Shown here: piece by piece, positions 1-64,000 of the stretch
Layout: each line of letters begins with the position of its first letter
Numbering within the stretch: position 1 is the stretch's first letter
IMG/VR virus record: IMGVR_UViG_3300044846_005229
Coordinates: 62,001 to 126,000 of that record
Length of the DNA: 64,000 nucleotides
Reading direction: 5' to 3' (one strand)
Notes under the pieces: generated by a model
What the model saw: only the letters and a program-made list of their open reading frames with translations
What the model was told of the DNA's origin: nothing
Database searches by the model: none
Position numbers and translations under genes: made by a program

Positions 1-148
1 TAGATTGAATCATAAACCGACAGATTATTAACTACACCAAGGGACTGATAAAAAACTGGAGCCAACGGGTTTGTGGCACTTTGGCCGAACCCTTGATAGA
101 TTGGGAACCCTGGGTCATAATCAGCGTTGTAGTTACTTTCGAATGCCA

Positions 149-1342
149 TTATTTAAAGGGATTTAGTGCGGAAGTCAAGGATGAGTAAACAGTGTTTATA
201 GTACCTTGGGGATTTTGTAGCGTTTTTAGTATAAAATTAGTTTGAGGGGAATACGATTGTAGGGCCGCCAATGCAGTTGACTGAATAAATGTCGTGGGAT
301 CTGATATGATGTTCCTTGCAGCCTCAGTGATAGAAAGGGCTTTTTGTGCTGTTTTTAAAGCGGTCTCCGCAAAGTTAATGCCAGGTATTGCCGGTAGGGT
401 CGCTGGAATTTGTGGGGTCCATGCAGTAGTAAAAGAGCCTTTAATTTGGCCTTCTATGTACCCAGCATCCTTCCTCACAAAATCCATCGCAGCACCCATG
501 TCTAGGAGCTTAGGGTCTTCGAAAGGGAATGGTTGTTTATCGCTCATCGGTGGGGGATTCCAATTAGCATCGACCCCAAATGGGTTACCAGTGGGCGCAG
601 TCCCGAAAGCTGAGTATCTTTTGCACTGGCCATTGGATGTTGGAAAAGTACAATCACTTACCGTCCCGGCTTGAATGGGGTTTTGCCTATTTCCGGAAGA
701 GTCTGGTGGCTGAATAGAGTCATTAGCCCCTGCGTGTCCATGTTGCAAGTCACAATGTCGTACCCAGATGTACTCGCCGTTTCTTTTCAGACAGACGCAT
801 ACCCAGTCAGAACTCATGGGGCCATCTTCTTCTATGACAGAGCAACCACGGTTTTCCTTGCAAGGTGGGGGTAGACCCCCTGAGGGGTAAACTGGGAGGC
901 GAGTCATGGAAGAGTTGTTAGGAATTGTCAACCCCCCTGCCGCTTGTTCTGTTAGGTTTTGTGGGTCGTAAAGGGTATCACTCAAGATGGCATAGTGGTA
1001 TTGGCCATTACTTAGTATGACATTTACTCTGGACCCTACCAAGTCCGGGGGCTGCTTACCGACAAATGCAGGAGAAGCGTCAATCCAATGTGAATATGAA
1101 TTTCCTTTACCGTCCCTTGGACCCGAAAATAAACCGGCCCCTTCAACCTCAGGTATATCATCCGGGTTCATAGCATCAAATAGTACCCTAACCCTACCGA
1201 GATTCTCAGGGTCATCGACATCGACTATTTTCCCCCTAACCATCCCCCTAGGTAAACCAGCATACTTAGCATTGGATTCTGCAAATAGCATCAACCTGGC
1301 TAAATTGTGAGTTAGCGGTATGCAACTGAGACTTTGTGCCAT
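149..1342 (-). CDS. Baseplate spike / gp5-like OB-fold protein
   Basis: N-terminal RGKIVDVDDPENLGRVRV matches the gp5/VgrG/gpV OB-fold signature; lies in the baseplate cluster. Confidence 0.75.
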   Translation of the reverse strand: MAQSLSCIPLTHNLARLMLFAESNAKYAGLPRGMVRGKIVDVDDPENLGRVRVLFDAMNPDDIPEVEGAGLFSGPRDGKGNSYSHWIDASPAFVGKQPPDLVGSRVNVILSNGQYHYAILSDTLYDPQNLTEQAAGGLTIPNNSSMTRLPVYPSGGLPPPCKENRGCSVIEEDGPMSSDWVCVCLKRNGEYIWVRHCDLQHGHAGANDSIQPPDSSGNRQNPIQAGTVSDCTFPTSNGQCKRYSAFGTAPTGNPFGVDANWNPPPMSDKQPFPFEDPKLLDMGAAMDFVRKDAGYIEGQIKGSFTTAWTPQIPATLPAIPGINFAETALKTAQKALSITEAARNIISDPTTFIQSTALAALQSYSPQTNFILKTLQNPQGTINTVYSSLTSALNPFK

Positions 1343-1689
1343 TACTTATGCGCTGAGAATCTAGGGGTATTTCTAAGTTGGGTGCGCTTTGGCCGGGGTT
1401 TGACTATCTTTTGTTCCTCTTGTGCCACTTGTGCCACTTGTGTGTCACTAATCGGAAATTGAGTTAATTCATTTTTGTCTAACTCTGCAGTTTCCTCAGG
1501 CACTTTTGGTTTAGAGAGGGCTTTAAGAATTGGGCTTAGTTGCTTGGGGCTTACTTCCAAAATTGGTTCAGGGCTTTCGGGGGTAGCGGGGTTCCCAAGG
1601 TTCCCAAGGCCCTCAGCGCTATCGGAGGTAGCGGGGGTAGCGGGGGTTAAATCCTGAGTCTCATCCAAGTTTTTTCTTTTGGTGGTCAT
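1342..1689 (-). CDS. Hypothetical low-complexity protein
   Basis: 115-aa ORF whose stop overlaps the spike start; GGGTAAAA motif 24 nt upstream. Confidence 0.55.
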   Translation of the reverse strand: MTTKRKNLDETQDLTPATPATSDSAEGLGNLGNPATPESPEPILEVSPKQLSPILKALSKPKVPEETAELDKNELTQFPISDTQVAQVAQEEQKIVKPRPKRTQLRNTPRFSAHK

Positions 1690-1742
1690 AATAATTTGTT
1701 TGTATGATAGATTTTTACCCTGACTTTAGTGTTACCGGCCAA

Positions 1743-4637
1743 TTATGGACAGTCCGGACATGGGGTCAAATAGAGGGGGGTTCTTTGCGTACATTTTTTC
1801 CAAGACGCGGGATTAAATGGGTCGAAGAAAGTTTCATCAGCGGCCGACAAATCAGCAGCAAAATACGCATAGCCGACCTTATAGTGATTGGCGTCTACTC
1901 TGTAAGATTCTTCGTTTATGACACAAGTAGTAGGGATCTTATAGATACTGGAATCCCAAAGTGGGGCGTCTATACTTTCGATAATTGAATCCCCCAAGTC
2001 ATTAGCTAAGTGGCCGGATAGTCTTCCGCATTCGTCAGCTCTGTAGTAATCTCCTTCCCAATCCCCATAGACTTTATCTGATGTGGCTTCAGTGGTCGCT
2101 CTACGGTCGTGGAGGGGGGCATATTCCACTATTTTGGGCCCTGAGAAATCATCAAAATCAATGTCCGCACCCGGCAATATGGCGGCATTTAGGTAGTCCT
2201 CTTCCAGACCTAGGCCGTACCTTACATTGGAATATAAGTAAGATTCAGAATACAGATAAGTAGGACTCGATGGCTCTAGACCGTATAGAAACACATCGTC
2301 GTAAATCCTTGGTTGCTCTTGCTGAGGGGGACACTCCATGTCTTCTGGAGATAAAGGAGACCCCCATAAGCCAAAATCTTGGCAAATCAGGTTTACTTTT
2401 TGCCACTCTGGCCCGTTCCTTTGGTAGGCCGGTGGTAGCCTTAGGAAATAATTCTCCCAGTTTTCATCACCTACTCCTGAGTTTAAATCAGCCACGAGGG
2501 CATTGTCATACATATCCAACTCTGGTACGGAATTGACCACATACAGGGGCTTCGTCTTCCAGATTCTCAAAGAAGTAGAAGCGTCCATTACGTTGGGGGA
2601 CATGTAGATTTGTAACCCACTGAATACCAAGTTGGAGATGTCGTGTCTAAATGTATAAGTCAGCGAATCCGTTATTATTACTGTCGGGAGTTTAACTTTT
2701 CCCTCGAAAGTCATTGTGTTGTAGGAAAAATTAAAAGTCCCATTTAGGCTGTCAACTGTAAAAACTATTTGGAAGTCCTCAGTTTGATACGGAATGGATG
2801 GCTCTAGTGGTACATCGTTACAAAATACCTTAACAGCATCAAAATTGACAGCTGATGATGGGACAGCAGGGGTGAAACTATTGATGTCTACCCAGTCTCC
2901 TTGCAGTTCCCATTGGGTGCCTACTAACTCCCACCGATTATAATAGAAGATAGATGCCCCCCTTACCTGTGGGTCGGGGTTACTGTAATCCCAAGATAAT
3001 TCCCCATCTTGTAGCTCATCGCCAAAGAGACGGGTATCTCCGATGTACCTTAATTTGGACGGAGGTGAAATATACCAAGGACTCCTCGGCTGATTATCCC
3101 ACCTTGATAAGATCAGGGGGTAAGGGCCCCCCAGGTTTGCCAATAGGTTGGCAATCACATAGCTACTAGTGGATGGGCTAAGGGATGCCGAATTCTCTAG
3201 TTTGATAATTACCCTTGCAGGTAAAATGGGGGCGTCTATGGAAAAGTTTGCCTCATCAGGGTATACTACAGACTGCAGCTGCCAGTGCCCCTCATCAGAT
3301 GGTTTGAACAGGTTGATTTGGCAAGTACCGGATATGACCCCAGACAGACCTATAACTCCATCAGCTTCTGATAGCCCAGTGGCGTCTAAGATCCTAACGA
3401 CTGCCCCGATTGTAATTGGGTCCGTATAGCTAGAGAAACTATTATAATCAGGGAATAGGAAATCAGGGATTAAGGGGAAATTACCATCTTCAGGATACTC
3501 TATCTCCACCCATGGGCCACAGTTGAAGCCGCCCCCGTCGTAAACCGAAAATGATCCTGTCTGGCTATTCCACCAGATTTGATTTTGTTTTGGAGACGGG
3601 GTAGTAGGGCTTACTGCTGCCTTCTGGTAGTAAATGAAATTTAAAATGTCATTAAATGGTATCTTTCTTTCCACTAGCGCCAAATACAGGGAGTTTCTCT
3701 CATCGAAACCGTGTAAGCTAAGACTATCAAATACGAAATTAAATGGTAAAAATCCGCCCTTATTCCCCCAGACCCCTGTAAAATTATCTAAGACGGATTT
3801 GCAATTCCAGTCGCTATTGAATGACCAGGGCAATACCAAGAAAGTTGAGCTATATTCATCATACTTTAATAGGGCATTAATTCCAAGACCTTCTAATTTT
3901 AGATTTGGGGGGATGTCTAGGAACCATGACTTTGTTTCAAAACTATAGGTTGGATCTATGGTAACTTCTTCAGAAATGATGAGCTGTACGGGTTTATCAA
4001 AGTATAGTCTGGACCCCACATAAAATATGTTGAATACATACGGTAAAGAGTATTGGTTATCAAAATCTGGGTGGAGGACTATGGAACCAGTCTCATCCAC
4101 TAGGCTAACCAAAAATGAAGCATCAGCAGAGGTGCCTGGAGTCGGCCTGTAGAATGGGGCTGGTCGAGAACTTTCTATATCAATTTTAATTTGACTACCA
4201 ATAGAATAATCAAGTATGAATTGATCATTAAACTCGCTAATAAACAACGATAAGGATTGGCTATTTTTTTGGACGCCCTTTATTTCGTACGAGTAATCAC
4301 CCAATGTCAAAATTTGACCGATTTGAATTCTGTTATCAGATTCAACGACAATGGAACCTTCCCAGTTCCTAATTTCTTTGACGGCAGGAAATACAGAGCT
4401 ATTGTAAACACCGAAAGTGCCAACCAAGAGTTGCCGTTTTTGGTCTATGTTTGAAGCAAGACTAAACCAGTATTCATCACCGCTCCAACCTAATAGCTGA
4501 GCCAACCAATCTAATTGGTTACTAACTCTGGTTCCAACTTGTTGGACAGATGTAGCTTGACTTTCTGATAGGAATGGATTAGAATACCCATAGAGTTCGT
4601 AGTCGTCTATGTTAAAATTTGGGTAAATTTTGGTCAT
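1743..4637 (-). CDS. Large virion structural protein (baseplate/tail associated, function unknown)
   Basis: 964-aa acidic/aromatic ORF, tightly packed downstream of the baseplate J gene cluster. Confidence 0.55.
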   Translation of the reverse strand: MTKIYPNFNIDDYELYGYSNPFLSESQATSVQQVGTRVSNQLDWLAQLLGWSGDEYWFSLASNIDQKRQLLVGTFGVYNSSVFPAVKEIRNWEGSIVVESDNRIQIGQILTLGDYSYEIKGVQKNSQSLSLFISEFNDQFILDYSIGSQIKIDIESSRPAPFYRPTPGTSADASFLVSLVDETGSIVLHPDFDNQYSLPYVFNIFYVGSRLYFDKPVQLIISEEVTIDPTYSFETKSWFLDIPPNLKLEGLGINALLKYDEYSSTFLVLPWSFNSDWNCKSVLDNFTGVWGNKGGFLPFNFVFDSLSLHGFDERNSLYLALVERKIPFNDILNFIYYQKAAVSPTTPSPKQNQIWWNSQTGSFSVYDGGGFNCGPWVEIEYPEDGNFPLIPDFLFPDYNSFSSYTDPITIGAVVRILDATGLSEADGVIGLSGVISGTCQINLFKPSDEGHWQLQSVVYPDEANFSIDAPILPARVIIKLENSASLSPSTSSYVIANLLANLGGPYPLILSRWDNQPRSPWYISPPSKLRYIGDTRLFGDELQDGELSWDYSNPDPQVRGASIFYYNRWELVGTQWELQGDWVDINSFTPAVPSSAVNFDAVKVFCNDVPLEPSIPYQTEDFQIVFTVDSLNGTFNFSYNTMTFEGKVKLPTVIITDSLTYTFRHDISNLVFSGLQIYMSPNVMDASTSLRIWKTKPLYVVNSVPELDMYDNALVADLNSGVGDENWENYFLRLPPAYQRNGPEWQKVNLICQDFGLWGSPLSPEDMECPPQQEQPRIYDDVFLYGLEPSSPTYLYSESYLYSNVRYGLGLEEDYLNAAILPGADIDFDDFSGPKIVEYAPLHDRRATTEATSDKVYGDWEGDYYRADECGRLSGHLANDLGDSIIESIDAPLWDSSIYKIPTTCVINEESYRVDANHYKVGYAYFAADLSAADETFFDPFNPASWKKCTQRTPLYLTPCPDCP

Positions 4638-4638
4638 T

Positions 4639-5934
4639 TTATTCTACAATGATTAGATCATCAGATAGTGCTAAGTATTCTTGATTCATGCAAGTATCGG
4701 GGGTCATCCAAAGGGCCGAATAATTATCCACTTGCTCGTATAGGTTAATCAAGTTGTCATCCCATGGCCTTGTAAGCCATTCTGCAATGGGTTGGTAATC
4801 TGCATTTACAGACTCTCTGATGTCAAAAATTTTCTTTACCTCATAACTCGGGGAAATATCAACTTGAGCAAGTTTACAATAGGTGACTGGAACTTCTTCC
4901 CCCGCACTATTAATTACTATAGATGGCAGACTACCCAGTGGGTGAGCAACAAGAGATACTTCTGATTTACCCGTTGATGGTCCCCTCAGAAGGGAGATAG
5001 TCCCTGAAACAGAAACAGATTGTATGGAAATTTTGGGGTCTGACCACTCGATCTTCCAACCAGTATTAAAAGTGGGTATTGCAATTTTAAATGTAAAGAA
5101 TTGACCCGTACTATCCCTACTAACTTCCACTGTTTCCACAAAAATCCAATCCGGATCAGGGCAGTATGGGTTATCAGGGTACGGTTGCCCAGGGTTATCA
5201 GGATCTTCGTTAAAACAGTTGGTTATAGATAGGGTGGCGCTACCCGTAATTACAGTGTTAGGTGGGCAACGGAATGTTATCTCAGAAAAAGAAGCCGCCC
5301 TGGGGAATTGCCAGTATAAGTACGGCGCTCCAGAATAATATGGAAATACCCCATCGTAATTTCTCCATTCTAGGGTCGCATCATTGCAAAAAGCATATTT
5401 AGGTACGAACCTCCACCCTACCTCAGAATCTGTGCCACTGACGACATTCATTTCGTGACCAGATAAGGAATAATTCTCTACAGAATACAAAGCATAGAAG
5501 GGGGAATCGTCATAGGTCAATTTATAAGCTATCAAATATTGGGAATCAGCCATCCCAACCAATTCTAAATTTATAATGACTGGGCCTATGTAAAGATTAC
5601 CGTGCTCCCAAACTACGGTTCCAGGCTTGATGACTAAAAATTTATCGCCCCCTGATGCAACAACTTCTAGGGAATTAGGGCCAAACGGACTTTCCCCAGG
5701 CGGTAGATACACATAGGCAGACTTCCTATCTAGTCCAAAGTCAACATAGTATCGTTCCGATGCGGCAGGTAACCTACCATAAATAGGTCTACCACCTGGT
5801 ACCCATTCAGTGGGTGTCTCAAACAGGTTATTAGCCTCTTGAAACTGGACGGATAATATAGTACCAAATGTAGGATTAGAAGATGTCTGAATTTCCCCCC
5901 TACCCCCATTTAAAGGCGTGATAATCTGGCTCAT
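4639..5934 (-). CDS. Putative baseplate/tail protein
   Basis: 431-aa ORF overlapping the baseplate J stop by 4 nt. Confidence 0.5.
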   Translation of the reverse strand: MSQIITPLNGGRGEIQTSSNPTFGTILSVQFQEANNLFETPTEWVPGGRPIYGRLPAASERYYVDFGLDRKSAYVYLPPGESPFGPNSLEVVASGGDKFLVIKPGTVVWEHGNLYIGPVIINLELVGMADSQYLIAYKLTYDDSPFYALYSVENYSLSGHEMNVVSGTDSEVGWRFVPKYAFCNDATLEWRNYDGVFPYYSGAPYLYWQFPRAASFSEITFRCPPNTVITGSATLSITNCFNEDPDNPGQPYPDNPYCPDPDWIFVETVEVSRDSTGQFFTFKIAIPTFNTGWKIEWSDPKISIQSVSVSGTISLLRGPSTGKSEVSLVAHPLGSLPSIVINSAGEEVPVTYCKLAQVDISPSYEVKKIFDIRESVNADYQPIAEWLTRPWDDNLINLYEQVDNYSALWMTPDTCMNQEYLALSDDLIIVE

Positions 5935-8900
5935 AGACTTAAGGTCCCTTCTTTATAGTCAGGCGGTTGGTAGGGGAAAGTAGTCCCAGTATACCAAGAG
6001 AGTTGGGGAACATCTGTATTGGAACTAGGGTTCTCCCACACATAGGTTATTTTCTGATTAGAGTTAGAAAATCTCCCTGTATTGCGAGGTACTAGTGTTA
6101 TTTGGGCTACTCCCAATTTAATCGAGGAGGTCTCCAATCCAAATTGAGAGATAATTTCCTCTTCACACCTGTAAAAAGAGACGTACCTCAGTAGGTTATC
6201 GGCAAATTCTTCAAATCTGGCCGTATTGGTGACTGTCATGTTTGTCCAGTTGGTCACCGTTGTTTGAGGTGTGAATGCTCTCATTACTCTATAGATATTC
6301 CTGCCATCCTCTGCTACAAGGGTGTCCTCTGCGTATTTGATATACTCCGGATTAAAATATGGGATGTATGTCCGGGAGTCAAATTCGTTTGTTCCAGCTT
6401 CTGAGGAGTCTATGAAAATACCGTTTTTGTAGTAAATTGAAAAGTCAAATAAGGGGCTTACGCTAGATGTGGCTGTATAGGATCTTACCGAATTACCATT
6501 TCTAAAGTAGGTTCTGTCCCCTCTGTAGAAAGTAAACATCCTGACAAATGTATTTATTTCCGTCAGCCGGGGGTAAAGAGAGGTTATTTGGATTTGGAAG
6601 CCACTGCCGGTGCCGCCCAAGTAACTATTATCTATAGTCAGGACATCACCAATCGAGAACCCTCTTCCAAAATCAGATAACTCGTAGGAAATAATTGTAT
6701 TCCCTGAGACTACCAAGTTAATGGATCCGTTGACCCCAACCCCATTGATCGGGTTGCCATATATTAAAGGTAGGTTAGTATAGGCACCGTTTCGGTAACC
6801 TGACCCCCCGTTGACCAAGTTGGTCGTCTTTATTCTGCCAGATACGCTATTATCTACTAGGTCGTCTAATTGCGACCTTAGCTCGAATGAAGGTGCAAGG
6901 TTGATCACTGAGCCATCATTGATTAAGTCCTGAATAGATGTGCTGCTTGGTGTGAAGTACTTGGCGGCAATACAATAGGTAGGGGTCCCCCCTGAAACTT
7001 CCCTGTATTCTAAATACTGCCCACATTTGAATCTAGGTTTGTATTTGTAAATGGGTAGCCCACCATTGCCATCTAGTACGGACACTTCTTTTATAATGCC
7101 TTGCTTTATTAATTCGCTAAAGTAATCTACGGTTAGTGCCCCATTGGGTTCGTAAGTAAAAGGCGCAATTACATAGGCGTACTTATTGACAGCCCCTTTC
7201 GTTACGTCAACATAGTTATAATGGGGGTCAGAAACAGCATCCGGACCGCTCCCAACCTGTGGTGTGTAAACCCAAGTTCCTGCTAAGTAGGACTGACCTT
7301 CAACTAGTTGATTGTAATTATTTGGCAAGCTAGAATTTAAAGCTGGTCCTATTTTATTTTCAGTCTGGGACCCGGTAATGTCATTCGTAGAAGGGAATAA
7401 GATAAAATTCTGAGCTACCAGCCAAGCTAATCTTCCGACAGTAGTGGTAGGTAGGAACTCACCGTCTGAGTAGTCATACTCAACGATTTCTGGGTCTATT
7501 GTTGTCCCCAGTGAATATTGGTAAGTATTATTTACGACCCATGCAGAATAAGTCTTTGCCGAAGAAATTTTTCCAGCTACAAAGGCACTGGGGATATCTG
7601 CTGAAGATCCAATTACTATGTTTTCAAGGACTACGAATAATTGATTATTGAAGAACACAATGTCCCCCAAACTGTATCTACCGGCAGTAAGTAACTTTAT
7701 TTGCTTTAAAGCAAGATTACCGTACACAGTTTGGTCGAATTTGTTTGTTGAATAGGGGCTATACGCTTCTTCTACTGGGTAGTATAAGGGGTTAGGGTTA
7801 TTAACTACAATGAGGTCATCGCCATTTAAAATAGTATTTACGGGTTCAAAATCATATACATTAGTATAAATAGCAGCGTCTTTACTCAGAAGAACAGGAG
7901 TATTGTAAGCTGCGGAGTAGTTAATTTGAGGGTCTTTGAACCTACTGATAGAATCAAAAGTATTATAAAAAGCTGCATCAACATCACTTACGGTTGGGTT
8001 CGTGTCAGTTGGGAAAACATTTCCAGGGGTCAGTACTGTGGATAACCTATCCCTAAAATTCAAAGTTACAGGCTGATAATTAGAGCCATAGATACCATTG
8101 GCATCAACTTCAAGAGTTATGTTATATTGAGTTTGGCTTAGAGTAATAGGGTACAGGTGGGCTTGATTTTCAATGGGGATCGAGAAATTAATTACATTTT
8201 GACCCCTTCTTATTTGGTCATCTGTTAATTCTATACCATTGGGTCCAAGCACAAAGAAAGAAACTTGTCCATTGGGCTTCGTAAAGTCAGACAAATAATT
8301 ATAACCAAATCTGCTACTTCTATTGGGTTGAACAGAAGTCAGAGTCCCTAAACCAAACATATCTATGAAGAAATTCTCCCAGTCTGCCTGGCTAACGGGA
8401 TTCCTGCGTCGGATTAGGGAGAAAAATCTTTCTTGAACTTGAGCATATGTTTCTACATCACTGCCCCCTACCGCAGGTTCAGGATTGGTTACTACGGTGC
8501 TAGCTTCCCCGAGGTCTGGGGGACCAGTAATTGAATTAGCCGGGACATTATAGATGTTACCTACAAATTTAGAATAAACAGGGATTTCAACTTCGGTCTT
8601 ACCGGCAGGTATTGTGACACTATATGAGCTTACATATTCAAATCCTTGGCCGCCTGATAATTGGGGGTTGGATGTAAATACAGACCCGGATGGTACCGAT
8701 AAGTCTGAATTTCTTGGTGCTATTGACAACCTAACCAAAGCTGTAGCAGGGGTACCTAGTCTCCTTAGGGCGCCTAAAAATGGGCCTATCCATTCGATAA
8801 GGATCTTATTTGGTAGTTGATTCGCCCAAAATAAAAATTCACCTTGAGAAAAAGCCTGCCCCTCTAAAAGAACCGCAAGGGGATTCCCTGCACTGAAGTC

Positions 8901-9011
8901 ATTGAGGGTTTTGTTAGACGCCTCGTATACTTTTTGCGCTGCATCTTGAACTAATTGTGCCTCGTTCCTTGGGTCTATTGAAACCGAGGGGAGGGGAGCA
9001 TATCTTGGCAT
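5931..9011 (-). CDS. Baseplate J-like wedge protein with long C-terminal extension
   Basis: LNDFSAGNPLAVLLE, G..YNVPANSI and VTNPEPAVGGSDVET motifs typical of baseplate J/gp6 proteins. Confidence 0.8.
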   Translation of the reverse strand: MPRYAPLPSVSIDPRNEAQLVQDAAQKVYEASNKTLNDFSAGNPLAVLLEGQAFSQGEFLFWANQLPNKILIEWIGPFLGALRRLGTPATALVRLSIAPRNSDLSVPSGSVFTSNPQLSGGQGFEYVSSYSVTIPAGKTEVEIPVYSKFVGNIYNVPANSITGPPDLGEASTVVTNPEPAVGGSDVETYAQVQERFFSLIRRRNPVSQADWENFFIDMFGLGTLTSVQPNRSSRFGYNYLSDFTKPNGQVSFFVLGPNGIELTDDQIRRGQNVINFSIPIENQAHLYPITLSQTQYNITLEVDANGIYGSNYQPVTLNFRDRLSTVLTPGNVFPTDTNPTVSDVDAAFYNTFDSISRFKDPQINYSAAYNTPVLLSKDAAIYTNVYDFEPVNTILNGDDLIVVNNPNPLYYPVEEAYSPYSTNKFDQTVYGNLALKQIKLLTAGRYSLGDIVFFNNQLFVVLENIVIGSSADIPSAFVAGKISSAKTYSAWVVNNTYQYSLGTTIDPEIVEYDYSDGEFLPTTTVGRLAWLVAQNFILFPSTNDITGSQTENKIGPALNSSLPNNYNQLVEGQSYLAGTWVYTPQVGSGPDAVSDPHYNYVDVTKGAVNKYAYVIAPFTYEPNGALTVDYFSELIKQGIIKEVSVLDGNGGLPIYKYKPRFKCGQYLEYREVSGGTPTYCIAAKYFTPSSTSIQDLINDGSVINLAPSFELRSQLDDLVDNSVSGRIKTTNLVNGGSGYRNGAYTNLPLIYGNPINGVGVNGSINLVVSGNTIISYELSDFGRGFSIGDVLTIDNSYLGGTGSGFQIQITSLYPRLTEINTFVRMFTFYRGDRTYFRNGNSVRSYTATSSVSPLFDFSIYYKNGIFIDSSEAGTNEFDSRTYIPYFNPEYIKYAEDTLVAEDGRNIYRVMRAFTPQTTVTNWTNMTVTNTARFEEFADNLLRYVSFYRCEEEIISQFGLETSSIKLGVAQITLVPRNTGRFSNSNQKITYVWENPSSNTDVPQLSWYTGTTFPYQPPDYKEGTLSL

Positions 9012-9023
9012 TTAATCCTCTAA

Positions 9024-9515
9024 TCAGTATTCGCCGTTGTCAATGACTAAATTGTTTAGCAAATCGGCTAAGATTTTCTTGGTGATTAAGTCAGCATCAT
9101 CCAATGACCCGAACTTTTGAGCTACTGACGGGTTAGGTGTCCCATTAGCGTAATTATATTTATTGTTTGTCGTATAACTTCTAGGGGCATTTTCTTTGAT
9201 ATTTTCAGGGTTGACATTATTATAATTTTCATCCAACAAAGTAGGGAAACCAAACCACCATTTACCTAAGGTAACTTTATTGCCAGTGATAGGGGCTCCA
9301 GAAATGAATTCATTTAAGCTAGATAGCGTAGGCTGGTTGGTACCTAAAGTCATGTACCGACTATCCAATCCATTCGGACCAGCCGTAACCAGAGAGTTCA
9401 ATCCGAGGGGGTCATAGTGCCAATCTAAATCTTGGCCATCGAAAAATATTTGTTTTGCTCCGTTCAACCATGCACTGGTTACAATGACAGCGGAACTGTA
9501 AGTTGTCTTTGCCAT
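9024..9515 (-). CDS. Putative virion protein
   Basis: 163-aa ORF at the head of the baseplate operon; GAGG SD precedes the next gene; GGGTAAAA upstream. Confidence 0.55.
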   Translation of the reverse strand: MAKTTYSSAVIVTSAWLNGAKQIFFDGQDLDWHYDPLGLNSLVTAGPNGLDSRYMTLGTNQPTLSSLNEFISGAPITGNKVTLGKWWFGFPTLLDENYNNVNPENIKENAPRSYTTNNKYNYANGTPNPSVAQKFGSLDDADLITKKILADLLNNLVIDNGEY

Positions 9516-9557
9516 TATCCGTTGGTAATCCTGTTATGTATGTTTTACCCTGCCTAC

Positions 9558-9579
9558 AAAAAAGCCCCCTTTCGGGGGC
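9558..9579 (-). terminator. Rho-independent terminator after capsid-tube transcript
   Basis: Minus strand GCCCCC-GAAA-GGGGGC followed by T6. Confidence 0.8.
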
Positions 9580-9597
9580 AATTATTGAACCACAAAA

Positions 9598-10041
9598 TCA
9601 AGTTCTGTCCCAAATATTGACGGTCAGTTCCACTTCAATTTCCTGGACGTTTCCGCTGTCGCGATCAACGTTGGCAGTAGTGATTGATAGGAATTTACAA
9701 CCGTAGCAGGTGTACGCGCCACCGGCTGGAGCAGATCCTGTACCAGTACAGTCCCTAGGGGTTACTGTAACGGTAACATCTTGACAATTGTAGTTTAACC
9801 AGAAGTTCTCTAATTGCTTGAAGATCGTAGGATCATACGGAGCAGTAAGAGTAACATTATCTGCAGTTCGTGGGCCAACGACATGGTACTTTCGGTTTCC
9901 AGTGCCATTGGCGTATTCGCTCTTTTCGGAAGAATCTTTGATACCACTGAATTTTGTGAAAACAGCGATTAAAGACACCCCGTTGGGAGCTACGAACGAT
10001 ACCTCGTATTGCGACTTTGTTAAAGGTCTGAGAATTGCCAT
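9598..10041 (-). CDS. Tail tube protein (gp19-like)
   Basis: 147 aa with F.KFSGI, ADNVTLT, YTCYGCKF and DRDSGNVQEIEVELTV, the usual contractile tube pattern; strong SD AAAGAGGTG upstream. Confidence 0.75.
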   Translation of the reverse strand: MAILRPLTKSQYEVSFVAPNGVSLIAVFTKFSGIKDSSEKSEYANGTGNRKYHVVGPRTADNVTLTAPYDPTIFKQLENFWLNYNCQDVTVTVTPRDCTGTGSAPAGGAYTCYGCKFLSITTANVDRDSGNVQEIEVELTVNIWDRT

Positions 10042-10069
10042 GGGATCACCTCTTTATTTCCTATCCTTA

Positions 10070-13000
10070 TCAGGACAAGATGTTGGTGATCATAGCGCCA
10101 GAACCGATAAGACCAGATGCACCGAGGCCAACCAAGTTAACCACACGTTCGATGGTGATTTCAGCACGCACGACACGGCGTTCGCGAATGTAGTACTCCA
10201 ATTTGTTATCGTAAAGGCTCTTTATCCCTTGCTTCTGCATGTTTCTATGCAGTTCAGACTATATCATCGTTTTGTAAACAAAACGTCAGGCGCTCGTGGA
10301 TTGTTCACCTGTTCTAGGCTACTTAATCTAGTCGTTGGACCTTGCTTTTATCCCTAAAAGCCTTGGCTGCTGATTGCCTTGTGTTTCAAGGAATTCACTC
10401 CTGAAACCGTCAGGTTTCCCAGCAATTCACCTAATTTCTTTTTATGTCAGACCCCAGTAGTTAAGGACGGACAGCGGGTGTTCCTGTGAGTTGATCATTT
10501 TTGTTAGCGTGAAGGTTATTTATCCTCCACTTCTTCACATTTCTGCAAAGATCAGACTATATCTTCTTCCTTGAAATTCCTTATAAACCTTTGAAGAGTT
10601 TTTGACCTAAACCCGTTTTTCTTTGTGTCCAGATTTAATAATTGACCTAAGAGTATGTCCCCAGGTTTGTTATTTTCAATCCATACTTGTCTAATCTTAT
10701 CCTTCATTCCCTCCAAGTCTTTATTAGAGTTTGGGTGAGCATAACCCCTAGGGGTATTTGAAGAATTTAATCTTGCCTTTGAGATATTCATCCGCCTCTC
10801 TGGTGTCAATGATACACCTTTTAGAGACTCGGCAATACGAAAATTATGGGATTTAGACCTGACATAGTTTTTACGGAGAAATTCGTAGATTCTCTCACCC
10901 CCGACTGAACTCATTCTGAATACTGCATACCATAGACCTTCATGGTCAAGGTACATTTTATTCAAAAGGCGGTGAAGTATAAAGTGTTGCCTCAAGGTGG
11001 GGTAGCACAGATTTTCAGGGTCCGTTTTACTTCCGCCTAGGCATTTTGGAACTATGTGGTGCTCTTCAGTTTTGTGGGACACAGGACGAGTTTTGGGGCA
11101 TTGGTAAATTATTTGCCAATACCACTTTTCCCATTTATTAAGAAAGTGACATTCAAGGAGTGGGGCGCTCGTGGATGGGTTATTATTTTCGGTATTCACC
11201 ATCTAGTCGTTGAACCTTTTGACTACAACTCTATTATAGCATAGAGTCCGAAATAGTCAACTTGGCTGCTGATTACCATAGCTTTCAAACTCTCGTTTGA
11301 AGCCGTAGGCTTCCCAGCAATTCACCCCATTGATCTGCGGATCAGGCAGATAATTTGACGTTACCGTCAAACCACGCATTCAACTCGTTTGAAAGAAACG
11401 ATGTTATTAACATACGTGTAACTGAAGGACGGAGTCGCAGCATTAGCACCACCCGCAGGCATGATCGAATCAGAAGGGCCGTTGGGGCTGTAGAACAGGA
11501 GGATGCCATTGGCGGGGAAGACAGGCTGCAAGGAGCCGTCGTTGGCCAAATAACGCCCTTCAGCTACGCGCAGGCCACGCTCAAGACCGAAGTAGCGAGC
11601 GATGACATCTGTGTCGATGCTATCGGCGGAAGTGTACTTGATACGATCAAGGATCGCTTCGTTGGTCAGCAAGAGGTCGAAAACCGAAGTTCCAAGAACA
11701 GCGGAGTTCGGACGAATGCCGATCTGGTTGGCAACAGCACGCTTCAGAGTCAGGATGTCCTCAATGGGATTAGAGGTTGCACCAGACCATGCGGCAGGGC
11801 CAGTGGCTGTGCCATAAGCGGTGTTGAAGGCGGTCCAGGTTGTAAAACCAAGACCAGTTTGTGAGCCAGGAGTCCCATTGTAGGGCTCGTATGGATTGTA
11901 GCTGCCAGTCACTGAAACAGCTTGAGCAACGGTGTACTCGTAGCTGTTCATCCATTATGTTATCGCGAGGGCTCTTTATCCCTTGCTTCTGCATGTTTCT
12001 ATGCAGTTCAGACTATATCATCGTTTTGTAAACAAAACGTCAGGCGCTCGTGTCAGCTTCATTACTGTTCTAGTAGTATGCTGTTAGTCGTTGAACGTTC
12101 CGTCAATCCCTTGACGGCTTCGCTGCTGATTACCATAGCTTTCAAACTCTCGTTTGAAGCCGTAGGCTTCCCAGCAATTCACCCAATTTTCTAAATGAGA
12201 TCAATCTCATAGGGCCAATGTGTTTAGCCTAGACATCGCATTGCGAGTCTCGACGGCGCGTAGCATTTGTTAACTCAGCGGCTCTTTATCCACTGATTCA
12301 TTACCTTGTCGTTGGTAATGTTCAGACTATATTATTGCCCCACTATGTACACGATTACTGTACTTTGTAAGACATTGGGCGCTCGTGTCAGCTTCATTAC
12401 TGTTCTAGTAGTATGCTGTTAGTCGTTGAACGTTCGTTTTCTCCCGAAAACGCTTCGCTGCTGATTGCCCACGCGGGGGTTCCAGCAATTCACCCAATTT
12501 AGAGTGGACCTACGCTGCGATCGAAATCGTTCGTAAAAAATAATCCACTTGTGCAGGACCTTCTCCTGCGTTCTCGATTCAATAATGTTATCGCAAAGGC
12601 TCTTTATCCTTTACTTCTCTCTGTTTCCAGAAAGTTCAGACTATATCTTCACCCTTATCAGGGTGCTGGGCGCTCGTGTCAGCTTCATTACTGTTCTAGT
12701 AGTATGCTGTTAGTCGTTGGACCTTGCTTTTATCCCTAAAAGCCTTGGCTGCTGATTACCATAGCATCAAACTTTCGTTTGAAGCCGTAGGCTTCCCAGC
12801 AATTCACCCAGTTTTTCTATCAGTTTTTCAACTGACGGAGGCTATCGATCTAACCTCTTCCAAGGTTGTTATCACAAAGGCTCTTTATCCTTTGCTTCTG
12901 TAAATTTACCATCTTTACAGTTCAGACTATATCACCACCCATTTTTGAATGATATCCAATCTAAGTCTTTTGAAGGTACCCAACCTTGCTCAAATTTACG

Positions 13001-15850
13001 AACCATGCGGGACACAGAAGTTGATCTTCTTACTCCCACTAAAGTTGATAGCTTTACTCCACCACATCTATGGTGAAGCCACACATTATAAATTTGATCG
13101 GCGATCATCCAAAGATTTTTGGCTTGTCTACTTGTGGATGTAGCCGTGTTTCTATATGGGGGTATATTATAACCGTGCTTAGAAACAATACTCTTTCCTA
13201 AATTAGGGAGCTTTGTGTAAGCTTTAACTAAATGAGGATGCTTAGTGTTATTCAAAAACCTAGTTATACTTCTAGCTATAAACGGGGTCATTTCCATTTT
13301 ACCTAATAAAAGATGTAGAATGTAATGTTCCCTCGGAGTTAAAGTAACTTTCCAGTGTCGATCTATATGCTCCCAGTTTTTGGGAAATAAGCATTCTGGG
13401 ATGACGTGGTGTTCTTCTACTGAGCCTTTAAGATAGCTAGACCCGTTGGTCCTTCTTTTTTCGACTTTTTGGATTATACTCCAATACCACTTCTCATATT
13501 TACTTGAATAGTGGCAAGTTAGGTGTTGGGCGCTCGTGGATGGGTTATTATTTTCGGTATTCACCATCTAGTCGTTGAACCTTTTGACTACATTCCCATT
13601 ATAGCATGGGAACCGAAATAGTCAACTTGGCTGCTGATTGGCCATTAAGTTGGAGGCTTTCCAGCAATTCACCCTATTATTCTTACCGCGCTAACTAGGC
13701 AACGGCAAGGCCCAAAGATTTAGGCAATTCCCATGCGACCACTTCCTGCTCCAGAGCATAGGGCTCGGAGTCGTAACGGCTTTGGACGTAGGGGATGTTT
13801 GTCATTTGTTAACGCAAAGGCTCTTTATCCCTTGCTTCTACATGTTTCCATGTAGGTCAGACTATATCTTTGCCTTACATTACCATGTAGGGCATTGGGC
13901 GCTCGTGGATTGTTCACCTGTTCTAGGCTACTTAATCTAGTCGTTGAACCTTGCTTTTATCCCTAAAAGCCTTGGCTGCTGATTACCATAGCTTTCAAAC
14001 TCTCGTTTGAAGCCGTAGGCTTCCCAGCAATTCACCCAATTTATTTACGGCACAAACTAATTACCGTAAGCACGACGGAAGTCGTTGATAGCAACACCAT
14101 GTTATCGTAGAGACTCTTTATTCCCTACCTCTGCATGTTTCTATGCAGTTCAGACTATATCATCGTTTTGTAAACAAAACGTCGGGCGCTCGTGGATTTT
14201 TCACCTGTTCTAGGCTACTTAATCTAGTCGTTGAACCTTGCTTTTATCCCTAAAAGCCTTGGCTGCTGATTTCCCTCGCCTTTACGTTAGGGGTTCCCAG
14301 CAATTCACCCAATTTTACAACAGCAAGCTATTTACTGTTCCTTCAATTATGTTATCGCAGGGGCTCTTTATCCCTTGCTTCTGCATGTTTCTATGCAGTT
14401 CAGACTATATCATCGTTTTGTAAACAAAACGTCAGGCGCTCGTGGAGTTTTCATCTGTTCTAGATTACTAACTCTAGTCGTTGAACCTTGCTTTTATCCC
14501 TAAAAGCCTTGGCTGCTGATTACCATAGCATCAAACTTTCGTTTGAAGCCGTAGGCTTCCCAGCAATTCACCCAATTTTTCATAACCCCTCACGGAGTTA
14601 AGCGGCATATGGAATACCGAAGCGCAGGATACGTCCTGCACGAGTTGGAGTGTCTACCACCGGTGCTATGAATAATATACAAAACTTAACGTTTTGCTCT
14701 GCATGTTTCCATGCAGTTTAGACTATATCATCATCTTTGCCTAAGCAAAGAGTCGGGCGCTCGTGGAAAGATTATTCTTGGGTCAGTCACTTTCTAGTCG
14801 TTGAACCTTCTTACTTCACTCTTATTATAGCAACAAGAGACCCGAAGTAAACTTGGCTGCTGATTGCCTCTTTTGCATAGCAAAAGTAAGGTATCCCAGC
14901 AGTTCACCCGATTATTCGACAGGGGTCACCCCCTGAAGGAACCTCATTGATTCGCAATGTTGGTAGACGGTAGCATGAAACCTTGCGCGAGGGTGGTGAG
15001 ACATTTGTTAACGTAGAGGCTCTTTATCCCCTACCTCTCTTTGTTTCCAAAGAGTTCAGACTATATCATCGTTTTGTAAACAAAACGCCCGGCGCTCGTG
15101 GATTTTTCACCTGTTCTAGGCTACTTAATCTAGTCGTTGAACGTTCCGTCAATCCCTTGACGGCTTCGCTGCTGATTACCATAGCATCAAACTTTCGTTT
15201 GAAACCGTAGGCTTCCCAGCAATTCACCGGATTTTCTTTGTTAAAAACAAAGCCACTCCTTTAAATGGGCAATATGTTATCGCAAAGGCTCTTTATCCTT
15301 CACTTCTTTACATTTCTGCAAAGGTCAGACTATATCATCATCCTTTAACTCCCATGCTGAGGAGTCAAGGAGCTGGGCGCTCGTGGAGTTTTCATCTGTT
15401 CTAGATTACTAACTCTAGTCGTTGGACCTTGCTTTTATCCCTAAAAGCCTTGGCTGCTGATTGCCTCTTTTGCATAGCAAAAGTAAGGTGTCCCAGCAGT
15501 TCACCCAGTTTTCTGCCATCATTAAAATGACAGGGACCCTAATTAATCCACACCTGCGTAGGTCTGTTGTAGCATTATGTTATCGTAAAGGCTCTTTATC
15601 CTTCACTTCTTTACATTTCTGCAAAGATCAGACTATATCATCAACTTGCAAGCAAGTTGTCGGGCGCTCGTGGATTGTTCACCTGTTCTAGGCTACTTAA
15701 TCTAGTCGTTGAACGTTCGTTTTCTCCCGAAAACGCTTCGCTGCTGATTACCATAGCATCAAACTTTCGTTTGAAACCGTAGGCTTCCCAGCAATTCACC
15801 CGATTTTCATCCCAAGGTTACCCTTGAGCGGAACCGCCATGATTCATCAT
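10070..15850 (-). CDS. Major capsid protein (lambda gpE-like), spliced from 14 exons: 15850-15842, 15572-15546, 15269-15265, 15001-14950, 14672-14616, 14343-14334, 14094-14063, 13802-13722, 12860-12853, 12579-12543, 12263-12226, 11952-11414, 10495-10464, 10198-10070
   Basis: Joined exons total 1056 nt in one open frame, 351 aa: MMNLQQTYAGVDPILTTLAQGFMLPSTNIANFIAPVVDTPTRAGRILRFGKEQFAINDFRRAYGTNIPYVQSRYDSEPYALEQEVVAWELPEEVIENAGEGPAQVDLRAVETRNAMSRLMNSYEY...PSFSYTYQLTGTPAVRPEYYIRERRVVRAEITIERVVNLVGLGASGLIGSGAMITNILS*. The DP.LT..A.G, FGKE.F, W....SNPIEDI and PSF.YTY motifs and the position after portal-protease-decoration fit a gpE-type capsid. Confidence 0.9.
10199..10463 (-). ncRNA. Group I intron 13 of MCP (265 nt)
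   Basis: P/Q/R/S core; P1 UCCU/GGGG; terminal G. Confidence 0.9.
10552..11202 (-). CDS. Intron-encoded HNH homing endonuclease with NUMOD3-like DNA-binding motif
   Basis: EEHHIVPKCLGGS...PENL...RQHFILHRLL; RIAESLKG...RMNISKA; the last codons (DIV*) are the intron S element. Confidence 0.82.
   Translation of the reverse strand: MVNTENNNPSTSAPLLECHFLNKWEKWYWQIIYQCPKTRPVSHKTEEHHIVPKCLGGSKTDPENLCYPTLRQHFILHRLLNKMYLDHEGLWYAVFRMSSVGGERIYEFLRKNYVRSKSHNFRIAESLKGVSLTPERRMNISKARLNSSNTPRGYAHPNSNKDLEGMKDKIRQVWIENNKPGDILLGQLLNLDTKKNGFRSKTLQRFIRNFKEEDIV
11233..11260 (-). promoter_or_regulatory. Sigma70-like promoter inside intron 12 P6 region
   Basis: TTGACT-16nt-TATAAT with extended -10 TG, about 30 nt upstream of the HNH ATG. 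Confidence 0.65.
11953..12225 (-). ncRNA. Group I intron 11 of MCP (273 nt)
   Basis: P/Q/R/S core; P1 GGCU/GGCC; terminal G. Confidence 0.9.
12264..12542 (-). ncRNA. Group I intron 10 of MCP (279 nt)
   Basis: P/Q/R/S core; P1 GUGGAU/GUCCAC; P10 GCGUAG/CUACGC; terminal G. Confidence 0.92.
12580..12852 (-). ncRNA. Group I intron 9 of MCP (273 nt)
   Basis: P/Q/R/S core; P1 GAGGU/GCCUC; P10 UCGAU/AUCGA; terminal G. Confidence 0.9.
12932..13567 (-). CDS. Intron-encoded HNH homing endonuclease
   Basis: EEHHVIPECL...LTPREHYILHLLL HNH-type motif; lies inside intron 8. Confidence 0.8.
   Translation of the reverse strand: MVNTENNNPSTSAQHLTCHYSSKYEKWYWSIIQKVEKRRTNGSSYLKGSVEEHHVIPECLFPKNWEHIDRHWKVTLTPREHYILHLLLGKMEMTPFIARSITRFLNNTKHPHLVKAYTKLPNLGKSIVSKHGYNIPPYRNTATSTSRQAKNLWMIADQIYNVWLHHRCGGVKLSTLVGVRRSTSVSRMVRKFEQGWVPSKDLDWISFKNGW
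13598..13625 (-). promoter_or_regulatory. Sigma70-like promoter inside intron 8 P6 region
   Basis: TTGACT-16nt-TATAAT with extended -10 TG, about 30 nt upstream of the HNH ATG. Confidence 0.65.
13803..14062 (-). ncRNA. Group I intron 7 of MCP (260 nt)
   Basis: P/Q/R/S core; P1 UUACGGU/GCCGUAA; P10 GUUUGU/ACAAAC; terminal G. Confidence 0.92.
14095..14333 (-). ncRNA. Group I intron 6 of MCP (239 nt)
   Basis: P/Q/R/S core; P1 ACAGU/GCUGU; P10 AUAGC/GCUAU; terminal G. Confidence 0.9.
14344..14615 (-). ncRNA. Group I intron 5 of MCP (272 nt)
   Basis: P/Q/R/S core; P1 CGGU/GCCG; terminal G. Confidence 0.9.
14673..14949 (-). ncRNA. Group I intron 4 of MCP (277 nt; terminal A)
   Basis: P/Q/R/S core; P1 GAAU/GUUC; P10 AUGAG pairs with the 3' exon UUCAU; last base is A. 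Confidence 0.85.
15002..15264 (-). ncRNA. Group I intron 3 of MCP (263 nt)
   Basis: P/Q/R/S core; follows the 5-nt exon CCCAT; P1 CCAU/GUGG; terminal G. Confidence 0.88.
15270..15545 (-). ncRNA. Group I intron 2 of MCP (276 nt)
   Basis: P/Q/R/S core; P1 GGAU/GUCC; terminal G. Confidence 0.9.
15573..15841 (-). ncRNA. Group I intron 1 of MCP (269 nt, no ORF)
   Basis: P GGTGAATTGCTGGGAA, Q AATCAGCAG, R GTTCAACGACTA, S ATGATATAGTC; exon ends in U with a P1 U.G pair; terminal G. Confidence 0.9.
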
Positions 15851-15972
15851 AATAGATGATTTCCTTTTCTAGGTTGACTTCAAAGATTGCCTTGGCAATC
15901 TAACCCCAAAAGTTCGAAAACTCTAGGGTCACTGTAGTTATACCCACACTTTGCTAATGGAAGCCTAACCAT

Positions 15973-15999
15973 AAAAAAAGGAGCCCTTTTCGGAGCCCC
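15973..15999 (-). terminator. Rho-independent terminator between decoration gene and MCP
   Basis: Minus strand GGGGCTC-CGAAAA-GGGCTCC followed by T7. Confidence 0.65.
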
Positions 16000-16021
16000 A
16001 TAGTAAAAATTCAATCAGCAA

Positions 16022-16495
16022 TCAGTTGAAGGTTGCAATAACCAAGGTACGACGACCGATCGTAACAATCTCACGAATGAGTGGGGTGGTACCATCTAGG
16101 GTAACGTTCACACCGCTGTTGGCGGTTGGGAGTGCTTTACCGTCGGTACCAACAGAAAGGCGGCTACCAATGGTAAAAGCAGCGACAGCCGAAGCGCTTA
16201 CTTCGACGATCAAAGAGCCGCTACTAGCGACACTAACTTGACGGGCAGTTTGAGGTTGGGATAGTGCAGTCGGGATATAAGACTGGCTAACACCTACGAT
16301 GGCCCCGGTAAAGGATGTTAAATTACCAGGGGAGCAGACTAGATTAGCTCCGGCATAGGTTGCTTGAGCGACAACCGAAAATTCGGGGATTTCGACTACG
16401 CCAATACTACCAGCTTGGTTGTCGGTAGCGGCTTGCCAGGTGGAAGCATATCGGATGTACTGTTTTGCGTAAACGGGTGCAATGTTTAGACTCAT
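16022..16495 (-). CDS. Putative capsid decoration/cement protein
   Basis: 157 aa, rich in small residues, GAIVGVS...V..SGSLIVE...IGSRLSVGTDGKA pattern; immediately upstream of MCP. Confidence 0.6.
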   Translation of the reverse strand: MSLNIAPVYAKQYIRYASTWQAATDNQAGSIGVVEIPEFSVVAQATYAGANLVCSPGNLTSFTGAIVGVSQSYIPTALSQPQTARQVSVASSGSLIVEVSASAVAAFTIGSRLSVGTDGKALPTANSGVNVTLDGTTPLIREIVTIGRRTLVIATFN

Positions 16496-16584
16496 GATCT
16501 TTTTCTTAATATGTGTTGACTTTTGGTTTACTCTAGGACTTGTTTTTCACCTAGCTGATGTGATAATTGGTTTTTACCCAGCCT

Positions 16585-17001
16585 TTAGGTTAGGAGTTTT
16601 GATACTCTGGATGGCTGGAAGGTAAGGCTGAATTGGGCTACCTCTCCACTATCACGACTGAATTTTGGTAAGGAATAGCCAATTAGTTGGCACCCGGTGA
16701 GTCGATATTGGGAGGTTACTTCTATGCCATCCGTTGGGGTGATCCCAAACTCTAGTGTGAAGGAATCTTCGGACCCCTTCTTAGTACCAAGGTGTTCTAC
16801 ACAGTAGTTAATAAGATCTTTATAGTAAATCGGGTCAAAGCATGATCCAATCGTGATAGGGTCATATGACACTGTTGTGCCAATCTTGTGGGCCTTTAAT
16901 TCAGATGCAGTTATAAAACTTGCCCTATAATTCATTTCCCCGACATCCTGTGACAGGGAGATTTCTATGTGACATTCTGCAATTGGTCTAAGGATGGCCA
17001 T
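16585..17001 (-). CDS. Second tail-tube-like protein (divergent paralogue)
   Basis: Probable start is MAILRP at 17001, the same N-terminus as 9598-10041; shares Y.L.GC and RDSG.V..F.L. Confidence 0.65.
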   Translation of the reverse strand: MAILRPIAECHIEISLSQDVGEMNYRASFITASELKAHKIGTTVSYDPITIGSCFDPIYYKDLINYCVEHLGTKKGSEDSFTLEFGITPTDGIEVTSQYRLTGCQLIGYSLPKFSRDSGEVAQFSLTFQPSRVSKLLT

Positions 17002-17032
17002 TTTAGTTCTCTTTTTGTAAATTTGTGTAAAA

Positions 17033-17794
17033 TCAACGGTAATCAACGATACAGCGGCATCTGTCATAGCATCTGCATCTTTGTCCAGGAAGTGGTAAGG
17101 AACCGATTGGTTGCCAACCTAACTTCTCATATTCTTTGCAATCTCTGCAAGTTTTCTTATCTTTTTTGGCAACTCGCATCATTTCTTTATGGCCTTGTTC
17201 TTCCTTAACTAGGTAATCCCCCAGTTGGAAAAATGCGTAAGCTGGGGTAACAAGGTAGCGAGAAACCCTAGAAAAAACCCCTTGCCAGGTTTGCCCCACA
17301 CCGGAATCAATCGAATTCTGTATGGCATTCTGGACCTCGGGATCCTCCGAATCGTAATCAGGATCCTCTAAAATATCCCAATCATAGTCGCCAGATGGAC
17401 CTTTGGAGGCAAAATCCATTTCGTTACCAACGATGGAGATTACATTACTATCAAATCGAGCCTTTGTCACATCGAGGAATTTAAGTAATGGTGGCACCAA
17501 TTGTCCAACAACTGTTGGCCATGCTTTTTCCAATTTTGCTTTAGGCTTCGATGATGCTGACCCAAGGTAGACTCCTGCTAAAGATGCCTCTAAGGTTTTG
17601 TCAACCATGGCACGAGAAAACTCGTCCCACTTTATGTCTTTGTCCTTCAGAGACTTAACTAAAAGCTTAGAATCCTTAAGCATCATACTCTCTAGGTTCC
17701 CGATGGTTTTAGCTTTTTTGGCCAGGGATTCGGCATTAGAGAAAAAATCTCCCCTCCTTTTAGTGACAGAGCCAATCAGGGAGAGGAGATCCAT
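17033..17794 (-). CDS. Head morphogenesis protein (Mu gpF / SPP1 gp7-like)
   Basis: C-terminal D.KTCRDC...LPLPGQRCRCYDRCRC motif; located in the head module. Confidence 0.6.
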   Translation of the reverse strand: MDLLSLIGSVTKRRGDFFSNAESLAKKAKTIGNLESMMLKDSKLLVKSLKDKDIKWDEFSRAMVDKTLEASLAGVYLGSASSKPKAKLEKAWPTVVGQLVPPLLKFLDVTKARFDSNVISIVGNEMDFASKGPSGDYDWDILEDPDYDSEDPEVQNAIQNSIDSGVGQTWQGVFSRVSRYLVTPAYAFFQLGDYLVKEEQGHKEMMRVAKKDKKTCRDCKEYEKLGWQPIGSLPLPGQRCRCYDRCRCIVDYR

Positions 17795-17799
17795 TTAGC

Positions 17800-20370
17800 T
17801 CAGTTAGAAGTCCAAAGGCAAGTTTTGATGGCTTCCAAATAGTCGGAGGCTTCACCGCGTTTTACCATTTCAAGGGCTCTTTCATGGGGATCCATGTTTT
17901 CTAAGGTTGCTTCAAATGCTTTGTCTTCTGGTCCAACAATTTCCCCAAAATGCACCATGCTTGGCAGGCGATTTAAAATTCCAAAAAGTTTGGATGTTGG
18001 TGTTTCACCTTCAGAGAATTCCAAGGTCCCAAATTCTAAACCTTCGCAGAAACTTTGCAGTTCATCTTGCTGAATGATAGCATTGGTCAGTTTGCCGTCG
18101 CTATAAAGGTTCTCAACGTAGTGGGAAATCCTTTGTTTATGGGCATGAACTTTCTGCTCTTCGAATTCCTTCTTGAGCCTATCGTTTTCTTGCTTAAGGG
18201 CTTCGATCTCCCTGTAGATTTGGGCGGGGAACCCAGTCGGGCGGGCTTGACCTGCAGAACCCATTCCGCTATACTTAACTTCTTCTTCCCCGTCAGAACA
18301 AGCTCCCATGGAACCCTTGGGCTCCTTATAAGTCGAACCCTTGCCTGTTACAGTCATTGGGTCTTCCTCCTCCGCTGCCTTTTTACGGCGGGACATTTCA
18401 CCTTCAGCATGGTTGACGGATGCCTTCTCACCGGACTTCTGACGAACAACCCGGACCTTATCACTTTGGGTAGCATCCTTTAGGTCAACTGCCATGTCGA
18501 GATCATCCGGATCTTCCTCAGAGCGAGTTGGGAAATCAGTCGGGCCACCCTCGCGGCCACGGGGGGCTTTACCACTGGAAGTCTTGGCGGATTTCGGTTC
18601 TCGGACGACCCCCTCTTCATCAGGCTCACCACCTTCGGCATGGTCGGCAATTGGGCCACCTTTGAGTGGGGCTCTTTTGTCGCTAGATGATTGGTGAATG
18701 ACGCGAGAAGTTTTGTTACCTTTAACTGATTTGACATCTACTGCCATGTCGAGATTGTCGGGGTCTTCCTCAGAAAGGTTAGAAACTGGGGTAGGCCCTT
18801 CGCTGCGGCCATGGGGATCCTTCCCATCGGAAGTTCCAGGGCGTTGCTTCTCTGGGTACTTGGTGCTGGCATCGTCATACTGATCGTTGTTTCTATCTTT
18901 GGCCATAGTGTCTTGACCGGCCCAACGACCTTCCTGACTATTGTCACCATCTTCCTCTCTAGCAGTCTTGAGACGGTCCTCGTCTTGTTCGCTATTTTTT
19001 GCAGTCTTGAGACGGTCCTCGTCTTGTTCACCATCGCTGGTTACACCCTCGCGGTCTTCCTCTGGGGCTTTACCAGCCTTTTGACGGGCACCGTAGCTAT
19101 CATCTTTAGATCGGGCAGTAACTGAACGGCCAGTAACTTTATCTCCGGTTTCACCTTTGCGGGTACCAAAGGATACTTTCCCATTAGATGCGGTTTTGTG
19201 ACTAACTTCGTCGTACTCTAGTTCATTGTACTCTGAATCCTCGTCATCCATTTCCTCTTCGTCCATGTCCGCTTCGTCAACAGGTTGACTGGGGGCTTTC
19301 TTTTTCTTGGACTTGGAAACTTCCTTATGCTGAGAATCGATACCTTCCTCAAATACTTGCTCAACAACCTGAACTTCCTGGCCACCAGCCCCTTTAGAGA
19401 CACGGCGCTTAATGCCTTCTTCGAATTCGGTGTCTTGGCGCTCCGTCTCATCCTCAGGGGAGTCCATCATTCTGGACTTTTTGCCACATTCGGTAACTTC
19501 CTTGAATTCCCCGTCTTCTTCGGTATCATCAAGTTTGGCTTCGGGGGAAACTTTTGATTTGGACATTTTTGGCTTGTTTTCTGGTGCTTTGGTTTCTAGA
19601 TTGGCTACTTCTTGAGTAGACTCAGTGATTTCAGCGCCTTCGCGCCCCAAGTTCTTTTTCATTTCAGAGAATTGCTGATTAGGGTTATCGGGGTTGGCGT
19701 TTTGATCCGCCGAATTTGTGGTTTCAGGTTGTTGGCCTTGGCCGACATCTGGTTCTGTTTGTTGGTCCTGGTTTTGTTCTAGTTGCTGTAGGGACTGATT
19801 GACTTCACTTTTGACTTCATCTAGTCTTTCTTTTAGCATTTCTAGGGGACTTTTTTCTATAAGCAGCGTCGGTCCTAAGTCCTTATCAAAAATTTGGTCA
19901 GGGGACAAGGCTACTGCAAAGTCGAAAACTCCCTCTTCTTCGCTGAAAGAGAATGGCTCCAAGCCTTTCACAGCTGGGGGTGCAGCTCCGAGTAATGCCA
20001 AATGCCTTGCACTCCACTTGCCTTTGTGTGGGTTAATGGGGGAATCGGGGGAATAGAAGGAAATGGAAACTTTCCTATAATGACCACCTCTAACTAAGTC
20101 CTTAGCTACATCCGTAAATTCTACATCTGCATATAAGTCATCACCCTTTTGAGAGAATCCTTTAATCCACCCGTAAGCAGGTACGCTGTCGTTATCTCCA
20201 GAGTGGCCAATTACAAGGGGGGCTGAATGGACTTTGGGGTCATATGAGTTTGCAACTTCCTTAAGGTCGTCAGCAGAGAAGTTTCTCTGCACACCCTGTG
20301 CGCTAGTTTGGGGGCCAGCTTTAAATACGTGGACTTTTTTTGAGAACACTTTTTTATCGGATTTACTCAT
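17800..20370 (-). CDS. Mu-like prohead protease/scaffold with long acidic insertion
   Basis: VFKAG, APLVIGH, PAYGWI, YRKVSISFY and RHLALLGAAPPAVKGL motifs; C-terminal coiled coil and LPSMVHFGE. Confidence 0.85.
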   Translation of the reverse strand: MSKSDKKVFSKKVHVFKAGPQTSAQGVQRNFSADDLKEVANSYDPKVHSAPLVIGHSGDNDSVPAYGWIKGFSQKGDDLYADVEFTDVAKDLVRGGHYRKVSISFYSPDSPINPHKGKWSARHLALLGAAPPAVKGLEPFSFSEEEGVFDFAVALSPDQIFDKDLGPTLLIEKSPLEMLKERLDEVKSEVNQSLQQLEQNQDQQTEPDVGQGQQPETTNSADQNANPDNPNQQFSEMKKNLGREGAEITESTQEVANLETKAPENKPKMSKSKVSPEAKLDDTEEDGEFKEVTECGKKSRMMDSPEDETERQDTEFEEGIKRRVSKGAGGQEVQVVEQVFEEGIDSQHKEVSKSKKKKAPSQPVDEADMDEEEMDDEDSEYNELEYDEVSHKTASNGKVSFGTRKGETGDKVTGRSVTARSKDDSYGARQKAGKAPEEDREGVTSDGEQDEDRLKTAKNSEQDEDRLKTAREEDGDNSQEGRWAGQDTMAKDRNNDQYDDASTKYPEKQRPGTSDGKDPHGRSEGPTPVSNLSEEDPDNLDMAVDVKSVKGNKTSRVIHQSSSDKRAPLKGGPIADHAEGGEPDEEGVVREPKSAKTSSGKAPRGREGGPTDFPTRSEEDPDDLDMAVDLKDATQSDKVRVVRQKSGEKASVNHAEGEMSRRKKAAEEEDPMTVTGKGSTYKEPKGSMGACSDGEEEVKYSGMGSAGQARPTGFPAQIYREIEALKQENDRLKKEFEEQKVHAHKQRISHYVENLYSDGKLTNAIIQQDELQSFCEGLEFGTLEFSEGETPTSKLFGILNRLPSMVHFGEIVGPEDKAFEATLENMDPHERALEMVKRGEASDYLEAIKTCLWTSN
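18962..19029. repeat. 29-nt direct repeat (EQDEDRLKTA x2) in protease/scaffold
   Basis: gcagtcttgagacggtcctcgtcttgttc at 18962 and 19001. Confidence 0.85.
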
Positions 20371-20372
20371 GC

Positions 20373-22190
20373 TTATTTTTTACCCTTGACCTTGTTTTCC
20401 ATCTCTGATATTATAGAGTCTAATTCTCCATCGGAAATTCCACTTGTGGATTCGGCCTCATTTGACCCTTCCTCGGGGAGTTCCCCCGGTTCGGATTCCC
20501 CTGGTTCTTCAGCCAATGCAGAGTCTAAATCGGATAGTAAGGAGTCTAACTCTTTGTTGGCTTTGCTATTTTTCTTTTTTGGTTGCTTTTCTACAGGGGG
20601 TTGCTTTGTTGGAGTTTCTTCATTCGGAGTCGTCTCATCCGGGGTCTCTTCAGTTGGGGTCATCTCAACCGGAGCCTCTTCATCCAGGGTTTCTTCAGTC
20701 GGGGTCGTATCATCCGGGGTTTCTTCACCCTGAATTCCCTCATCCGGGGCCCCTTCATCTGGGGCCACCTCGTCCGGAGTCATCTCAGCCGGACCCCCTT
20801 CAGTAGGGGGAACCTCTGGGACTTCGCCCTCAGTGGTAGATCCTGGGACCCCTTCAGCATCCCCACCCGAACCATCATCAGGGCCAAAAATTGACTCATA
20901 TAGGTTCTTATCCTTTTCAGGGTCAAACGTAGTTTCACCTTCGCTACCCTGTTGGCCCTCAGCAGATTTAGCCTCATCTTCCAGATCAACTCTAAAGTGT
21001 CTCTCAATCCATTCTCTACGGGGTTTGAAACCATTTTGAATCAATAGGGAAACATCAGCGGGTGTCAGTTGGGACTCCTCAATTCTGAACTCCCTAGTTA
21101 AAGTCGGAGATGCAACATCAGCACCGAAATTTAAATCTACAATCCACCTTACCAAAGTTTGAGTTAGTTGATGACAGATCATTTCTGATATCTCAGATGC
21201 CCTCACCACTCGAACTACGTTGGCAACCATTGACGAAGCCCTGGAACCAGACTCAGCCTGCCCAGCTTCATTTTCACCGCAAATCAGAAGGCTAATGACT
21301 TTATCTAGGTAGTCAATCAAGCCTTTAAATACATCGGGGCTACCTTCAGGGTTTATAAAATCCAATACGAACCCTTCAGGTAAAACCATCGCGGTCTCTT
21401 GGGATAAATTTGAGATCATCCCATAAATATTATCGATTTCGGCTGTTGATGCACTTAGGGGGGCAGTTGCTACGGTAGTCGGGGTTGCATATCTATCACC
21501 ATAGAGAACATAAGACTCTAATGCCCTCCTCCTAAACTTCACCAGGGGGTATAAAATACGACCAATCGAAGAACCATAGGGATCCCCATTATGCTGAGTC
21601 CAGTACCTATTGATGATGAATTTACGCGCAGGTAGCTCGATACCTTCAAACATCCTGTTGAATGTCAAGCAACGCATTGTAAAACCTGTTTGAGAATCCT
21701 CAGCTTCTTGGAAGACAAATCGGCGCTGGTCTCTAACTCGAACATCAAATGGGATGACACCCCGCTTGGTTTTTTTCCACATTACTTCCGCAACACTGAA
21801 ACCAACGATTAAGGCTTCGGCTAAGCCTTTGAAAATATCGTCTATTGGCAACTCTTCTAAAACTTCAGCTACAAAGTCCCTGACGGCTAAGTCTCCGGGT
21901 TTATCGCTGTATTCCTGAATATACCATGGCCTAGACGTAACTTCCTGGAGCAACTTAGAGTAAGAACCCTGGACTTGTTCATCCAATAGCAACCTTTGGT
22001 AAGTTGATAATGCGCGATTACCCCCCTTTTGGATTAGTAGATCGTCATTAGGGCGAACAATGCTGGAACCAGTCCCCGTAAAAGGAGAGCTGGAACCAAA
22101 CATGTAAATAGAACTAAGCGCATACGGGTTACTGATGTACGAGCTTATTTCACCGGTTGGGACAGGCGAGGTCTTAAATCTTTTGGCCAT
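20373..22190 (-). CDS. Portal protein (DUF935 / Mu gp29-like) with acidic tail
   Basis: GFSVAEVMW, DPYGSSIGRILY, DRYATP, ISLLICG, SRAS and TLVRWIVDLNFG motifs. Confidence 0.88.
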   Translation of the reverse strand: MAKRFKTSPVPTGEISSYISNPYALSSIYMFGSSSPFTGTGSSIVRPNDDLLIQKGGNRALSTYQRLLLDEQVQGSYSKLLQEVTSRPWYIQEYSDKPGDLAVRDFVAEVLEELPIDDIFKGLAEALIVGFSVAEVMWKKTKRGVIPFDVRVRDQRRFVFQEAEDSQTGFTMRCLTFNRMFEGIELPARKFIINRYWTQHNGDPYGSSIGRILYPLVKFRRRALESYVLYGDRYATPTTVATAPLSASTAEIDNIYGMISNLSQETAMVLPEGFVLDFINPEGSPDVFKGLIDYLDKVISLLICGENEAGQAESGSRASSMVANVVRVVRASEISEMICHQLTQTLVRWIVDLNFGADVASPTLTREFRIEESQLTPADVSLLIQNGFKPRREWIERHFRVDLEDEAKSAEGQQGSEGETTFDPEKDKNLYESIFGPDDGSGGDAEGVPGSTTEGEVPEVPPTEGGPAEMTPDEVAPDEGAPDEGIQGEETPDDTTPTEETLDEEAPVEMTPTEETPDETTPNEETPTKQPPVEKQPKKKNSKANKELDSLLSDLDSALAEEPGESEPGELPEEGSNEAESTSGISDGELDSIISEMENKVKGKK

Positions 22191-22266
22191 TGCCTTCCCC
22201 CTTGTTGATATGATGTTTGACCAAGCTACTAAATGTTATGCTGTAGAGGTTTTACCCCGTGGAAAC

Positions 22267-22644
22267 TTAGTTTCCAAGGGAGAATTGAACAGGAGGTTGA
22301 GGTATGTTATTGACGGCGTAAGTAATGGCCACTAAATAAACACCGTCGTCCCCCCTGGTTACCCAGTCCCCATTAACAGAGAGGGAAGTTAAACCTGAAA
22401 CCTGTGATGATATTGAAGTTTGAAACTCTGAATTAATTTGCCCAGGGTCCATTACATCTAGAGTATGGTCACCAACCCCATAATCAGCTCTCATCACCCT
22501 TTCGAAAAATCTCGTCTCTACTACACTTCTGATCTCTTGAGATTTCAATTCAAAATCAGTACTTGTAGCTAAATTACCATTCTTAATTCTTAAAGGGTAA
22601 GCTATGCCCCTTACAGTGGGGTATGTCGGTTGCGGCACACTCAT
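22267..22644 (-). CDS. Baseplate wedge protein gp25/gpW-like
   Basis: GIAYPL...ETRFFERVMRADYG motif. Confidence 0.8.
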   Translation of the reverse strand: MSVPQPTYPTVRGIAYPLRIKNGNLATSTDFELKSQEIRSVVETRFFERVMRADYGVGDHTLDVMDPGQINSEFQTSISSQVSGLTSLSVNGDWVTRGDDGVYLVAITYAVNNIPQPPVQFSLGN

Positions 22645-22925
22645 CTATAACACCTTAGAATTTGAAGCTCTAATTGTCTTACCCTCCTTTTTATCTCCTC
22701 CGTAGGTAAGTCACTTCCCATGACTTTCTTCATTTCTACCCTAATTAGACCATTCGGCAAAGACCCATACAGTGATGGATCAGTCAGTTGTTCTGAAACT
22801 CTTTGATTGTCGCTATCTAGCATATAGAGGCAGAATGCTTCTAATGAAACACCCTGCCCCTTAGCTTCTTGCTCTAGCTTAGAAAAAAGAGAGTCAGGAA
22901 TCTGTAGCTTTAATTCCTTGTTCAT
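22641..22925 (-). CDS. Ribbon-helix-helix-like small protein
   Basis: LKLQIPDSLFSKLEQEAKGQGVSLE RHH pattern. Confidence 0.55.
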   Translation of the reverse strand: MNKELKLQIPDSLFSKLEQEAKGQGVSLEAFCLYMLDSDNQRVSEQLTDPSLYGSLPNGLIRVEMKKVMGSDLPTEEIKRRVRQLELQILRCYR

Positions 22926-22940
22926 TGACCCTCTTGTAGG

Positions 22941-25900
22941 TTAACCTAAGCCCCTTGATTGAAGTTCATTGCTCATTTGACCAATGGAAACTCTAATCAA
23001 TCCAACATCGATTCTTTCCATTGTTGGGACAGGGACATCATAGACTTGGACATTGACGATTCCGTTTTCCAGATCTTCGACCCTGTTGATCCTTTCGTCG
23101 CAGATGACTTGGAAAGCATCCGAAGGCTTAGCGCCATAAAGAGCACCTTCGTTGTAAAGTTGACCCATGACGCTGTTGCCAATGGTGACAATCTGGTTGA
23201 AGATAACTCCAAAGCCATCAATTACTGAGAAGATTTGATTATCAAATACCCTGCGGAGCGAACCATAAACAACGTTTTGAATGACGCGGGTGTTGACAAA
23301 TTGGTACTTACGTTGTTCAGGGATAGCAGGGTTAATCCTAGTTCTTCCACCCCAGATGAAAATCGCAGAAGAAGCATAACCAGGAAGAGTCCTAGCAACG
23401 TTGCAACCCCTGGGGTTTAACAGGTTCTGTTGAGCAGAGTTGACAGAAAGTTGGGCGCTAATAGCATCGACAAGTTGATACTTAGTGCCAGCTGGAGGGA
23501 ATTGGAACCCCTCTGAACGATAACGCCTTAGTGCAACTCCGGCCACATACGGGGAGAGAGGAATGTACTGACCCGCTGAATTAAGGATGTGTGGGCCATA
23601 GTAGGCAATAAATCCAAAAGCGTTAAAGTAGCGTTGGCTATCCTCTAGCAAGCGTGCTACATTATCGACACCGGCCTCTATGAATACCGCCTCTGGTTCA
23701 CCTGAATTTCCCACCCCACGTAAAGCATCATCGATAATCTCAGTGGATGTAATGGCATCAAAGTTCCACAAATTGGTTAATGGTGTTTGCTCTTCGGTTA
23801 ATACAAGTTCGACTTGTGAGCCATGGCACACATGGCCAACCGAAGTAAGATCACCACCAAGGCTATTAGCAGGGACCACAACCCAGTCGTAACTGCCCCC
23901 GTTAAGCACTACAGCAATCCGGTCACCCACTTTAACTGCAGTCATACCGTCTGGTGCCACAGAGTTTGTTGGTGCCGAGGTCACTTGGAAGTAGACACCA
24001 CCCAAATGGCTGATAGAAGACTGAATGTTAATGCCTGTGCTGGAAACGGCTAGTCCGCAAGCTACCGCATAAGGAGAAGCTACATCAAGAAGTCCTGTGC
24101 CAGCGGTGGTATTAGCCCCGTAGTCGCCACCGTAGATGGCGTCAATGGCTGGAACTATGAAGGCCTGGGAGGTAAAGTTTTGGTCTGTAGTCGGGGTGCA
24201 AATATAGTTTTGAGTTGAACTCTGCGTTGCACCCGGATTAACTAAAGCCAGGGTAGGCAGCCATCCAGCAGATGTGGTTTCACCATAGGGGAAAATCAAC
24301 TCCTCACCAAGGATCTTGGAACTCCTATTAAGATACATGGACACAGTTGGGTTGCCAGCTCCGGGGGCTGGTGCCACCGATGCGTCAGCAGCCTGGCTTG
24401 CGATAATACCGCTGTTTAAACCATATTTCCGAGCCCTAATTAGGGGGATAGTGGTTAGTTCGGCCAAATTAACAGAAGTCAAGTTACCACCCAGTACCCC
24501 GGAGTACAAAATGGTGGGCTTTGTGGAAATAGAGCCAGATGGGAAAGTAATGTATGAGCCAGACAAATACCCCGTATAGCTAGATGCTAGCAGGATGGTA
24601 TCATTATCAATGACCTTGGCAAAGTAAGGATTAATGGAGTTAGCAGTAGTTGCCTTTAGCAAAGTCGTGGTGCCAGCCAAAACAGCTTGCGTGAAGAAGA
24701 CTTTTTGACCATTGACTAGACCATGCTTATTGATGTCTAGTGACGCATGAGCAGTAGTACTACCGGTCATGGTATAAGAATTGATACCCTCAGAAGGGTC
24801 AAACAAAGTCCTTGAGATGAAATTCAGCCTATAATCTCTGGTTGAATCCTGAAGGGTTGCAGGAAGGTGCAATGTATTAACTCCCTTTGTTTCCCCTGTG
24901 ATATTTTGAACCAGGTTAGAGGTTTGCCCCTGAATTTCAACAGGCCAATTCCAGTCAGGTGTGCCGTAAGTGACGACCGCTGTAGATCCGGTTGGGGTGT
25001 TAACTACATAAGCTCCATTTGCTGCAGCTACACCGTTAGCTACAAGGTCAGTGCCCCCAGCAGCCATAACCGCTGTCAACACTGCAGTAGCTTCAGATGC
25101 TGTTTCTGTGATGTAGACATATTGAGTGCTGCTATTAGAAGGATAAGCACAGAACAGATTCTCATCATATGGGGGTGCTACGATATAGACAGTAGCTGAA
25201 GTCTCACCCATGCCAAACAATCCACCGAAGTCCGCACCAGCGTTGCTGATGGTTACCTCTTGAATCTCTTTCCCAACTGGCCAAACAGCACCATCAACAA
25301 CGAAAATGCCATTCTGGGCCAAACCAGAAACAGACTCCAATGCAAAGACAGCTGGGTCTAAAATGCCAACCTTCTCACCAGCAGCTACAGTTGCTGTAGA
25401 TTGCAGTACTGCGACCTTTGGGCTATGGCCAGGGATCATAGATTGGTATGGCAAACGTCTGTAAGTAACGTCATTGCCGATCCATTCGTAAATGGTATTA
25501 TCAACCAAATACTTCAAGCCCATTACCAAATCTTCGGCGGGCTGATGTGGGATGTAGTTTTTATATTTATTGATATCTGTGACTAAGAACGAGCCTCCGT
25601 CTGCCAAAGCCAGCCACTTAAAGTTACCATCTTCGCAATGGGCAGCAGCAGCAGCTCCCACGGCAGTTCTACCTGCAGCATCAAACTGTGCATATGCAGT
25701 GGGCGATAGCAGATATCCCTGGTCTTGTTGTCCGTCAAATGCAGTTCTGATGCACTGAACATAGTCTTGAGGGACCCTTTCCAGGCTAGTCTGGGCACAA
25801 TCAATAGTTCCGACCACATAGCAATCGGTCATTAAGATTTTAGCAGCGCCTACAATGAATTGTTCAGGTACTACTTGGATAGTCCCGTCAAAAGTTGTAG

Positions 25901-26591
25901 CTGCCAGGACTGCAAATCCGCTTTCTGAATTTGTCTCAGGGCAAAGGGTATTTACTAGGCCCGACTCCCTGACATAGGCGGAACTGCTAATGCTAGGATT
26001 AGACTCAATTGCAGCAGCAAATGCGTTGACGATTGCAGATGAAATCTTACGGTTATTTACTTCGTCTCCAACGATATAACTAACGGGGATAGTAACGGGG
26101 ACACCAAGCCACTCGCCATTGGCAGTATAACCAGTGGAACCGTCTCCAGCCACTAGCTTTTGGCCATTAAGGGTCATTTGGATATACACCTGGTCACCAG
26201 CTTCAAGCTGGGAAGGTAGTCCAGTGGAATTGATTTTGGTGCCAGAAGGTAGAAACTCGATTTCAGCAATCTGAGTTGGTGTTCCTACTCTGACGACACG
26301 AACGTCCCCAACTTGTTGGGCATTTAGGAAAAGTTCATTTACACAATTATAGCTAAGAAGGGGGATTTTCTCGGTGGGGACCCCTCCTACTAAGGCCCTA
26401 TAGTCATTCAGAGAAGTGATGACGACAGGGGCATTAAACGGAAAGCGACTTACTGGGACAGTATCCTCAGTTTCTACCAACATGTAAGCGGTGTTAAATG
26501 TTGCGATTGGCGCGGCTGTAATATTGCCAGCGACTTCGTTTATGAATGTACCAGGGGCCCCAGGAGTGGTGCCAAAAGAGAAAGTTGCCAT
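22941..26591 (-). CDS. Contractile tail sheath protein (1216 aa, large insertion)
   Basis: N-terminal PGTFINE; C-terminal AYYGP, FPPAG, LNPRGCN, IWGGRT, FVNTR, AFQVICDERIN and PTMERI. Confidence 0.9.
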   Translation of the reverse strand: MATFSFGTTPGAPGTFINEVAGNITAAPIATFNTAYMLVETEDTVPVSRFPFNAPVVITSLNDYRALVGGVPTEKIPLLSYNCVNELFLNAQQVGDVRVVRVGTPTQIAEIEFLPSGTKINSTGLPSQLEAGDQVYIQMTLNGQKLVAGDGSTGYTANGEWLGVPVTIPVSYIVGDEVNNRKISSAIVNAFAAAIESNPSISSSAYVRESGLVNTLCPETNSESGFAVLAATTFDGTIQVVPEQFIVGAAKILMTDCYVVGTIDCAQTSLERVPQDYVQCIRTAFDGQQDQGYLLSPTAYAQFDAAGRTAVGAAAAAHCEDGNFKWLALADGGSFLVTDINKYKNYIPHQPAEDLVMGLKYLVDNTIYEWIGNDVTYRRLPYQSMIPGHSPKVAVLQSTATVAAGEKVGILDPAVFALESVSGLAQNGIFVVDGAVWPVGKEIQEVTISNAGADFGGLFGMGETSATVYIVAPPYDENLFCAYPSNSSTQYVYITETASEATAVLTAVMAAGGTDLVANGVAAANGAYVVNTPTGSTAVVTYGTPDWNWPVEIQGQTSNLVQNITGETKGVNTLHLPATLQDSTRDYRLNFISRTLFDPSEGINSYTMTGSTTAHASLDINKHGLVNGQKVFFTQAVLAGTTTLLKATTANSINPYFAKVIDNDTILLASSYTGYLSGSYITFPSGSISTKPTILYSGVLGGNLTSVNLAELTTIPLIRARKYGLNSGIIASQAADASVAPAPGAGNPTVSMYLNRSSKILGEELIFPYGETTSAGWLPTLALVNPGATQSSTQNYICTPTTDQNFTSQAFIVPAIDAIYGGDYGANTTAGTGLLDVASPYAVACGLAVSSTGINIQSSISHLGGVYFQVTSAPTNSVAPDGMTAVKVGDRIAVVLNGGSYDWVVVPANSLGGDLTSVGHVCHGSQVELVLTEEQTPLTNLWNFDAITSTEIIDDALRGVGNSGEPEAVFIEAGVDNVARLLEDSQRYFNAFGFIAYYGPHILNSAGQYIPLSPYVAGVALRRYRSEGFQFPPAGTKYQLVDAISAQLSVNSAQQNLLNPRGCNVARTLPGYASSAIFIWGGRTRINPAIPEQRKYQFVNTRVIQNVVYGSLRRVFDNQIFSVIDGFGVIFNQIVTIGNSVMGQLYNEGALYGAKPSDAFQVICDERINRVEDLENGIVNVQVYDVPVPTMERIDVGLIRVSIGQMSNELQSRGLG

Positions 26592-26764
26592 TTTATATTT
26601 AGTATTCCCCCTTTACCTAACCCTCGTACCGGCGGGGATAACTCCGGTGGTGGTGCCCGTAGGCCAAGGATTGTTTATGGACAATTAATATTTACCCACC
26701 ATTGAATCGACATCCTTTCCGGCCTGAATGGTGATGCCCCCAGCCAAAGATTAGAGGTTTTATC

Positions 26765-27130
26765 CTATTGGTTGCCAGTATCGGAATGAACACTAGCGGC
26801 TGACCAACCGTTGTTTCTTTCTACATCTCTTAAAGACAATCTGGTGTATCTCGATAGGGACTCAGCGTAAGACTCTTGAGAAGTGAAAGGGAAGAAGTCT
26901 CCAACAGAGTTTGTAACGGATGACAGTACAGGGGATTGTTGCGTCAATCCTACAGACATAGCTGGCCCCGAAACACTACCTGGGTTAAGAATTGTCCCTA
27001 AAGGGGGATTTTTTACTACGGACCATGTGGGGTTATTCTCCAGAACCTCCCTATATGAGAGGGAGTTTGAGTATAGAGCAAAACCTAGCCTCCCCCAGGT
27101 TGAACCAGATTGAAAAACTAGGTTTGCCAT
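26765..27130 (-). CDS. Putative gpX/LysM-like baseplate protein
   Basis: G.TW..L...LY.....YREVLENNP pattern. Confidence 0.5.
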   Translation of the reverse strand: MANLVFQSGSTWGRLGFALYSNSLSYREVLENNPTWSVVKNPPLGTILNPGSVSGPAMSVGLTQQSPVLSSVTNSVGDFFPFTSQESYAESLSRYTRLSLRDVERNNGWSAASVHSDTGNQ

Positions 27131-27133
27131 CTA

Positions 27134-27583
27134 TCAGGTTCCTCTTTTTGCTTTTGCCATCAGGCGGGCACCAACTTCAGTACCACGAGTTAGGGGGAAG
27201 CCATTATCCCTAGAAACTTCCTTAACCTCATTATTAAGTTGACTGGAAGGTACAAATGGGTCTACTTCCGGGGAGTTTAACCTGTTGGAAAGTTTCTCTT
27301 GGATAGACGCCTCGATAGACTCCTTAGTAGGTTTATCCTTAATGGCGGTGCTCTCTGCTGTTTTAAGGTCGATGACAGAGGGTTCGTGTGATTCGTATGA
27401 TTCGGACCCTAAACCATGGGTTTCTGTGGGCTCTGGCGCCATGGCTACGGGGGGCTCAGGGGTTTCTGAATTGGGTGTAATTTCAGCAGCTGGATTTTCT
27501 TTCCAGGCTTCATTTACGTCGGGAGTAGTTGGGTTATCGCCAACAAATTTACCGAGGGGATCTTTAGCGCGTTGTCTTGTCAT
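27134..27583 (-). CDS. Hypothetical protein
   Basis: 149-aa ORF in the structural operon. Confidence 0.5.
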   Translation of the reverse strand: MTRQRAKDPLGKFVGDNPTTPDVNEAWKENPAAEITPNSETPEPPVAMAPEPTETHGLGSESYESHEPSVIDLKTAESTAIKDKPTKESIEASIQEKLSNRLNSPEVDPFVPSSQLNNEVKEVSRDNGFPLTRGTEVGARLMAKAKRGT

Positions 27584-27585
27584 GG

Positions 27586-27996
27586 TTATTTAAGAATGTG
27601 TTTCCAGGCAATGTCAGATAGTTTGTCAAGGGAGCTATCTGGTACTCCCATCCATGGGCGGGCGGGCATTTTTTCAGTCCCAAATTGGTTGAACACCCCC
27701 CACGGAGTCGTATCGACTAAGAATCTATTACCCCAAGGTTTAATAGTAGCCGAGTCTTGCATTTCGCCAGTCTGCCTCAAGATTGGGCCAGCTCCAAACC
27801 CACTGGAAATTCTTTTCTTTATAGTGTTGGGGCTTAATTTAATCCATGGTCTCCCTTCGGGGTCTACTTGAGACGGCCAGTTAACCTTATTATCATCTAG
27901 AAGGGCAGGGGCCCATTCCACTTTGGCCGGACCCCACCACCCTAATTTAAAGGGTTGCATAGAACCCGGTTCCTTTAGGGTGACTTTAATTTTCAT
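27586..27996 (-). CDS. Virion morphogenesis / tail completion protein (Mu gpG, P2 gpS-like)
   Basis: DPEGRPW..LSP.T, ILRQTG and QFGT.KMPARPWMG motifs. Confidence 0.8.
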   Translation of the reverse strand: MKIKVTLKEPGSMQPFKLGWWGPAKVEWAPALLDDNKVNWPSQVDPEGRPWIKLSPNTIKKRISSGFGAGPILRQTGEMQDSATIKPWGNRFLVDTTPWGVFNQFGTEKMPARPWMGVPDSSLDKLSDIAWKHILK

Positions 27997-28403
27997 TTCT
28001 TTTTCGTTAGGCTCTCTTGTTCTTCGGCATATTTTTTATTAACTTCAATCATGGCTCTAATTTTACTCATAGGTTGAGTTTCCAACCAATCGATAGATGA
28101 ATCCCACCGTTGTTTGCATAAATGGAACGCGACTTCAAGCCAATTTTCCACTGACAGGATATTCTCTTGGAAGATAGTCGTCACTGCCCAGTCAATTAAT
28201 ACTTTGAAAATTTTAGACGGGGTTTCATCGATGGCGTCGGTATTTAAGATCACCCTTAGAAGAAGCGGCAGGAAGCTCTTCTCACCATTTCTGAGGATTT
28301 GTGCCTTATAGAAGTCTTTGGGGGTTATCTCCCTAAGGTGAAATGGCCCCCACCCGTCTATAGTTACAAGATATGAAAAGTCATCTTGATCCTCAATTAA
28401 GAT
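27993..28403 (-). CDS. Tail assembly chaperone -1 frameshift extension
   Basis: The -1 frame is open from CCCAAAA (28403-28409) to the stop at 27993 and contains HLREITPKDFY, which resembles the first domain. Confidence 0.65.
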   Translation of the reverse strand: MLIEDQDDFSYLVTIDGWGPFHLREITPKDFYKAQILRNGEKSFLPLLLRVILNTDAIDETPSKIFKVLIDWAVTTIFQENILSVENWLEVAFHLCKQRWDSSIDWLETQPMSKIRAMIEVNKKYAEEQESLTKKK

Positions 28404-28714
28404 TTTGGGTCAACTACAACTTCCCCCATTGCCTTGCCGACTAACTCACTGATTTTTTTGATGTCTGAAAGACGGAGATCAGCAATTTCGTCAAAGGAAA
28501 TTTTATCCTCACCGATTGTTAATCGTTCGGCCAATAGAAAGCTTTGCTTGGCTTGTTTGAATTCACCAAGTTCTTCTTCTAGGTAAATTAAATCCCTGCC
28601 GGTCATTTCCCTAATTGTGAGGGTTCGGCCGTCAGACAAAGTTTCACTATAAGTCTCAAGCCCAGTGACTGGTGTAGCCTTTACTGTGGTGGTTTCGTTG
28701 GATACGGTTCGCAT
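28397..28714 (-). CDS. Tail assembly chaperone (short form)
   Basis: LTIREMTGRD...DEIADL.LSD chaperone pattern; ends at slippery site C CCA AAA. Confidence 0.7.
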   Translation of the reverse strand: MRTVSNETTTVKATPVTGLETYSETLSDGRTLTIREMTGRDLIYLEEELGEFKQAKQSFLLAERLTIGEDKISFDEIADLRLSDIKKISELVGKAMGEVVVDPKS

Positions 28715-28947
28715 TTGGTTTTTATTGAGGGATACTCAGTGAGTTTTACCCTACTTGCCACCAGATGCCTTTCCAATTCTGCATCACCTTTCCCAGCAGG
28801 AAGTTTGAGATATAGATGGTTAGCTGTCTGCCAGCTTTTTTCAGCCCCATCTAAATCCCCCATATCGACCCTATCGCCAACATCATCGATCCAACTACGG
28901 ATAACTTCTTTGCGAAACTGTGGGTCTAAGGGTAGCGGAAATGGCAT
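28681..28947 (-). CDS. Hypothetical protein
   Basis: Probable start MPFPLP at 28947 avoids overlap with 29000-29197. Confidence 0.45.
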   Translation of the reverse strand: MPFPLPLDPQFRKEVIRSWIDDVGDRVDMGDLDGAEKSWQTANHLYLKLPAGKGDAELERHLVASRVKLTEYPSIKTKCEPYPTKPPQ

Positions 28948-29238
28948 GTTGCTGTTTGGGTTGGGACGTAGTAACTTCCACGGGCTTAGTGCCCAATAGT
29001 CAGAGGGCCTTAAGCATTTGGACAACTTGATCTTCGGAATAGTAAAGAGCATTGTAAGCGCAATCAACTGAAGAAGGGATAAATTTATCTTTTTTATCGA
29101 AGGGTTGTGGCATATAGAAAGTACCGAGGGATCCGGGATGCGCAATAACGGTGGCAGAAACAGCGCGATTCTTTTTCAGTTTTGGTTGTGTTGACATGGT
29201 GTTTTGGTAATTAGTTTGGATTAAACGTGAGTTGAAGG

Positions 29239-32184
29239 TTAAATGAGACCCTTCCGGATTGAATCATACCGGAAAGTCAACTTATTGACAGCACCCAATT
29301 CAAATAGTTGGGTCATTGAGTATTCAACCCCGGGTGGTTCATCACCCCCGGACTGATTGGATGGAGTTACCGTATTCTCTTTTGGGGACTTCCGGAGCCT
29401 GTCATCAATAGCAACCGAGGAGAAGAACGCTCGGCTCAATGGTAATTCGGGTATTTCCATCGCATAGTGGAATAAACACCAAGTGAAAAGGTGGGCAATC
29501 TGGAATAACACGGCAAACTGCTCTGCGTATTTTTCCGGTGTCATGAAATGCAGTTCATCATGGATGCTAATTATGAATCGGTAGGGGATCTTAAACTCTT
29601 CAGCCAGCCATGCCACGGCAGTTAGGGTGATAGACAAGATTTCAGACCCAGACGCTTGAATTGCCCAATTTGTCCTACCTGTTTTAAAATCATTGCCGAC
29701 TGCAGAGGGCATCATGGCCGTTGATATTTTTGTACCCAGACAAGGTAACCGGGGTGTACCCGGCCCCATGGAAATTCTTTCCATCATATTGAATGCGCCT
29801 GAGTCTGACCCACCTTCGTATTTACCGAACCTTAAGACCCCCTTCTTAGACGCAATAGCTTTAAGAGCAAAAGTCTTGACTGCATCCTCATCTTTATTGG
29901 GGAAGGTCATCCTGATGGGGTTACTAAGGGCTCTGACGCTCCCGCCGTACAAAGTAGCAAATCCTACAATCTTGGCCAGGTCCCTCGTTATTTTGAGCAT
30001 AGTGTCCTTTTCCTTATCAATTGGGGACACCCAGTAGCCATCACGGGGATGGCAATCATCGCTGTCTTCAGGTTTTTGCTCATATTTATAGCAGATCCCC
30101 AGGGTCTTATCCCAAATTAGACCTTCATACAGCTCGGGAAAGATGGCTCGGGCCAATGCAGTGTGAGGATCAGTGCCATTCTCTTTAGAACCCGAAAGCA
30201 CATTGTATCCCATGGGCGAACACCCAATGAAACCACCCTCCCATTTATCACTATAGATAGACGCAATCTGCATCTCTTGGCCGTCATAGTCCGCACTAAT
30301 GATTTTCCACCCCTCAGGGGCCTGAACACGGGTCTTAAGCTCGGTTCCGATGCGCCAGCTCTTGGTAGAGCACATGGTGGCCATAAGGCTCTCTACGACC
30401 CTCCGGGTGACGGTTCCGTGGCAGATGATCTCTGGAAGGGTAACGAGGTTAGGTTTCCCTAAGGGGTTGGTGGCCCCCATGACAATACGGCTTTTAACCC
30501 GGCTGCGAACTGATGTCCAAAAACTAATGGCATTGGCGATTTCTAGCGCCCTTTTTGCCTCCGGTAAGTCACTACTTAGTCTTCCAACTTCCATGTGAGT
30601 AACGAACTCTTTTGAGAATAGTCCGCCTACGTTTTCCCCAGGTTTCTTAGGGTGTGGGATTCTATCCAGGGTGCCTTCCCCCGTAGTAAAACACCAACCT
30701 TGTCCATCTTCCCAAACGATAGGGGTGCCTTCCCATTTTAGTTTCAGTAGGAAATGCGATAGTTTGCTTTTAACGCCAATCTCCTTATCAGGGTCCTTCT
30801 TATAGGGCCTCATCCAAGTGGGGATCCATGCGTAGACACCCTTAATAGACTTCACTTCCCAATCTAATTGGCGAATCCATGGGTCTTTTGATACCCATTT
30901 GCTTGCCTCTTTGACCCCGATTTCCTTTGTTTCGTGGCTGTCTACTATTTCCTTCCATGAATTGAAAGTATCCCATAGCAAAGTCTTACAAAGACCGGTC
31001 ATTTCCTGGTTATGGCTGTTATAGACTTCCTCAGCCCCTTGCACCCATTCAAACCAGTTGTCCACTAACGGCACCACAGACCCATTCAGATGGTAATGCC
31101 CGCAAAGCCCCACCATTGATGGTGTGCTATCAAGGTATTTTGGCCATAGAGCCTGGAATAATTCCGAAGTATAATAAGCGTCCTTAATGGCATAATCGAC
31201 TGTTTCAGCTAGTACCTTATTGATTTCGGAAAGCGTATCAGCGGTAACAAAAATGTTCCTAATTTCCTTGTCGGAATCTGATAATGGCTTTACATCGCCA
31301 TCGTCAAAGAAAAATTCCTTTGCCCGTTGAACATGAAAGTTGTATGTTTTAACTAGGGAGTTTGTGCTCCCCCTGTCAAGCCATTCTGGGGAGTACTTGA
31401 GTTTCCGCTTCTCCTCATCATCAAGCAGATCAAAGTCCTTTTCAGCCAGGGCATAAAGCCACCTTTGGCCTGATGCTAATCCTGATACGCCAACGTGGGC
31501 TGATAGGGTGTCAAAGTAGAAATTTTCCGGTTTGGTAAAATCTAGTGAATAACCCTCTTGGGCCCTCACACGGTCATAGGATATATTATGGCCAATAACA
31601 AGCCTATCAGTTCCAATTGGAATAAGTTTAAATTGATCCCAATCATTTTGGGGAATATCAAGGTTAACAAGCTCGGCGGCTAACCAAATATAGGCGGCCC
31701 TATCACTTAGAGCAGTTCCAATAATAGGAAAGGCCCCACCTTTAACGAAAGTTTCCGTGTCAAATGTAAATACTTTTTCTTCGGGGTAGGGTACTTCCCT
31801 AGTTTGCCACTGTTTGTCAGGGCCATCGCCGATAAGCTCATACCGCGTCCACCCCGATTGGAATACTAAATCGGTGATTGACGGAATCTTTGGTAGGGTG
31901 CATTTGGCAAATTTATTGCCTAGTTCCTTGTAGCGTCCAACTTGATTTTCTGCAATCTTTTCAAAGTGGTCGCGGATATTGTTGGCCTTTAGGCTAGGCA
32001 GGGGGACTGGCCCATCATAGATGCTTTCGGGATAATCAACTGGGGTCTCAATCCCAAATTTCCTCAAAAGGGAAACGGCCTGATCCTTTTGCTTGCTATT
32101 CATTTCGGGCCTGTAATCAGATCCAAAAATCTTTAGGTGCAAGTCATCGGACAAGACCGGGTAGCCAAGGGCAGTAGTTTTCAT
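29239..32184 (-). CDS. Family A DNA polymerase, mitochondrial Pol-gamma-like
   Basis: Exonuclease motifs FDTET, GHNISYDRVR and FDTLSAHVGVSGL; polymerase motifs HGTVTRR, RIGTELKTRVQAPEGWKIISADYDGQE, RDLAKIVGFATLYG, NWAIQASG and ISIHDE. Confidence 0.92.
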   Translation of the reverse strand: MKTTALGYPVLSDDLHLKIFGSDYRPEMNSKQKDQAVSLLRKFGIETPVDYPESIYDGPVPLPSLKANNIRDHFEKIAENQVGRYKELGNKFAKCTLPKIPSITDLVFQSGWTRYELIGDGPDKQWQTREVPYPEEKVFTFDTETFVKGGAFPIIGTALSDRAAYIWLAAELVNLDIPQNDWDQFKLIPIGTDRLVIGHNISYDRVRAQEGYSLDFTKPENFYFDTLSAHVGVSGLASGQRWLYALAEKDFDLLDDEEKRKLKYSPEWLDRGSTNSLVKTYNFHVQRAKEFFFDDGDVKPLSDSDKEIRNIFVTADTLSEINKVLAETVDYAIKDAYYTSELFQALWPKYLDSTPSMVGLCGHYHLNGSVVPLVDNWFEWVQGAEEVYNSHNQEMTGLCKTLLWDTFNSWKEIVDSHETKEIGVKEASKWVSKDPWIRQLDWEVKSIKGVYAWIPTWMRPYKKDPDKEIGVKSKLSHFLLKLKWEGTPIVWEDGQGWCFTTGEGTLDRIPHPKKPGENVGGLFSKEFVTHMEVGRLSSDLPEAKRALEIANAISFWTSVRSRVKSRIVMGATNPLGKPNLVTLPEIICHGTVTRRVVESLMATMCSTKSWRIGTELKTRVQAPEGWKIISADYDGQEMQIASIYSDKWEGGFIGCSPMGYNVLSGSKENGTDPHTALARAIFPELYEGLIWDKTLGICYKYEQKPEDSDDCHPRDGYWVSPIDKEKDTMLKITRDLAKIVGFATLYGGSVRALSNPIRMTFPNKDEDAVKTFALKAIASKKGVLRFGKYEGGSDSGAFNMMERISMGPGTPRLPCLGTKISTAMMPSAVGNDFKTGRTNWAIQASGSEILSITLTAVAWLAEEFKIPYRFIISIHDELHFMTPEKYAEQFAVLFQIAHLFTWCLFHYAMEIPELPLSRAFFSSVAIDDRLRKSPKENTVTPSNQSGGDEPPGVEYSMTQLFELGAVNKLTFRYDSIRKGLI

Positions 32185-32252
32185 CGGCGTTAGGTTGATA
32201 TGACTGTGGGTTATTTGACTGTGGGCTATGCGGCTATTTGACTATTCAGCCA

Positions 32253-32576
32253 TTAGGACACTGAGTCCAAAGGTGGTGGCACTAGGCTGTCGGCAACTGG
32301 GGAAAGGATTGCGCTGAAACCATCGCCAAATATACGTTTTGAAGGCTGCGCCCATCGTGGTTGGTTTTCTGACCAGCTATGGACATAGTAGCTGAATGTG
32401 ACGGGTCTACCGAGAGTGTCGCTCGGGGCATTGCCTGATGTGCCCAAGAAGTAACCGGAGTAAAGGTTGCTCCACCCCATGTAAGGCTTGGCTATGATGT
32501 TGCCGTATTCACTTACTGACTCCTCCCCAATAATGTCAGCTACGGCTTTCGCCATTACTACTGTAAGTGGTACCAT
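32253..32576 (-). CDS. Hypothetical protein
   Basis: 107-aa ORF with GGGTAAAA 26 nt upstream. Confidence 0.45.
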   Translation of the reverse strand: MVPLTVVMAKAVADIIGEESVSEYGNIIAKPYMGWSNLYSGYFLGTSGNAPSDTLGRPVTFSYYVHSWSENQPRWAQPSKRIFGDGFSAILSPVADSLVPPPLDSVS

Positions 32577-33484
32577 TCTTCCTCTCTTTCAATTTCTTCA
32601 ATTTTACCCCTTACCCAAGTTGATTCCGTATCATCATCTAGGTCACCATCTAGTTGGAAATTAATTGATTGATTTAGTTTTTGAAAACTTACTTCAAAAT
32701 CCTGAAGACCTGAACTTATGTAAACATCTTTTCTATTTCTCTTGTAGATGTCAAATACGTCATCAATTTTTGAAAATTCATGGGGGCGGCATTCCGGGTG
32801 CTGCTGCCACTTTCTCATTTCGAAGAATGAAAATGGCTCATCGATTTCCCATGATTTATCTTTACCTTCGAAAAGTCTAATAAGGGCGTCCCTCTTCCAC
32901 CAATTGCTTACTCTGTCAATATAATACTCCCATGCAGTTTCGTCAGTCAAGTAAGTATCACAATCTTTACGGATTGACTCAAGTTCTTTTTTACCGTCGT
33001 TTATGACATCCATGGTAGCTTCAGGGAGCACACCAAATAGGTACTCAGGGCGGCACTCATTGATGCGTTCATACACACTGGGAAACAAAACCGAGTAGCA
33101 CATTAGCTTATAGTCGTCAGAATCTCCACAAATTAAATCTAAGATAGTTTCAAAGATTGATATTGACGTTGCGATTTGCTTTTCCAGGTCTGGCTCGTGC
33201 TCTTCTTCCCGGTCTGGCAGTCCTCTTTCACTTCTAAGATCACGAATTTCACTCATCAACCCCTCAATATCAAGCTTTAGCTTCTTGTTTTCCCTACCCA
33301 TTTCTCTTTCTAGCCGTGCCTTGTAAGCCTCCACTTCGTAGAATAGGTTTGTAACTTTTTCTTTTAGATAATCAAGAGATAATGCCGTCTTATTATCTAG
33401 TTGGGTGCGAGCATTAAAGTCTTTTTCAACACTGCGGATACTGGAGAGAACGCTGGTTTTTAATTTGAGAATCGAATCGTTCAC
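32558..33484 (-). CDS. Hypothetical coiled-coil protein
   Basis: 308-aa ORF, co-oriented and abutting its neighbours. Confidence 0.6.
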   Translation of the reverse strand: MNDSILKLKTSVLSSIRSVEKDFNARTQLDNKTALSLDYLKEKVTNLFYEVEAYKARLEREMGRENKKLKLDIEGLMSEIRDLRSERGLPDREEEHEPDLEKQIATSISIFETILDLICGDSDDYKLMCYSVLFPSVYERINECRPEYLFGVLPEATMDVINDGKKELESIRKDCDTYLTDETAWEYYIDRVSNWWKRDALIRLFEGKDKSWEIDEPFSFFEMRKWQQHPECRPHEFSKIDDVFDIYKRNRKDVYISSGLQDFEVSFQKLNQSINFQLDGDLDDDTESTWVRGKIEEIEREEEWYHLQ

Positions 33485-33485
33485 G

Positions 33486-34055
33486 TTAAATTGGTTTGAT
33501 GGTTGCTTTTAGTTTGTTTTCTGGTTCTCCGGGTTCAGTTGTATCTGATGGCCGGATTATGAAGCTGAATTTCTTTTCAGGGTCTGATAGCAGATGAAAA
33601 TCACCCATAAAATGTTTGCCTTCAGAAGATAACAAAAATGAATTACCCGGTGTCGGCGGAGAACACAAGGCAATGTCACCTTCTAAATCGGGGTCAGCCT
33701 CTTCGATGGCTATTACTAATTCCCTGTAAATGGCGGAGGTCTTGGCTAGATCCTCATCAGTGGTTATTTCAGCCCTGACTTCATCCTGTACGGCCTCTAA
33801 GCGAGATTCTAGGCCAGTGTCAAGCTGGATGGTGAAGATAGCTCCGTCATTTTCCGACTCAAACATGACTTCTTCAGGTTCAAATTCACAGTCTTCGGGC
33901 TCTTGATCTGTGAAATCAAACTCCAGAAGCGAGTAGAAAGCTTCTTTAAGTGTGTCACCGTCTGGGCCACCTAGGTAGTTGGCTATGGCATAGAAGATTT
34001 TGGGGTTTGCTAACAATCTGGAGACAGGGTATACAATTGACATAGTTCGGTCCAT
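33486..34055 (-). CDS. Hypothetical acidic protein
   Basis: 189-aa ORF with TGCTATACT upstream. Confidence 0.6.
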   Translation of the reverse strand: MDRTMSIVYPVSRLLANPKIFYAIANYLGGPDGDTLKEAFYSLLEFDFTDQEPEDCEFEPEEVMFESENDGAIFTIQLDTGLESRLEAVQDEVRAEITTDEDLAKTSAIYRELVIAIEEADPDLEGDIALCSPPTPGNSFLLSSEGKHFMGDFHLLSDPEKKFSFIIRPSDTTEPGEPENKLKATIKPI

Positions 34056-34146
34056 CTACTCTTAGTATAGCAGGGAGGCCCCGTAAGTAAACCCCCCTTG
34101 TGTTTTACCCTGATTTTTAGGGGGAAAGTGTTGCATTTAGATTTTT

Positions 34147-36201
34147 TCAAGAGATTGAAGGGAGTTTAATTTCAGTTAAGTTCGCAATTTTAGCCCCTTT
34201 CGCACCAGGTTTCCCTAGCTTTATGGAAAGGTCAATTTTTGCTGGTTTTTTCTTTGTCGATACCCACTCGATGGTAAATGGTTTCTCCCCAAAATACATA
34301 AAGACGGCCCCTTCCGGCAACCATTGTTTGCCTGTACTTGTGGTTCTACACAGGGTTTCACCATCCATGGCCATAGCCCTTAGTTGACCATCAACCATGA
34401 ATACAGCCAGGTATTTGCGTCCCGAGACGTATGCTTCCGGTTTTGCAAGCACCACAGGTGAATACCCTGTGGAAATTACACCCTTATAGGAAGCAGGCAC
34501 CTTCTTTAGCATTCCGTCCTCGCACACTAGGATTAGCTTGTCGGTAGACCCCATGGCCAGGCAACCCTTGGGACCCTTAGATTGCTCGACGGTACCTTTC
34601 TTCATGTCGATTTTCAGGAAGCGCGGTTTTGCTATCAGGGTAGTGGCTGAGGTGGCAGATTCCCCATTGTCTACTCTAGGGCGAGTTACCGTAGAAACCG
34701 GAACATCAATTAAAGGGCTCCTGCGGGGAACCCCATATTGCTTGTTAATCCTAGCGAGTTCCTCCAACATGTATGTCTTTCGAGCACTGACATTATCGGC
34801 TTCGTCCCCCACCAAAGACCCGAGCCTTTCAATGTCAGCCAGTAGTTCATTCTTTTCGCATACCATCGAATCAAAGTCTAGGCCTGTTAATTGCCGCAAC
34901 CTCATTTCTAAAATGGCATCAGCTTGTTGTTCGGTGAATTTAAGCGGCGGTGACATTAGGGATTGCTTGGCTTCAGATTTGTCATTTGCGGCACGAATGC
35001 GTTTAATGACTAGGTCCATCCGGTCAATCGCCTTTAGGAGGCCATCAACGATGTGTAATCTTTTGTTTTTTGCCTCCAGTTCATGTTCAAATTTAACATC
35101 AAGCCGACCCAACCTCCATTGGACCCATCGTTGGATAATTTGGACCGGTGATAACTCAACGGGCTTAAACCCATCGATAACCAAGGTTTTAGCCGAGTAT
35201 TTGCAATCAAGGTCCGTATATGTGTATAGCAACTGCTTTACCAAATTAATATCAGCACCAGGTTTGAGGACCACCACCAGCCTATCCCCACTAATATCAC
35301 TTTCATCTGTGATCTCGGCTATCCCCTCAATACGTCCTTTTTCTAACTCACTCTTGATCTGCTCACCAAGTTTCTCTGGATTGGTGCCAGGTGGCAAACA
35401 AGTGAAAGTCAAGGTGGATCGATCCCTTGATTTTCCGCCCCTTTTCTGAATACCGGACTCAACACGGGCCATACAGCGTATGCCCCCGATTCCAGTACGG
35501 GTATAAGCATCTAGTTGCTCGTCTTGGACGATTTGGGTGCCAGTTGGGAAATCGGGAATTAGAGATAGGCTGGCTTTTTTTATATTATCAAGGTGGGCCT
35601 TTTCGGTAGGGGCATCCTTGCAAATTAACTTAATGGCTTCTACGATAGAACGTAAGCTGTGGGGAGCCAAACGGGTAGCAAAACCCACGGCAATTCCTGA
35701 GTCACCGTTTAGCAAAACGGTTGGCAAAGAAGTATTAAACCTGATGGCCTCCCGCTTACTGCCATCATAGTTTGATTTAGTTTCCCACACTTCCCGGTCT
35801 TGTAAAAGAAGTTCCACTGCGGAAATTCGTAGTCTATTTTCTAGGTACCTTTCTGCTGAGGGGGAGTCAACTGTGCTTCCAATATTTCCATGACAATCAA
35901 TCCAAGGGACATTATTGTTCCAGGGGGTAGCCATGTTAATCAGGGCCCCGTATGCAGAGCCATGGGGATGGTAATAGGCACTAGTTAGGCCCGTAGTTCG
36001 GGCACACTTTACATACGGTTTATTCGGAAGCAATCCCTCTTCAATCATCGTCTGAAGGATGCGTCTTTGAACTGCCTTTAACCCATCGTAAATGTCCGGT
36101 ATCGATCTCCCGATAAGCACGGCCATACTGTAGCTCAAATAGTCTTCCTTGAGCTGATCGACGAGATTGACTTCTGTGATTTTTGGCCTAGTTTTAGTCA
36201 T
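34147..36201 (-). CDS. Type IIA topoisomerase subunit A (GyrA/ParC-like)
   Basis: YLSYSMAVLIGRSIPDIYDGLKAVQRRIL, YHPHG, SAERY (catalytic Tyr), GIAVGFAT, PDFPTG and QADAILEMRLRQLTGL. Confidence 0.92.
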   Translation of the reverse strand: MTKTRPKITEVNLVDQLKEDYLSYSMAVLIGRSIPDIYDGLKAVQRRILQTMIEEGLLPNKPYVKCARTTGLTSAYYHPHGSAYGALINMATPWNNNVPWIDCHGNIGSTVDSPSAERYLENRLRISAVELLLQDREVWETKSNYDGSKREAIRFNTSLPTVLLNGDSGIAVGFATRLAPHSLRSIVEAIKLICKDAPTEKAHLDNIKKASLSLIPDFPTGTQIVQDEQLDAYTRTGIGGIRCMARVESGIQKRGGKSRDRSTLTFTCLPPGTNPEKLGEQIKSELEKGRIEGIAEITDESDISGDRLVVVLKPGADINLVKQLLYTYTDLDCKYSAKTLVIDGFKPVELSPVQIIQRWVQWRLGRLDVKFEHELEAKNKRLHIVDGLLKAIDRMDLVIKRIRAANDKSEAKQSLMSPPLKFTEQQADAILEMRLRQLTGLDFDSMVCEKNELLADIERLGSLVGDEADNVSARKTYMLEELARINKQYGVPRRSPLIDVPVSTVTRPRVDNGESATSATTLIAKPRFLKIDMKKGTVEQSKGPKGCLAMGSTDKLILVCEDGMLKKVPASYKGVISTGYSPVVLAKPEAYVSGRKYLAVFMVDGQLRAMAMDGETLCRTTSTGKQWLPEGAVFMYFGEKPFTIEWVSTKKKPAKIDLSIKLGKPGAKGAKIANLTEIKLPSIS

Positions 36202-36982
36202 TAGTAATTTCTTCCCTTAGCGAGGGATCAATGCCCCTAGCAGTTTGATATAGAGTGAGGGGACCAGGTGTTGATATTTTCCCAGTCACTAAGCAGCGTA
36301 CACGCCTAGAATTAATTTTTTTAGCCATTTCAGAAAAATGCAGGGGATTCTTGGCCAATGTCACACGCGCTGATCGCCTAGCATGATTGCTAAAAAACTC
36401 AGGGTCTTTGCTTAGTTTAGTTTGATTAGCTTTTTCACATGCTTGTTTCCTCTTTTCTGGAGTCATGGCCTTTTTCATCGCCAAATACCTACTTTCTTTT
36501 TCTTCAGGGGATAACTTGGCCATCGCCGCTCGACCCCCTGCTTGTTTCTGCTCCTGGGTTTGACTAAGTGCCCCCTTTCTAGAAAACTCTGCTTTTTCTT
36601 CAGGGGATAACTTGGCCATCGCCGCTCGACCCCCTGCTTGTTTATGCTCCCGGGTTTCTTCTCTGGGGAGACCGTTCCATCTAATTATTGCGGGAATGGC
36701 TTTTACCTTCATCCACTTTCGCCAAAGAGATAAAATCTCCCCCTCAAGGTAAGATTTCTCCCAACCCCAAATACAAGGGTGGTTACACTCCTCTGACTGC
36801 AAAACACCTTGAATAGCGTGGTGCTCTTTGAGCAGAAGAACGGTATTACTTCCCCCTAGGCATTTTGGGACGGGGTAATGACATGACTCCCAATCCCCAT
36901 GGCAAGAATTACCAGGTTCCAGCCGATTGTCAAAATAGTAGTCTTCGCACCACCTTACAAATTGCTCCTGAGTCGGCATCAT
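36194..36982 (-). CDS. Free-standing HNH homing endonuclease-like protein
   Basis: HYPVPKCLGGSNTVLL..EHHA motif followed by basic helical repeats; probable start MMPT. Confidence 0.65.
   Translation of the reverse strand: MMPTQEQFVRWCEDYYFDNRLEPGNSCHGDWESCHYPVPKCLGGSNTVLLLKEHHAIQGVLQSEECNHPCIWGWEKSYLEGEILSLWRKWMKVKAIPAIIRWNGLPREETREHKQAGGRAAMAKLSPEEKAEFSRKGALSQTQEQKQAGGRAAMAKLSPEEKESRYLAMKKAMTPEKRKQACEKANQTKLSKDPEFFSNHARRSARVTLAKNPLHFSEMAKKINSRRVRCLVTGKISTPGPLTLYQTARGIDPSLREEITND
36496..36643. repeat. Perfect 52-nt direct repeat within HNH gene
   Basis: Identical copies at 36496-36547 and 36592-36643 (KQAGGRAAMAKLSPEEK x2). Confidence 0.9.
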
Positions 36983-36989
36983 TTTAGCA

Positions 36990-37553
36990 TTAGTCAAGGT
37001 AAAAATCCAGATAGTCAAGGATTGTTTCCTTGGCTTCCGATGCTTTTACCCGAACAGGAGTAAAACTTTTGCCGTACTCAGTTGAAAACGAATTAAGATA
37101 CTCCTCAAGGTGCCCATCCAAACGTAAAGCGTCTTCTTCAGATTCATATCTGCCTTGGGGATCATATGTGAAATCTCTACTTAATAGGAAATTCAAATGC
37201 ACCACACCGTCATTAGTAGAGTGGTTTACAAACCCCTTGGCCGCCTCATCGACGTAACTGGATATCACACCGTGGTAATAGGTGGCATAAAACCCGGCAA
37301 GCAATACCGGGGAGTCAGTGACGATGTACCTCACGGTGCCATACAGGAAGGACTCATAATGGGATTGTTTACCTAGTAGGTACAATTGGTCGTACTTCCC
37401 GATTTTCCTCTTTGTGTAAGCCCAGTGTTTGACATATTCGCGGACAAGTTCTGCGCTTTCGCCTTGTTTCTTGAGTTCACTGTAGATGCCGGGCGCAGCA
37501 GTGGATTTACCAGTTCCGGGTCCACCAAATAGATTAATTACGGTAGTTTGCAT
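36990..37553 (-). CDS. P-loop nucleotide kinase (NadR/AAA_28-like)
   Basis: INLFGGPGTGKST, ELVREYVK, IVTDSP and GRYE motifs. Confidence 0.75.
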   Translation of the reverse strand: MQTTVINLFGGPGTGKSTAAPGIYSELKKQGESAELVREYVKHWAYTKRKIGKYDQLYLLGKQSHYESFLYGTVRYIVTDSPVLLAGFYATYYHGVISSYVDEAAKGFVNHSTNDGVVHLNFLLSRDFTYDPQGRYESEEDALRLDGHLEEYLNSFSTEYGKSFTPVRVKASEAKETILDYLDFYLD

Positions 37554-37620
37554 TTTGAGTTAGAATGTCAATCAGGGGTATTGTATTAGCCGGAAGTCAA
37601 AAGTCAATGGGGGTCGGAGG

Positions 37621-37818
37621 TTATGAATGCTTCAGGTAAACATCCTGCAGGCAATCGGGACATTTCCAGCTTACTATTTTATTATCTTCCAGGCATCCAA
37701 GTAAGCGCGAATGGAAAGCTCCCGGTTCGCACGTATCAGGTAAAAGCATTTCGCTTGCTATGAGATTTGTGCAACAATGGGGGCATTGCTTGCAGTGTAG
37801 AATGGTGGGATATGGCAT
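37621..37818 (-). CDS. Small zinc-ribbon protein
   Basis: CPHC...WKCPDC. Confidence 0.5.
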   Translation of the reverse strand: MPYPTILHCKQCPHCCTNLIASEMLLPDTCEPGAFHSRLLGCLEDNKIVSWKCPDCLQDVYLKHS

Positions 37819-37890
37819 TAGGGTTATTAGTGTAGAATAGTGGGGACTAGTATGGGGCTAGTATGGGCTATTTAGACCAACCCCTCAGCA

Positions 37891-38526
37891 TCAAACATCG
37901 ATGTCAACGTATTCTAATTCACCTAGGCTAATAATCTCGACGCCGTTGTAAATTTTACGCGAAGATAGATGCCAATGGCCATGGATCCAAAGGTCCGGCT
38001 TATGGATTTCAAGCATATTATCGAAGCAACTGCGAGTTACCGAAGGAATATCATACTTGTGTATTCCTTTTTCATGGCAAATACGGATTATGACCGAATC
38101 CGGGCACTCATGGGTGACGACGATTTTCGGTTTTATCAACTCATAAGCATCCATTATATTGGACAATTCACCATAGGACAATTCCTCATCGTGCCACCAA
38201 TCGTAGTTTTCGGTCCGCCGGTCCCTGTCAATGGAAAAAGCCCCGCCAACACAAAAGATATCGTCGCGGCCAAAGGCAGACCCACCGTCTTTGATCCAGA
38301 AGGGGTGTCTCTTGCAAGCTCCGGGACTATCGTGGTTTCCACGAATGAAGAAGTGCTCCCCCTTGGCCATGTGGTCGTAGGGCGGGTTGCTGTAGGGTTT
38401 GTTGGTACGGGGGTTGATGAATCCGACTCCAAAATCCCCAACTTGCAAGGAACGGTCGCACCCTTTAATGATGTCCTGAAATTTACTCCATTTCGCGTGG
38501 ACATCTCCAATGAATCTAATTTGCAT
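37891..38526 (-). CDS. Calcineurin-like metallophosphoesterase
   Basis: GDVH, GDFG, RGNHD, THECP and HGHWH motifs. Confidence 0.88.
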   Translation of the reverse strand: MQIRFIGDVHAKWSKFQDIIKGCDRSLQVGDFGVGFINPRTNKPYSNPPYDHMAKGEHFFIRGNHDSPGACKRHPFWIKDGGSAFGRDDIFCVGGAFSIDRDRRTENYDWWHDEELSYGELSNIMDAYELIKPKIVVTHECPDSVIIRICHEKGIHKYDIPSVTRSCFDNMLEIHKPDLWIHGHWHLSSRKIYNGVEIISLGELEYVDIDV

Positions 38527-38733
38527 TTTGTTTTTTGGCGACTTTGTTTAATTGCCTCACGATAGACTCAGCTTGTGCGGGGCTGTCTACTTCAAGGAGA
38601 ACAATGGAGATACCCGCAAATAGGGACATGGCAATCTTCGGTCCATGGGCTATGTAGGTTGCTGTGTCAACTTTTAGGGTATTCCGTAGAATGAAGCTAA
38701 TTAGGGGGATTTGTGGAATTACCATTTTCTCCA

Positions 38734-39804
38734 TCACAAAATATTCAAATCGGGATACAAACTCAAAAGCTCCTCCTTCGAAAGAACATCATACTCATCT
38801 TCCGGTTGCCAGATAATCTCAAGGGCGACTAGGTCATCAGGTGTAATAGATCCTAGGGCCACCAGATTTGACTTTAGGCACTCATGTGAGTCAGATGGCC
38901 TTAGGTTAAGATCCCCGTTCGTAACTACCATGACATTCACAAGGATGTATTCGTTGTCTTGGGTTTTTTCGTGAGCCTTTTCCTTACTCTTTGAGAGACG
39001 ACCGTCAACGTTCGTCAAAGTTTCTTCCGACGCTCGGGAACGCTCTTCCATGGAGAACTGGTTAAAGAGATCTTCCGCATTGTCAATGGACTCCCTGTTC
39101 TTATCACTCCAAGCGTAGATTACCTTATCAGGGTGCCGGAGAAGGGCAAGGGTCGTTTCTTGCAGGATCTTGGCAAGACCGTACGAACTGTCGGTATCTC
39201 CTTGTTCGGCCATCCGAATTAGGTCAGATTGAATATCTTTGGCTGAAGCGAGAAGGGCTACCCGTTGACGCACTACTGTGAGTTTCTTGAATTTTTCTTT
39301 TTGGGTGCTTAACCACGGGCTTACAAAATCTTCCCAACCCCCAAGCAAGAGAATGACCGCAATAATTACCACACCCATTGAAGCAAGCAGAGTCAAAAGA
39401 ACCACAGGATTGACAGGTTGTTGGCTAACTGTGGTCACCCGCGAAGGCAAGGAGTATGGGGTAACCGGTGCAACATTTGGGGTCAAGTCAGGCATGACGA
39501 TGATGTTAGTGCTTGAATGACTTGGGGGGTTGTAAGAAGGTCTAGGGGCAGGCAAGGGAGTGTATGTTCTCGGTGCTGAGTAACTATGGCTGGGACTACG
39601 ACGGCTGTAGCTCGGGGTGCTAGGACGACTATAGCTCGGCCTACTATAGCTCGGGGAGCTTGAGCGGCTGCGAAAGCTACTACCGCCGATACGACCGGCA
39701 GATGCAGCAAAAGCGGGTGATGCTGTTAGTAGCATCGCAACCGTGAGCGTCAGAATTACTGTCTTGAGTGATTTGGTATTCATGGGTTTAGTAAAAATTT
39801 TCAT
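38734..39804 (-). CDS. DUF1517 family (FLAP1-like) membrane protein
   Basis: Signal peptide, ASAGRIGGSSFRS, TM segment, LQETTLALLRHP, FNQFSMEERS and ALEIIWQPE...LSKEELL..YPDL. Confidence 0.8.
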   Translation of the reverse strand: MKIFTKPMNTKSLKTVILTLTVAMLLTASPAFAASAGRIGGSSFRSRSSSPSYSRPSYSRPSTPSYSRRSPSHSYSAPRTYTPLPAPRPSYNPPSHSSTNIIVMPDLTPNVAPVTPYSLPSRVTTVSQQPVNPVVLLTLLASMGVVIIAVILLLGGWEDFVSPWLSTQKEKFKKLTVVRQRVALLASAKDIQSDLIRMAEQGDTDSSYGLAKILQETTLALLRHPDKVIYAWSDKNRESIDNAEDLFNQFSMEERSRASEETLTNVDGRLSKSKEKAHEKTQDNEYILVNVMVVTNGDLNLRPSDSHECLKSNLVALGSITPDDLVALEIIWQPEDEYDVLSKEELLSLYPDLNIL

Positions 39805-40108
39805 CTCCGATTAAATTAGCGAGTTCCTGTATAGTCATTTTACGGATGTCTTCGTACATGATCGTATCGGCTTCGGCTCTCTCTACTCCCATTTTATAGC
39901 CGAAGTCGTAACCCTCCTGGTACCCTAATCGATGTTTCGGGCCATCTTCCTTATTATGTTTTCTAATAGTACGGAGAGTATCAATGAGGTATTCCACCGT
40001 AACTGGGCCAGCTCCATTTTCAGCATAGATTTCTTTATTGAAATCCTCAAGCAGTTGTTCGTCGTGTGTCATTGAATTCCTTCTGTAGATTTTAAGTTCA
40101 TAAGCCAA
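39788..40108 (-). CDS. Hypothetical protein
   Basis: ORF downstream of a TTGTTT-17-TATCAT promoter. Confidence 0.5.
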   Translation of the reverse strand: MAYELKIYRRNSMTHDEQLLEDFNKEIYAENGAGPVTVEYLIDTLRTIRKHNKEDGPKHRLGYQEGYDFGYKMGVERAEADTIMYEDIRKMTIQELANLIGDENFY

Positions 40109-40195
40109 TGATAGCAGCTCTGCAACGCAGAAACAAGGGTGGAAGCCGAAGGCTTCCGTTCGGTTAACCGTCCTTGGGTTTAATCAATCACAGCC

Positions 40196-40732
40196 TTAAT
40201 CACTACCACAATCAAAGCCGCCAAAGTCGTGGCCACCGCAATCATGGCCCCCGTAGTCGTGGCTGCTTCCATAGTCATGGCTGCTATGGCTGTGGCCGGA
40301 GTCATGACAACTATGGTCGTGGTTAGAGCCGATATCAGAATGACTAAGGGGGTTAGAGTTAAGATCGTAACCTGCGGCTAATGCTGAGTCCAGGTCATAT
40401 AGGAAGGTGTAGCTATCTTCGTCCCCCGTGTTGGGAATATTTATACGATTGTTTCTCGGTGTTTGTGACTTTTTGGCGGTCTTGGTTCCCCGATTGTTTT
40501 CATGGTGCTTATTGACCAGAATAGCAGTAGCTTCACCATAAGAGTTTTTAATGCGACTAAGGAGTATGGGATCTATAGGACCTTTGAAACCTTGATACAG
40601 GGCTGAGGGTTCAGGTTTCTCGGCAGTATCCTCTTTGCGTTTGACTTTGGGGGCTTTTTGAGTTAAGCTCATGCTTGCGGTTAATGCCGTAGTGATTAGG
40701 AGAATGGCTATGACTGGTAAAAGAAAGGTCAT
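40196..40732 (-). CDS. Membrane-anchored protein with His/Asp/Gly-rich tail
   Basis: N-terminal hydrophobic helix; C-terminal HD(Y/C/F)G repeats. Confidence 0.55.
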   Translation of the reverse strand: MTFLLPVIAILLITTALTASMSLTQKAPKVKRKEDTAEKPEPSALYQGFKGPIDPILLSRIKNSYGEATAILVNKHHENNRGTKTAKKSQTPRNNRINIPNTGDEDSYTFLYDLDSALAAGYDLNSNPLSHSDIGSNHDHSCHDSGHSHSSHDYGSSHDYGGHDCGGHDFGGFDCGSD

Positions 40733-40881
40733 TTGTGGGTTGGTTGTAGAGGGTGATGTGGGCCGGGTATCGCCTGCGGCGCCCGTCCCTGGTCGGGGGC
40801 TACGCCCCCTCCCGAAATTTTAGGGGGCTGTCATTAGATGGCCACCCATGCCAACAACCGATCAACAACATCTTGCAGTTC

Positions 40882-41610
40882 TTAACCATTGGTTAACCCC
40901 TTGGCGTCGTCATACAAAGCAATGCCCCACCTTAGCGCCCAGCAGCACCGTAGGAATGAGAAGGTATACTCCGCGCAGTCGTATTCATAAAAGTCCTGGA
41001 ATGGGTATGATCTGCTGGTAACTCCGCATCGCGGAGTGTGACTACCTTCCACGGCAAACATATAGGCAGCCTGTTGAGCGGCATACTCACTATCATCAGC
41101 ATGACATAAAATTTCCTCTTCGACCCGTTCCCAGGTATCTGCTATTAGTTTTTCTTTTATGGATTCCTCCAAGCTATCGTTATGCCACCGTTGGTACTCG
41201 GCCCAGTTGTCAAAATCGGTTTTGATATTTTCCTTAAAGATTCTGGGACTAAATTTAGAAACGCCCGTCCGCTTATCGACAGATTGGATCTTTTCTGCCC
41301 AGTAGCTGTAGCTGATTTGGTATCTATCGTGGCTACCACGAAAGAACTCAAACATATCTGTCAAGCGACTAAACACATACGTGCCCATATCCCCGGTGTA
41401 ACACAGGCTGCCTGGCCATGTGATGATGTCGAAATACTGGTTGTTAGTGTCAGGGCACTTAAAGCGTAGGTGGCGATGAATGCCTTCGTCTTTGATTATG
41501 ATTAGTTGATGGTTGGCAACTTGCTTCTTAAATAGCTCAAGTTCCACCTTGTGGTCTTCAGGTAGTTGGGGCATTTTGATGGGGGGTATTGTTGGCTGAG
41601 GAGTTGCCAA
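40882..41610 (-). CDS. Conserved phage hypothetical protein
   Basis: FDIITWPGSLCYTGDMGTYVFSR...YWAEK motif, recalled as common in phage proteins. Confidence 0.65.
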   Translation of the reverse strand: MATPQPTIPPIKMPQLPEDHKVELELFKKQVANHQLIIIKDEGIHRHLRFKCPDTNNQYFDIITWPGSLCYTGDMGTYVFSRLTDMFEFFRGSHDRYQISYSYWAEKIQSVDKRTGVSKFSPRIFKENIKTDFDNWAEYQRWHNDSLEESIKEKLIADTWERVEEEILCHADDSEYAAQQAAYMFAVEGSHTPRCGVTSRSYPFQDFYEYDCAEYTFSFLRCCWALRWGIALYDDAKGLTNG

Positions 41611-41651
41611 TGGTGTAGCGTGGTGTAGGATGGTATGGCAATTTACGGGTA

Positions 41652-42377
41652 CTAATCAGGAACCACCAGATCCCAACTCTCAGGATAAAACCGTGGCTCG
41701 TGCCAATCTTTGATTATTCCATCGGGGCCAATGTTCAGAATGATGTAATCCCCATATCCCTCATCCCCATGGCAAAGATAGGGGTCGGGGACGTAATAGT
41801 CCCTACACTTAAATAATCTGCGGGATGCACTACGCAACCAACACTCCCCTTCGTCGCAAACTTTGTAATACACCCGTGCAGTCATCCCTTCAGGCCAATC
41901 CATGACTTTACCATCGCTGAGCCGGATCGTAGGGACCCATAAGTCTCCATTACGGAAAGGCATCAAAGTACCATCAATGTCCCTGTCGCCATTAACATGG
42001 GCATCTTCCCAATACCTGACTTTGGCGGAAACTTCCAGGAATTCGGGCTTTTCGGGTACTTGTTGCTCGGGCACCAGCTGTTCCCTTTTTGTAATCCCCG
42101 CAACTAAAACGTGGGGCCAGATCCTCTCGGGGTTATTATCAATGGCAATGTCCCCATGGTAGGGCAACCGCATCGTTTCCATCTGTGGTTCACCTAGGGG
42201 GATCACCTCAATGGTGTAACCTTCGCCGTCGTTTGTAAATGAGTTGAATTTTGTTGCTTCTCCGGAATATAATGCTTCGGCCAAACAGTCGAGTAATGCA
42301 GTCAGAGACTGGCGGTCACCGACGATATAAGCAGAATCATGCCAAGCGTCTTGGCCGTAAATGTGTAGGGTGTCCAT
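41652..42377 (-). CDS. Hypothetical two-domain phage protein
   Basis: VRYWED...YKVCD.G...YVP...GYGDYI domain. Confidence 0.6.
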   Translation of the reverse strand: MDTLHIYGQDAWHDSAYIVGDRQSLTALLDCLAEALYSGEATKFNSFTNDGEGYTIEVIPLGEPQMETMRLPYHGDIAIDNNPERIWPHVLVAGITKREQLVPEQQVPEKPEFLEVSAKVRYWEDAHVNGDRDIDGTLMPFRNGDLWVPTIRLSDGKVMDWPEGMTARVYYKVCDEGECWLRSASRRLFKCRDYYVPDPYLCHGDEGYGDYIILNIGPDGIIKDWHEPRFYPESWDLVVPD

Positions 42378-42472
42378 GCTTGTGGGGTGTTTATGGTGGG
42401 ATTAGCTGATTAGAATTGACATTATTCCGGTTGCAGTTACCGAAAGTATTATAGGGAAAGATCTAGCCAAAG

Positions 42473-43638
42473 TCAATGGCTTGACCGGCAGTCATCTAGT
42501 TGAATGTCAGGGTCAAGTTCTGTTGCGATATCCATGAGTTTACTTCGTGTGGTATGACGCTGGAGACTTTGTGCTATTTCTGTCAGATTAAATTCACCGG
42601 TAGCGTCATCATAAAAATCATTCGGCCTGGAATGCTCCCATAGGATTTCCTGTTCTGTCAAAACTCGGACAATAAACGCAGCATCCTCACGGCATTCTTC
42701 ACACGGCTTCACGCAAGGACCTGCAGAAGCAGGGTACCGACGTTGACATAGTGCAATTACCAGGTCTTGGGCAGTAGGGGATAGGTCAGCCATTGGAACC
42801 CTCCAACTCGGTGGCTAGGGCAAGGAGTTTGCTCCTAATCTCAAGCGCCTTCCCTAGCACAGGGCTTTCATTACGCTCGTAATACTCTAACATCACAGCA
42901 GGGGGCACCACTTGTTCCGCAGCGGCGCGGATAGCGACGGAAGCGTGATAAGCCATGCGTTGGGCCTCGTTTGGAATGTCGGCGGGGTCAAGTCCGTATT
43001 CACTTATGGTAAGTGCTGCCAGCACTGCCTGCGCGGCAGGAGATAAGTCAGCCATTGGAACCCTCCAACTCGGCGGCAATGGCAAGGAGTTCGCGTCGAG
43101 TTTCGTACCTGGCCGACCACTTTGAGGCACCTATATCACTAGGTAAGCAGTCGTTTGCAACCGAAATGAATAGGTCAATTTCAGGCACCACCTGATCTGC
43201 CAGGGCGCGGATAGCGGCGGCAATTTGAACGTTCCTCGCGGGGGAGACTGGCGCATTCCAAAACTCGTGCAAAACCGCCTGCGCGGCAGGGGAGGGGTTG
43301 TCCGTTGGTTTAGGGGTTGATTCGTTCATTTTCCTTAAAGGTTTAACAAATAGCTCGTGAAGCATAACATCATCATTAATCACTTGGCCTGGTTCGACCC
43401 AGTATTCACCGTTTAAAGACGTAGACTCTTTGCCTTCTGGATGCGGGTCCATCACCAAGTTGATACCACAAGGGAATCCACCAGAGCAGCCATCGAAGAT
43501 GTTTAGCATGGAAAATACGACACCATCGCATCTTTCTCTTGGAGTTTTGTCTTCTAGCTGGGACCAATAAAATGCGATCGACTGGCAATGGGCGAGAAAC
43601 ATCTCTCGCATTTCTTCTTTTGTGTAGGTGCCAGTCAT
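42473..43638 (-). repeat. Tandem paralogous genes of the LSPAAQAVL family (42473-42793, 42786-43055, 43048-43638)
   Basis: Duplicated junction gtcagccattggaaccctccaactcgg at about 42785 and 43047; shared IRA.A.QVVP and LLA.A.ELE. Confidence 0.7.
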
Positions 43639-44399
43639 TTGGAATCGTGCATACTACTTTCAATCAGATCGGCAATTTCATCTTTGGAAAGATGCGGAGG
43701 GCTTAAACGGATCATTTCAACCGCAAGGGCCATTCCTTCGTCCATAGCATATGCCACTTGCTGTTCGATTAATACGGTCACAAGTTGTGTTTGCTCTAGG
43801 GTGAGTTCAGGTACGGATGCCCAATCTATGTCTGGGTCCATGCTTCCTAATAATTGGAACAATTGTGAGGCTCTTTCTGTGTCAGTCATTGCAGGGTTTG
43901 TGGGGATAATGTGGATTATAACTACCCTAGGGGCATATCGTCTGGACCGAATTCGGATAGCGGGCCTTCAGAACCCAGATCCACCAGTAATTCATCATCC
44001 TCTGCTTCCATTTCCTCAGTATAAATCACAGGGTTTCTATCGAAAGTTTCCAGGGCTTTTAGCAGTTCCAAGAGTTGCTCTTTCGTGAAGCTTCCGTCTA
44101 ATGCGAGTGAGTCTGGCCCGTCTGGACAAAACCAGTTATACGAATGATCCGGGCGATCAGCAATTTCATCAAATTTTGTCATTTTGCATAGGGTTCGAAT
44201 TGAGTAGGGTCTACAGAGTAGGAGATGCTATAGGGCCTAGGGTCCAAACTTTGGCCATCCCTAGCAAGGGCCAGCTCTAAAAGTTGGCCCCTAGTGAAAC
44301 AACCATTTAAAATAATAGTTTCACCATTGTTATCTGAGTGAATGTAATTAGCGTTATGCTCAGGGCGAGTTGAAATTTTGTCGAGTTCGGTCACTCTTC

Positions 44400-44782
44400 C
44401 TACCTGTAAAAGTAAAGTTGGGGTTTCGTGGCTTCTTCATACCGAGAGTATCCAATAAATTGACCCGAATAGGCATCAACCCATGGTAAGATCCACTTAA
44501 AGAAGGCTTCGATTTCCTGATAATAATTCTTAATGTCACCCTTTCCTAGAAGAGACCATTGCTTTGAAATTTCGTCGTAGTCTAAAAATTTACAGTGCGT
44601 TCTCGGAGTGTAGTAGCTGCAATCAGAAAAGAGGCTGTGCCAACGATCCGGAAAGCCTTTAGAGCATCGTCCGCATCGCCCTCTTCCAGTTTCCCGCACA
44701 TTGCCTTGAGCACATTAAGGACCTCGTCAGGGGTTTCCTGCTTGAGGTCCACATTCACATAAATTTCTGTGTACATTCCCAT
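44400..44782 (-). pseudogene. Frameshifted phage hypothetical gene (MGMYTE...KNY..EIE.F..WI.P)
   Basis: N-terminal half is in the frame of 44582-44782 and C-terminal half in the frame of 44400-44699; the switch is near 44655. Confidence 0.55.
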
Positions 44783-45127
44783 TTGCTTACTCCTCGTTGT
44801 TTATTTCGTTGTTGGTCAACTGTTTAGATTGCTTCCGGTCGTAGCGTTTGCCGGTCCAGTGAGGACAGGAGTGGCCCCAATCTGGCTTGGTTCGTCCATC
44901 CAGAAACTCGCATAGCCCTGAGGGTAGCTGTCGCCACTTCACCCCGTTCACTTTGACAGGTTTGACAGGGGGGAATCTTTTCCACTTGATGTAGTAGACA
45001 CAGGATCCGCAACTTTTGCTCATTGCCTTAGGGGGTTTAGATGGGAGGGGTGTTGGGTCGGTGGTTCCAACTTCGGATATGACACGGGCGATTATCGGAG
45101 CGGCTCGCTCTCGCCAGGTTAGGTATT

Positions 45128-46297
45128 TCATTGTTGGATGAATTTAAAAATTTCTTTCTTGGAAAGCCTAATGATTTGGTTGTTTAGGATTTCTATTGAA
45201 GGGATGATCGTGGTGTCATCCGCTACTTTAATTCCGGACAAAAAGACAGACCCGGCTCTGATTTTACGTCTGGCATCGCTTGTGCTTTTTACCAGGTTGA
45301 GTGCTTTCAGCAGGTTGGCTAGTGGTATAGGGAATGTAATGCTGTTGAGAAGGGCGGTTGGCACGTTGCTGTCCGTAGGATCTGCCAGGCCAGAAAATAC
45401 GATGGACTCAGCGTTTTGCTTGGCGTCCAAGGCTTTGTCCATTCCGTGAAAGGTCGCCGTAACTTCGATTGCCATTTGCCGTTGCTTTTCACGGGGGTTG
45501 GTAGGGAAATCCTCTGGGTCGCAATCAGTAAGCAAAGTGATGAACTCATTGACAGCACTATCGGGAATTTTCTCCAGTTTGGAAAACATGTGGAGAGGGT
45601 GCTCGTTGATTCCGATGGTGTTCCCAAGGCTCTTTGACATCTTTTGGTGGCCGTCGGTACCCACAAGAATGGGCATTAACATGCCGATTTGTTGCTCTTC
45701 CGAGCCAAGTCCCCTTTGGATAGTTCGCCCGATACTGATGTTGAACTTTTGGTCGATGCCACCTAGTTCTACATTAGATTGGACAACAAAGCTGTCGAAA
45801 CCTTGCAGCAACGGGTACATAAACTCGTGTAGGCTGATTGGTGTTTCGTTTTTTAGACGGTTGGAGAAATCTTGCTTAGCCAGTAGCTGCTGCACAGTCA
45901 TTAGAGACTGGAGCTTGATGATGTCGTTGAGTTGTAGGGGTGCTAAGTGGGCGGAATTAAATATGATTTCGCATTTTTCTATGTCAAGGAATTTTCCCAT
46001 AGTATCCAGAAAGGACTGCCCATTAGCTCTCACCACTTCAAGGTCAAGTTGCGGGCGAGTTGTGTTTTTACCGGTTGGATCCCCAATCCTAGCAGTGAAA
46101 TCTCCAATAATTACAACCGGAGTATGGCCATCTTGCTGGAAGGCACGGAGCTTTCTCAGAAGCACAGAATGCCCCAGGTGCAAAAAATCTGAAGTCGGAT
46201 CGAATCCAAGCTTGATGCGTTTTGGTTGTGATAGGAATTGGTTTAGCTCGGTGGCAGGTAGTACATCAACGATGCTGCTTTGAATGGGTCTCATCAT
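45128..46297 (-). CDS. tyrS: Tyrosyl-tRNA synthetase
   Basis: LGFDPT..LHLGH (HIGH), IGDFTARIGDPTGK, EFMYPLLQGFDS, ELGG.DQKFN, KMSKS and a C-terminal S4-like domain. Confidence 0.93.
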   Translation of the reverse strand: MMRPIQSSIVDVLPATELNQFLSQPKRIKLGFDPTSDFLHLGHSVLLRKLRAFQQDGHTPVVIIGDFTARIGDPTGKNTTRPQLDLEVVRANGQSFLDTMGKFLDIEKCEIIFNSAHLAPLQLNDIIKLQSLMTVQQLLAKQDFSNRLKNETPISLHEFMYPLLQGFDSFVVQSNVELGGIDQKFNISIGRTIQRGLGSEEQQIGMLMPILVGTDGHQKMSKSLGNTIGINEHPLHMFSKLEKIPDSAVNEFITLLTDCDPEDFPTNPREKQRQMAIEVTATFHGMDKALDAKQNAESIVFSGLADPTDSNVPTALLNSITFPIPLANLLKALNLVKSTSDARRKIRAGSVFLSGIKVADDTTIIPSIEILNNQIIRLSKKEIFKFIQQ

Positions 46298-46364
46298 GTA
46301 CCTATTATAGGTTTACTCAGGCGGCAAGTAAAGGGCGGATAACCGAAGGCCGATGGGAGGGAAT

Positions 46365-46973
46365 CTAAGGGGATTCTGGGTCAACAATGGCCCAATGCGG
46401 CAACCAGTGAGTGTATTTATAGATTCCGTCTGAAAGATTGTAATTCTTAATGTCGGTGTCATGCTGTAATTTCTCCCAAAGTCCTTCGACGCCTGTACCA
46501 TCAGTTCTCCACCACCAACATAGCCCATCTTCATCTGCATCAGTAAAGTCTGGAAGGCGGTCAAGTACAGATACCGGGTCTACTCGAACGTCCGCCATGA
46601 TAGCTGCCTTGATTGTCTCAATGTCCTGGCACTGTTCGCGGATGTCATTTGCACCGGATGTGATTGCGTGCAGGGCAGTCAAGGCTTGTTGGCGTGTTGG
46701 TGACGGTGTCTCCTTTTCTTGTAGGGAATTCAAAGTTTCACGGGTCTCTCCCCGGATATTTCGTATTCTCCCCATACTGGCTTCAATTCTAAGGTCAGCT
46801 TCTCTGAGTTTCTTTTCTAGCTCGGGCAACTCTGAGGCGTCTGGATCCAAAATAGTTGTTGGGTGCAAGGAGCGTAGTTTTTTGATGATTTGTAATTGTC
46901 GGCAATATAATCCGTACACCGTAACCATGGTAACCAGTATGCCAATCGTTAGAAAGACATCATAGGTAGTCAT
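46365..46973 (-). CDS. Hypothetical membrane-anchored protein
   Basis: N-terminal TM; C-terminal DADEDGLCWWW...THWLPHWAI. Confidence 0.55.
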   Translation of the reverse strand: MTTYDVFLTIGILVTMVTVYGLYCRQLQIIKKLRSLHPTTILDPDASELPELEKKLREADLRIEASMGRIRNIRGETRETLNSLQEKETPSPTRQQALTALHAITSGANDIREQCQDIETIKAAIMADVRVDPVSVLDRLPDFTDADEDGLCWWWRTDGTGVEGLWEKLQHDTDIKNYNLSDGIYKYTHWLPHWAIVDPESP

Positions 46974-47377
46974 TGCAATTCCGGTGAGTTTAAGTTGGCA
47001 GTTAAAGCCTTGCGAATCGTATCTGTGATTTCTGGCAAGTACCTGCCGTCTTTTTCGATAGTGCTTAGCATCTCTAAAGCTATACTATTCAGGGTTTGTG
47101 GTTCTGGTCGTCGCGCTTTCCGTAGGTCGTTGGTGTCCCACGAGCCCCTCATCACACCGTTGTTCATGAAATCTATCCAATCACAACAGGCTTCCAACTC
47201 CCACTCTGCTGATCTAACGGCGACATGTTGAATGATGTTATCTAGTTCGAATATGAAGGGGCTATCGAAAAATATTGCGGTGCCAAGCGGAGAAATTTCC
47301 CTAATCCAATACTCTATAAGCTGATTAGATGGGGTTTGGGTTGATGGAGATAGGTTGTCACTAGTCATTGTGCTCAT
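46970..47377 (-). CDS. ELEACC-family hypothetical protein
   Basis: WELEACCDW...LRKARRP shared with 50545-51620. Confidence 0.55.
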   Translation of the reverse strand: MSTMTSDNLSPSTQTPSNQLIEYWIREISPLGTAIFFDSPFIFELDNIIQHVAVRSAEWELEACCDWIDFMNNGVMRGSWDTNDLRKARRPEPQTLNSIALEMLSTIEKDGRYLPEITDTIRKALTANLNSPELQ

Positions 47378-47474
47378 CGTAAAAGTGCCAGGATGTAATT
47401 AAACAGGAATCCAAAAAATGAGGCGTACCCTAATCAGGGATGATTGGTAAGGTTCCGTAGATAGCGCTTTAATG

Positions 47475-47960
47475 TCATGGGTGGTTTTCTAATTCGGTGG
47501 CAATTGCAAGGATCGATTCTCGGATTGGATTTCTCTTCTCGTACCAGCAACCTTGGATTTCTTCGATCTCAAAAGGAACTACTTCGTCAGCAACGACCCT
47601 GAGAAACGCAGCGAGGGCATTGCCGTAGTCATCAAAGACGCCAACCTTTTCAGCTACATCATTAAAGGCGTCCCATGCGGCTTGGGTTGTTGGTGAGAGG
47701 TTGGGCATTGGTTTAGGGTCGGTAGGCACGGGTTCCAAGTATCGTTTCCATCCTTGTTCATAAGTGTCACGGGCATCCGCTTCAGCAATTTTGCGCGAGG
47801 GGTATGGCCCCATGTAGTGGTCCATGTAGTCTCGCCAGAACCATTCGTAGTTGTCGTATTGATAGATTTCGATCCGACTTAATGTTCTACCCCCGGGAAA
47901 GGGGTTTACCAGTTCTAAGTAATAGTTGCCGTTGTGGATGTCGCGTTGTGACTGAGTCAT
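47475..47960 (-). CDS. Hypothetical protein with C-terminal LSPAAQ-family domain
   Basis: NLSPTTQA...ADEVVP...ILAIATELE. Confidence 0.55.
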   Translation of the reverse strand: MTQSQRDIHNGNYYLELVNPFPGGRTLSRIEIYQYDNYEWFWRDYMDHYMGPYPSRKIAEADARDTYEQGWKRYLEPVPTDPKPMPNLSPTTQAAWDAFNDVAEKVGVFDDYGNALAAFLRVVADEVVPFEIEEIQGCWYEKRNPIRESILAIATELENHP

Positions 47961-48704
47961 TTATTCCCCGGGGGTTGTGTCTTCAATTGGGAGATAAGAG
48001 CAAATAGCCTTTGATCCCTTTCTTTTCATGTCAACAAGTCTCATTCCCTCAATCTGCAACCCTACCAGAGCGGCGGCGGCACCTTTGTATGGGTCAATGT
48101 CAAATGTTAGCTTCGTGGGTTTGGTCATGGTTTAGGGTGGTTAAGCAACCAAGTATAGCACTCCCTCTTTGCGAAAGAAAGGACGGCTAACCGACCCTTA
48201 TCAAGCTACGGATAGCGTCTGCATTTTCCAGGAACCACTCCACTGCTTCCCAGTTATTTGCATACCAGTCATCTAGGGGCTCTAAGTAACCACCCCCAAA
48301 AGTCCACTCATCATAGGGGCGGCGAGGTGATACATGGGGCATGGGGCTAAGTTTCGGTTTTTGCGATTCCATCTAATACGTTGGCAATGTCGCAAAGTTG
48401 ATCTTTGCAGGAAAGTAGCATTCCGCCTTGAGAGTTTATTTCTGGGTCTATAACAAGTTGATCAGCGGCGGCGCGAATGGACGCGGCAATTTGTCGGCGA
48501 CGTGTTGTTTCGGTATCGCCGAGAGTTATAGGCAAATTCCACGCAGCATCGAATACGGTCTGAGCGGTGGAGGATAGGGGCGCTGGTTGGTCTTTTTCGG
48601 TGTTATCTAAGGGGAGTTCCTTTGTGTATTCGTAGCTGCCTGAGGCTTCGAAAAGGGGCGCTCTCCATAATTGCAAAGCGGCAAGGAGGCGGCGGTGACT
48701 TGAG

Positions 48705-49238
48705 TCAGACACCGTAGTCACCCAATTCGTCGGCAAAAGCGCGAACTTCTTCTGGATTAATGCGGGCAGCCCCACAATCATCCGCATATTGCGTGAGATC
48801 AACAAGGGCACGGAGGGTGGCAGCGAGACCTTTGCGTGGTTCATATGTTGGGGCTGAGTCTGAGCCACATGCCTTATCAATAAAAGCATCAAGCAAGGCT
48901 TTGGCGACGGGGCTTAGCGACGGCCCTTTGGATGAAGACACCAACGCAAGTACCGGCTCCTTAACGTACAGCACCGACGCTGACCGGCCCGAACGTGTGG
49001 GTCGCTGAGTTTCCTTGCCAGTTGAGGGGTCGGTTCGCTTCTCTAATTGACCCATTTGCACTAATTCCCGACATCGGGCAGAAGCAGTTTGGTGCAACAT
49101 TGAAAGGTCTTGTTCGACTTCGTCGCAAGTGGCACCATTGGGTTTGGTGCGGATGTGGTTGAGAACCTTGAGCCTTAGGCTTTCTGCGATTTGGGCAACT
49201 GAGTTAGCGGCAGCTTTTTGGGTTTGGGTGGTTGGCAT
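48705..49238 (-). CDS. Winged-HTH protein fused to LSPAAQ-family domain
   Basis: GATCDEVE..L...HQTASAR..EL...RPTRSGR; C-terminal LSPVAKALLDA. Confidence 0.6.
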   Translation of the reverse strand: MPTTQTQKAAANSVAQIAESLRLKVLNHIRTKPNGATCDEVEQDLSMLHQTASARCRELVQMGQLEKRTDPSTGKETQRPTRSGRSASVLYVKEPVLALVSSSKGPSLSPVAKALLDAFIDKACGSDSAPTYEPRKGLAATLRALVDLTQYADDCGAARINPEEVRAFADELGDYGV

Positions 49239-50090
49239 GGTTGGTTTGGGTGGTGGGTTTGAGGGGGGGTGAGACCCCGGTAGCTACTATGGCAGGCAGG
49301 CTAGGTGCGGCGGTGCTTTTACTATCAGCAGTTTGACCCTTAGGCATAGTGACCCACTACCCTAGCATAAAAGTCATTAAGTGCCTTAAGCACATCAGGC
49401 TCTAACACAACCACAGGCTCATTACGGTGGTCATTTACCATTAGTGAAACGGCATATCCGTCAAACTGGGCATATACACCATCGCCCAAATAGTCAATCC
49501 AGGGGTCATTATTCATAGGGGGTCGTAAATTCATTGGTTCAGTCGTCGCTAATGCTCCGATTCTAGGGTGTCCGGCGGTGTTGCGGTACTTTGGTTCAGT
49601 CATTGTAATGTCAACGCACGGTCGGCTTCAGACGTGAGCAGGGCTCGAAGTTGTTTCCGGAAATCGTAATTGTGCTCCACTAAAGATCCAAACCAAATTG
49701 GGTCCAATGGTTCTTCTTCTGGTACAAGCCAGTCGCGAATGGCTAGGATTCGAGCAGCATTGTAGTCTTCGTCGTTAAAACATTCTCCCGTCTCTCTTTC
49801 TTTTGCCAGGAGTTCATCTTCTGACTTATCCATTGCTTGCCACAGTCTGGGGGCGGATTTTGTACTCATTAGGTCTCTTCGTTTGGTTTAAGCATTGAGT
49901 TTATTGATTGGAAAGCGCTTATTTTTAGACCGTGTAAGACGCCGCTTTTAGTCACTTCAATAAAGTAATTATTCCAGTTTTCATACGGCTCTGGGGGAGG
50001 GCCCGAAAATACGCAATTGGTGATGAGGGATAAGGGCCTGTCGGTATTCATCGATGGGTGATTGTCAGTGGTCATTGGTGGCTTCAGCAA

Positions 50091-50216
50091 TCATCGTATT
50101 CGGCTCACCATAAATATGGCTAATCCTATGTAGATAACTCCTGCTACAACCACAGTGCCAGCGGCACCAGCGGCACCGTAAAGAAGCCAAAGTGGAATTG
50201 TGAATGTGAACGTCAT
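50091..50216 (-). CDS. Small membrane peptide C (41 aa)
   Basis: MTFTFTIPLWLLYGAAGAAGTVVVAGVIYIGLAIFMVSRIR; paralogue of the next two. Confidence 0.65.
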   Translation of the reverse strand: MTFTFTIPLWLLYGAAGAAGTVVVAGVIYIGLAIFMVSRIR

Positions 50217-50288
50217 TGGGTGCTTATGGGAATAATCAAAGGTGTGTGAGAAGGATGTTATGTGACAAGGTGTTGGCCATAATTAGTA

Positions 50289-50429
50289 TCACCCCCAGGG
50301 CCCAAATCTATTGCCGCCGGTAACAAGTCCTACGAAAATAAAAACCCCTAAACACATAAACGCTAATGCCACAAGTGCGGCAAAGCCTCCTGCTGTGTAT
50401 AGCAGCCAGATTGGAATTGTGAATGTCAT
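50289..50429 (-). CDS. Small membrane peptide B (46 aa)
   Basis: MTFTIPIWLLYTAGGFAALVALAFMCLGVFIFVGLVTGGNRFGPWG; ATGA overlap with the upstream gene. Confidence 0.68.
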   Translation of the reverse strand: MTFTIPIWLLYTAGGFAALVALAFMCLGVFIFVGLVTGGNRFGPWG

Positions 50430-50548
50430 TGCAGTTTAATTGATCGAAGGTAGCGAAGCGCCAAGGCTCCGAAGCAAGCTAGGGCAAGCGTCACAATAAT
50501 TGCACCGCCGCCCGCAAAAAGGAGCCAGATTGGAATGGTAATTGTCAT
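50426..50548 (-). CDS. Small membrane peptide A (40 aa)
   Basis: MTITIPIWLLFAGGGAIIVTLALACFGALALRYLRSIKLQ; ATGA overlap with the upstream gene. Confidence 0.68.
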   Translation of the reverse strand: MTITIPIWLLFAGGGAIIVTLALACFGALALRYLRSIKLQ

Positions 50549-51620
50549 TGGCGAACCTCAGGTGTAGCCCCTAGTGCGCGGCGAATGATGTCGCATTGGT
50601 CGGGTGTTAGTTTCACCGCTGACGCACCATATGTCTCAAGTAAACGCAAGGCCTGTTCTTTTTCGGAGGGTGGTTTAGGGCGGCGGTTTAATTTTAAATC
50701 CCCAACGGTAATGCCATCAAAGTATCTGTCTTTCTCTGGGATTGATTGCTGTCCCGCAAATTCGCAAATAGCGTCTAACTCCTGGTCTGCGCCGTGCATA
50801 ATAAGACGACTTGCAAGTTTCATATACTCGGCACGGGGGAATGCCATCTCTACATCGGGATCTGGAACAGTGAAACCCGACTCGTGCATAAACCTCTGCA
50901 CTAATTCGTAGGATGGAAGGTCAATAGATTGGTCCATAGTCATTGGGTATCTGTGGGAATGGTGCTCAGGGCGCGGCGAATGATGTTACATTGGACGGGT
51001 GTTAGTATCACCGTTGATGCACCGTTCGCCTCAAGTAAACGTAAGGCCAGTTCTTTTTGGGTCGGAGGTTGCGGGCGCCGAGCGTCGCGGAGAAACTCGA
51101 TGGCCATCGCGTCCCTTGTATTCTTTGCGAGCCAATCACAGCAAGCCTCTAATTCCTGGTCTGCACCCCAGCGGGCTGCTTTGATAGCTATGTAGGTTCC
51201 TTCACCATGGCTGGCAGGGTTATGAGTATAGCAAACCCACTCTCTTTTCCACTGGTTTAGTAACTCTGGGGAAGGGATGATTCGGTGTTGTTCAGTCATT
51301 GGTTGGTCTTCGTTAGTCATTGTAGTCAAATCGTTGGTTGGCGGAATGAAGTATCCATCATTACATCTGATAACTCCGTCATCAGTCAATTCTCGCAGAG
51401 CTTGCATCACTTCGTGTCTATAGGGGGCGCACGGAAAAAAGTGCGTTATCCCCAAGCGCACCCCGGCGGAGCTATGAGGTCCAGGGTTATCTTTGAGAAA
51501 GGATGTGATTTTCTTTTGTATTAGGTTCTGATAGGAAGTTTTTGATTTCATAGCTAATCCGGTTTCTTCTACGGGGTGTCGATTGTTGTTCATTGGTTCA
51601 GACAACGGGGTGGCATTCAT
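50545..51620 (-). repeat. Tandem paralogous genes of the GADQELEAC family (50545-50943, 50940-51620)
   Basis: Shared GADQEL.A.C, RRP.PP..KE.ALRLLE..GAS and LTP.QC.IIRRAL at protein and DNA level. Confidence 0.7.
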
Positions 51621-51780
51621 CGCATATCATCATAATAAAGAGTCATTCTACGGTCGCATAGCTTGCACTTGTATTACTCGCAATGGAAGTCGGACCATGT
51701 TTCTAGCATATAGGGGCATGACCATGACTCTTGTTCGGTGTTGCATCTTGTGGTTTTATCGACGGCATTATTCATTTTTA

Positions 51781-52428
51781 TTATAGGTCGATGTCCTTAG
51801 CAATAAATGGTGTGAGTTCATTTCGGAGCGCAACCCATAGCCGCCTAAAGACATTGTACTCACAGAAATTGTGAACCCTCCGCCTGATGTCAAAAAGTTC
51901 GTCATTGGTTGACAGGTACCTATCATTCAAAGAAGCATTAGTGCTTAAGGCATCGTTGAGTTTTTCCTCTAGTTTAGATTTTTCCTGCTTGGTTTCGGTA
52001 AGATCCTTATAGTATCTATTGGACTTATCAGTCTCTATCCTTTTCTCATGCTCTAATTTTGAGATTTTTCCTGCAACTTTTTCTTCATTAAATACGTGCC
52101 ATAGGATGCTTTCTAGCTCAGGTTCGACGGCGAACAGGTGGTGGTAGGTATTTATATCGTCCCCGGTCTTCCAATCTTTCTCAGAGTCATACCGTTGCCA
52201 AGGTTCCGGGGGTCGAATTTCAGAGCATCCTCGGGACACTCTAAACGATTTACATACGTGGTGTAGAGGGAGAATGGTCTCCTTAATGGACGATGGGATA
52301 AACACGGGGGATCCACCCTCAATATAAAGGGGAGACACATCCTCAGCACGGTCCATGTACCTAATATACTTATCGTTGTATACTGGAATGACTTTAGATT
52401 GAAGGGTGTATAAGGTGGCGGTTTGCAT
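51781..52428 (-). CDS. Hypothetical coiled-coil protein
   Basis: 215-aa ORF. Confidence 0.55.
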   Translation of the reverse strand: MQTATLYTLQSKVIPVYNDKYIRYMDRAEDVSPLYIEGGSPVFIPSSIKETILPLHHVCKSFRVSRGCSEIRPPEPWQRYDSEKDWKTGDDINTYHHLFAVEPELESILWHVFNEEKVAGKISKLEHEKRIETDKSNRYYKDLTETKQEKSKLEEKLNDALSTNASLNDRYLSTNDELFDIRRRVHNFCEYNVFRRLWVALRNELTPFIAKDIDL

Positions 52429-52442
52429 TGTGCTGTTTGGGT

Positions 52443-52883
52443 TTAAGGATGGGGGACTTCAGAAAAGTCGATGAAACTCTCGGCAGTTTTAAATTGGTCT
52501 GTAACATCCACGACGGTGTCAGTTTCCGGGTTATACAAGAACACTGTGCAATTGGACTTTACAACGTCTTTCCTTGCCCGTTCTTGTCCGACTTTGCTGT
52601 CGGCTCTCCAAGTATAGTTGATATGAGATTCCCAGCCGTTGGTAATTTCTTTTCTTGATGTTACCATAAGAATCTTCCCCATTCGCCAGGCGACTTCTTT
52701 AATGCAAGCTGTGCGACTATAAGCAATTCTGATGTGAGCGGTTATACTCTCCATTGCTGTTATAAGGTCCGCAAGACCATTTAGATTCCCTGCTTCGCAG
52801 TTCTGTGTTCTGAAATTGAGAAACAAATCTACAAACTCGTTGAATTTGGAATTTAGTTGTTCGGTTGTTACTTGGTTGTCCAT
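52443..52883 (-). CDS. Hypothetical protein
   Basis: 146-aa ORF. Confidence 0.5.
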   Translation of the reverse strand: MDNQVTTEQLNSKFNEFVDLFLNFRTQNCEAGNLNGLADLITAMESITAHIRIAYSRTACIKEVAWRMGKILMVTSRKEITNGWESHINYTWRADSKVGQERARKDVVKSNCTVFLYNPETDTVVDVTDQFKTAESFIDFSEVPHP

Positions 52884-52896
52884 TGTTGTTTAGTGC

Positions 52897-53339
52897 CTAA
52901 GGGGCCCGATAAAATCCGACGCCAGCAACCTCTTCCCAAAGCTGCCGCATCGTTATTAGTATAGCAGCTTGGTGCTTAGAGTCAAGCAGTCCGAAATCGT
53001 GCCGGTAGCGCATGGCCATTGATTCTAGGAGGATCGGGTCTGGCTGTGCCTGGGTGGGGCCAAGAACCCTTAGTGTACACATGGTATCACCTTCTCTTAC
53101 GGTCCTCTCCGAGACTTCGAAACCAAACTCTTGAAGGAGTTTAAATGCAGCAATATAATATGGTTTTCTTATGGGGGGGGGTTCCCTTTGTCCACAACAC
53201 AGTAGATAGTTAGTTCTACGGAACACTCACCCCTGTGGTAAGCTTTTTTAACTAGGGCCCCAATGCGTGTAAGTATCGCGCCCAGATCTGCCAGGGCCTC
53301 TGCATTTTCTAGGGTAATGTGGCCCGATGCGGTTGTCAT
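52897..53339 (-). pseudogene. Gene interrupted at a C9 homopolymer; paralogue of 60631-61012
   Basis: The frame from ATG 53339 aligns with the paralogue up to the tract at 53173-53181, then homology continues in another frame. Confidence 0.6.
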
Positions 53340-53426
53340 GTGGTTATTCTATTCATTTAATTTGGAGGGAAGAGTCGGTGGCTGCCATAGTGCGGGCATG
53401 GTTTGAGTGTGGTTGTGGACTCTACC

Positions 53427-54305
53427 TCAGTCATAGACGGCCCAGAGATCATAGTCATCACTTGGATCAGGAGGTTGAAGGTCTCTGTTCTTGTTTTTTG
53501 TTTGGATTCCATATATCCGATGCTTCACCTTGTTCAATTCCACCACAGGGAAAAACCATTGCCCCCTAGACTGGAATGCTCCGGGGAAGCTGCCGCCTTC
53601 TAACCAATTGCGGATTGTGCCCAGGTTGGTTACACCCAAATAGGAAGCTGCAGCTTGGGTGTCTAACAGATCGCCTTTGGAGATAAGGTGGCATGAGTTT
53701 AGGGTATCTACCATTGCACTTAAGCTCTCGTTGTTGGCGGCCAATGTTTCTGCATTTCGCGACAACGTGTCGTTTATGCCTTTAAGCTTTTCGACTGTTT
53801 TATCCAGGTTTTGAGGGTCGCTAACCACGGTTGTTGGGGAATCTTGCATTTCACTCTTGAAGGCTTTCATAATTAAGTCATCATCAATGCTCACATGGGT
53901 TCTGTTAGGGTATTTTCTTCTTGTTTTGTCAAATGGCCCATCAGTCTCATTAACCATTCGTGCAAGTTGGGAGGGAGAATATTGGCCATACAGTTCCCAA
54001 ATGCGCCTCAAGAGTGGGATTCTGGGGTCGTCTTCTCGAAGAGTTGGGTAACCGTCGAGGGGTGAAAGGCAGGACGGAACTGGCCCACTTCCAAATTCTC
54101 CGGCAAAGTCATAAACACCTTGAAATCCAGGTCCCCACGGCATCATCGTCACTACTTCACTAATGATAGGCTTACCGTGTAGAGCCAGGCTCCACCCGTA
54201 AGCAAAGTATACGAGTTTTTGCAACTTGGATAGCGTGATTTGCTGGCCATCTCGCCTAGCAGAATCTATGAACCAGTTTGCCACTAATGTGCTATCGTTC
54301 TTCAT
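53427..54305 (-). CDS. Panacea/SocA-like (DUF4065) antitoxin domain fused to an excisionase-type HTH
   Basis: VANWFI...KLQKLVYFAYGW.L...WGP...IWELYG.YS...L; C-terminal LLDTQAAASYLGV...TIRNW...FPGA....QW. Confidence 0.75.
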   Translation of the reverse strand: MKNDSTLVANWFIDSARRDGQQITLSKLQKLVYFAYGWSLALHGKPIISEVVTMMPWGPGFQGVYDFAGEFGSGPVPSCLSPLDGYPTLREDDPRIPLLRRIWELYGQYSPSQLARMVNETDGPFDKTRRKYPNRTHVSIDDDLIMKAFKSEMQDSPTTVVSDPQNLDKTVEKLKGINDTLSRNAETLAANNESLSAMVDTLNSCHLISKGDLLDTQAAASYLGVTNLGTIRNWLEGGSFPGAFQSRGQWFFPVVELNKVKHRIYGIQTKNKNRDLQPPDPSDDYDLWAVYD

Positions 54306-54407
54306 ACATTTATCTTACTGTTTCTGCTCCTTAGAAGCAAGCCGGAAAACCGAACCGGGCATGGCGGTTTACCCCCCGTAACTTTAGACTTATCCACATA
54401 CTAATTA

Positions 54408-54989
54408 TTAGTCTGGGACAACATCAAAACGATGAAGCTCGTTTAACATTCTAGCATACTCTGATACAATGGCCCAGTGATCTACAAAAACACGGCAGTT
54501 TGGGTGGGCACCCTTTAGCTGCATCGTTCGGAAGTCAAATGATGGTAAGGATGCGGGCGTTTCGAACTTCACACCTAGGGTACTGGCTTCCCCTGCCCCG
54601 AACAACCTGTCTGCCATCCTCTCCATTTGGAAGATATGCCCATGGTTAGCAGCTATGACATAGACAGCCTTTCCTTCTTTCGCCAGTTTGAATGCTTCGG
54701 TTAGCATCCTTGTGGTCCGGCCAGTTTGAATGTATGGGTCAGATGGCGTTGTCATAGTTGTTGGTTTGGTTGTTGGTTTGGTGAAGGATGCTTCAACGAT
54801 TTGCTTGAGTTTTTCATGGTTGATTTTCTCTAAGGCAGCATTTTGTCGGCGGAGATTTTCCGTCTCTTGACGAATGGTCTCAGTCTTTTGGCGAATGCGT
54901 TCCGTGCTTTGTCGCAGGGGTTCGAGCCAATCGTCTTTGGGGTGTATCATATTAGGGACCTTAGCGGTATACCACAGGCCTTCAGCCAA
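54408..54989 (-). CDS. Hypothetical protein with degenerate P-loop-like motif
   Basis: QTGRTTRML...VFVDH. Confidence 0.45.
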   Translation of the reverse strand: MAEGLWYTAKVPNMIHPKDDWLEPLRQSTERIRQKTETIRQETENLRRQNAALEKINHEKLKQIVEASFTKPTTKPTTMTTPSDPYIQTGRTTRMLTEAFKLAKEGKAVYVIAANHGHIFQMERMADRLFGAGEASTLGVKFETPASLPSFDFRTMQLKGAHPNCRVFVDHWAIVSEYARMLNELHRFDVVPD

Positions 54990-55221
54990 AGGGTATCGTT
55001 ACCGATGCGATCGGCGATCGTCTTAAGCTCAGAAATATCGCATGGTACCCTCATCCAGAATACTTCTGGATCCACACAGGGTGCAGACCCGGCATGGAAC
55101 CCCTGAGCCTTAATAAGAATGTGGCCATCATCATCCATACCGTATTCTTGCCCATTGGCATCCGTCACGGTATTTCCCGCCAGCAAAACTCGAAGTAGGA
55201 TTTCTATGGGTTCTTTCATAG

Positions 55222-55734
55222 TTATAGGTGGTTGGAGGGGTGGTGAGAATTAACCTTGTCCTGTACCATAAGCCGAAGTGCTTCGTCGTGAACAAATCTA
55301 TGGTACAAATTTAGGGCACTTGCGAGTACTTCTGCTTTGCTTTGCTGCGTCTTCACCGCAAGCTCGTTTACAGTTGTAACGAAACTGTCTTCGAAGGGCG
55401 CTTCCCCCTCTTCACCCAGTCCGATGTCTGCTATCGACTCCTCAAGAGTAAAAACACGCTCCTTGCCTTGTTCTACTCGGTCAGCTACAGCAATAGCTAA
55501 GCTAATTTCCTCGTCAGAGAAGTCCTGTTCATCATCGGGAACCATTGCTGAAAGCTTTTCGTCTTCATTAAGGTCCGGTGGATCGGCAAACTCTCTCTTT
55601 CTTGCTTGGTCTAGGCCACGCTTAACAGAGGCAATAGCTTCCTTATTTCTGAAAAGCCATGCCTCCTGCGTTGGGTCTAGTTTTATCTTAAACGCCATCC
55701 CTGCAGCATCGAGCCAGCGGTATATCACAGTCAT
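55222..55734 (-). CDS. Antitoxin-like acidic protein
   Basis: EAWLFRNKEAIASVKRGLDQA motif; C-terminal RHH-like helix. Confidence 0.45.
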   Translation of the reverse strand: MTVIYRWLDAAGMAFKIKLDPTQEAWLFRNKEAIASVKRGLDQARKREFADPPDLNEDEKLSAMVPDDEQDFSDEEISLAIAVADRVEQGKERVFTLEESIADIGLGEEGEAPFEDSFVTTVNELAVKTQQSKAEVLASALNLYHRFVHDEALRLMVQDKVNSHHPSNHL

Positions 55735-55940
55735 ATCCCTAACCCCACAACATCACGCAAGGTGCCGTCCGAATCGCGAAGAATCACATTGCCCCCTTGC
55801 TGGCGGGTATCTATTGCTTTCTTATAGAGAGCCATGGCACGGCGGAAGATTTCACCACGGGAATGGCCCGTTTGTTCAACAAGGTCTTGCACGTCCTGGG
55901 CGAGGTCAAGTGGCATGATTATATCGAATCTAGTTTTCAT
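55731..55940 (-). CDS. CopG/RHH DNA-binding protein
   Basis: RFDIIMP..L...VQDL...TG.SRGEIFRRAMALY. Confidence 0.65.
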   Translation of the reverse strand: MKTRFDIIMPLDLAQDVQDLVEQTGHSRGEIFRRAMALYKKAIDTRQQGGNVILRDSDGTLRDVVGLGI

Positions 55941-56494
55941 TGTCGCGCATCCGTTGATTCTTTGGGAAACATGTGGTCTATGGTTTTATCGAAAAAGTTT
56001 ATTTGGCCCTTTTGCGGTCAGACTTCATGGAAGCAAGTATCGATTCGAGTTTTTGGTTGAACTCTTCTCTGGCTCTTTTTGACTCTTCACGGTCAGATTT
56101 TGCAGAAGCAATTAACAAATCAAGTTTTTTTTATTAAATCGTCTTGTGCGGTCATGGTAGGTTTCCGTAAGTCTGCAGGAGCTTGGTGGCAAAATCCACT
56201 ACGATGTCCCGAATGTCAGTGTCTTCAACATAGGGAGAACAAGCGCCCCGTAGGAATTTTCGTAGACTAGGTCCATTGAAACAGCCAACGCAATGATTTG
56301 GTCTGTGGTGGGGAGTGGTGGGGGACGGTGACTGGTTGACGCATCGGTGGCATCTATTCCCCCAACTTCAGCAACGAACTCAAGGCAAGTTACTCTTTCA
56401 GGACACGTAAAGCAGTCGTTCTCTGCAATTTCCTGAAAAGATTTGGTTCGGCCCGGACTGTAACATTCTGGCTTTTTGTGGGCTTGAAATTCCA

Positions 56495-56962
56495 TCAAAA
56501 ATCACCTCCGTCAATCTCTTGCAGTCTAGCCATAATCTCCATGTAGAAAACATGGTACTTTGCCATCCGAGCAATATCCTTCTCGGTTACACCTTTGAGG
56601 CGGCGCACATCGGTATTGTGTCTCAAGTCACACAGCTTGACCCTCATCGCATCCTCATTGGCAAAGACCCGATGTTTGTATTCATCGTAAGTCTCACCAG
56701 GCTGCTTGGTAAGGGCGCGGATGCCTTCGATTACCCGGTGAGTGAATCCTTGCTCTCGGAGGTCCGCATAGGTAACCTCGGTATCTTCGATAATGTCGTG
56801 ACCAAGCGCAATGCACTGGAGGTCTTCGTCGTCGGTTTTTAGAAAGTACATCACCTTCAGCGGGTGAAGGATGTAGGGGTTTCCGCCTTTGTCATACTGA
56901 CCGGCATGGGCGTTGGTTGCCAGCACAAGCATTTTGTTGAGGAGTTGGCCTTTGGTGGTCAT
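56495..56962 (-). CDS. HD-domain small alarmone hydrolase (SpoT/Mesh1-like)
   Basis: AHAGQYDKGGNPYILHP, LGHDIIEDT and VKLCDLRHN motifs. Confidence 0.8.
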   Translation of the reverse strand: MTTKGQLLNKMLVLATNAHAGQYDKGGNPYILHPLKVMYFLKTDDEDLQCIALGHDIIEDTEVTYADLREQGFTHRVIEGIRALTKQPGETYDEYKHRVFANEDAMRVKLCDLRHNTDVRRLKGVTEKDIARMAKYHVFYMEIMARLQEIDGGDF

Positions 56963-57445
56963 GGGTCGGAAGGGGACTACATCATTACTATAGCGTTTCT
57001 GCAGTGCAGAAACAAGGGTGTGAACCGAACGGTTTAGGGCGGTTTACCGCCCCTGGGCCATTTGGGTTAGTTAGCCTGGGTGGAAGACTTCTTATTAGCT
57101 TGGTCTCTCATAAGCATAATGCGGCCACACTCCTCATCAGTGAGTCCAATTTTGAGACTCTTCAGATCGTAGGTGGTCCGAATGTTTTTCAAGATACGGC
57201 TCAATGCCCAGGCAAAATCAGCATCGGTATACTCCGGATTTTTAGGAATCCATTCTTTGGTTCGTCTCCAAGGCCGAGTCCTACCTAGTTTGGTACAATC
57301 GTCCCTATAGTGGCCCACATGCTGATAGTCCAGATGTTGATAGCCATCCTCGTCTTCTCCTAATAAAATTTCAATACACCCGTCAGGGTCCATGTCATCG
57401 AAGTCAGGGAGATGGGGTGGTTGGTTGAAGGGGGTTGTCATTTAC

Positions 57446-57967
57446 TTAGAGATGGGTCACCCGGTTGCCAAACCCACATTTTTCCCATATCATTTGCCTC
57501 TCAGAATACCGAGTCCGAATAGCGTCCGTAAGCTCATCTAGGGAAGCAACTTGCTTGACGCCGTATCGCTCGCAAACAATGTCAACGTTACCCTTTCGGT
57601 GGAATCCTTCAGGGCAGCATACGACCAGCTTGTTGGTTTTATCGGCAGCGATTCCGAGTTCCAACAGGGAGATAGGGCTCATAGTGCCTGGTGCCAAATA
57701 CATAACGACCAGATTCGCCAGAGCCAAAGCATCAAGTTCCCACTCCACTTGTTCACGGAACTGGGGATTATCAGCGCTTTGAACCCATGTTGGGTCCCAG
57801 TTGTCGCGGCGCGGATTGTAGATGTCAATGTCAAGGTGGGCAAGGTTGCGTTCCACCTCAGCTTGCCAATTAGGAGCAGCACCCATTTCGATGGATCCAG
57901 CGAGAAAGACGCTGTAGCCCTGCCATTTTGGCGGGAGTGGTGCGGGTGGTTTGTATGTGGTTGCCAT
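57446..57967 (-). CDS. Nucleoside 2-deoxyribosyltransferase-like protein
   Basis: VFLAGSI, YNPRR, QVEWEL, SPISLLELG and RKGNVDIVC motifs; probable start MATT. Confidence 0.75.
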   Translation of the reverse strand: MATTYKPPAPLPPKWQGYSVFLAGSIEMGAAPNWQAEVERNLAHLDIDIYNPRRDNWDPTWVQSADNPQFREQVEWELDALALANLVVMYLAPGTMSPISLLELGIAADKTNKLVVCCPEGFHRKGNVDIVCERYGVKQVASLDELTDAIRTRYSERQMIWEKCGFGNRVTHL

Positions 57968-57974
57968 TTTTAGC

Positions 57975-58271
57975 TTAAGGGTAAATCTTGTGGAGCCATG
58001 AGACATTTAATTTAAGGGAGTTAGGGGAACTATCGCTGTCTACATAAACTTCGTACCCGTCGTTGGTAAGGTACTTGTAAAGTATTTCCTTCGCGGCTTC
58101 GCCCAAATGGGATAAAGGAATGGCAATGGAAAATTCATTTTTTTGGGCCGCTTCTCGAATCTTAGTATAGTACTCTTCCAGCAGGCTGATGACGCTAGTT
58201 AAATCACTCTCTCTGAAAGAGATATCAAAGGCACTTTGGGCGGTGATTCGGTTTGGGATTTGTAGTTGCAT
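57975..58271 (-). CDS. Hypothetical protein
   Basis: 98-aa ORF; G(Y/F)EV...L.VSW resembles the 53/60 kb paralogues. Confidence 0.5.
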   Translation of the reverse strand: MQLQIPNRITAQSAFDISFRESDLTSVISLLEEYYTKIREAAQKNEFSIAIPLSHLGEAAKEILYKYLTNDGYEVYVDSDSSPNSLKLNVSWLHKIYP

Positions 58272-58332
58272 TTTGGTGTTGGGTTTTGGGTTTTTGGTTT
58301 CGGATTTGTTCCCGAGGATCAGGATGTTAAGG

Positions 58333-58965
58333 TCAGGCAGCTAGGCCATTGGCAACAAATTGCTGTGACCGCCAGTGCTTGTTGGCACGAACATGGTTGG
58401 CACGAACAAACTTAGCCACTGACCTACCAAAGTCATCGTAATGAAAAGATTCAACAAGGCGAACGACGTAGCCTTCGGTTTGATCCGGGTTTAGGGTATC
58501 GCAGAGACTGCGGATTGCGAGTTCATTCCATTTCCCACCCCAGAGAACGGGTACAGGTTTTACTCCGAGCATAGAAAAATACTCTAAAGTGTCACTCCAG
58601 GGTAGGGCAATGTTGTGGCTATCCCATATGCTAAACCCATAAAAGTATGATTTCAGATCGGTGTATTGGACGCTATGGCAAGCCCATAGGTTCTCACCAC
58701 AGATTCGCCACCCTTCAGGGATTTCGCCACGGATCGAAGCCCATAATCGCTTCACCCATGCCCTGTCCTCACCACCTTTGCTGTCTAGGCTTCTGGCATG
58801 AATATGGTTGCGGTACATGGTCGTATTCTCACCGTCCATCTTTTCGGTCACAATCACTTGGCGGCCCCTAAAATGAGCGACCGAAGGCACAACCTTATCA
58901 TCGGATGTGGCGCCTAGGGACCACGGAAGATGCAAGGTGCGGGGATATTTGGTGTGGTTTTCCAT
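58333..58965 (-). CDS. ATP-dependent RNA ligase family protein
   Basis: KYPRT.HLPWS, TEKMDGEN (motif I), GEN, EGYVVR and AKFVR motifs. Confidence 0.82.
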   Translation of the reverse strand: MENHTKYPRTLHLPWSLGATSDDKVVPSVAHFRGRQVIVTEKMDGENTTMYRNHIHARSLDSKGGEDRAWVKRLWASIRGEIPEGWRICGENLWACHSVQYTDLKSYFYGFSIWDSHNIALPWSDTLEYFSMLGVKPVPVLWGGKWNELAIRSLCDTLNPDQTEGYVVRLVESFHYDDFGRSVAKFVRANHVRANKHWRSQQFVANGLAA

Positions 58966-59055
58966 TTTGACTTCGGTTTGTTGTCAAGGGCTTGCGTTGA
59001 TAGGGATACATAGGCATCATAGCTCCTTAAGCATTGTATAGGGCAAAAACCAAAC

Positions 59056-59760
59056 CTACATCCCCTCGGCCGTGTTTACACTAAGGTCTACACTAGGGAC
59101 AGCACCAGGGACAGCACCACTAGGAACATTAGCAGCTATCGACACAGCAAATGGCCTCGGGACATTGACACGCGGGGCAATACGTTCCCCAGTTACTGCA
59201 GCCTGTTGTGGTGCGGATGGGGTCATTGCCACGGTCGTAGGAATCGATGGCAATTGGGTAGGGGGTTGATATGGCTGATATGGCTGGTACGGTGGATACG
59301 ACCCTGATGTTGGCGCAGTTTGAGTGCCAATCGTATGCTGAGCATGTAGCGGATTAAATTCAGGTAGCGGGGCTGGAGTTGAACCTGGCGGGGAAATACT
59401 AATGATTAGCTCATTTAGACAATCAGAATATGGGGGCATTGCTCCCGTCGCCATGATGCGTTGGTTTAGGTTCTCCCGGCGGTTGTTAACCCAATCAGCA
59501 ACTAAAGCCGAAATCCGATCAGCCCAAAACTGTGCCTCTTCCTTTCCATTATCCTCGTCAATGAATGCCGCATAGATGGCCCCCCACAGGGAATCCGATC
59601 GCCTACGTTCCCTTTCTAGTTCCCCCATCAGGAATGCAACTTGTTCTTCTAGTTGGGAAATTCGGTCCTTGCTGTTTGGTTCGGTTGCCATCGCTGATGG
59701 TTTGATTGCTGAGGGTTCAGTCATTTCGGGTTGGTGGTTGGTGGTTGGTGGTTGGGCCAT
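59056..59760 (-). CDS. Hypothetical Pro-rich protein
   Basis: 234-aa ORF; coiled coil followed by low complexity. Confidence 0.5.
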   Translation of the reverse strand: MAQPPTTNHQPEMTEPSAIKPSAMATEPNSKDRISQLEEQVAFLMGELERERRRSDSLWGAIYAAFIDEDNGKEEAQFWADRISALVADWVNNRRENLNQRIMATGAMPPYSDCLNELIISISPPGSTPAPLPEFNPLHAQHTIGTQTAPTSGSYPPYQPYQPYQPPTQLPSIPTTVAMTPSAPQQAAVTGERIAPRVNVPRPFAVSIAANVPSGAVPGAVPSVDLSVNTAEGM

Positions 59761-59834
59761 TGATGCTTATAGACAGTAATTATCGTGCTGTTTCGCCGTA
59801 GTCATCACCGTAGTCGTCGGTTTTCAGGTTGATT

Positions 59835-60614
59835 TCAGCCATTGGCATCATCTAAAAGGCTACAAAATACGATTTGCCGCCATCTTGATACTAGCATATC
59901 TGCATATTGCTGTCGGGTAGGGGGATTAGATTGGGGGTCGTTATTTTCGTACAAACCTAATGCCCACGCATCGTTAAGTTCGACTAGACAATACCTGCCT
60001 AAATCACACCTCCACCCGATGTCCACCGTATATGCTCCTGGGGCACCATTGCCTCCCAATTCTTTCATTATGGCCTCAACCAACTCAAAATCAGGTTCGG
60101 GGCACTTCATGTTTGAATCATCGTATCGAGACCAACCCTGGACTTTACCACCACCAATGAAATCCTGAACATAGAAGCGAAACTCAGCTCCGAAAGGTAC
60201 GGCCTCGGAAATCCAAACTGGGGTGTCATTCGGTATGGAATCCGATGTCCCCATATCAAGGTGCCCCTTCACATTACCCGTGAACAACTTTATCTCAATG
60301 GGTTTGATAAAATCGGTTAGAGTCGCCTCACCATAAGTCCCCCTTCGGATAGTCCTCATTAGGAATTTGTCCAGATCACCATCGCAAATCCCATAGGAAA
60401 AATCATCAGGTAGCCGGATACCGACGTGATCACCATATGCCTTGGCAAACTCAACTGAGCCGACCGGGATATATCGGATTTTTGCTTCTTGGGGGTCTAG
60501 CTTTGTTAGTTCCTCCAATGAGCAATACCTGATAGGGTAACATGAAAAGCTGCAGGCTATTTTTTCTGTCGGTAGTGGCCCACCGGATTGAAGTAGGAAT
60601 GTTGGGTTTTTCAT
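59835..60614 (-). CDS. ATP-grasp domain protein (R2K / DUF4343-like)
   Basis: PVGSVEF, FIKP...KLFTG, EFRFYV, AYTVDIG and LVELNDAWALGLY motifs. Confidence 0.75.
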   Translation of the reverse strand: MKNPTFLLQSGGPLPTEKIACSFSCYPIRYCSLEELTKLDPQEAKIRYIPVGSVEFAKAYGDHVGIRLPDDFSYGICDGDLDKFLMRTIRRGTYGEATLTDFIKPIEIKLFTGNVKGHLDMGTSDSIPNDTPVWISEAVPFGAEFRFYVQDFIGGGKVQGWSRYDDSNMKCPEPDFELVEAIMKELGGNGAPGAYTVDIGWRCDLGRYCLVELNDAWALGLYENNDPQSNPPTRQQYADMLVSRWRQIVFCSLLDDANG

Positions 60615-60630
60615 TGCGGTTTGGGGCTGG

Positions 60631-61012
60631 TTATAAGGTTATTCTAGCAGGGTTAGTCCCGGTTGTCAATGGTGGCGGGGTCACATCGGTAATAAAATTG
60701 TGGGGCCAAGAAACTATTAGTGTACACATGGTATCACCTTTTTTTACAGTTTTTTTCTGAGACTTCGAAACCAAACTCTTTAAGGAGTTTCAAAGCAGTA
60801 GTCATAGATGGCTTTCTTATGGATGGGTCTCTTTCGCTCACAACAGCGTAGAGAGTAAATTCTACGGAACTGTCATGCCTGTGGTGGGCTTCTTTAACCA
60901 GGGTCCCAATATGTGAAAGCATTGAGCCCATCTCTCCCAAGCCCGCCAAAGACCAATACTCAATACTTCCAAGTTCTCTATAAGGGTCGATGTGGTTTGA
61001 TGTGATTGCCAT
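60631..61012 (-). pseudogene. Gene interrupted at an A7 homopolymer; paralogue of 52897-53339
   Basis: After EFGFEVSE, homology (TVKKGDTMCTL) continues only if one A is removed at 60750-60756. Confidence 0.55.
60641..60669 (-). promoter_or_regulatory. Sigma70-like promoter
   Basis: TTGACA-17nt-TAGAAT with extended -10 TG, 27 nt upstream of the ATP-grasp gene. Confidence 0.65.
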
Positions 61013-61568
61013 GTTGTTTATAGGGATGTTGAGGCTATAGGGTGGATAATACGAACATTATGCTTCAGGGTATGCCAACTCGCTATCTTCGGAAACTAAA
61101 TCCAACCAAATCGGCTTCACTTCACTAAAGAGGCTATTACTGGCTTCGATATTACCTTCCAATAGCGATAAATACGAATCCATTACCTTCTGGGAATATG
61201 CCTGCATTTTCTCTGAATGATTCATGGGGGGAGTATACTTAGCTGTAAAGAGGTTAAAAGTAATGACTTGGGTAGTTAATCGTCATTAAAAATTGCAAAA
61301 TCATACTGCCCTTTACCATCGATATGCGCCCTAAGCAAATCAATAACTGCCTGTAGGGACTCGGGGTTGGCATATGGCCCTGATGATCCGGGGGTTGCAT
61401 TGTACGCATCAACTAAGTCCCTACCAAGTTCAGTTAGGACGCGAGTTTGTTTTGCTTTGAAGTGTGTCATTTTGCCAGTTGCTGTCGGTCATGTGTCATT
61501 TTGCCATTTGTAATTTACTAGTTGCCAGTTGCCAGTTGCTAGTTGCCCAATAACGAATTACCCGTGCG

Positions 61569-62132
61569 TCAAGCATTGGCCCTCAGCATGTTGCAAAAAA
61601 TGCGGCCCTGTTCAATGGCATCATCCAAGGCAATGTGAGTATGGCTAGATTTTGGGGGAAACCATGCCTTTGGATAATTACGTTTTGTGGATTGCCGGTA
61701 AGGTCTCTTCAAGAGAGCCATAGCATATGTCTTGCCATCTAGGGCAGAGAAGCTAAATGGGGATTCCCCTGCGAATTTAATCATATACCAATACACGAAC
61801 AGGAAGTCAAAGCCTGCAGGAAACGCAACAAATACCGGTTTGCCACTTCCTGATAGTTCCTTTACCCACTTAACATATGCCACCATGGCATCAGCCGGTT
61901 CCTGCACATTTTCCCGGCACGCCGCCCAAGCCCCAGGTTGAGACTTCCACCATTCGGCAGTTTTGGGATCTGGTTTTGCCTCTGGCAATGTTTTTAAGTT
62001 AGCACTGAATGTCCCTAACAAAACACCATCCGAACTAAAAGCAGCTGACCCCAAAGATAACATACTGTGTGGGCCCGGGATTGGCCCGTCAGTTTCAACG
62101 TCGGTACTAAAATAGATTTCGTTATTGCTCAT
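61569..62132 (-). CDS. DEDDh 3'-5' exonuclease (Rv2179c/DUF5051-like)
   Basis: [21 protein letters not shown] and [10 protein letters not shown] motifs. Confidence 0.8.
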
Positions 62133-62262
62133 TGGTTGATGCTGATGGGTGCTTGTTGGTTTAGATTAGTGTTGGTTGGTATTGACATGCATTGGCAGGT
62201 ATTGGCAGGTATTGATAAGTATGATGGTCGTACCACAGGAAATACCAACCATCCGGCAACAA

Positions 62263-62589
62263 TTAGCGAGGCAAAATAAGGCGGGACTCTGGTTCGTCTT
62301 CGATTCGAATAGCCTCCTTGACGGTTAGATCGTTAGTCCCCTCAATCCGAGTGAATGATAAGGCATAGTTTCCTTCTTCAGCTTGAGATGCTACGGAGTA
62401 GAGACCAAGTGAGCGCATGAATAATTCATCTTGGGTCAGTCCCTCTCGTTCTGAGAGCGAATTAAAAGCTTCGGCAAAGTTAGCCGGTAAATTGATTGTG
62501 ACTTCGGTATGTTGTGGTTGCTGCGGTTGCTGTGGTTGCTGTGGTTGCTGTGGTTGCTGTAGCGCTTGTTCCGGGTTGTCAATTGTCAT
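62263..62589 (-). CDS. RHH-like protein with PQQ tandem repeat
   Basis: (QQP)n encoded by a 9-nt tandem repeat at about 62512-62561; VTINLP...F..LSEREGLT..ELF.R. Confidence 0.55.
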   Translation of the reverse strand: MTIDNPEQALQQPQQPQQPQQPQQPQHTEVTINLPANFAEAFNSLSEREGLTQDELFMRSLGLYSVASQAEEGNYALSFTRIEGTNDLTVKEAIRIEDEPESRLILPR

Positions 62590-62912
62590 TTGCTATTTGC
62601 GATTTGCGAATGGGTGTTGTTGTTGCCTAGGGTTGTTGTTGCCCAGGGTTGTTGTTGCCCAGGTAGACTACGGGTCGTAAAATAAAGGCAGGATGGCAAA
62701 CTTATGTCCGTTGATGACAGTGCATATCGAAGTTCGCATTCCAGTTTGTTAGCTTTCTCCTTGACCCATGCGTAATAGTCATCTGGTGTGGGTGCTCTAT
62801 CTTCATTGTCCTCCCAATAGCTTAGGAAATCATCAGTTGACCATGTGAAGTTTACTGATGTAAAGAGTTCCTGTACTTTGAATTCTGGCGTGCGACCATT
62901 CATTTCAGGCAC
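62586..62912 (-). CDS. Hypothetical protein
   Basis: ATGA overlap with the downstream gene. Confidence 0.5.
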   Translation of the reverse strand: MPEMNGRTPEFKVQELFTSVNFTWSTDDFLSYWEDNEDRAPTPDDYYAWVKEKANKLECELRYALSSTDISLPSCLYFTTRSLPGQQQPWATTTLGNNNTHSQIANSK

Positions 62913-63301
62913 GCAATGTCACGAAACGTTTTAGGTCCTGCTTTGGTATCCCTGGCGTTGGCTATTGCTTCGGTCTTAGTTACCGCTGACTCCACGGCTT
63001 TTGAGATTGACTGCGTTAAAATGGCGGTTAGTTCTGCGGGAGTCAAAGCTGTCGAGCCGGAAAATATGATGGCAGGTTCAATAACAACCGGTGCGGCAAC
63101 AACCGGGCTACCCGATGCAGCCCTCATTGCGCGGATAGCATCGAGAGCAGTATTATGATCGGTGGCACCTAGGCACTCCAAAAGTTCACCATAGTTCGTC
63201 TGAATTTCCTCAGCCGCATAGCATATACTGCGAACCCACCCCATTAAGTCAAAGTTTGCATCCTCAATACGCTGAAGAATCGAATCAAAATTAATGGTCA
63301 T
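62900..63301 (-). CDS. Hypothetical protein
   Basis: 133-aa ORF preceded by a poly-A tract. Confidence 0.5.
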   Translation of the reverse strand: MTINFDSILQRIEDANFDLMGWVRSICYAAEEIQTNYGELLECLGATDHNTALDAIRAMRAASGSPVVAAPVVIEPAIIFSGSTALTPAELTAILTQSISKAVESAVTKTEAIANARDTKAGPKTFRDIACLK

Positions 63302-63357
63302 TTTTTTTTTTTGAGAAAGTCATTGTCATTACCATTGTAACTACACCTGCCACAAAG

Positions 63358-63912
63358 TCAAGGTTCGGTTTCCACCCGGCAAACAATCAGTCGCTTGCCT
63401 CTAACTGCGATGATAGATGCCCGATCTGATTTTACCAGGTCCCTAAACCATTCTTTGACTTTTGCGGTTGGTAGCTGATGAGTTTTCGCGAACGTGGTTG
63501 CATTTACCCGGTGCGGTAACCCGAAGATACCTTCAAACATAGCAGGCAAACCTTTTGCATTGACTCTAAATAGATCCTCAGGTTGCCGTATGCCTAGTAC
63601 TGAGTTATAATATCGGATGGTGCTTGGTTTTAGGTTGGGGTTCTTTAAACCTAGTCTAGCCCGGATGAGTTCAGGATATGTCGCCACTTTGGTTCTACGT
63701 GGCCCTGGCCTAAACATTCCTCCACCACGATGGAATCTAACCACATATTCATTTTCAACCAACCAATTTAATGCGCTAGGCGTATACCCCTTGAATTTAC
63801 CAATTTGATTGGCATTCAGGGTAGAGTCTGCCAGCGGTGATCTAACCCATTCGAGTAATAGCGCTAGGGGGGCTAAGGGGGCCTCTGTTATTTTTGGGCC
63901 GTCCTGCCCCAT
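63358..63912 (-). CDS. Hypothetical basic protein
   Basis: 184-aa ORF. Confidence 0.5.
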   Translation of the reverse strand: MGQDGPKITEAPLAPLALLLEWVRSPLADSTLNANQIGKFKGYTPSALNWLVENEYVVRFHRGGGMFRPGPRRTKVATYPELIRARLGLKNPNLKPSTIRYYNSVLGIRQPEDLFRVNAKGLPAMFEGIFGLPHRVNATTFAKTHQLPTAKVKEWFRDLVKSDRASIIAVRGKRLIVCRVETEP

Positions 63913-64000
63913 GCTGCTTGTTAGCCGTGCAATTAGGGTTTACCCTGCACCCTGCTTCGGGGTTGCCGTCGGGATTGATCACCGCTGGTTAGGATTCTCA

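Follow-up and report, generated by a model that had tools for sequence, protein, structure and literature searches.

Thirteen group I introns, some flanking exons of only 5 to 10 bases, divide the major capsid gene of a lake cyanophage into 14 pieces

The major capsid gene of an uncultured lake cyanophage, whose closest isolate is Synechococcus phage S-CBWM1, is interrupted by 13 group I introns of one family, and contigs from lake RNA show the resulting 14 exons joined correctly. The gene (1,056 nt when joined, Phage_cap_E type) lies on the minus strand, from 15850 to 10070, of the 64,000-nt stretch of viral DNA analysed here (the window). We found no phage or bacterial gene with a denser packing of such introns in literature searches and know of none, nor did these searches return an earlier report of the locus. 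A first-pass annotation, made from the sequence alone, had described exons of 5, 8, 9 and 10 nt and 11 introns packed into the first 356 coding nt, upstream of a 539-nt exon without introns. Our analysis confirmed this observation, whereas the interpretation attached to it was only partly supported.

We first searched the window with the Rfam covariance model RF00028, which matched 13 group I introns on the minus strand between 10235 and 15911 and none elsewhere in the 64 kb. Twelve scored above the gathering threshold (57 to 101.6 bits against 50) and the thirteenth, which carries an ORF, scored 46 bits; all three core motifs were present 13 times. Exon borders were then obtained by spliced alignment against the CDS of a contiguous relative, the intron-free contig L004 (1,056 nt). 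This gave 14 exons of 9, 27, 5, 52, 57, 10, 32, 81, 8, 37, 38, 539, 32 and 129 nt, of which the first 11 sum to 356 nt, in agreement with the first-pass annotation. Two further introns (10496-11413 and 10199-10463) lie downstream of the interval it had delimited. A 1-nt ambiguity at the border of exons 11 and 12 was resolved by U(-1)/omega-G and by L005, an 11-intron DNA contig. The joined CDS has a single terminal stop and differs from L004 at 25 nt, 3 of which change an amino acid. An earlier hand-built model, with exon 2 at 13 nt, exon 7 at 35 nt and a canonical G 3′ site for intron 4 (which would insert FCIL or shift the frame), was rejected by the S-CBWM1 protein and the L004 sequence.

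In the order of transcription, with introns also named by their CDS site, exon 1 is ATGATGAAT (15850-15842) and includes the start codon. Intron 1 (site 9; 15573-15841, 269 nt, no ORF) scored 98 bits, with P1 GAAU/GUUC and an RNA joint 15571->15841. Exon 2 (15546-15572, 27 nt; P1 GGAU/GUCC) is followed by intron 2 (site 36; 15270-15545, 276 nt, 82.6 bits). Exon 3 is CCCAT (15269-15265): RNA contigs carry ATGGG, its reverse complement, between 15001 and 15546, and the exon is contiguous with exon 2 in L005, which lacks intron 36. Intron 3 (site 41; 15002-15264, 263 nt, 89.6 bits) has P1 CCAU/GUGG. Exon 4 (14950-15001, 52 nt) is 71% identical to the S-CBWM1 capsid N-terminus. Intron 4 (site 93; 14673-14949, 277 nt, 93.7 bits) ends in A (omega-A) and lacks the usual 3′ terminal domain; its P10, UUCAU/AUGAG, is 5 bp. 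Exon 5 (14616-14672, 57 nt) precedes intron 5 (site 150; 14344-14615, 272 nt, 88.1 bits), for which P1 CGGU/GCCG was read by hand. Exon 6 is AAGGAACAGT (14343-14334), and RNA contigs carry ACTGTTCCT between 14094 and 14615. Intron 6 (site 160; 14095-14333, 239 nt, 89.7 bits) has P1 AACAGU/GCUGUU, and is followed by exon 7 (14063-14094, 32 nt) and intron 7 (site 192; 13803-14062, 260 nt, 93.6 bits), with a P1 of 7 bp and a P10 of 6 bp.

Exon 8 (13722-13802, 81 nt) is followed by intron 8 (site 273; 12861-13721, 861 nt), the one that scored 46 bits. It carries a putative homing endonuclease ORF (12932-13567, minus strand, 211 aa) lying between the two strands of P7. Exon 9 is GAAGAGGT (12860-12853), and RNA contigs carry ACCTCTTC between 12579 and 13722. 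Intron 9 (site 281; 12580-12852, 273 nt, 101.6 bits) has P1 GAGGU/GCCUC. Exon 10 (12543-12579, 37 nt) precedes intron 10 (site 318; 12264-12542, 279 nt, 57.7 bits), again with a P1 of 7 bp and a P10 of 6 bp; exon 11 (12226-12263, 38 nt) precedes intron 11 (site 356; 11953-12225, 273 nt, 85.7 bits). Exon 12 (11414-11952, 539 nt) encodes the core of the capsid protein. Intron 12 (site 895; 10496-11413, 918 nt, 57 bits; P1 CACGU/GCGUG) carries the second putative endonuclease ORF (10552-11202, minus strand, 216 aa). Exon 13 (10464-10495, 32 nt) differs at 8 of 32 nt from the L004/L005 allele, with an unchanged peptide. Intron 13 (site 927; 10199-10463, 265 nt, 80.6 bits) and exon 14 (10070-10198, 129 nt including the stop codon) complete the gene. 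A tRNA scan of the window found none.

The identity of the gene was supported by Pfam Phage_cap_E (PF03864), at 35.3 bits for the large exon and 33.7 bits for the full-length L004 product against a cutoff of 22.9, and by PHROG 1005 (major head protein, E=1e-23). The exon model reproduces a full ORF, 59% identical to the intronless S-CBWM1 capsid protein over the large exon. Both intron ORFs matched PHROG 655 (homing endonuclease), with E=6e-21 for the ORF of intron 8 and E=5e-30 for that of intron 12, and an HNH-type motif (HH..P...N...H..H) is visible in each: EEHHVIPE...N...H..H and EEHHIVPK..GG...N...H..H, respectively. However, Pfam HNH_5 reached only 13 bits against a cutoff of 27.5, and no solved structure matched at E<0.1. 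The count of two endonucleases made by the first-pass annotation is correct for this genome.

We next examined the ribozyme features. RNAalifold on the 11 ORF-less copies gave a consensus fold with P3 to P9.1 and 47 pairs, 29 of which show double changes that keep the pair. The 5′ splice site follows a U forming a U.G wobble with an internal guide in 13 of 13 introns, with a P1 of 4 to 7 bp. An automatic search had picked spurious guides inside P3/P4 for introns 5, 8 and 11, and these were replaced by pairings read by hand. Twelve of 13 introns end in omega-G and an in-frame stop lies upstream of P3 in all 13. Intron 4 represents the only omega-A lineage among 114 unique introns, yet its exons are joined precisely in RNA (joint 14672->14950 in all 4 runs). 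A segment of about 40 nt lies between P7 and P3′ in all copies, where P7.1/P7.2 hairpins sit in subgroup IA, although this was seen by alignment alone, without a subgroup-specific model, and RNAalifold left the segment unpaired.

Splicing occurs in nature. Contigs from four lake metatranscriptomes join the exons, micro-exons included, and the joined mRNA is abundant (depth about 150 in RNA run X1). L004 is identical at 100% to L005 over 2,671 + 1,213 nt of flanks, minus the 11 introns of the latter. The joined form is held at a share of 0.88 to 1.00 only by RNA runs; the best DNA runs hold 0.16 to 0.31, about what the 31-letter words lying inside single exons would give (0.35 by our count), although DNA runs from the very same lakes as the RNA runs may be missing from the index. 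We therefore rejected the reading of L004 as an intron-free DNA allele. The RNA evidence comes from assembled contigs, not raw reads, and mainly from an L005-type allele with 11 introns rather than from the exact 13-intron allele; one run (X2) does, however, join the window-type exon 13 to exons 12 and 14.

To follow the introns in the population, we compared eighty related contigs, which carry 0 to 13 introns at 16 sites. With L004 as reference, the spliced alignment misplaced short pieces in divergent relatives (false 5 to 11 nt exons near sites 75, 87 and 884 to 893, and false gaps at 1046), which were merged or dropped in the matrix; the intron of contigs L050 and L037 is placed only as 889/895. 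For the pairs 9/36, 36/41, 150/160 and 273/281, all four states (both, left only, right only, neither) occurred among relatives. Each intron flanking a micro-exon also occurs alone in a relative and, as the micro-exon letters are present in the mRNA, a twintron reading was rejected. Metagenome contigs can be strain chimeras over long range, but the 5 to 10 nt adjacencies sit within single reads and are not affected.

Relatives carry endonuclease-size versions at 10 occupied sites and the ORFs group by site at nine of them. These ORFs are 58 to 99% identical within a site, with one outlier, and 25 to 50% identical over partial lengths between sites. Size series were observed at single sites, for example 950/918/369/329 nt at site 895. 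No endonuclease-bearing version was seen at sites 75, 150, 160, 192 and 927, and the long site-36 version (952 nt) has a 160-aa ORF with no similarity to the others. Exon co-conversion tracts of about 40 to 130 nt, found in L050, in contig L006 and in the window, sit next to endonuclease-bearing introns and span neighbouring intron sites. In the two clearest tracts, co-conversion removed neighbouring introns rather than adding them.

The first-pass annotation had inferred that each micro-exon must serve both as P10 substrate of the upstream ribozyme and as P1 substrate of the downstream one, possibly imposing a splicing order or allowing exon skipping. The P1 half of this proposal holds: each downstream intron pairs 4 to 6 nt of the micro-exon and ends in a U.G wobble (CCAU/GUGG, AACAGU/GCUGUU and GAGGU/GCCUC). 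The P10 half does not hold: the upstream introns can form only 2, 2 and 1 bp with the micro-exons, so there is little to compete. RNA contigs contain all the micro-exons, and no skipping joint is among the best-supported joints.

We consider it highly likely that these introns were gained site by site through homing during mixed infections. In this view, each ribozyme finds its own 5′ splice site after transcription through its P1 helix, excises itself and ligates the exons. Micro-exons would exist because separate intron lineages have target sites only 5 to 10 nt apart, most of these lineages being served by their own HNH-type homing endonuclease. Most introns would then have lost their endonuclease ORF (11 of the 13 here have none): as nine sites have their own HNH-type endonuclease lineage, the ORF-less introns are best read as decayed copies. 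Homing would drag 40 to 130 nt of flanking exon along, which can add or erase neighbouring introns. The identity and borders of the introns, the joining of exons in vivo, the population mosaic, the site-specific endonuclease lineages and the co-conversion tracts are established by our data, whereas protein-independent self-splicing, endonuclease activity and specificity, and the direction of gains and losses are inferred. The 5′ cores of introns at different sites are up to 99% identical within this genome, so some copies may have arisen, or been homogenised, by exchange between introns.

Two linked readings remain possible, though tentative. First, the site-93 intron would be a natural group I ribozyme that ligates exons accurately without omega-G, its 3′ splice site being set by a 5-bp P10 continuous with P1 and by an A-U pair replacing the usual G.U between the base just 3′ of P7 and omega-1; it would be a natural counterpart of the engineered omega-A introns. 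Second, the capsid gene would be a battlefield of at least nine site-specific endonuclease lineages, with ORF-less introns retained as immunity, so that intron number reflects the history of phage-against-phage conflict. In this immunity view, which does not exclude the site-by-site scenario and which we hold only as a possibility, each ORF-less intron destroys the target site of an endonuclease circulating in competing phages, and the two resident endonucleases act as weapons. In its favour, many site-specific endonuclease lineages co-circulate in the same lakes, ORF-less introns keep an intact, covarying ribozyme structure, and an intron endonuclease has been shown to act in phage-phage competition in PhiPA3 (PMC11620839). 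Nevertheless, no fitness or cleavage data support it in this system, and persistence of ORF-less introns is also expected from the neutral homing cycle, because imprecise loss in an essential gene is lethal.

Intragenic spread, in which one intron colonised new sites within the same gene by reverse splicing into the mRNA or by ectopic conversion with a change of guide sequence, is somewhat more doubtful but likewise not exclusive; many copies would then be paralogues made inside this gene. The 5′ cores of introns at different sites in the window are 96 to 99% identical (0.99 for sites 150/281 and 0.96 for sites 41/356), exceeding the values to same-site introns in distant genomes, and structural modules (P5, P6, P7.1/7.2, P8) are reassorted among copies. 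In contrast, 3′ parts and some whole cores are closest to the same-site intron of distant genomes (site 160 at 0.99/0.96, and the 3′ parts of sites 41, 281 and 318 at 0.92 to 0.98), a pattern which fits site lineages whose cores are homogenised by gene conversion, and the endonucleases are old and site-specific.

The first-pass annotation had further proposed a block ratchet: as micro-exons are too short to resolve recombination, a cut by either of the two endonucleases would convert the whole block, and the 11 ORF-less introns would spread as passengers. The premise is supported, since co-conversion tracts are far longer than the micro-exons; moreover, introns 160, 192 and 273 are missing together in L006 and intron 927 is seen only together with an intron at 895 or 889. 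The conclusion is not supported and appears unlikely. Independent presence and absence of adjacent introns, set beforehand as the refuting outcome, is what the four pairs above show; endonuclease-size versions exist at 10 of the window's 13 sites in the sample, with ORFs grouping by site; distant relatives carry single endonuclease-bearing introns at sites 9, 93, 281 and 303; and the observed multi-site tracts erased introns. Finally, an assembly collapse or a decaying pseudogene is very improbable: although the locus holds 13 direct repeats of about 250 nt, hard to assemble, and one RNA contig is an intron-intron chimera (joint 12084->15703), the same 12.5 kb occurs 100% identical in contigs from two IMG/VR samples, the ORF is intact after splicing with 21 synonymous against 3 replacement differences, the joined mRNA is abundant and ribozyme pairs covary.

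Group I introns with HNH endonucleases occur in Bacillus phages SPO1/SP82, in Staphylococcus phage Twort (orf142, with three introns) and in T4 (td, nrdB, sunY). They share with the present copies a compact ribozyme of 240 to 280 nt with an extra segment between P7 and P3′, an ORF looped out of the core, early in-frame stops and a position in an essential, conserved gene. The only DNA-level hits among isolated phages were short intron matches of 62 to 123 nt, 81.7 to 88.7% identical, to Bacillus and Staphylococcus phages, one of them annotated as a group I intron. Those cases have at most three introns, against 13 in one 1-kb gene here, with exons as short as 5 nt, sixteen sites used across the population and one intron ending in A. 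In cluster J mycobacteriophages, group I introns interrupt capsid and tail genes, with splicing shown (PMC3706429), but they are single, without micro-exons or an intron swarm. In the intron-rich huge gut phages (Jug phages, PMC12880540) and crAss-like phages, many small group I introns and HNH endonucleases interrupt essential genes, with splicing checked by metatranscriptomes; about 18.5 introns are, however, spread over a 360 to 402 kb genome, with genes split into 2 or 3 fragments. Fungal mitochondrial cox1 reservoirs, for example that of Agaricus bisporus (PMC2987802), and the placozoan cox1 micro-exon (PMC5436844) similarly present many group I introns with their own endonucleases in one conserved gene, mosaic presence among strains and very short exons. 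These are organelle genes with large introns that depend on maturases. Their ORFs are mostly of the LAGLIDADG or GIY-YIG types. Here, a virus of bacteria carries small, near-identical ribozymes with HNH-type ORFs, and translation is coupled to transcription.

As a practical warning, gene callers will miss this capsid gene, and a public ‘viral genome’ contig (L004) is in fact a spliced transcript. The locus shows that accurate splicing tolerates exons of 5 nt and 13 ribozymes in one message, which encodes the most highly expressed late protein, and its omega-A intron bears on how 3′ splice sites are chosen. With 16 sites, alleles of 0 to 13 introns, endonucleases matched to sites and visible co-conversion tracts, it constitutes a natural population for studying homing, in which gain, ORF decay, loss and interference between neighbouring introns can be read directly, and which makes testable the question of whether introns protect phage genes from competitors' nucleases.

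We first defined the feature, which lies on the minus strand. The group I intron model of Rfam matched 13 times between 10235 and 15911 and nowhere else in the 64-kb window, and three core motifs each occurred exactly 13 times, all on that strand. The two long copies carry ORFs of 211 and 216 aa, which match PHROG 655, 'homing endonuclease', and show an HNH-type motif; their endonuclease function is predicted from sequence. Both ORFs start with the same 13 residues (MVNTENNNPSTSA; window 13529-13567 and 11164-11202, minus strand), encoded by ribozyme core sequence between P7 and P3′, and both end at the TGA inside the J8/7-P7 motif ATATAGTCTGA, so that each ORF overlaps the catalytic core at both ends. 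The 539-nt piece between the introns matches Phage_cap_E and a PHROG major head protein. Its best match among isolated phages is the intronless capsid gene of Synechococcus phage S-CBWM1, at 58.8% identity, and the neighbouring genes are a head maturation protease and a tail-tube-like protein.

To establish the exon model, the locus was aligned to a contiguous relative (the 1,056-nt CDS of the IMG/VR contig L004) by spliced dynamic programming. This gave 14 exons of 9, 27, 5, 52, 57, 10, 32, 81, 8, 37, 38, 539, 32 and 129 nt. The first 11 exons sum to 356 nt and the four micro-exons are exactly those listed in the first-pass annotation, whose observation is thus confirmed. The joined CDS has one terminal stop and differs from L004 at 25 nt, with 21 synonymous codon changes and 3 amino-acid changes. 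Every intron follows a U that can form a U.G wobble in a P1 of 4 to 7 bp, and twelve introns end in G. All 13 introns (window 10199-15841, minus strand) have an in-frame stop 0 to 15 codons past the 5′ splice site and always upstream of P3; phage introns use such stops to keep ribosomes out of the ribozyme core. The 11 ORF-less copies share a common predicted P3 to P9.1 fold, in which 29 of 47 pairs show compensatory changes.

We then asked whether the introns are removed. IMG/VR holds 80 related loci, one of which, L004 (IMGVR_UViG_3300012770_000549), has no introns. Three results show that this public 'viral genome' contig is a spliced transcript. First, L004 is 100.000% identical over 2,671 nt upstream and 1,213 nt downstream to L005, a related locus with 11 introns lying on a 127-kb contig, and the only difference between the two is the absence of all 11 introns from L004. 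Second, the first 364 nt of the L004 CDS carry 11 exon junctions, and a search of public runs for this stretch found it at a share of 0.88 to 1.00 only in metatranscriptomes (12 RNA runs at 0.38 to 1.00), while the share in the best DNA runs is 0.16 to 0.31; by our count, 31-letter words lying inside single exons would give about 0.35. Third, contigs from four lake metatranscriptomes aligned to the window show joints at every tested intron, and the letters between joints are the reverse complements of CCCAT, GAAGAGGT and AGGAACAGT. This is contig-level evidence, most of it from the 11-intron allele, and only one metatranscriptome run (X2) joins the window-type exon 13 to its neighbours. The last 96 nt of L004 repeat a piece of the capsid CDS, suggesting an assembly chimera. 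Also, one RNA contig (run X1, record 4; joint 12084 to 15703) joins the 3′ half of intron 11 to the 5′ half of intron 1 across 16 shared letters, and is either an assembly chimera through the repeats or a different intron variant. Lower-depth contigs spanning exon-intron borders are present in the same runs, so intron-bearing templates are there too. We conclude that the introns, including those flanking the micro-exons, are removed accurately in nature.

The intron at CDS site 93 (intron 4; window 14673-14949, minus strand, omega position 14673) contrasted with the others. In the window clade it ends in UAUUA and lacks the conserved 3′ domain, whereas all other site-93 introns end in G. Its exons are nevertheless joined exactly in RNA contigs from four runs, and the exon 4 to exon 5 junction in the RNA leaves no alternative placement of the splice sites. 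Among 114 unique introns, only this lineage, which comprises three sequence variants, has omega-A, and only this lineage also has A instead of G directly 3′ of the P7 strand UAGUCU (within GATATAGTCTA, near 14722). In the Tetrahymena intron that position pairs with omega-1 in P9.0. Omega-1 is U in all 13 introns, so the change would turn a G.U pair into an A-U pair. This intron also has a 5-bp P10 contiguous with P1. Contigs retaining intron 4 occur in all four RNA runs, which might fit slower removal.

The first-pass annotation had supposed that each micro-exon must serve both as P10 substrate of the upstream ribozyme and as P1 substrate of the downstream one. The micro-exons indeed supply most of P1 for the downstream intron (4 of 5, 6 of 10 and 5 of 8 nt), but the upstream introns can form only 2, 2 and 1 bp of P10 with them. 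Judged from pairing potential, the predicted conflict between the two roles is therefore weak.

Spliced alignment of all loci gave 16 insertion sites (CDS positions 9, 36, 41, 75, 93, 150, 160, 192, 273, 281, 303, 318, 356, 889, 895 and 927), with 0 to 13 introns per allele. Sites not occupied in the window include site about 75, which holds a further small group I intron of 215 nt (L014:1304-1518, Rfam 66 bits; also in the related loci L030, L012, L018, L020-L023 and L026-L029) lacking the J8/7 motif of the main family, as well as site 303 (L005, L050, L016 and others) and site about 889 (L037, L050). All 16 sites cluster in the first 356 nt and in 889 to 927: none of the 80 loci has an intron in the central 533 nt (CDS positions 357-888, window 11421-11951), which may reflect target conservation or the protein region involved. 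For each pair of introns flanking a micro-exon, all four states occur among distinct haplotypes. For 9/36, separated by a 27-nt exon, both introns were found in 9 haplotypes, the left only in 5, the right only in 2 and neither in 7. The corresponding numbers were 5, 9, 5 and 9 for 36/41 (5 nt), 4, 1, 3 and 24 for 150/160 (10 nt), and 4, 1, 9 and 20 for 273/281 (8 nt). Because these sites are 5 to 10 nt apart, the local states sit within single reads and cannot be produced by long-range chimeric assembly.

Endonuclease-size versions (797 to 1,023 nt) occur at sites 9, 36, 41, 93, 273, 281, 303, 318, 356 and 895, and probably also at 889. Intermediate sizes at several sites suggest ORF decay. 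The ORFs group by site: they are 58 to 99% identical within a site, apart from one divergent ORF at 895, and only 25 to 50% identical, over partial lengths, between sites. The exception is in the related locus L006, whose site-895 intron measures 950 nt (918 nt in the window) and whose endonuclease is only 34 to 37% identical to the other site-895 endonucleases, so a second endonuclease lineage may use this site. Distant relatives (about 78% nt identity) carry single endonuclease-bearing introns at sites 9, 93, 281 or 303.

The first-pass annotation further supposed that exons this short cannot resolve recombination, so that one homing cut would co-convert the whole block. This premise is visible in three alleles. 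The related locus L050 is identical to the window over CDS 1 to 93, becomes donor-like right after its endonuclease-bearing intron at 93 (40/57 to L004, 48 to 49/57 to the 91% clade), returns to window type near position 150 and lacks intron 150. L006 matches the window at 149/150 over CDS 1 to 150 and is donor-like over 151 to 281 (125/131 to the related locus L007, 113/131 to the window), next to its endonuclease-bearing intron at 281; it lacks introns 160, 192 and 273. The window itself has a donor-like tract at 889 to 927 (46/48 to L051, another related locus, 38/48 to L004/L005) beside its endonuclease-bearing intron 12. This explains the 8 differences from the L004/L005 allele in the 32-nt exon 13 (window 10464-10495, minus strand), whose peptide is unchanged. 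The match to L051-type sequence and the position between the endonuclease-bearing intron 12 and intron 13 mark it as a co-conversion tract. Tracts are therefore longer than the micro-exons and do overwrite neighbours, but in the clear cases they removed introns.

The intron cores are mosaics. The 5′ cores of introns at different sites in the window (150/281, 41/356 and 192/150) are 96 to 99% identical, structural modules (P5, P6, P7.1/7.2, P8) are reassorted among copies, and 3′ parts often match the same-site intron of distant genomes. This points to exchange between copies, suggesting gene conversion between introns inside one gene.

Group I introns with HNH endonucleases in essential phage genes have been described, as have a capsid-gene intron in Cluster J mycobacteriophages, intron-rich huge phages and multi-intron mitochondrial cox1 genes with tiny exons. 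We found no report in the literature of a phage gene with this density of introns or with such micro-exons. Of the earlier interpretation, under which the 11 ORF-less introns spread using only two endonucleases, only part is supported, namely co-conversion beyond the micro-exons and their use in P1. Removal of the introns, at the level of contigs, and the mosaic of presence and absence are shown, whereas endonuclease activity and the course of gain and decay are inferred from sequence. The ORF-less introns of the window do not need to be passengers of the two resident endonucleases, and are best explained as decayed descendants of site-specific mobile introns.

What the first reader, a model, noticed from the sequence alone, without database searches (positions are those of the whole stretch)
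14660..14949. Intron 4 ends in A rather than the near-universal omega-G
Seen: P1 (GAAU/GUUC) fixes the 5' site after GCG AAT. Both the reading frame (IAN|FIAP) and P10 pairing (AUGAG with UUCAU) place the 3' site after ...TATATTA, whereas sister introns end ...CATATTG or ...CATAATG. The P7 G-binding pair (GACTA/TAGTC) is unchanged. Known: omega-G docks in the P7 G-site for the second step; omega-A is a rare exception, reported for the coral mitochondrial ND5-717 intron. Inference: this could be a slow, rate-limiting splice in an essential gene, a protein-assisted intron, or a single-base error.
Basis: partly seen in the sequence, partly recalled or inferred. Interest (0 to 1): 0.68.

Follow-up and report, generated by a model that had tools for sequence, protein, structure and literature searches.

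The report
Phage capsid-gene intron ending in A
One of 13 self-splicing group I introns in a lake phage's major capsid gene really does end in A instead of the near-universal G, and environmental RNA shows it is still cut out exactly, so nature tolerates a change that textbooks call essential.

Summary
The window is part of a 279-kb lake-water phage genome. Its major capsid gene (minus strand, 15850-10070) is split by 13 group I introns. Intron 4 is 14949-14673 (277 nt), begins after U14950 (a U.G wobble in P1) and ends in A14673.

- **Junction:** two lake metatranscriptome runs hold contigs joining 14950 directly to 14672, with no positional ambiguity. Two DNA runs do not hold this join.
- **Independent support:** an intron-free contig (L011) matches an intron-bearing strain (L012) at 100% over about 5 kb. 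Intron-less relatives read TNIAN|FIAPVV across the site.
- **Base call:** A at this position stands in DNA contigs from 2016 and 2024, in an unspliced RNA contig, and in every other assembly holding this intron. So it is not a sequencing error.
- **Comparison:** the 12 sister introns, and all other introns found at the same site in related phages, end in G.
- **Second change:** only the A-ending intron has A instead of G at the position matching Tetrahymena G313. This makes P9.0 fully Watson-Crick (AA/UU). Its 3' tail is also shortened.

My best reading, which is inferred, is that P9.0 and a 5-bp P10 hold the A in an unchanged G pocket, probably with slower splicing.

The parts
10070..15850 (-). 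Major capsid protein gene (Phage_cap_E type): 14 exons and 13 group I introns. The spliced ORF is 1056 nt (351 aa).
   Evidence: Pfam and PHROG hits on exon 12. Twelve Rfam RF00028 hits over the cut-off plus intron 8, which carries an ORF. Exon map, checked against RNA joints and the 350-aa intron-less homolog in L001.
14950..15001 (-). Exon 4 (52 nt), ending ...ACC AAC ATT GCG AAT. U14950 is the -1 U of the 5' splice site.
   Evidence: RNA joints 15001->15546 and 14672->14950. Homologs read LTTLAQGFMLPSTNIAN.
14673..14949 (-). Intron 4: a 277-nt group I intron with no ORF. First base C14949, last base (omega) A14673.
   Evidence: Rfam 93.7 bits. RNA contigs skip exactly 14673-14949, with 'both' = 0.
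14939..14942 (-). P1 guide GUUC, pairing with exon GAAU (14953-14950). G14942.U14950 is the wobble pair.
   Evidence: Read from the sequence; script table. The same P1 occurs in all introns at this site in related phages.
14943..14947 (-). P10 guide AUGAG, pairing with exon-5 bases UUCAU (14672-14668).
   Evidence: The pairing covaries in introns at the same site in related phages (CGAUAAG/UUUAUCG, CAAUAAG/UUUAUUG).
14795..14799 (-). P7 5' strand GACUA. G14799 is the equivalent of Tetrahymena G264 (G-binding pair) and is unchanged.
   Evidence: Alignment of the 13 introns. Numbering by comparison with the Tetrahymena core described in PMC10020454.
14721..14725 (-). P7 3' strand UAGUC. C14721 is the equivalent of C311 and is unchanged.
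14718..14719 (-). P9.0 5' strand AA (equivalents of Tetrahymena G313 and A314). A14719 is G in all 12 sisters and in every G-ending intron at this site in related phages.
   Evidence: In the fetched loci there are 211 'GTC-TGA' introns; 'GTC-TAA' occurs only in this intron.
14699..14716 (-). P9 hairpin (CUGCAUG GAAA CAUGCAG).
   Evidence: Fold of 14722-14673: -17.5 kcal/mol, z = -5.6.
14679..14697 (-). P9.1-like hairpin (GCAAAAC GUUAA GUUUUGU). It replaces the GGAUAAAGAGCC-loop hairpin of the sisters.
14673..14675 (-). 3' end U-U-A. U14675 and U14674 pair with A14718 and A14719 (P9.0). A14673 is omega.
   Evidence: The base call is supported by X1 record 7, X10 record 13 and X20 record 24, and by L004-L009, L012, L013, L041, L089 and L090.
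14616..14672 (-). Exon 5 (57 nt), TTC ATA GCA CCG ... TTC GGT, encoding FIAPVVDTPTRAGRILRFG.
   Evidence: RNA joints; homologs.

Best explanation
Intron 4 is a genuine, working group I intron whose last nucleotide has changed from G to A in one shallow lineage of a lake-water jumbo phage.

**Shown:**
- The pre-mRNA is cut after U14950 and re-joined to U14672, which removes exactly 14949-14673.
- The A is real and is kept in all strains that carry this intron.
- The G-binding pair of P7 is unchanged.

**Inferred:**
- The intron descends from a longer, G-ending intron at the same site that carried an endonuclease gene (the L045 type). It lost that gene and part of its 3' tail.
- Because A fits the G pocket poorly, the 3' splice site is held in place by its neighbours. 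These are a 5-bp P10 (AUGAG/UUCAU) stacked on P1, and a 2-bp P9.0 that a G-to-A change at 14719 (the Tetrahymena G313 position) has made fully Watson-Crick (A14719-U14674, A14718-U14675). In the sisters, P9.0 has a G.U wobble, often next to a mismatch.
- The second splicing step then proceeds accurately but probably more slowly, leaving some unspliced precursor.
For: - **Junction:** RNA runs X19 and X20 each hold a contig joining 14672 to 14950 (skips 277, 'both' = 0, shorter sides 51 and 30 nt). DNA runs X1 and X10 do not.
- **Spliced twin:** L011 lacks all introns yet is 100.0% identical to intron-bearing L012 over 3671 + 1213 nt of flanks and over all exons. Other strains differ by 4-5%.
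- **Homologs:** the intron-less homolog L001 and about 45 related phage loci read TNIAN|FIAPVV without interruption.
- **Base call:** A at omega stands in X1 (2024), X10 (2016), the unspliced X20 contig (2017), five IMG/VR contigs and one further metagenome contig. No G variant was found.
- **Strain spread:** the intron occurs in strains with different sets of introns.
- **Comparison:** all 12 sisters and 7 distinct intron types at the same site in related phages end in G and have G at the 313 position. Only this intron has A at both places.
- **P10:** it covaries among the introns at this site.
- **Published structure:** the two residues before omega pair with G313 and A314 and stack on the G-pocket (PMC10020454). 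P9.0 is thought to align the terminal G into the pocket (PMC2532722).
- **Retention hint:** in X20, intron 4 is the only intron covered as an exon-intron-exon contig (14643-14979, depth 14.8, against 118 for the spliced joint).
Against: - The link between the A at omega and the A at 14719 rests on a single lineage, so it counts as one event and could be hitch-hiking.
- P10 is not stronger than in the G-ending introns at this site (7 bp in most of them, 5 bp in L045), so P10 is inherited and is not a compensating change.
- Contig depths are poor measures of abundance, and contigs drop rare variants. Slower splicing is therefore only hinted at.
- Self-splicing without proteins was not tested.
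- The tools do not state whether L011 comes from RNA or DNA.
Confidence: 0.78

Rival explanations
1. The A is a sequencing or assembly error, and the real intron ends in G.
For: Only the general rarity of group I introns that do not end in G.
Against: The same base stands in contigs from runs dated 2016, 2017 and 2024. It also stands in 5 IMG/VR contigs and 1 further metagenome contig, which differ from the window by nearby SNPs and so are separate strains. No G variant was found with the omega position left open in the search pattern.
Confidence: 0.01
2. Splicing uses a different, G-terminated 3' site. For example, G14680 combined with a 5' site after T14957 would keep the frame and give ...TN IIL FIAP.
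For: That combination is in frame and gives a protein of the same length (my own reading).
Against: - RNA contigs join 14950 to 14672 with no ambiguity.
- Every homolog reads IAN or IAK at this place, never IIL.
- There is no U.G wobble and no P10 for the alternative. P10 after G14680 or G14666 would be 1 bp.
Confidence: 0.01
3. The joined form seen in RNA libraries is DNA, or a transcript, of an intron-free sister strain. The A-ending intron itself would then be a dead intron in a decaying gene copy.
For: RNA libraries can carry DNA, as the tool itself warns. Intron presence does vary between strains.
Against: - The joined form is absent from both DNA runs that were laid on the stretch.
- L011 equals L012 at 100% over about 5 kb, while other strains differ by 4-5%. 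About ten precise deletions with no other change would be needed.
- In X20, most introns have zero coverage while the exons are deep, which is not what contaminating DNA would give.
- The capsid gene is the only one of its kind in a complete genome with terminal repeats.
- The intron persists across strains and years.
Confidence: 0.04
4. The A is adaptive rather than merely tolerated. [quoted passage not shown] Or it could throttle capsid protein output by making one of the 13 splices rate-limiting.
For: - The hypothesis is stated for ND5-717 in PMC8146996. Reduced splicing efficiency and possible regulatory retention are discussed in PMC6545197.
- The A persists in several strains.
- There is a hint of retention in X20.
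Against: - The A is confined to one shallow clade.
- Close relatives do well with a G-ending intron, or with no intron, at the same site.
- The change came together with loss of the endonuclease gene and a tail deletion, which looks like decay.
Confidence: 0.15
5. The intron no longer self-splices and needs a phage or host protein for the second step.
Against: There is no maturase-type ORF in or next to the intron. The two intron ORFs in this gene are HNH-type homing endonucleases, in introns 8 and 12. The core scores as well as the sisters (93.7 bits, third of 13).
Confidence: 0.2

Closest known systems
Mitochondrial ND5-717 group I intron of hexacorals (sea anemones, mushroom corals)
   Same: The last nucleotide is A instead of G. 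Exons are still ligated perfectly in vivo, and splicing efficiency is reported as reduced (PMC8146996, PMC6545197).
   Different: ND5-717 is an old, obligatory, vertically inherited organelle intron with whole genes inside P8, and it is sometimes removed by back-splicing. The phage intron is small (277 nt), recently derived and mobile-type, sits in a phage structural gene, and has G-ending counterparts at the same site in sister strains. No sequence relationship between the two was tested. They look like independent origins.
Its 12 sister introns in the same gene, and the G-ending introns at the same site in related phages (L014, L019, L043, L044, L045, L057, L072)
   Same: Same core, same P1 (GAAU/GUUC at this site), same P7, and a covarying P10. 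Bases 1-201 are about 90% identical to L045.
   Different: They have a terminal G, G at the 313 position, and the GGAUAAAGAGCC-loop hairpin followed by a 10-13-nt tail. Several carry an HNH endonuclease ORF.
Classical phage group I introns (T4 td, nrdB and sunY; SPO1; Twort) and intron-rich huge phages (Jug and crAss-like phages)
   Same: Self-splicing group I introns, often with homing endonucleases, that interrupt essential phage genes. Splicing has been verified with metatranscriptomes for Jug phages (PMC12880540).
   Different: Those reports describe two to three fragments per gene. None of the papers read here reports a phage intron that does not end in G.
Tetrahymena ribozyme rules for the 3' splice site (terminal G in the P7 pocket, plus P9.0 and P10)
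   Same: The same three elements can be drawn here, with the same geometry: residues omega-1 and omega-2 pair with positions 313 and 314 (PMC10020454).
   Different: Here the G element is missing, and the other two have to carry site selection.

Membership tests
Group I intron (Rfam RF00028) | Conserved catalytic core (P3-P9) recognised by the covariance model above the gathering score | tested here: met
   93.7 bits against a 50-bit cut-off, full model 1-253.
Group I intron (Rfam RF00028) | 5' splice site after a U that forms a U.G wobble in P1 | tested here: met
   U14950.G14942 within GAAU/GUUC. The cut position is confirmed by the RNA joint.
Group I intron (Rfam RF00028) | G-C guanosine-binding pair in P7 with flanking triple-forming residues | tested here: met
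   GUUCAACGACUAG and GAUAUAGUCU are identical to the sisters. Binding itself was not assayed.
Group I intron (Rfam RF00028) | Terminal guanosine (omega-G) as the last intron nucleotide | tested here: not met
   The last base is A14673 in all assemblies, and the junction has no positional ambiguity. This is the one defining feature that fails. The element still behaves as a group I intron.
Group I intron (Rfam RF00028) | P10 pairing between the guide extension and the 3' exon | tested here: met
   5 bp, AUGAG/UUCAU. There are compensatory changes among the introns at this site in related phages.
Group I intron (Rfam RF00028) | Precise excision with exon ligation at RNA level | tested here: met
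   Spliced contigs in two RNA runs but not in two DNA runs. L011 against L012.
Group I intron (Rfam RF00028) | Protein-free self-splicing started by free guanosine | not testable with these tools
   Needs in-vitro transcription and a splicing assay.
Natural omega-A group I introns (ND5-717 type) | Terminal A with accurate exon ligation in vivo | tested here: met
   Comparison papers were read.
Natural omega-A group I introns (ND5-717 type) | Common descent with ND5-717 (same insertion site and host gene, organellar, genes inside P8) | tested here: not met
   The host gene is different (phage capsid gene), the intron has no ORF, and sister strains carry G-ending relatives at the same site. It works like ND5-717 in this one respect but is not a member of that lineage.
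Subgroup IA (typical of phages) | Extra P7.1/P7.2 helices between P7 and P3 | tested here: inconclusive
   About 35 nt with hairpin potential lie between GACUAG and CCACGAGCGCC. No subgroup-specific model was run.

The most novel reading that the evidence does not exclude
The terminal A and the neighbouring A at the 313 position form a co-adapted module. In this module the 3' splice site is recognised mainly by helices (a Watson-Crick P9.0 plus P10) rather than by guanosine docking. The phage would use the resulting slow or hydrolysis-proof splice to gate production of its major capsid protein. This would be the first such case in a bacterial virus, and a small (277 nt), tractable model for second-step chemistry without omega-G.
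Probability: 0.2. Interest if true: 0.75.

Novelty: new variant of a known kind. Interest (0 to 1): 0.62.

Why it matters
The terminal guanosine is treated as universal and essential for the second step of group I splicing, and annotation pipelines assume it.

- This is a natural intron without it, in an essential phage gene, and environmental RNA shows that it splices accurately.
- Twelve G-ending sisters sit in the same transcript, and G-ending counterparts sit at the same site in sister strains. That amounts to a ready-made natural mutant series.
- It points to one candidate compensating base (14719) that can be tested with two point mutations.
- It also shows that intron-mapping tools which require a terminal G would misplace this splice site and break the capsid reading frame.

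Tried and rejected
- **Alternative G-terminated sites (G14680, G14666):** rejected. They shift the frame, or need a 5' site with no wobble pair, and the RNA joints and homologs contradict them.
- **Change in the P7 G-binding pair:** none found.
- **P10 as the compensating element:** rejected. G-ending introns at this site have an equal or longer P10.
- **Intron 11 seemed to lack a U at -1:** resolved. The RNA-source strain (L012) has A where the window has G at 11952. Intron 11 is therefore canonical, 12225-11953 with U.G and a terminal G.
- **Genome-collection scan with exon 12:** it gave only one locus, the intron-less L001.
- **First viral scan:** it failed because I gave the wrong reading frame and was repeated correctly.
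- **Literature searches:** no report of this phage gene, and no phage intron that does not end in G, in the papers that were listed and opened. The group I intron database paper only says introns end 'most frequently' in G.
- **Splicing efficiency:** it could not be measured, because only assembled contigs, not raw reads, were available.
Full report
**Context**

The window is bases 62001-126000 of a 279,339-bp virus record with direct terminal repeats. The DNA is found in many lake-water metagenomes. On the minus strand lies a phage head module with a Mu-type portal, a protease, the capsid gene and a tail tube gene. Between 15850 and 10070, Rfam finds 12 group I introns over its cut-off. A thirteenth, intron 8, falls below the cut-off because it carries an ORF. 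Exon 12 matches Phage_cap_E and 'major head protein' families. Joining the 14 exons gives a 351-aa protein. It aligns end to end with an intron-less 350-aa homolog in a metagenome-assembled genome (L001). Exon 12 is 59% identical to the major capsid protein of Synechococcus phage S-CBWM1.

**The observation**

Intron 4 runs from C14949 to A14673 (277 nt).
- Exon 4 ends GCG AAT. GAAU pairs with intron GUUC (14942-14939), and U14950.G14942 is the wobble pair.
- AUGAG (14947-14943) pairs with the first five bases of exon 5, UUCAU.
- P7 (GACUA and UAGUC) is the same as in the sisters.
- The intron ends GTATATTA. The sisters end ...ACATAATG...ACATATTG...AACAAATG and so on.
- The first intron base differs from the first exon-5 base, and the last intron base differs from the last exon-4 base. 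The boundaries therefore cannot slide.

**Is the junction real?**

Three lines of evidence agree.
- **Homologs.** L001 reads ...TNIANFIAPVVDTPTRAGR.... Of 80 related capsid loci from viral contigs, about 45 have no intron here and read TNIAN|FIAPVV, or IAK in one locus.
- **RNA contigs.** Contigs of two lake metatranscriptome runs (X19, X20; 2017) join 14672 directly to 14950. The join skips 277 bases with 'both' = 0, and the shorter sides are 51 and 30 nt. DNA runs X1 and X10 show no exon-exon joins at all. The same RNA contigs also remove the other introns, including those around the 5-, 8- and 10-nt exons. Those short exons appear as the 'letters between' two joints: CCCAT, GAAGAGGT and (A)AGGAACAGT.
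- **A spliced twin.** Viral contig L011 (5837 nt) carries the upstream gene, all exons joined, and the downstream gene. It is 100.0% identical over 3671 + 1213 nt, and over every exon, to contig L012, which carries the introns including intron 4. Other strains differ by 4-5%. L011 is therefore best read as assembled spliced RNA of the L012 strain. The tools do not state its provenance.

**Is the A real?**
- X1 (2024) covers 14550-14881 with no difference from the window.
- X10 (2016) covers 14550-14749 and differs only at 14631 and 14649.
- The unspliced RNA contig of X20 covers 14643-14979 and differs only at 14649 and 14893.
- A search of viral contigs with the omega position left open found five more contigs from five samples, all with A. 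The same search in metagenome contigs found one more (L089) besides the L012 contig (found again as L090), again with A.
- These strains differ by exon SNPs and carry different sets of introns.
- So the A is fixed in a small clade. It is neither an error nor a one-off mutant.

**Comparison within the family**
- All 12 sisters have U.G at the 5' site and G at the 3' end. The apparent exception, intron 11, was an SNP in the strain that supplied the RNA.
- At the same insertion site, related phages carry seven other intron types, some with an HNH endonuclease ORF. All end in G.
- Their P10 covaries with the 3' exon: CGAUAAG/UUUAUCG, CAAUAAG/UUUAUUG and AUGAG/UUCAU. This confirms the register of the 3' site.
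- The closest relative (L045, 964 nt, with a 193-aa ORF) shares bases 1-201 at about 90% identity, has the same P10, and ends ...CUUAAUUG.
- Intron 4 has lost the ORF and the standard hairpin with the GGAUAAAGAGCC loop. It keeps only a short hairpin (GCAAAAC/GUUUUGU) and a 6-nt tail.
- One further difference is unique to intron 4. The second base after P7 (14719) is A. It is G in all sisters, in all G-ending introns at this site, and in 211 family copies in the fetched loci.
- Alignment with the Tetrahymena core (UUCACAGACUA.../...AUAGUCGGAC) makes 14719 the equivalent of G313, and 14718 the equivalent of A314.
- In cryo-EM structures, these two residues pair with the two residues before the terminal G. 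That short helix (P9.0, also called the P7 extension) stacks on the G pocket (PMC10020454).
- In intron 4 this helix is A-U, A-U. In the sisters it is G.U followed by A-U or a mismatch.

**Mechanism**

Shown:
- The intron is removed precisely, with A as its last base.
- The G pocket is unchanged.

Inferred:
- The A occupies the pocket weakly.
- The site is positioned by P10, which is inherited and not strengthened, and by the strengthened P9.0.
- Earlier work ties P9.0 to efficient placement of the terminal G (PMC2532722).

Hinted:
- The step is slower. In X20 most introns have no coverage at all, but intron 4 is assembled with 30 nt of both exons, at depth 14.8 against 118 for the spliced joint.
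- In X19 a contig also crosses the exon 4-intron border.
- Contig depths are crude measures, so this needs read counts.

**Rivals**
- An error, and an alternative G-terminated site, are excluded.
- An intron-free DNA strain as the source of the joins is unlikely, for the reasons given above.
- An adaptive role remains open. Blocking 3'-site hydrolysis has been proposed for ND5-717 (PMC8146996), and throttling capsid output is another possibility.
- A protein helper also remains open.

**Comparison with what is known**
- A terminal A is documented for the hexacoral mitochondrial ND5-717 intron, which also ligates its exons correctly and splices less efficiently (PMC8146996, PMC6545197).
- The phage intron shares that trait but nothing else with ND5-717. 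It has a different host gene, is small, is recently derived, and has G-ending alleles at the same site.
- I found no report of a phage or bacterial group I intron that does not end in G in the papers searched. This is an absence in the held library, not proof.
- I rate it a new variant of a known kind.

Noticed in passing
window 10070-15850 (-): A single 1056-nt capsid ORF carries 13 group I introns. Three exons are tiny: 5 nt (15265-15269, CCCAT), 8 nt (12853-12860) and 10 nt (14334-14343). RNA contigs show all introns removed, including those around these micro-exons. I found no report of such intron density in one phage gene.
   Followed up: partly
window 12932-13567 (-) and 10552-11202 (-): Introns 8 and 12 each carry an ORF (211 and 216 aa) that matches phage homing endonuclease families (phrog_655). 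The other eleven introns have no ORF.
   Followed up: partly
L009, L012, L013, L041, L005, L089, L057 versus the window: Closely related strains (exon 12 at least 98% identical) carry different sets of introns. L012 lacks introns 12 and 13 and has a different arrangement at introns 2 and 3. L013, L005 and L089 lack intron 1 and differ at introns 6-8. L057 has a G-ending, ORF-bearing intron at site 4. This is active gain and loss of introns within one phage population.
   Followed up: partly
window 10464-10495 (exon 13) versus L011/L012 and run X20: In the strain without introns 12 and 13, the 30 nt of exon 13 differ at about 8 positions, all synonymous (the peptide is still QLTGTPAVRP). This looks like a co-conversion tract, or a target site that has become immune to the intron's endonuclease.
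   Followed up: no
G000:C1:20378-21454 (-), fetched as L003:1379-2455: Three more group I introns of a different subfamily sit close together outside the window, about 50 kb upstream of the capsid gene. One has 'GUCUAC' after P7, so it also has A at the 313 position. The host gene was not identified and its 3' end was not mapped.
   Followed up: no
L019, L025, L027-L030, L033-L036 (about 91% relatives); L021: These relatives have an extra intron inside exon 4 (after ...GFMLP), which leaves a mini-exon encoding STNIAN. Contig L021 keeps that intron but lacks the site-4 intron, so it may be a partly spliced transcript.
   Followed up: no
window 11953-12084 and 15703-15801, run X20 record 23: An RNA contig built from intron sequence lies on the stretch down to exactly 11953, the terminal G of intron 11, at depth 47. 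This fits excised intron RNA accumulating. DNA run X10 shows joins between different intron copies (for example 12620->14715). These may be assembly-graph artefacts of the repeats, or recombinants.
   Followed up: no

What the first reader, a model, noticed from the sequence alone, without database searches (positions are those of the whole stretch)
29239..32184. Mitochondrial Pol-gamma-like DNA polymerase in a myovirus-type phage
Seen: HGTVTRRVVE...RIGTELKTRVQAPEGWKIISADYDGQEMQIA, GHNISYDRVR, DTLSAHVGVSGL, IPHPKKPGENVG, ISFWTSVRSR and AFFSSVAIDDRLRK. These track POLG-specific blocks (GTITRRAVE..., RVGSELKAMVQAPPGY..VGADVDSQELWIA, AFFSAVDID..LRK) much more closely than PolI or T7. Known: POLG-like enzymes have been reported in Acaryochloris siphoviruses. 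Inference: this is an additional phage lineage informative about the origin of the opisthokont mitochondrial replicase.
Basis: partly seen in the sequence, partly recalled or inferred. Interest (0 to 1): 0.62.

Follow-up and report, generated by a model that had tools for sequence, protein, structure and literature searches.

The report
Pol-gamma-type replicase in freshwater jumbo cyanophage
The gene is a genuine, intact relative of the mitochondrial DNA polymerase gamma and is probably the replicase of a 279-kb freshwater myovirus-type cyanophage, but such enzymes are already published for cyanophages, including its closest relative S-CBWM1, and this lineage is not the one closest to the mitochondrial enzyme.

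Summary
Observation confirmed. Window 29239-32184 (-) is one 981-aa ORF holding all seven quoted peptides. It matches yeast Mip1 and animal POLG at E about 1e-97 (Pol I E 0.85), carries Pfam PF18136, and its AlphaFold model (pLDDT 92.5) superposes on human POLG at TM 0.8 (Klenow 0.34). All exonuclease and polymerase catalytic residues are intact. It is the only family-A polymerase in a 279,339-bp terminally repeated phage genome; no family-B was detected. The genome encodes a tail sheath and baseplate J, an HLIP and a cyanobacterial-type tmRNA, and is held by about 20 lake-metagenome studies.

Interpretation partly supported. POLG-like polymerases are already published for the myoviruses S-TIM5 and S-CBWM1 and the siphoviruses A-HIS1/2 and Mic1. 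The query is sister to S-CBWM1 gp77 (55 % identity, support 100/99) in a collinear core of about 70 genes. In my trees Mic1-like proteins, not this clade, sit next to eukaryotic POLG; making this clade the eukaryotes' sister is rejected (AU p 7e-6). The root is unresolved (phage monophyly p 0.35).

So: new member of a known kind; first seen here in a jumbo freshwater genome. The enzyme is a "minimal" POLG with Phe at the human Tyr951 position.

Side find: the capsid gene holds 12 group I introns, removed in metatranscriptome contigs.

The parts
29239..32184 (-). POLG-family DNA polymerase gene, 981 aa, uninterrupted (P0001)
   Evidence: ORF. Pfam PF18136 2.3e-61 plus PF00476. phrog_22619 7.6e-223. 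PDB Mip1/POLG about 1e-97. AF2 pLDDT 92.5 and TM 0.8 to human POLG. Only family-A polymerase in the genome; no family-B detected.
31135..32004 (-). 3'-5' proofreading exonuclease domain (aa 61-350), with ExoI D142/E144, ExoII D204 and ExoIII Y331/D335
   Evidence: PF18136 covers aa 61-350. These residues are invariant in the 43-sequence alignment A1. Motif blocks are printed.
30505..31134 (-). Compact spacer (linker) region (about aa 351-560) between the exonuclease and polymerase domains. It lacks the long vertebrate insertions.
   Evidence: Fish POLG has extra segments of 59, 13, 87 and 21 aa after query residues 452, 462, 503 and 504. Yeast has only 35 extra aa after residue 503. The HMMER alignment to mouse POLG skips 460-557 and 597-711.
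29305..30504 (-). Polymerase domain (about aa 561-960): motif A D632/E637, motif B R734/K738/F742/Y746, motif C H875-D876-E877
   Evidence: Invariant columns in A1. Motif alignment. The human register follows from the HMMER offset, query 782-954 = human 1042-1213.
29992..30138 (-). Lineage-specific 49-aa insertion (aa 683-731) between motifs A and B, modelled as beta hairpins
   Evidence: Absent from eukaryotic, S-TIM5 and Mic1-like sequences; 13 aa shorter in S-CBWM1. Present only in the 958-994-aa relatives and absent in the 915-931-aa ones. Strands 689-721 have pLDDT about 88-92.
34147..36201 (-). Type II topoisomerase / gyrase-A-like subunit, upstream in the same gene string
   Evidence: PF00521 1.2e-94. 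phrog_551 8.7e-95. 51 % identity to S-CBWM1 gp73, in the same relative position.
32253..34055 (-). Three small ORFs of unknown function between the topoisomerase and the polymerase. Two are conserved with S-CBWM1 gp75 and gp76.
   Evidence: tblastn 28 % and 22 % identity to the gp75 and gp76 positions. No Pfam or PHROG family.
22941..26591 (-). Tail sheath protein (1216 aa): the basis for 'myovirus-type'
   Evidence: phrog_17610 1.6e-40 and phrog_23 1.6e-21. 43 % identity over 802 aa to S-CBWM1 gp167 tail sheath.
5931..9011 (-). Baseplate J-like protein
   Evidence: PF04865 1.1e-11. 52 % identity to S-CBWM1 gp178.

Best explanation
The ORF encodes the replicative DNA polymerase of a 279-kb freshwater myovirus-type phage whose host is probably a cyanobacterium. 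It is a single-chain family-A enzyme of the Pol gamma subfamily, built of three parts: a POLG-type N-terminal 3'-5' proofreading exonuclease, a compact spacer, and a C-terminal polymerase domain. All catalytic carboxylates are in place.

It is a 'minimal' Pol gamma:
- It has no N-terminal targeting extension.
- It lacks the long vertebrate spacer insertions, which (from published POLG structures) include the accessory-subunit-interacting determinant.
- It lacks the yeast C-terminal extension.
So it most likely works without a POLG2-like partner, as yeast Mip1 does (inferred).

Motif B carries Phe742 where eukaryotic POLG, T7 gp5 and Mic1-like enzymes have Tyr (human Tyr951). By analogy with Pol I Phe762 this predicts discrimination against dideoxynucleotides (inferred).

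It is expected to act with the phage's own type II topoisomerase subunit, a D5-related primase, a FEN-type 5'-3' exonuclease and a DnaQ-like exonuclease. I detected no homologue of the other mitochondrial or T7-type replisome parts (Twinkle/gp4, single-subunit RNA polymerase, gp2.5 or SSB).

In evolutionary terms it is the sister of S-CBWM1 gp77, within a large, mostly uncultured phage radiation of POLG-like enzymes.
For: Identity and fold.

Catalytic residues: D142, E144, D204, Y331, D335, D632, E637, R734, K738 and D876 are invariant, and Y746, H875 and E877 are at least 90 % conserved, across 43 phage and eukaryotic sequences, and all are present in the query.

Polymerase complement: one PF18136 hit, one PF00476 hit and no PF00136 hit in the complete terminally repeated genome (DTR).

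Minimal architecture: indel map against fish, yeast and Fonticula POLG.

Phe at the Tyr951 position: query, S-CBWM1 and A-HIS have F; all 22 eukaryotic and 7 Mic1-like rows have Y. PMC7156551 says the same for S-CBWM1 and A-HIS.

Replisome neighbours:
- Topoisomerase.
- Primase, phrog_25243. Its C-terminal half is homologous (E 2e-17) to a DUF5906 protein encoded beside a Mic1-like polymerase.
- FEN and DnaQ-like exonucleases.
- No DnaB_C or SSB Pfam hits, and no T7 gp1, gp4 or gp2.5 hit by tblastn or phmmer.
- Phage sigma-factor homologues point to use of the host RNA polymerase (against the annotation).

Phylogeny: query + S-CBWM1 100/99; POLG family against Pol I/T7 91/96.

Host and habitat: HLIP motif, cyano_tmRNA at 72.8 bits, DUF1517, about 20 lake or freshwater metagenome studies apart from the three possible source samples.

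The gene is real and conserved: 13 IMG/VR contigs at 94-100 % identity and more than 300 relatives at 59 % identity or above.
Against: [quoted passage not shown]
- Absence of an accessory subunit, a clamp or a helicase is argued from negative sequence searches of limited sensitivity. With the same tools T7 gp5 does not even find the POLG-like gene, and the Pfam RNA_pol control rang in no genome.
- About 180 kb of the genome is unannotated small ORFs that could hide partners.
- The host is inferred, not shown.
- The assignment of the missing spacer segments to the accessory-interacting determinant rests on my knowledge of human POLG numbering, not on a residue-level structural comparison done here.
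Confidence: 0.88

Rival explanations
1. The phage POLG-like genes, this one included, descend from an ancient capture of a eukaryotic mitochondrial polymerase gene by a phage. On this view they say nothing about where the mitochondrial enzyme came from.
For: A tree with all phage-length proteins held as one clade, apart from eukaryotes plus outgroup, is only 2 log-likelihood units worse and is not rejected (p-AU 0.35). The outgroup branches are very long (Klenow 4.3, T7 1.9), so the root is weak. Czernecki et al. note the highest similarity to fungal Pol gamma.
Against: Phage-type diversity is large and deep: 1,315 clusters at 50 % identity, 443 of them at E <= 1e-30. The eukaryotes form one well-supported clade (95/100) that sits beside one phage subgroup in the best trees. 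The phage enzymes lack every eukaryote-specific extension. A recent capture is excluded for the query, which is 30-35 % identical to eukaryotic POLG and lies in a syntenic phage core.
Confidence: 0.2
2. The enzyme is a repair or accessory polymerase, and the genome is replicated by the host replisome or by an unrecognised phage polymerase.
For: Family-A polymerases are often repair enzymes. A separate DnaQ-like (Pol III epsilon-type) exonuclease gene is present. About 180 kb of the genome is unannotated.
Against: It is the only polymerase detected: no family-B hit and no second family-A hit. It lies in a conserved replication gene string with the topoisomerase. It is retained in every related phage, from 55 kb siphoviruses to this 279-kb genome. 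It has full proofreading and polymerase motifs, like the replicative POLG and T7 enzymes.
Confidence: 0.07
3. The gene is a eukaryotic contaminant or an assembly chimera inside a viral contig.
For: None found. It was considered only because POLG is otherwise a eukaryotic nuclear gene.
Against: The gene occupies the same position between the same neighbours as in the cultured phage S-CBWM1. It recurs at 94-100 % identity on 13 independent IMG/VR contigs of up to 127 kb and in lake metagenomes from about 20 further studies. GC content is unremarkable across the region. It has no introns and no targeting extension.
Confidence: 0.01

Closest known systems
Synechococcus phage S-CBWM1 gp77 'DNA polymerase gamma' (ATW62761.1; Aokuangvirus, estuarine cyanomyovirus, 139 kb)
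   Same: Sister in all trees (100/99). 54.6 % identity over the full length. Same neighbours: gyrase-A-like gene, two small ORFs, polymerase, tail-completion genes. Same Phe in motif B and the same fingers insertion.
   Different: No nucleotide-level match (megablast). The host genome here is twice as large (279 kb against 139 kb) and from freshwater. The insertion is 13 aa longer. Only about 73 of about 508 ORFs are shared.
Cyanophage S-TIM5 DNA polymerase (YP_007006067.1; Aurunvirus, marine cyanomyovirus)
   Same: Same phage-only clade A. POLG-type exonuclease, spacer and polymerase layout. 36 % identity.
   Different: Tyr rather than Phe at the human Tyr951 position. Motif C reads HDS rather than HDE in the alignment. 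It lacks the 49-aa insertion.
Acaryochloris siphoviruses A-HIS1/A-HIS2 polg (Chan et al. 2011)
   Same: POLG-like, clade A, Phe in motif B.
   Different: 31 % identity. Siphovirus genomes of about 55 kb. They form a separate subclade.
Microcystis siphovirus Mic1 ORF86/85 DNA polymerase gamma (PMC7156551) and unnamed Mic1-like metagenomic proteins
   Same: POLG-like phage enzyme of freshwater origin. The gene family is prone to group I introns.
   Different: 30 % identity. Mic1's gene is split by an intron. It belongs to the group that branches next to eukaryotic POLG (91/96) and has Tyr in motif B, like the eukaryotes.
Yeast Mip1 and human/mouse POLG catalytic subunit (PDB 9c51, 8d33, 9g74 and others)
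   Same: Whole-chain fold (TM 0.75-0.81). Exonuclease and polymerase motifs. The GT-x-TRR and AFFS-x-V-x-ID signature blocks. E about 1e-97.
   Different: 25-27 % structural-alignment identity. No targeting presequence. It lacks about 180 aa of vertebrate spacer insertions, a 48-aa vertebrate insertion after query residue 787, and the 274-aa yeast C-terminal extension. Phe replaces Tyr951. It has an extra 49-aa fingers insertion. It is encoded by a phage, not by a nucleus.
T7 gp5 and E. coli Pol I (Klenow)
   Same: Family-A palm, fingers and thumb with motifs A, B and C and a DnaQ-type exonuclease. Pol I shares the Phe in motif B.
   Different: Only marginal sequence similarity (E 0.85; no BLAST or phmmer hit). 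TM 0.34. No POLG-type spacer. Separated by a branch of 2.4 substitutions per site.

Membership tests
DNA polymerase gamma subfamily of family A (Pfam PF18136 + PF00476; CDD cd08641; cluster 2 of Czernecki et al. 2023) | POLG-type N-terminal 3'-5' exonuclease domain | tested here: met
   PF18136 scores 2.3e-61 / 207.9 bits against a cut-off of 26.7, covering 6-282 of 282 profile positions. It rings in none of 14 control prokaryote genomes.
DNA polymerase gamma subfamily of family A | Intact Exo I, II and III and Pol A, B and C catalytic residues | tested here: met
   D142, E144, D204, Y331, D335, D632, E637, R734, K738, Y746 and H875-D876-E877 are all present and are invariant or at least 90 % conserved across the family.
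DNA polymerase gamma subfamily of family A | Spacer domain between exonuclease and polymerase, and an overall POLG fold | tested here: met
   The AF2 model (pLDDT 92.5, pTM 0.91) aligns over about 1050-1130 columns to human POLG (TM 0.79-0.81) and to Mip1 (TM 0.75). Klenow gives 0.34. The spacer is shorter than in animals.
DNA polymerase gamma subfamily of family A | Branches with POLG/Mip1 to the exclusion of Pol I and T7-type enzymes | tested here: met
   The ingroup/outgroup branch has support 91/96 and length 2.36; 99* in the 64-row tree.
DNA polymerase gamma subfamily of family A | Tyr at the human Tyr951 position of motif B (a eukaryotic POLG hallmark) | tested here: not met
   The query has Phe742. 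All 22 eukaryotic rows have Tyr. Clade-A phage rows are a mix of F and Y. This residue characterises the eukaryotic enzymes rather than the subfamily as a whole.
Mitochondrial replicase in the strict sense (nuclear-encoded, organelle-targeted POLG with or without POLG2) | N-terminal targeting extension; accessory-subunit-interacting spacer insertion (animals) | tested here: not met
   Fish, yeast and Fonticula sequences have 38, 30 and 101 extra N-terminal residues. The fish sequence has spacer insertions of +59, +13, +87 and +21 aa that are absent here. The gene lies in a phage genome.
Mitochondrial/T7-type replisome as a set (POLG + Twinkle/gp4 + single-subunit RNAP) | Co-occurrence of a gp4/Twinkle-type primase-helicase and a T7-type RNA polymerase | tested here: not met
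   No DnaB_C hit. No tblastn or phmmer hit for T7 gp1, gp4 or gp2.5. The Pfam RNA_pol search was uninformative because its control was silent. The primase is phrog_25243 and is related to a DUF5906 protein.
S-CBWM1-like cyanomyoviruses (genus Aokuangvirus and kin) | Shared collinear core genome; genus-level nucleotide identity | tested here: inconclusive
   Core: about 73 ORFs at 22-70 % amino-acid identity, collinear over genome 4.6-100 kb: met. Nucleotide identity: no megablast match for the polymerase gene, so it is not the same genus by the usual 70 % rule. The family-level relation is plausible but no formal criterion was computed.
Myovirus morphotype | Contractile tail sheath and baseplate genes | tested here: met
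   Sheath: phrog_17610 and phrog_23. Baseplate J: PF04865. Homology to the structural genes of the cultured myovirus S-CBWM1 (morphotype from PMC7156551).

The most novel reading that the evidence does not exclude
Eukaryotic POLG arose from within a large, mostly uncultured radiation of phage POLG-like polymerases, with the freshwater Mic1-like lineage as its nearest surviving relative. The mitochondrial replicase would then be a captured cyanophage-type enzyme. The window's S-CBWM1-like clade is an outlying branch of that radiation and shows that the enzyme can serve genomes from 55 kb to 279 kb without a recognisable accessory subunit.
Probability: 0.4. Interest if true: 0.6.

Novelty: new member of a known kind. 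Interest (0 to 1): 0.32.

Why it matters
The phage link to the mitochondrial DNA polymerase has been discussed since 2011, so the basic observation is not new. This window adds four things.

1. The S-CBWM1-type POLG-like enzyme also serves a jumbo (279 kb) freshwater phage that is common in lakes. That widens both the genome-size range and the habitat of the family.
2. The family is much larger than the handful of isolates suggests: 1,315 clusters at 50 % identity. A properly sampled test of the phage-origin hypothesis is therefore now possible.
3. With that sampling, the Mic1-like lineage, not the S-CBWM1, S-TIM5 or A-HIS lineages, is the candidate sister of eukaryotic POLG. The root remains unresolved.
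4. The enzyme is a compact, confidently modelled 'minimal Pol gamma' with a natural Phe at the Tyr951 position. That makes it a convenient comparative system for POLG processivity and nucleotide-analogue selectivity.

Tried and rejected
- Megablast of the gene against 50,697 phage records found no match, so the phage is not a known isolate at the nucleotide level.
With the single protein, none of 185,579 species genomes gave a hit. That scan finds close relatives only, so it says little about prophages of other clades.
- MAFFT L-INS-i timed out twice. The trees therefore rest on an FFT-NS-i alignment.
- The AU test on the 64-row set never finished. It was redone on 32 rows.
- The groups tested were named after seeing the tree, which weakens the p-values.
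- Pfam and PDB sequence searches on the two primase halves gave nothing; only PHROGs named them.
- The Pfam DUF5906, SSB and DnaB_C searches of the genome were negative.
- The Pfam RNA_pol search was uninformative because its control rang nowhere. It was replaced by T7 gp1, gp4 and gp2.5 tblastn and phmmer, also negative but of low sensitivity.
- psbA (PF00124) is absent, so the cyanobacterial host rests on the HLIP, the tmRNA, DUF1517 and kinship.
- Contamination or chimera was rejected (see rivals).
Exons were located only by tblastn of S-CBWM1 proteins, by reference.
Full report
**1. The observation**

Window 29239-32184 (minus strand) is a single ATG-initiated ORF of 981 codons.
- Pfam assigns aa 61-350 to PF18136, the exonuclease domain of mitochondrial DNA polymerase (2.3e-61), and the C-terminal part to PF00476.
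- PHROGs gives phrog_22619 'DNA polymerase' at 7.6e-223.
- Against all PDB sequences the best matches are yeast Mip1 (4.6e-97) and mouse and human POLG (about 1e-95). The best Pol I chain scores E 0.85.

**2. Structure and catalytic equipment**

With a 43-sequence alignment (A1), AlphaFold2 gives a confident model (mean pLDDT 92.5, pTM 0.91).
- Foldseek places about 35 POLG and Mip1 entries first (TM 0.74-0.81 over about 1050-1130 columns, best E 2.7e-60).
- Pol I, Pol theta and phage Pol I structures follow only at TM 0.32-0.39.

The catalytic residues are all present in the query. D142, E144, D204, Y331, D335, D632, E637, R734, K738 and D876 are invariant across the phage and eukaryotic sequences; Y746, H875 and E877 are at least 90 % conserved:
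- Exonuclease: Exo I D142/E144, Exo II D204, Exo III Y331/D335.
- Polymerase: motif A D632/E637, motif B R734/K738/Y746, motif C H875-D876-E877.

The HMMER register (query 782-954 = human 1042-1213) equates H875-D876-E877 with human 1134-1136. The human residue numbers are my own knowledge of the literature.

One informative difference concerns the motif-B position four residues after the lysine. It is Phe742 in the query, S-CBWM1 and A-HIS1/2. It is Tyr in all 22 eukaryotic rows, all 7 Mic1-like rows, T7 gp5 and S-TIM5. The Mic1 paper notes the same pattern (PMC7156551). By analogy with Pol I Phe762 and T7 Tyr526, this predicts discrimination against dideoxynucleotides. That is inference.

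**3. Architecture relative to eukaryotic POLG**

- The fish POLG representative has 38 extra N-terminal residues, spacer insertions of 59, 13, 87 and 21 aa (after query residues 452, 462, 503 and 504), and 48 aa after residue 787.
- The yeast-type sequence has only a 35-aa spacer insertion but a 274-aa C-terminal extension.
- The phage protein lacks all of these.
- It carries its own 49-aa insertion (aa 683-731) between motifs A and B, modelled as beta hairpins.
- That insertion is variable. It is present in the 958-994-aa close relatives, absent in the more numerous 915-931-aa ones, and 13 aa shorter in S-CBWM1.

I read the protein as a 'minimal Pol gamma' that probably works without a POLG2-like subunit, as Mip1 does. 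The assignment of the missing vertebrate segments to the accessory-interacting determinant was not tested at residue level here.

**4. The genome it sits in**

The window is bases 62001-126000 of a 279,339-bp IMG/VR virus record with direct terminal repeats (124 bp exact). My crude ORF call gives about 508 ORFs, 431 of them on one strand, and aragorn finds 21 tRNAs.

About 73 ORFs match the cultured estuarine cyanomyovirus S-CBWM1 at 22-70 % amino-acid identity. They are collinear over genome 4.6-100 kb. Roughly 180 kb has almost no counterpart (against the annotation).

The polymerase has the same neighbours as S-CBWM1 gp77:
- A gyrase-A-like type II topoisomerase subunit (PF00521 1.2e-94) lies upstream.
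- Two conserved small ORFs sit in between.
- Tail-completion genes and the tail sheath follow downstream.

Sheath and baseplate J confirm 'myovirus-type'.

Several lines point to a cyanobacterial host:
- An HLIP gene with the canonical E-x2-NGR-x-AM-x-G motif.
- A cyanobacteria-type permuted tmRNA, RF01851 at 72.8 bits, just above its gathering score of 70.
- A DUF1517 protein.
- The kinship with S-CBWM1.

psbA is absent. The polymerase DNA is held by lake or freshwater metagenomes from about 20 studies apart from the three possible source samples, and by 13 IMG/VR contigs at 94-100 % protein identity.

**5. Role**

The genome has one PF18136 hit, one PF00476 hit and no family-B polymerase, so this is the presumptive replicase.

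Other replication genes are:
- The topoisomerase subunit.
- A primase (phrog_25243) whose C-terminal half is homologous (E 2e-17) to a DUF5906 (D5-type) protein encoded beside a Mic1-like polymerase.
- A FEN-type 5'-3' exonuclease and a DnaQ-like exonuclease.

I found no DnaB/Twinkle-type helicase and no SSB by Pfam. No homologue of T7 gp1, gp4 or gp2.5 appeared by tblastn or phmmer. The Pfam RNA_pol search was uninformative. Homologues of the S-CBWM1 sigma factors are present, which suggests transcription by the host RNA polymerase.

These negatives have limited sensitivity: T7 gp5 itself does not find the POLG-like gene with the same tools. As far as can be seen, only the polymerase is 'mitochondrial-type'.

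**6. What is already known**

POLG-like genes were reported in the Acaryochloris siphoviruses A-HIS1/2 (2011), the cyanomyoviruses S-TIM5 (2012) and S-CBWM1 (2018), and the freshwater siphovirus Mic1 (2020). The Mic1 authors concluded that cyanophage and opisthokont enzymes share an origin (PMC7156551). Czernecki et al. place the cyanophage enzymes in the Pol gamma cluster and note that their function is unproven (PMC10201439).

tblastn against 50,697 phage records finds exactly these phages and no others: S-CBWM1 54.6 %, S-TIM5-group 36 %, A-HIS 31 %, Mic1 30 %.

The word-index search returns 302 relatives, and the 120 best listed are all at 59 % identity or above, many named 'DNA polymerase gamma 1' by JGI and some on contigs of 110-264 kb. 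The exhaustive search finds 1,315 clusters at 50 % identity (443 at E <= 1e-30).

**7. Phylogeny**

Seven clusters from the long-protein clade that carry names in their sources are all eukaryotic: fish POLG, Nakaseomyces Mip1, two chytrids, Fonticula, Mitosporidium and Kwoniella. The phage-length clusters are unnamed metagenomic proteins. One of them (P0178) lies on a 55-kb contig with a phage-like gene string.

Three trees agree: FastTree on 138 rows, IQ-TREE LG+C20 PMSF on 64 rows, and a careful search with bootstraps on 32 rows.

| Branch | Support |
|---|---|
| POLG family separate from Klenow and T7-type outgroups | 91/96 |
| Query sister of S-CBWM1 gp77 | 100/99 |
| Clade A (phage-only; also holds S-TIM5 and A-HIS) | 100* with 29 rows; 90/71 in the small set |
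| Eukaryotes monophyletic | 95/100 |
| Mic1-like phage-length proteins next to the eukaryotes | 91/96 |

An AU test rejects a tree in which the query/S-CBWM1 clade is the eukaryotes' sister (delta lnL 237, p 7e-6). A tree with all phage-type proteins as one clade is not rejected (delta lnL 2.0, p 0.35). So whether the eukaryotes nest inside the phage diversity remains open.

Caveats:
- The groups were named after seeing the tree.
- The outgroup branches are very long.
- The alignment is FFT-NS-i.
- Four unnamed 'eukaryotic' rows are labelled by clade position and length only.

**8. Verdict on the interpretation**

The family assignment and the phage context are right. The claim of a new lineage that is informative on the mitochondrial origin is not.
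- The polymerase is the sister of an enzyme already annotated and published as Pol gamma-like in a myovirus.
- A different phage group (Mic1-like) is the better candidate for the eukaryotes' nearest relative.
- What is new is the setting: a jumbo, freshwater, widespread relative of S-CBWM1. The scale of the uncultured family is also new.

Hence 'new member of a known kind', with modest interest.

**9. Noticed on the way**

The major capsid gene, about 13 kb from the polymerase gene on the same strand, is the most unusual thing in the window.
- Rfam finds 12 group I introns (57-102 bits) at window 10235-15911.
- S-CBWM1's uninterrupted capsid protein maps onto at least seven short exons between them.
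- Two of the intervening stretches hold HNH-type ORFs.
- Genome-wide, the only other group I introns are 3 in the primase gene. The polymerase gene is intron-free, unlike Mic1's.
- In two lake metatranscriptomes, contigs of depth about 150 and 56 join the exons precisely at nine joints. Four of these joints enclose micro-exons of 5, 8, 9 and 30 nt. This matches removal of all the mapped introns.
- A contig whose polymerase is 98 % identical has at least 7 introns instead of 12 in a region about 770 nt shorter, so intron content is polymorphic.
- An intron-free allele in a co-occurring strain could in principle give the same RNA contigs. I did not build a joined exon model.
- For context, gut 'Jug' jumbo phages average 18.5 introns per genome, but their genes are split into only two or three pieces (PMC12880540).

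Noticed in passing
window 10073-15911, minus strand: The major capsid protein gene is interrupted by 12 group I introns (Rfam RF00028, 57-102 bits). Exons homologous to S-CBWM1 gp175 are as short as 15-30 codons, and there are micro-exons of 5-30 nt. Contigs from two lake metatranscriptomes (X21, X23) join the exons at nine precise joints, as expected for a fully spliced mRNA. An intron-free allele of a strain about 98.5 % identical is not excluded. S-CBWM1's capsid gene has no intron.
   Followed up: partly
window 10552-11202 and 12932-13567, minus strand: There are two HNH-type endonuclease-like ORFs (216 and 211 aa, similar to S-CBWM1 gp28). The first lies within the 869-nt Rfam intron match 10533-11401; the second lies in the 1142-nt stretch (12579-13722) that the RNA joint skips. 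They are candidate homing endonucleases.
   Followed up: no
G001 (IMG/VR contig of L023), 52450-57278; loci L046, L048: A relative with a 98 % identical polymerase has only about 7-8 capsid-gene introns, in a region about 770 nt shorter. The stretch around one endonuclease ORF is unrelated in sequence. Intron content therefore varies between close strains.
   Followed up: partly
L006 10409-13356 (genome 19408-22355), minus strand; outside the window: The homologue of the S-CBWM1 gp136 primase is split into two ORFs (310 and 327 aa, both phrog_25243). About 1 kb between them holds 3 group I introns. These and the capsid introns are the only group I introns in the 279-kb genome.
   Followed up: partly
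L041 1722-1984 (genome about 225921-226183), minus strand: The phage encodes a cyanobacteria-type permuted tmRNA: RF01851 at 72.8 bits (gathering score 70) and RF04321 at 56.1 bits. This is unusual cargo and a hint to the host.
   Followed up: no
window 45128-46297, minus strand: A class I aminoacyl-tRNA synthetase of the Tyr/Trp type (PF00579 2.5e-64) is encoded by the phage, alongside 21 tRNA genes elsewhere in the genome.
   Followed up: no
window 38734-39804, minus strand; L031 1453-1656 (genome 14770-14973): There is a DUF1517 protein (3e-55), a family I know from cyanobacteria and plastids, and a 67-aa high-light-inducible protein with the canonical motif. psbA is absent.
   Followed up: partly
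genome 55274-58478 (outside the window), minus strand: Two adjacent ORFs (472 and 576 aa) both match the S-CBWM1 large terminase, at 29 % and 54 % identity. This may be a terminase paralogue pair.
   Followed up: no
genome about 100-279 kb (window 38000-64000 and beyond): About 180 kb of mostly small, same-strand ORFs has almost no counterpart in S-CBWM1. This is the accessory half that makes the phage 'jumbo'. tRNA genes cluster at 254-261 kb.
   Followed up: no
L017 (Logan contig, 54.9 kb), 1574-12655: A Mic1-like POLG-type polymerase (P0178, 884 aa) lies in a phage-like gene string with a FEN-type exonuclease and a 611-aa DUF5906 (D5-type) protein. The same trio of replication functions appears in the window's phage.
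   Followed up: partly
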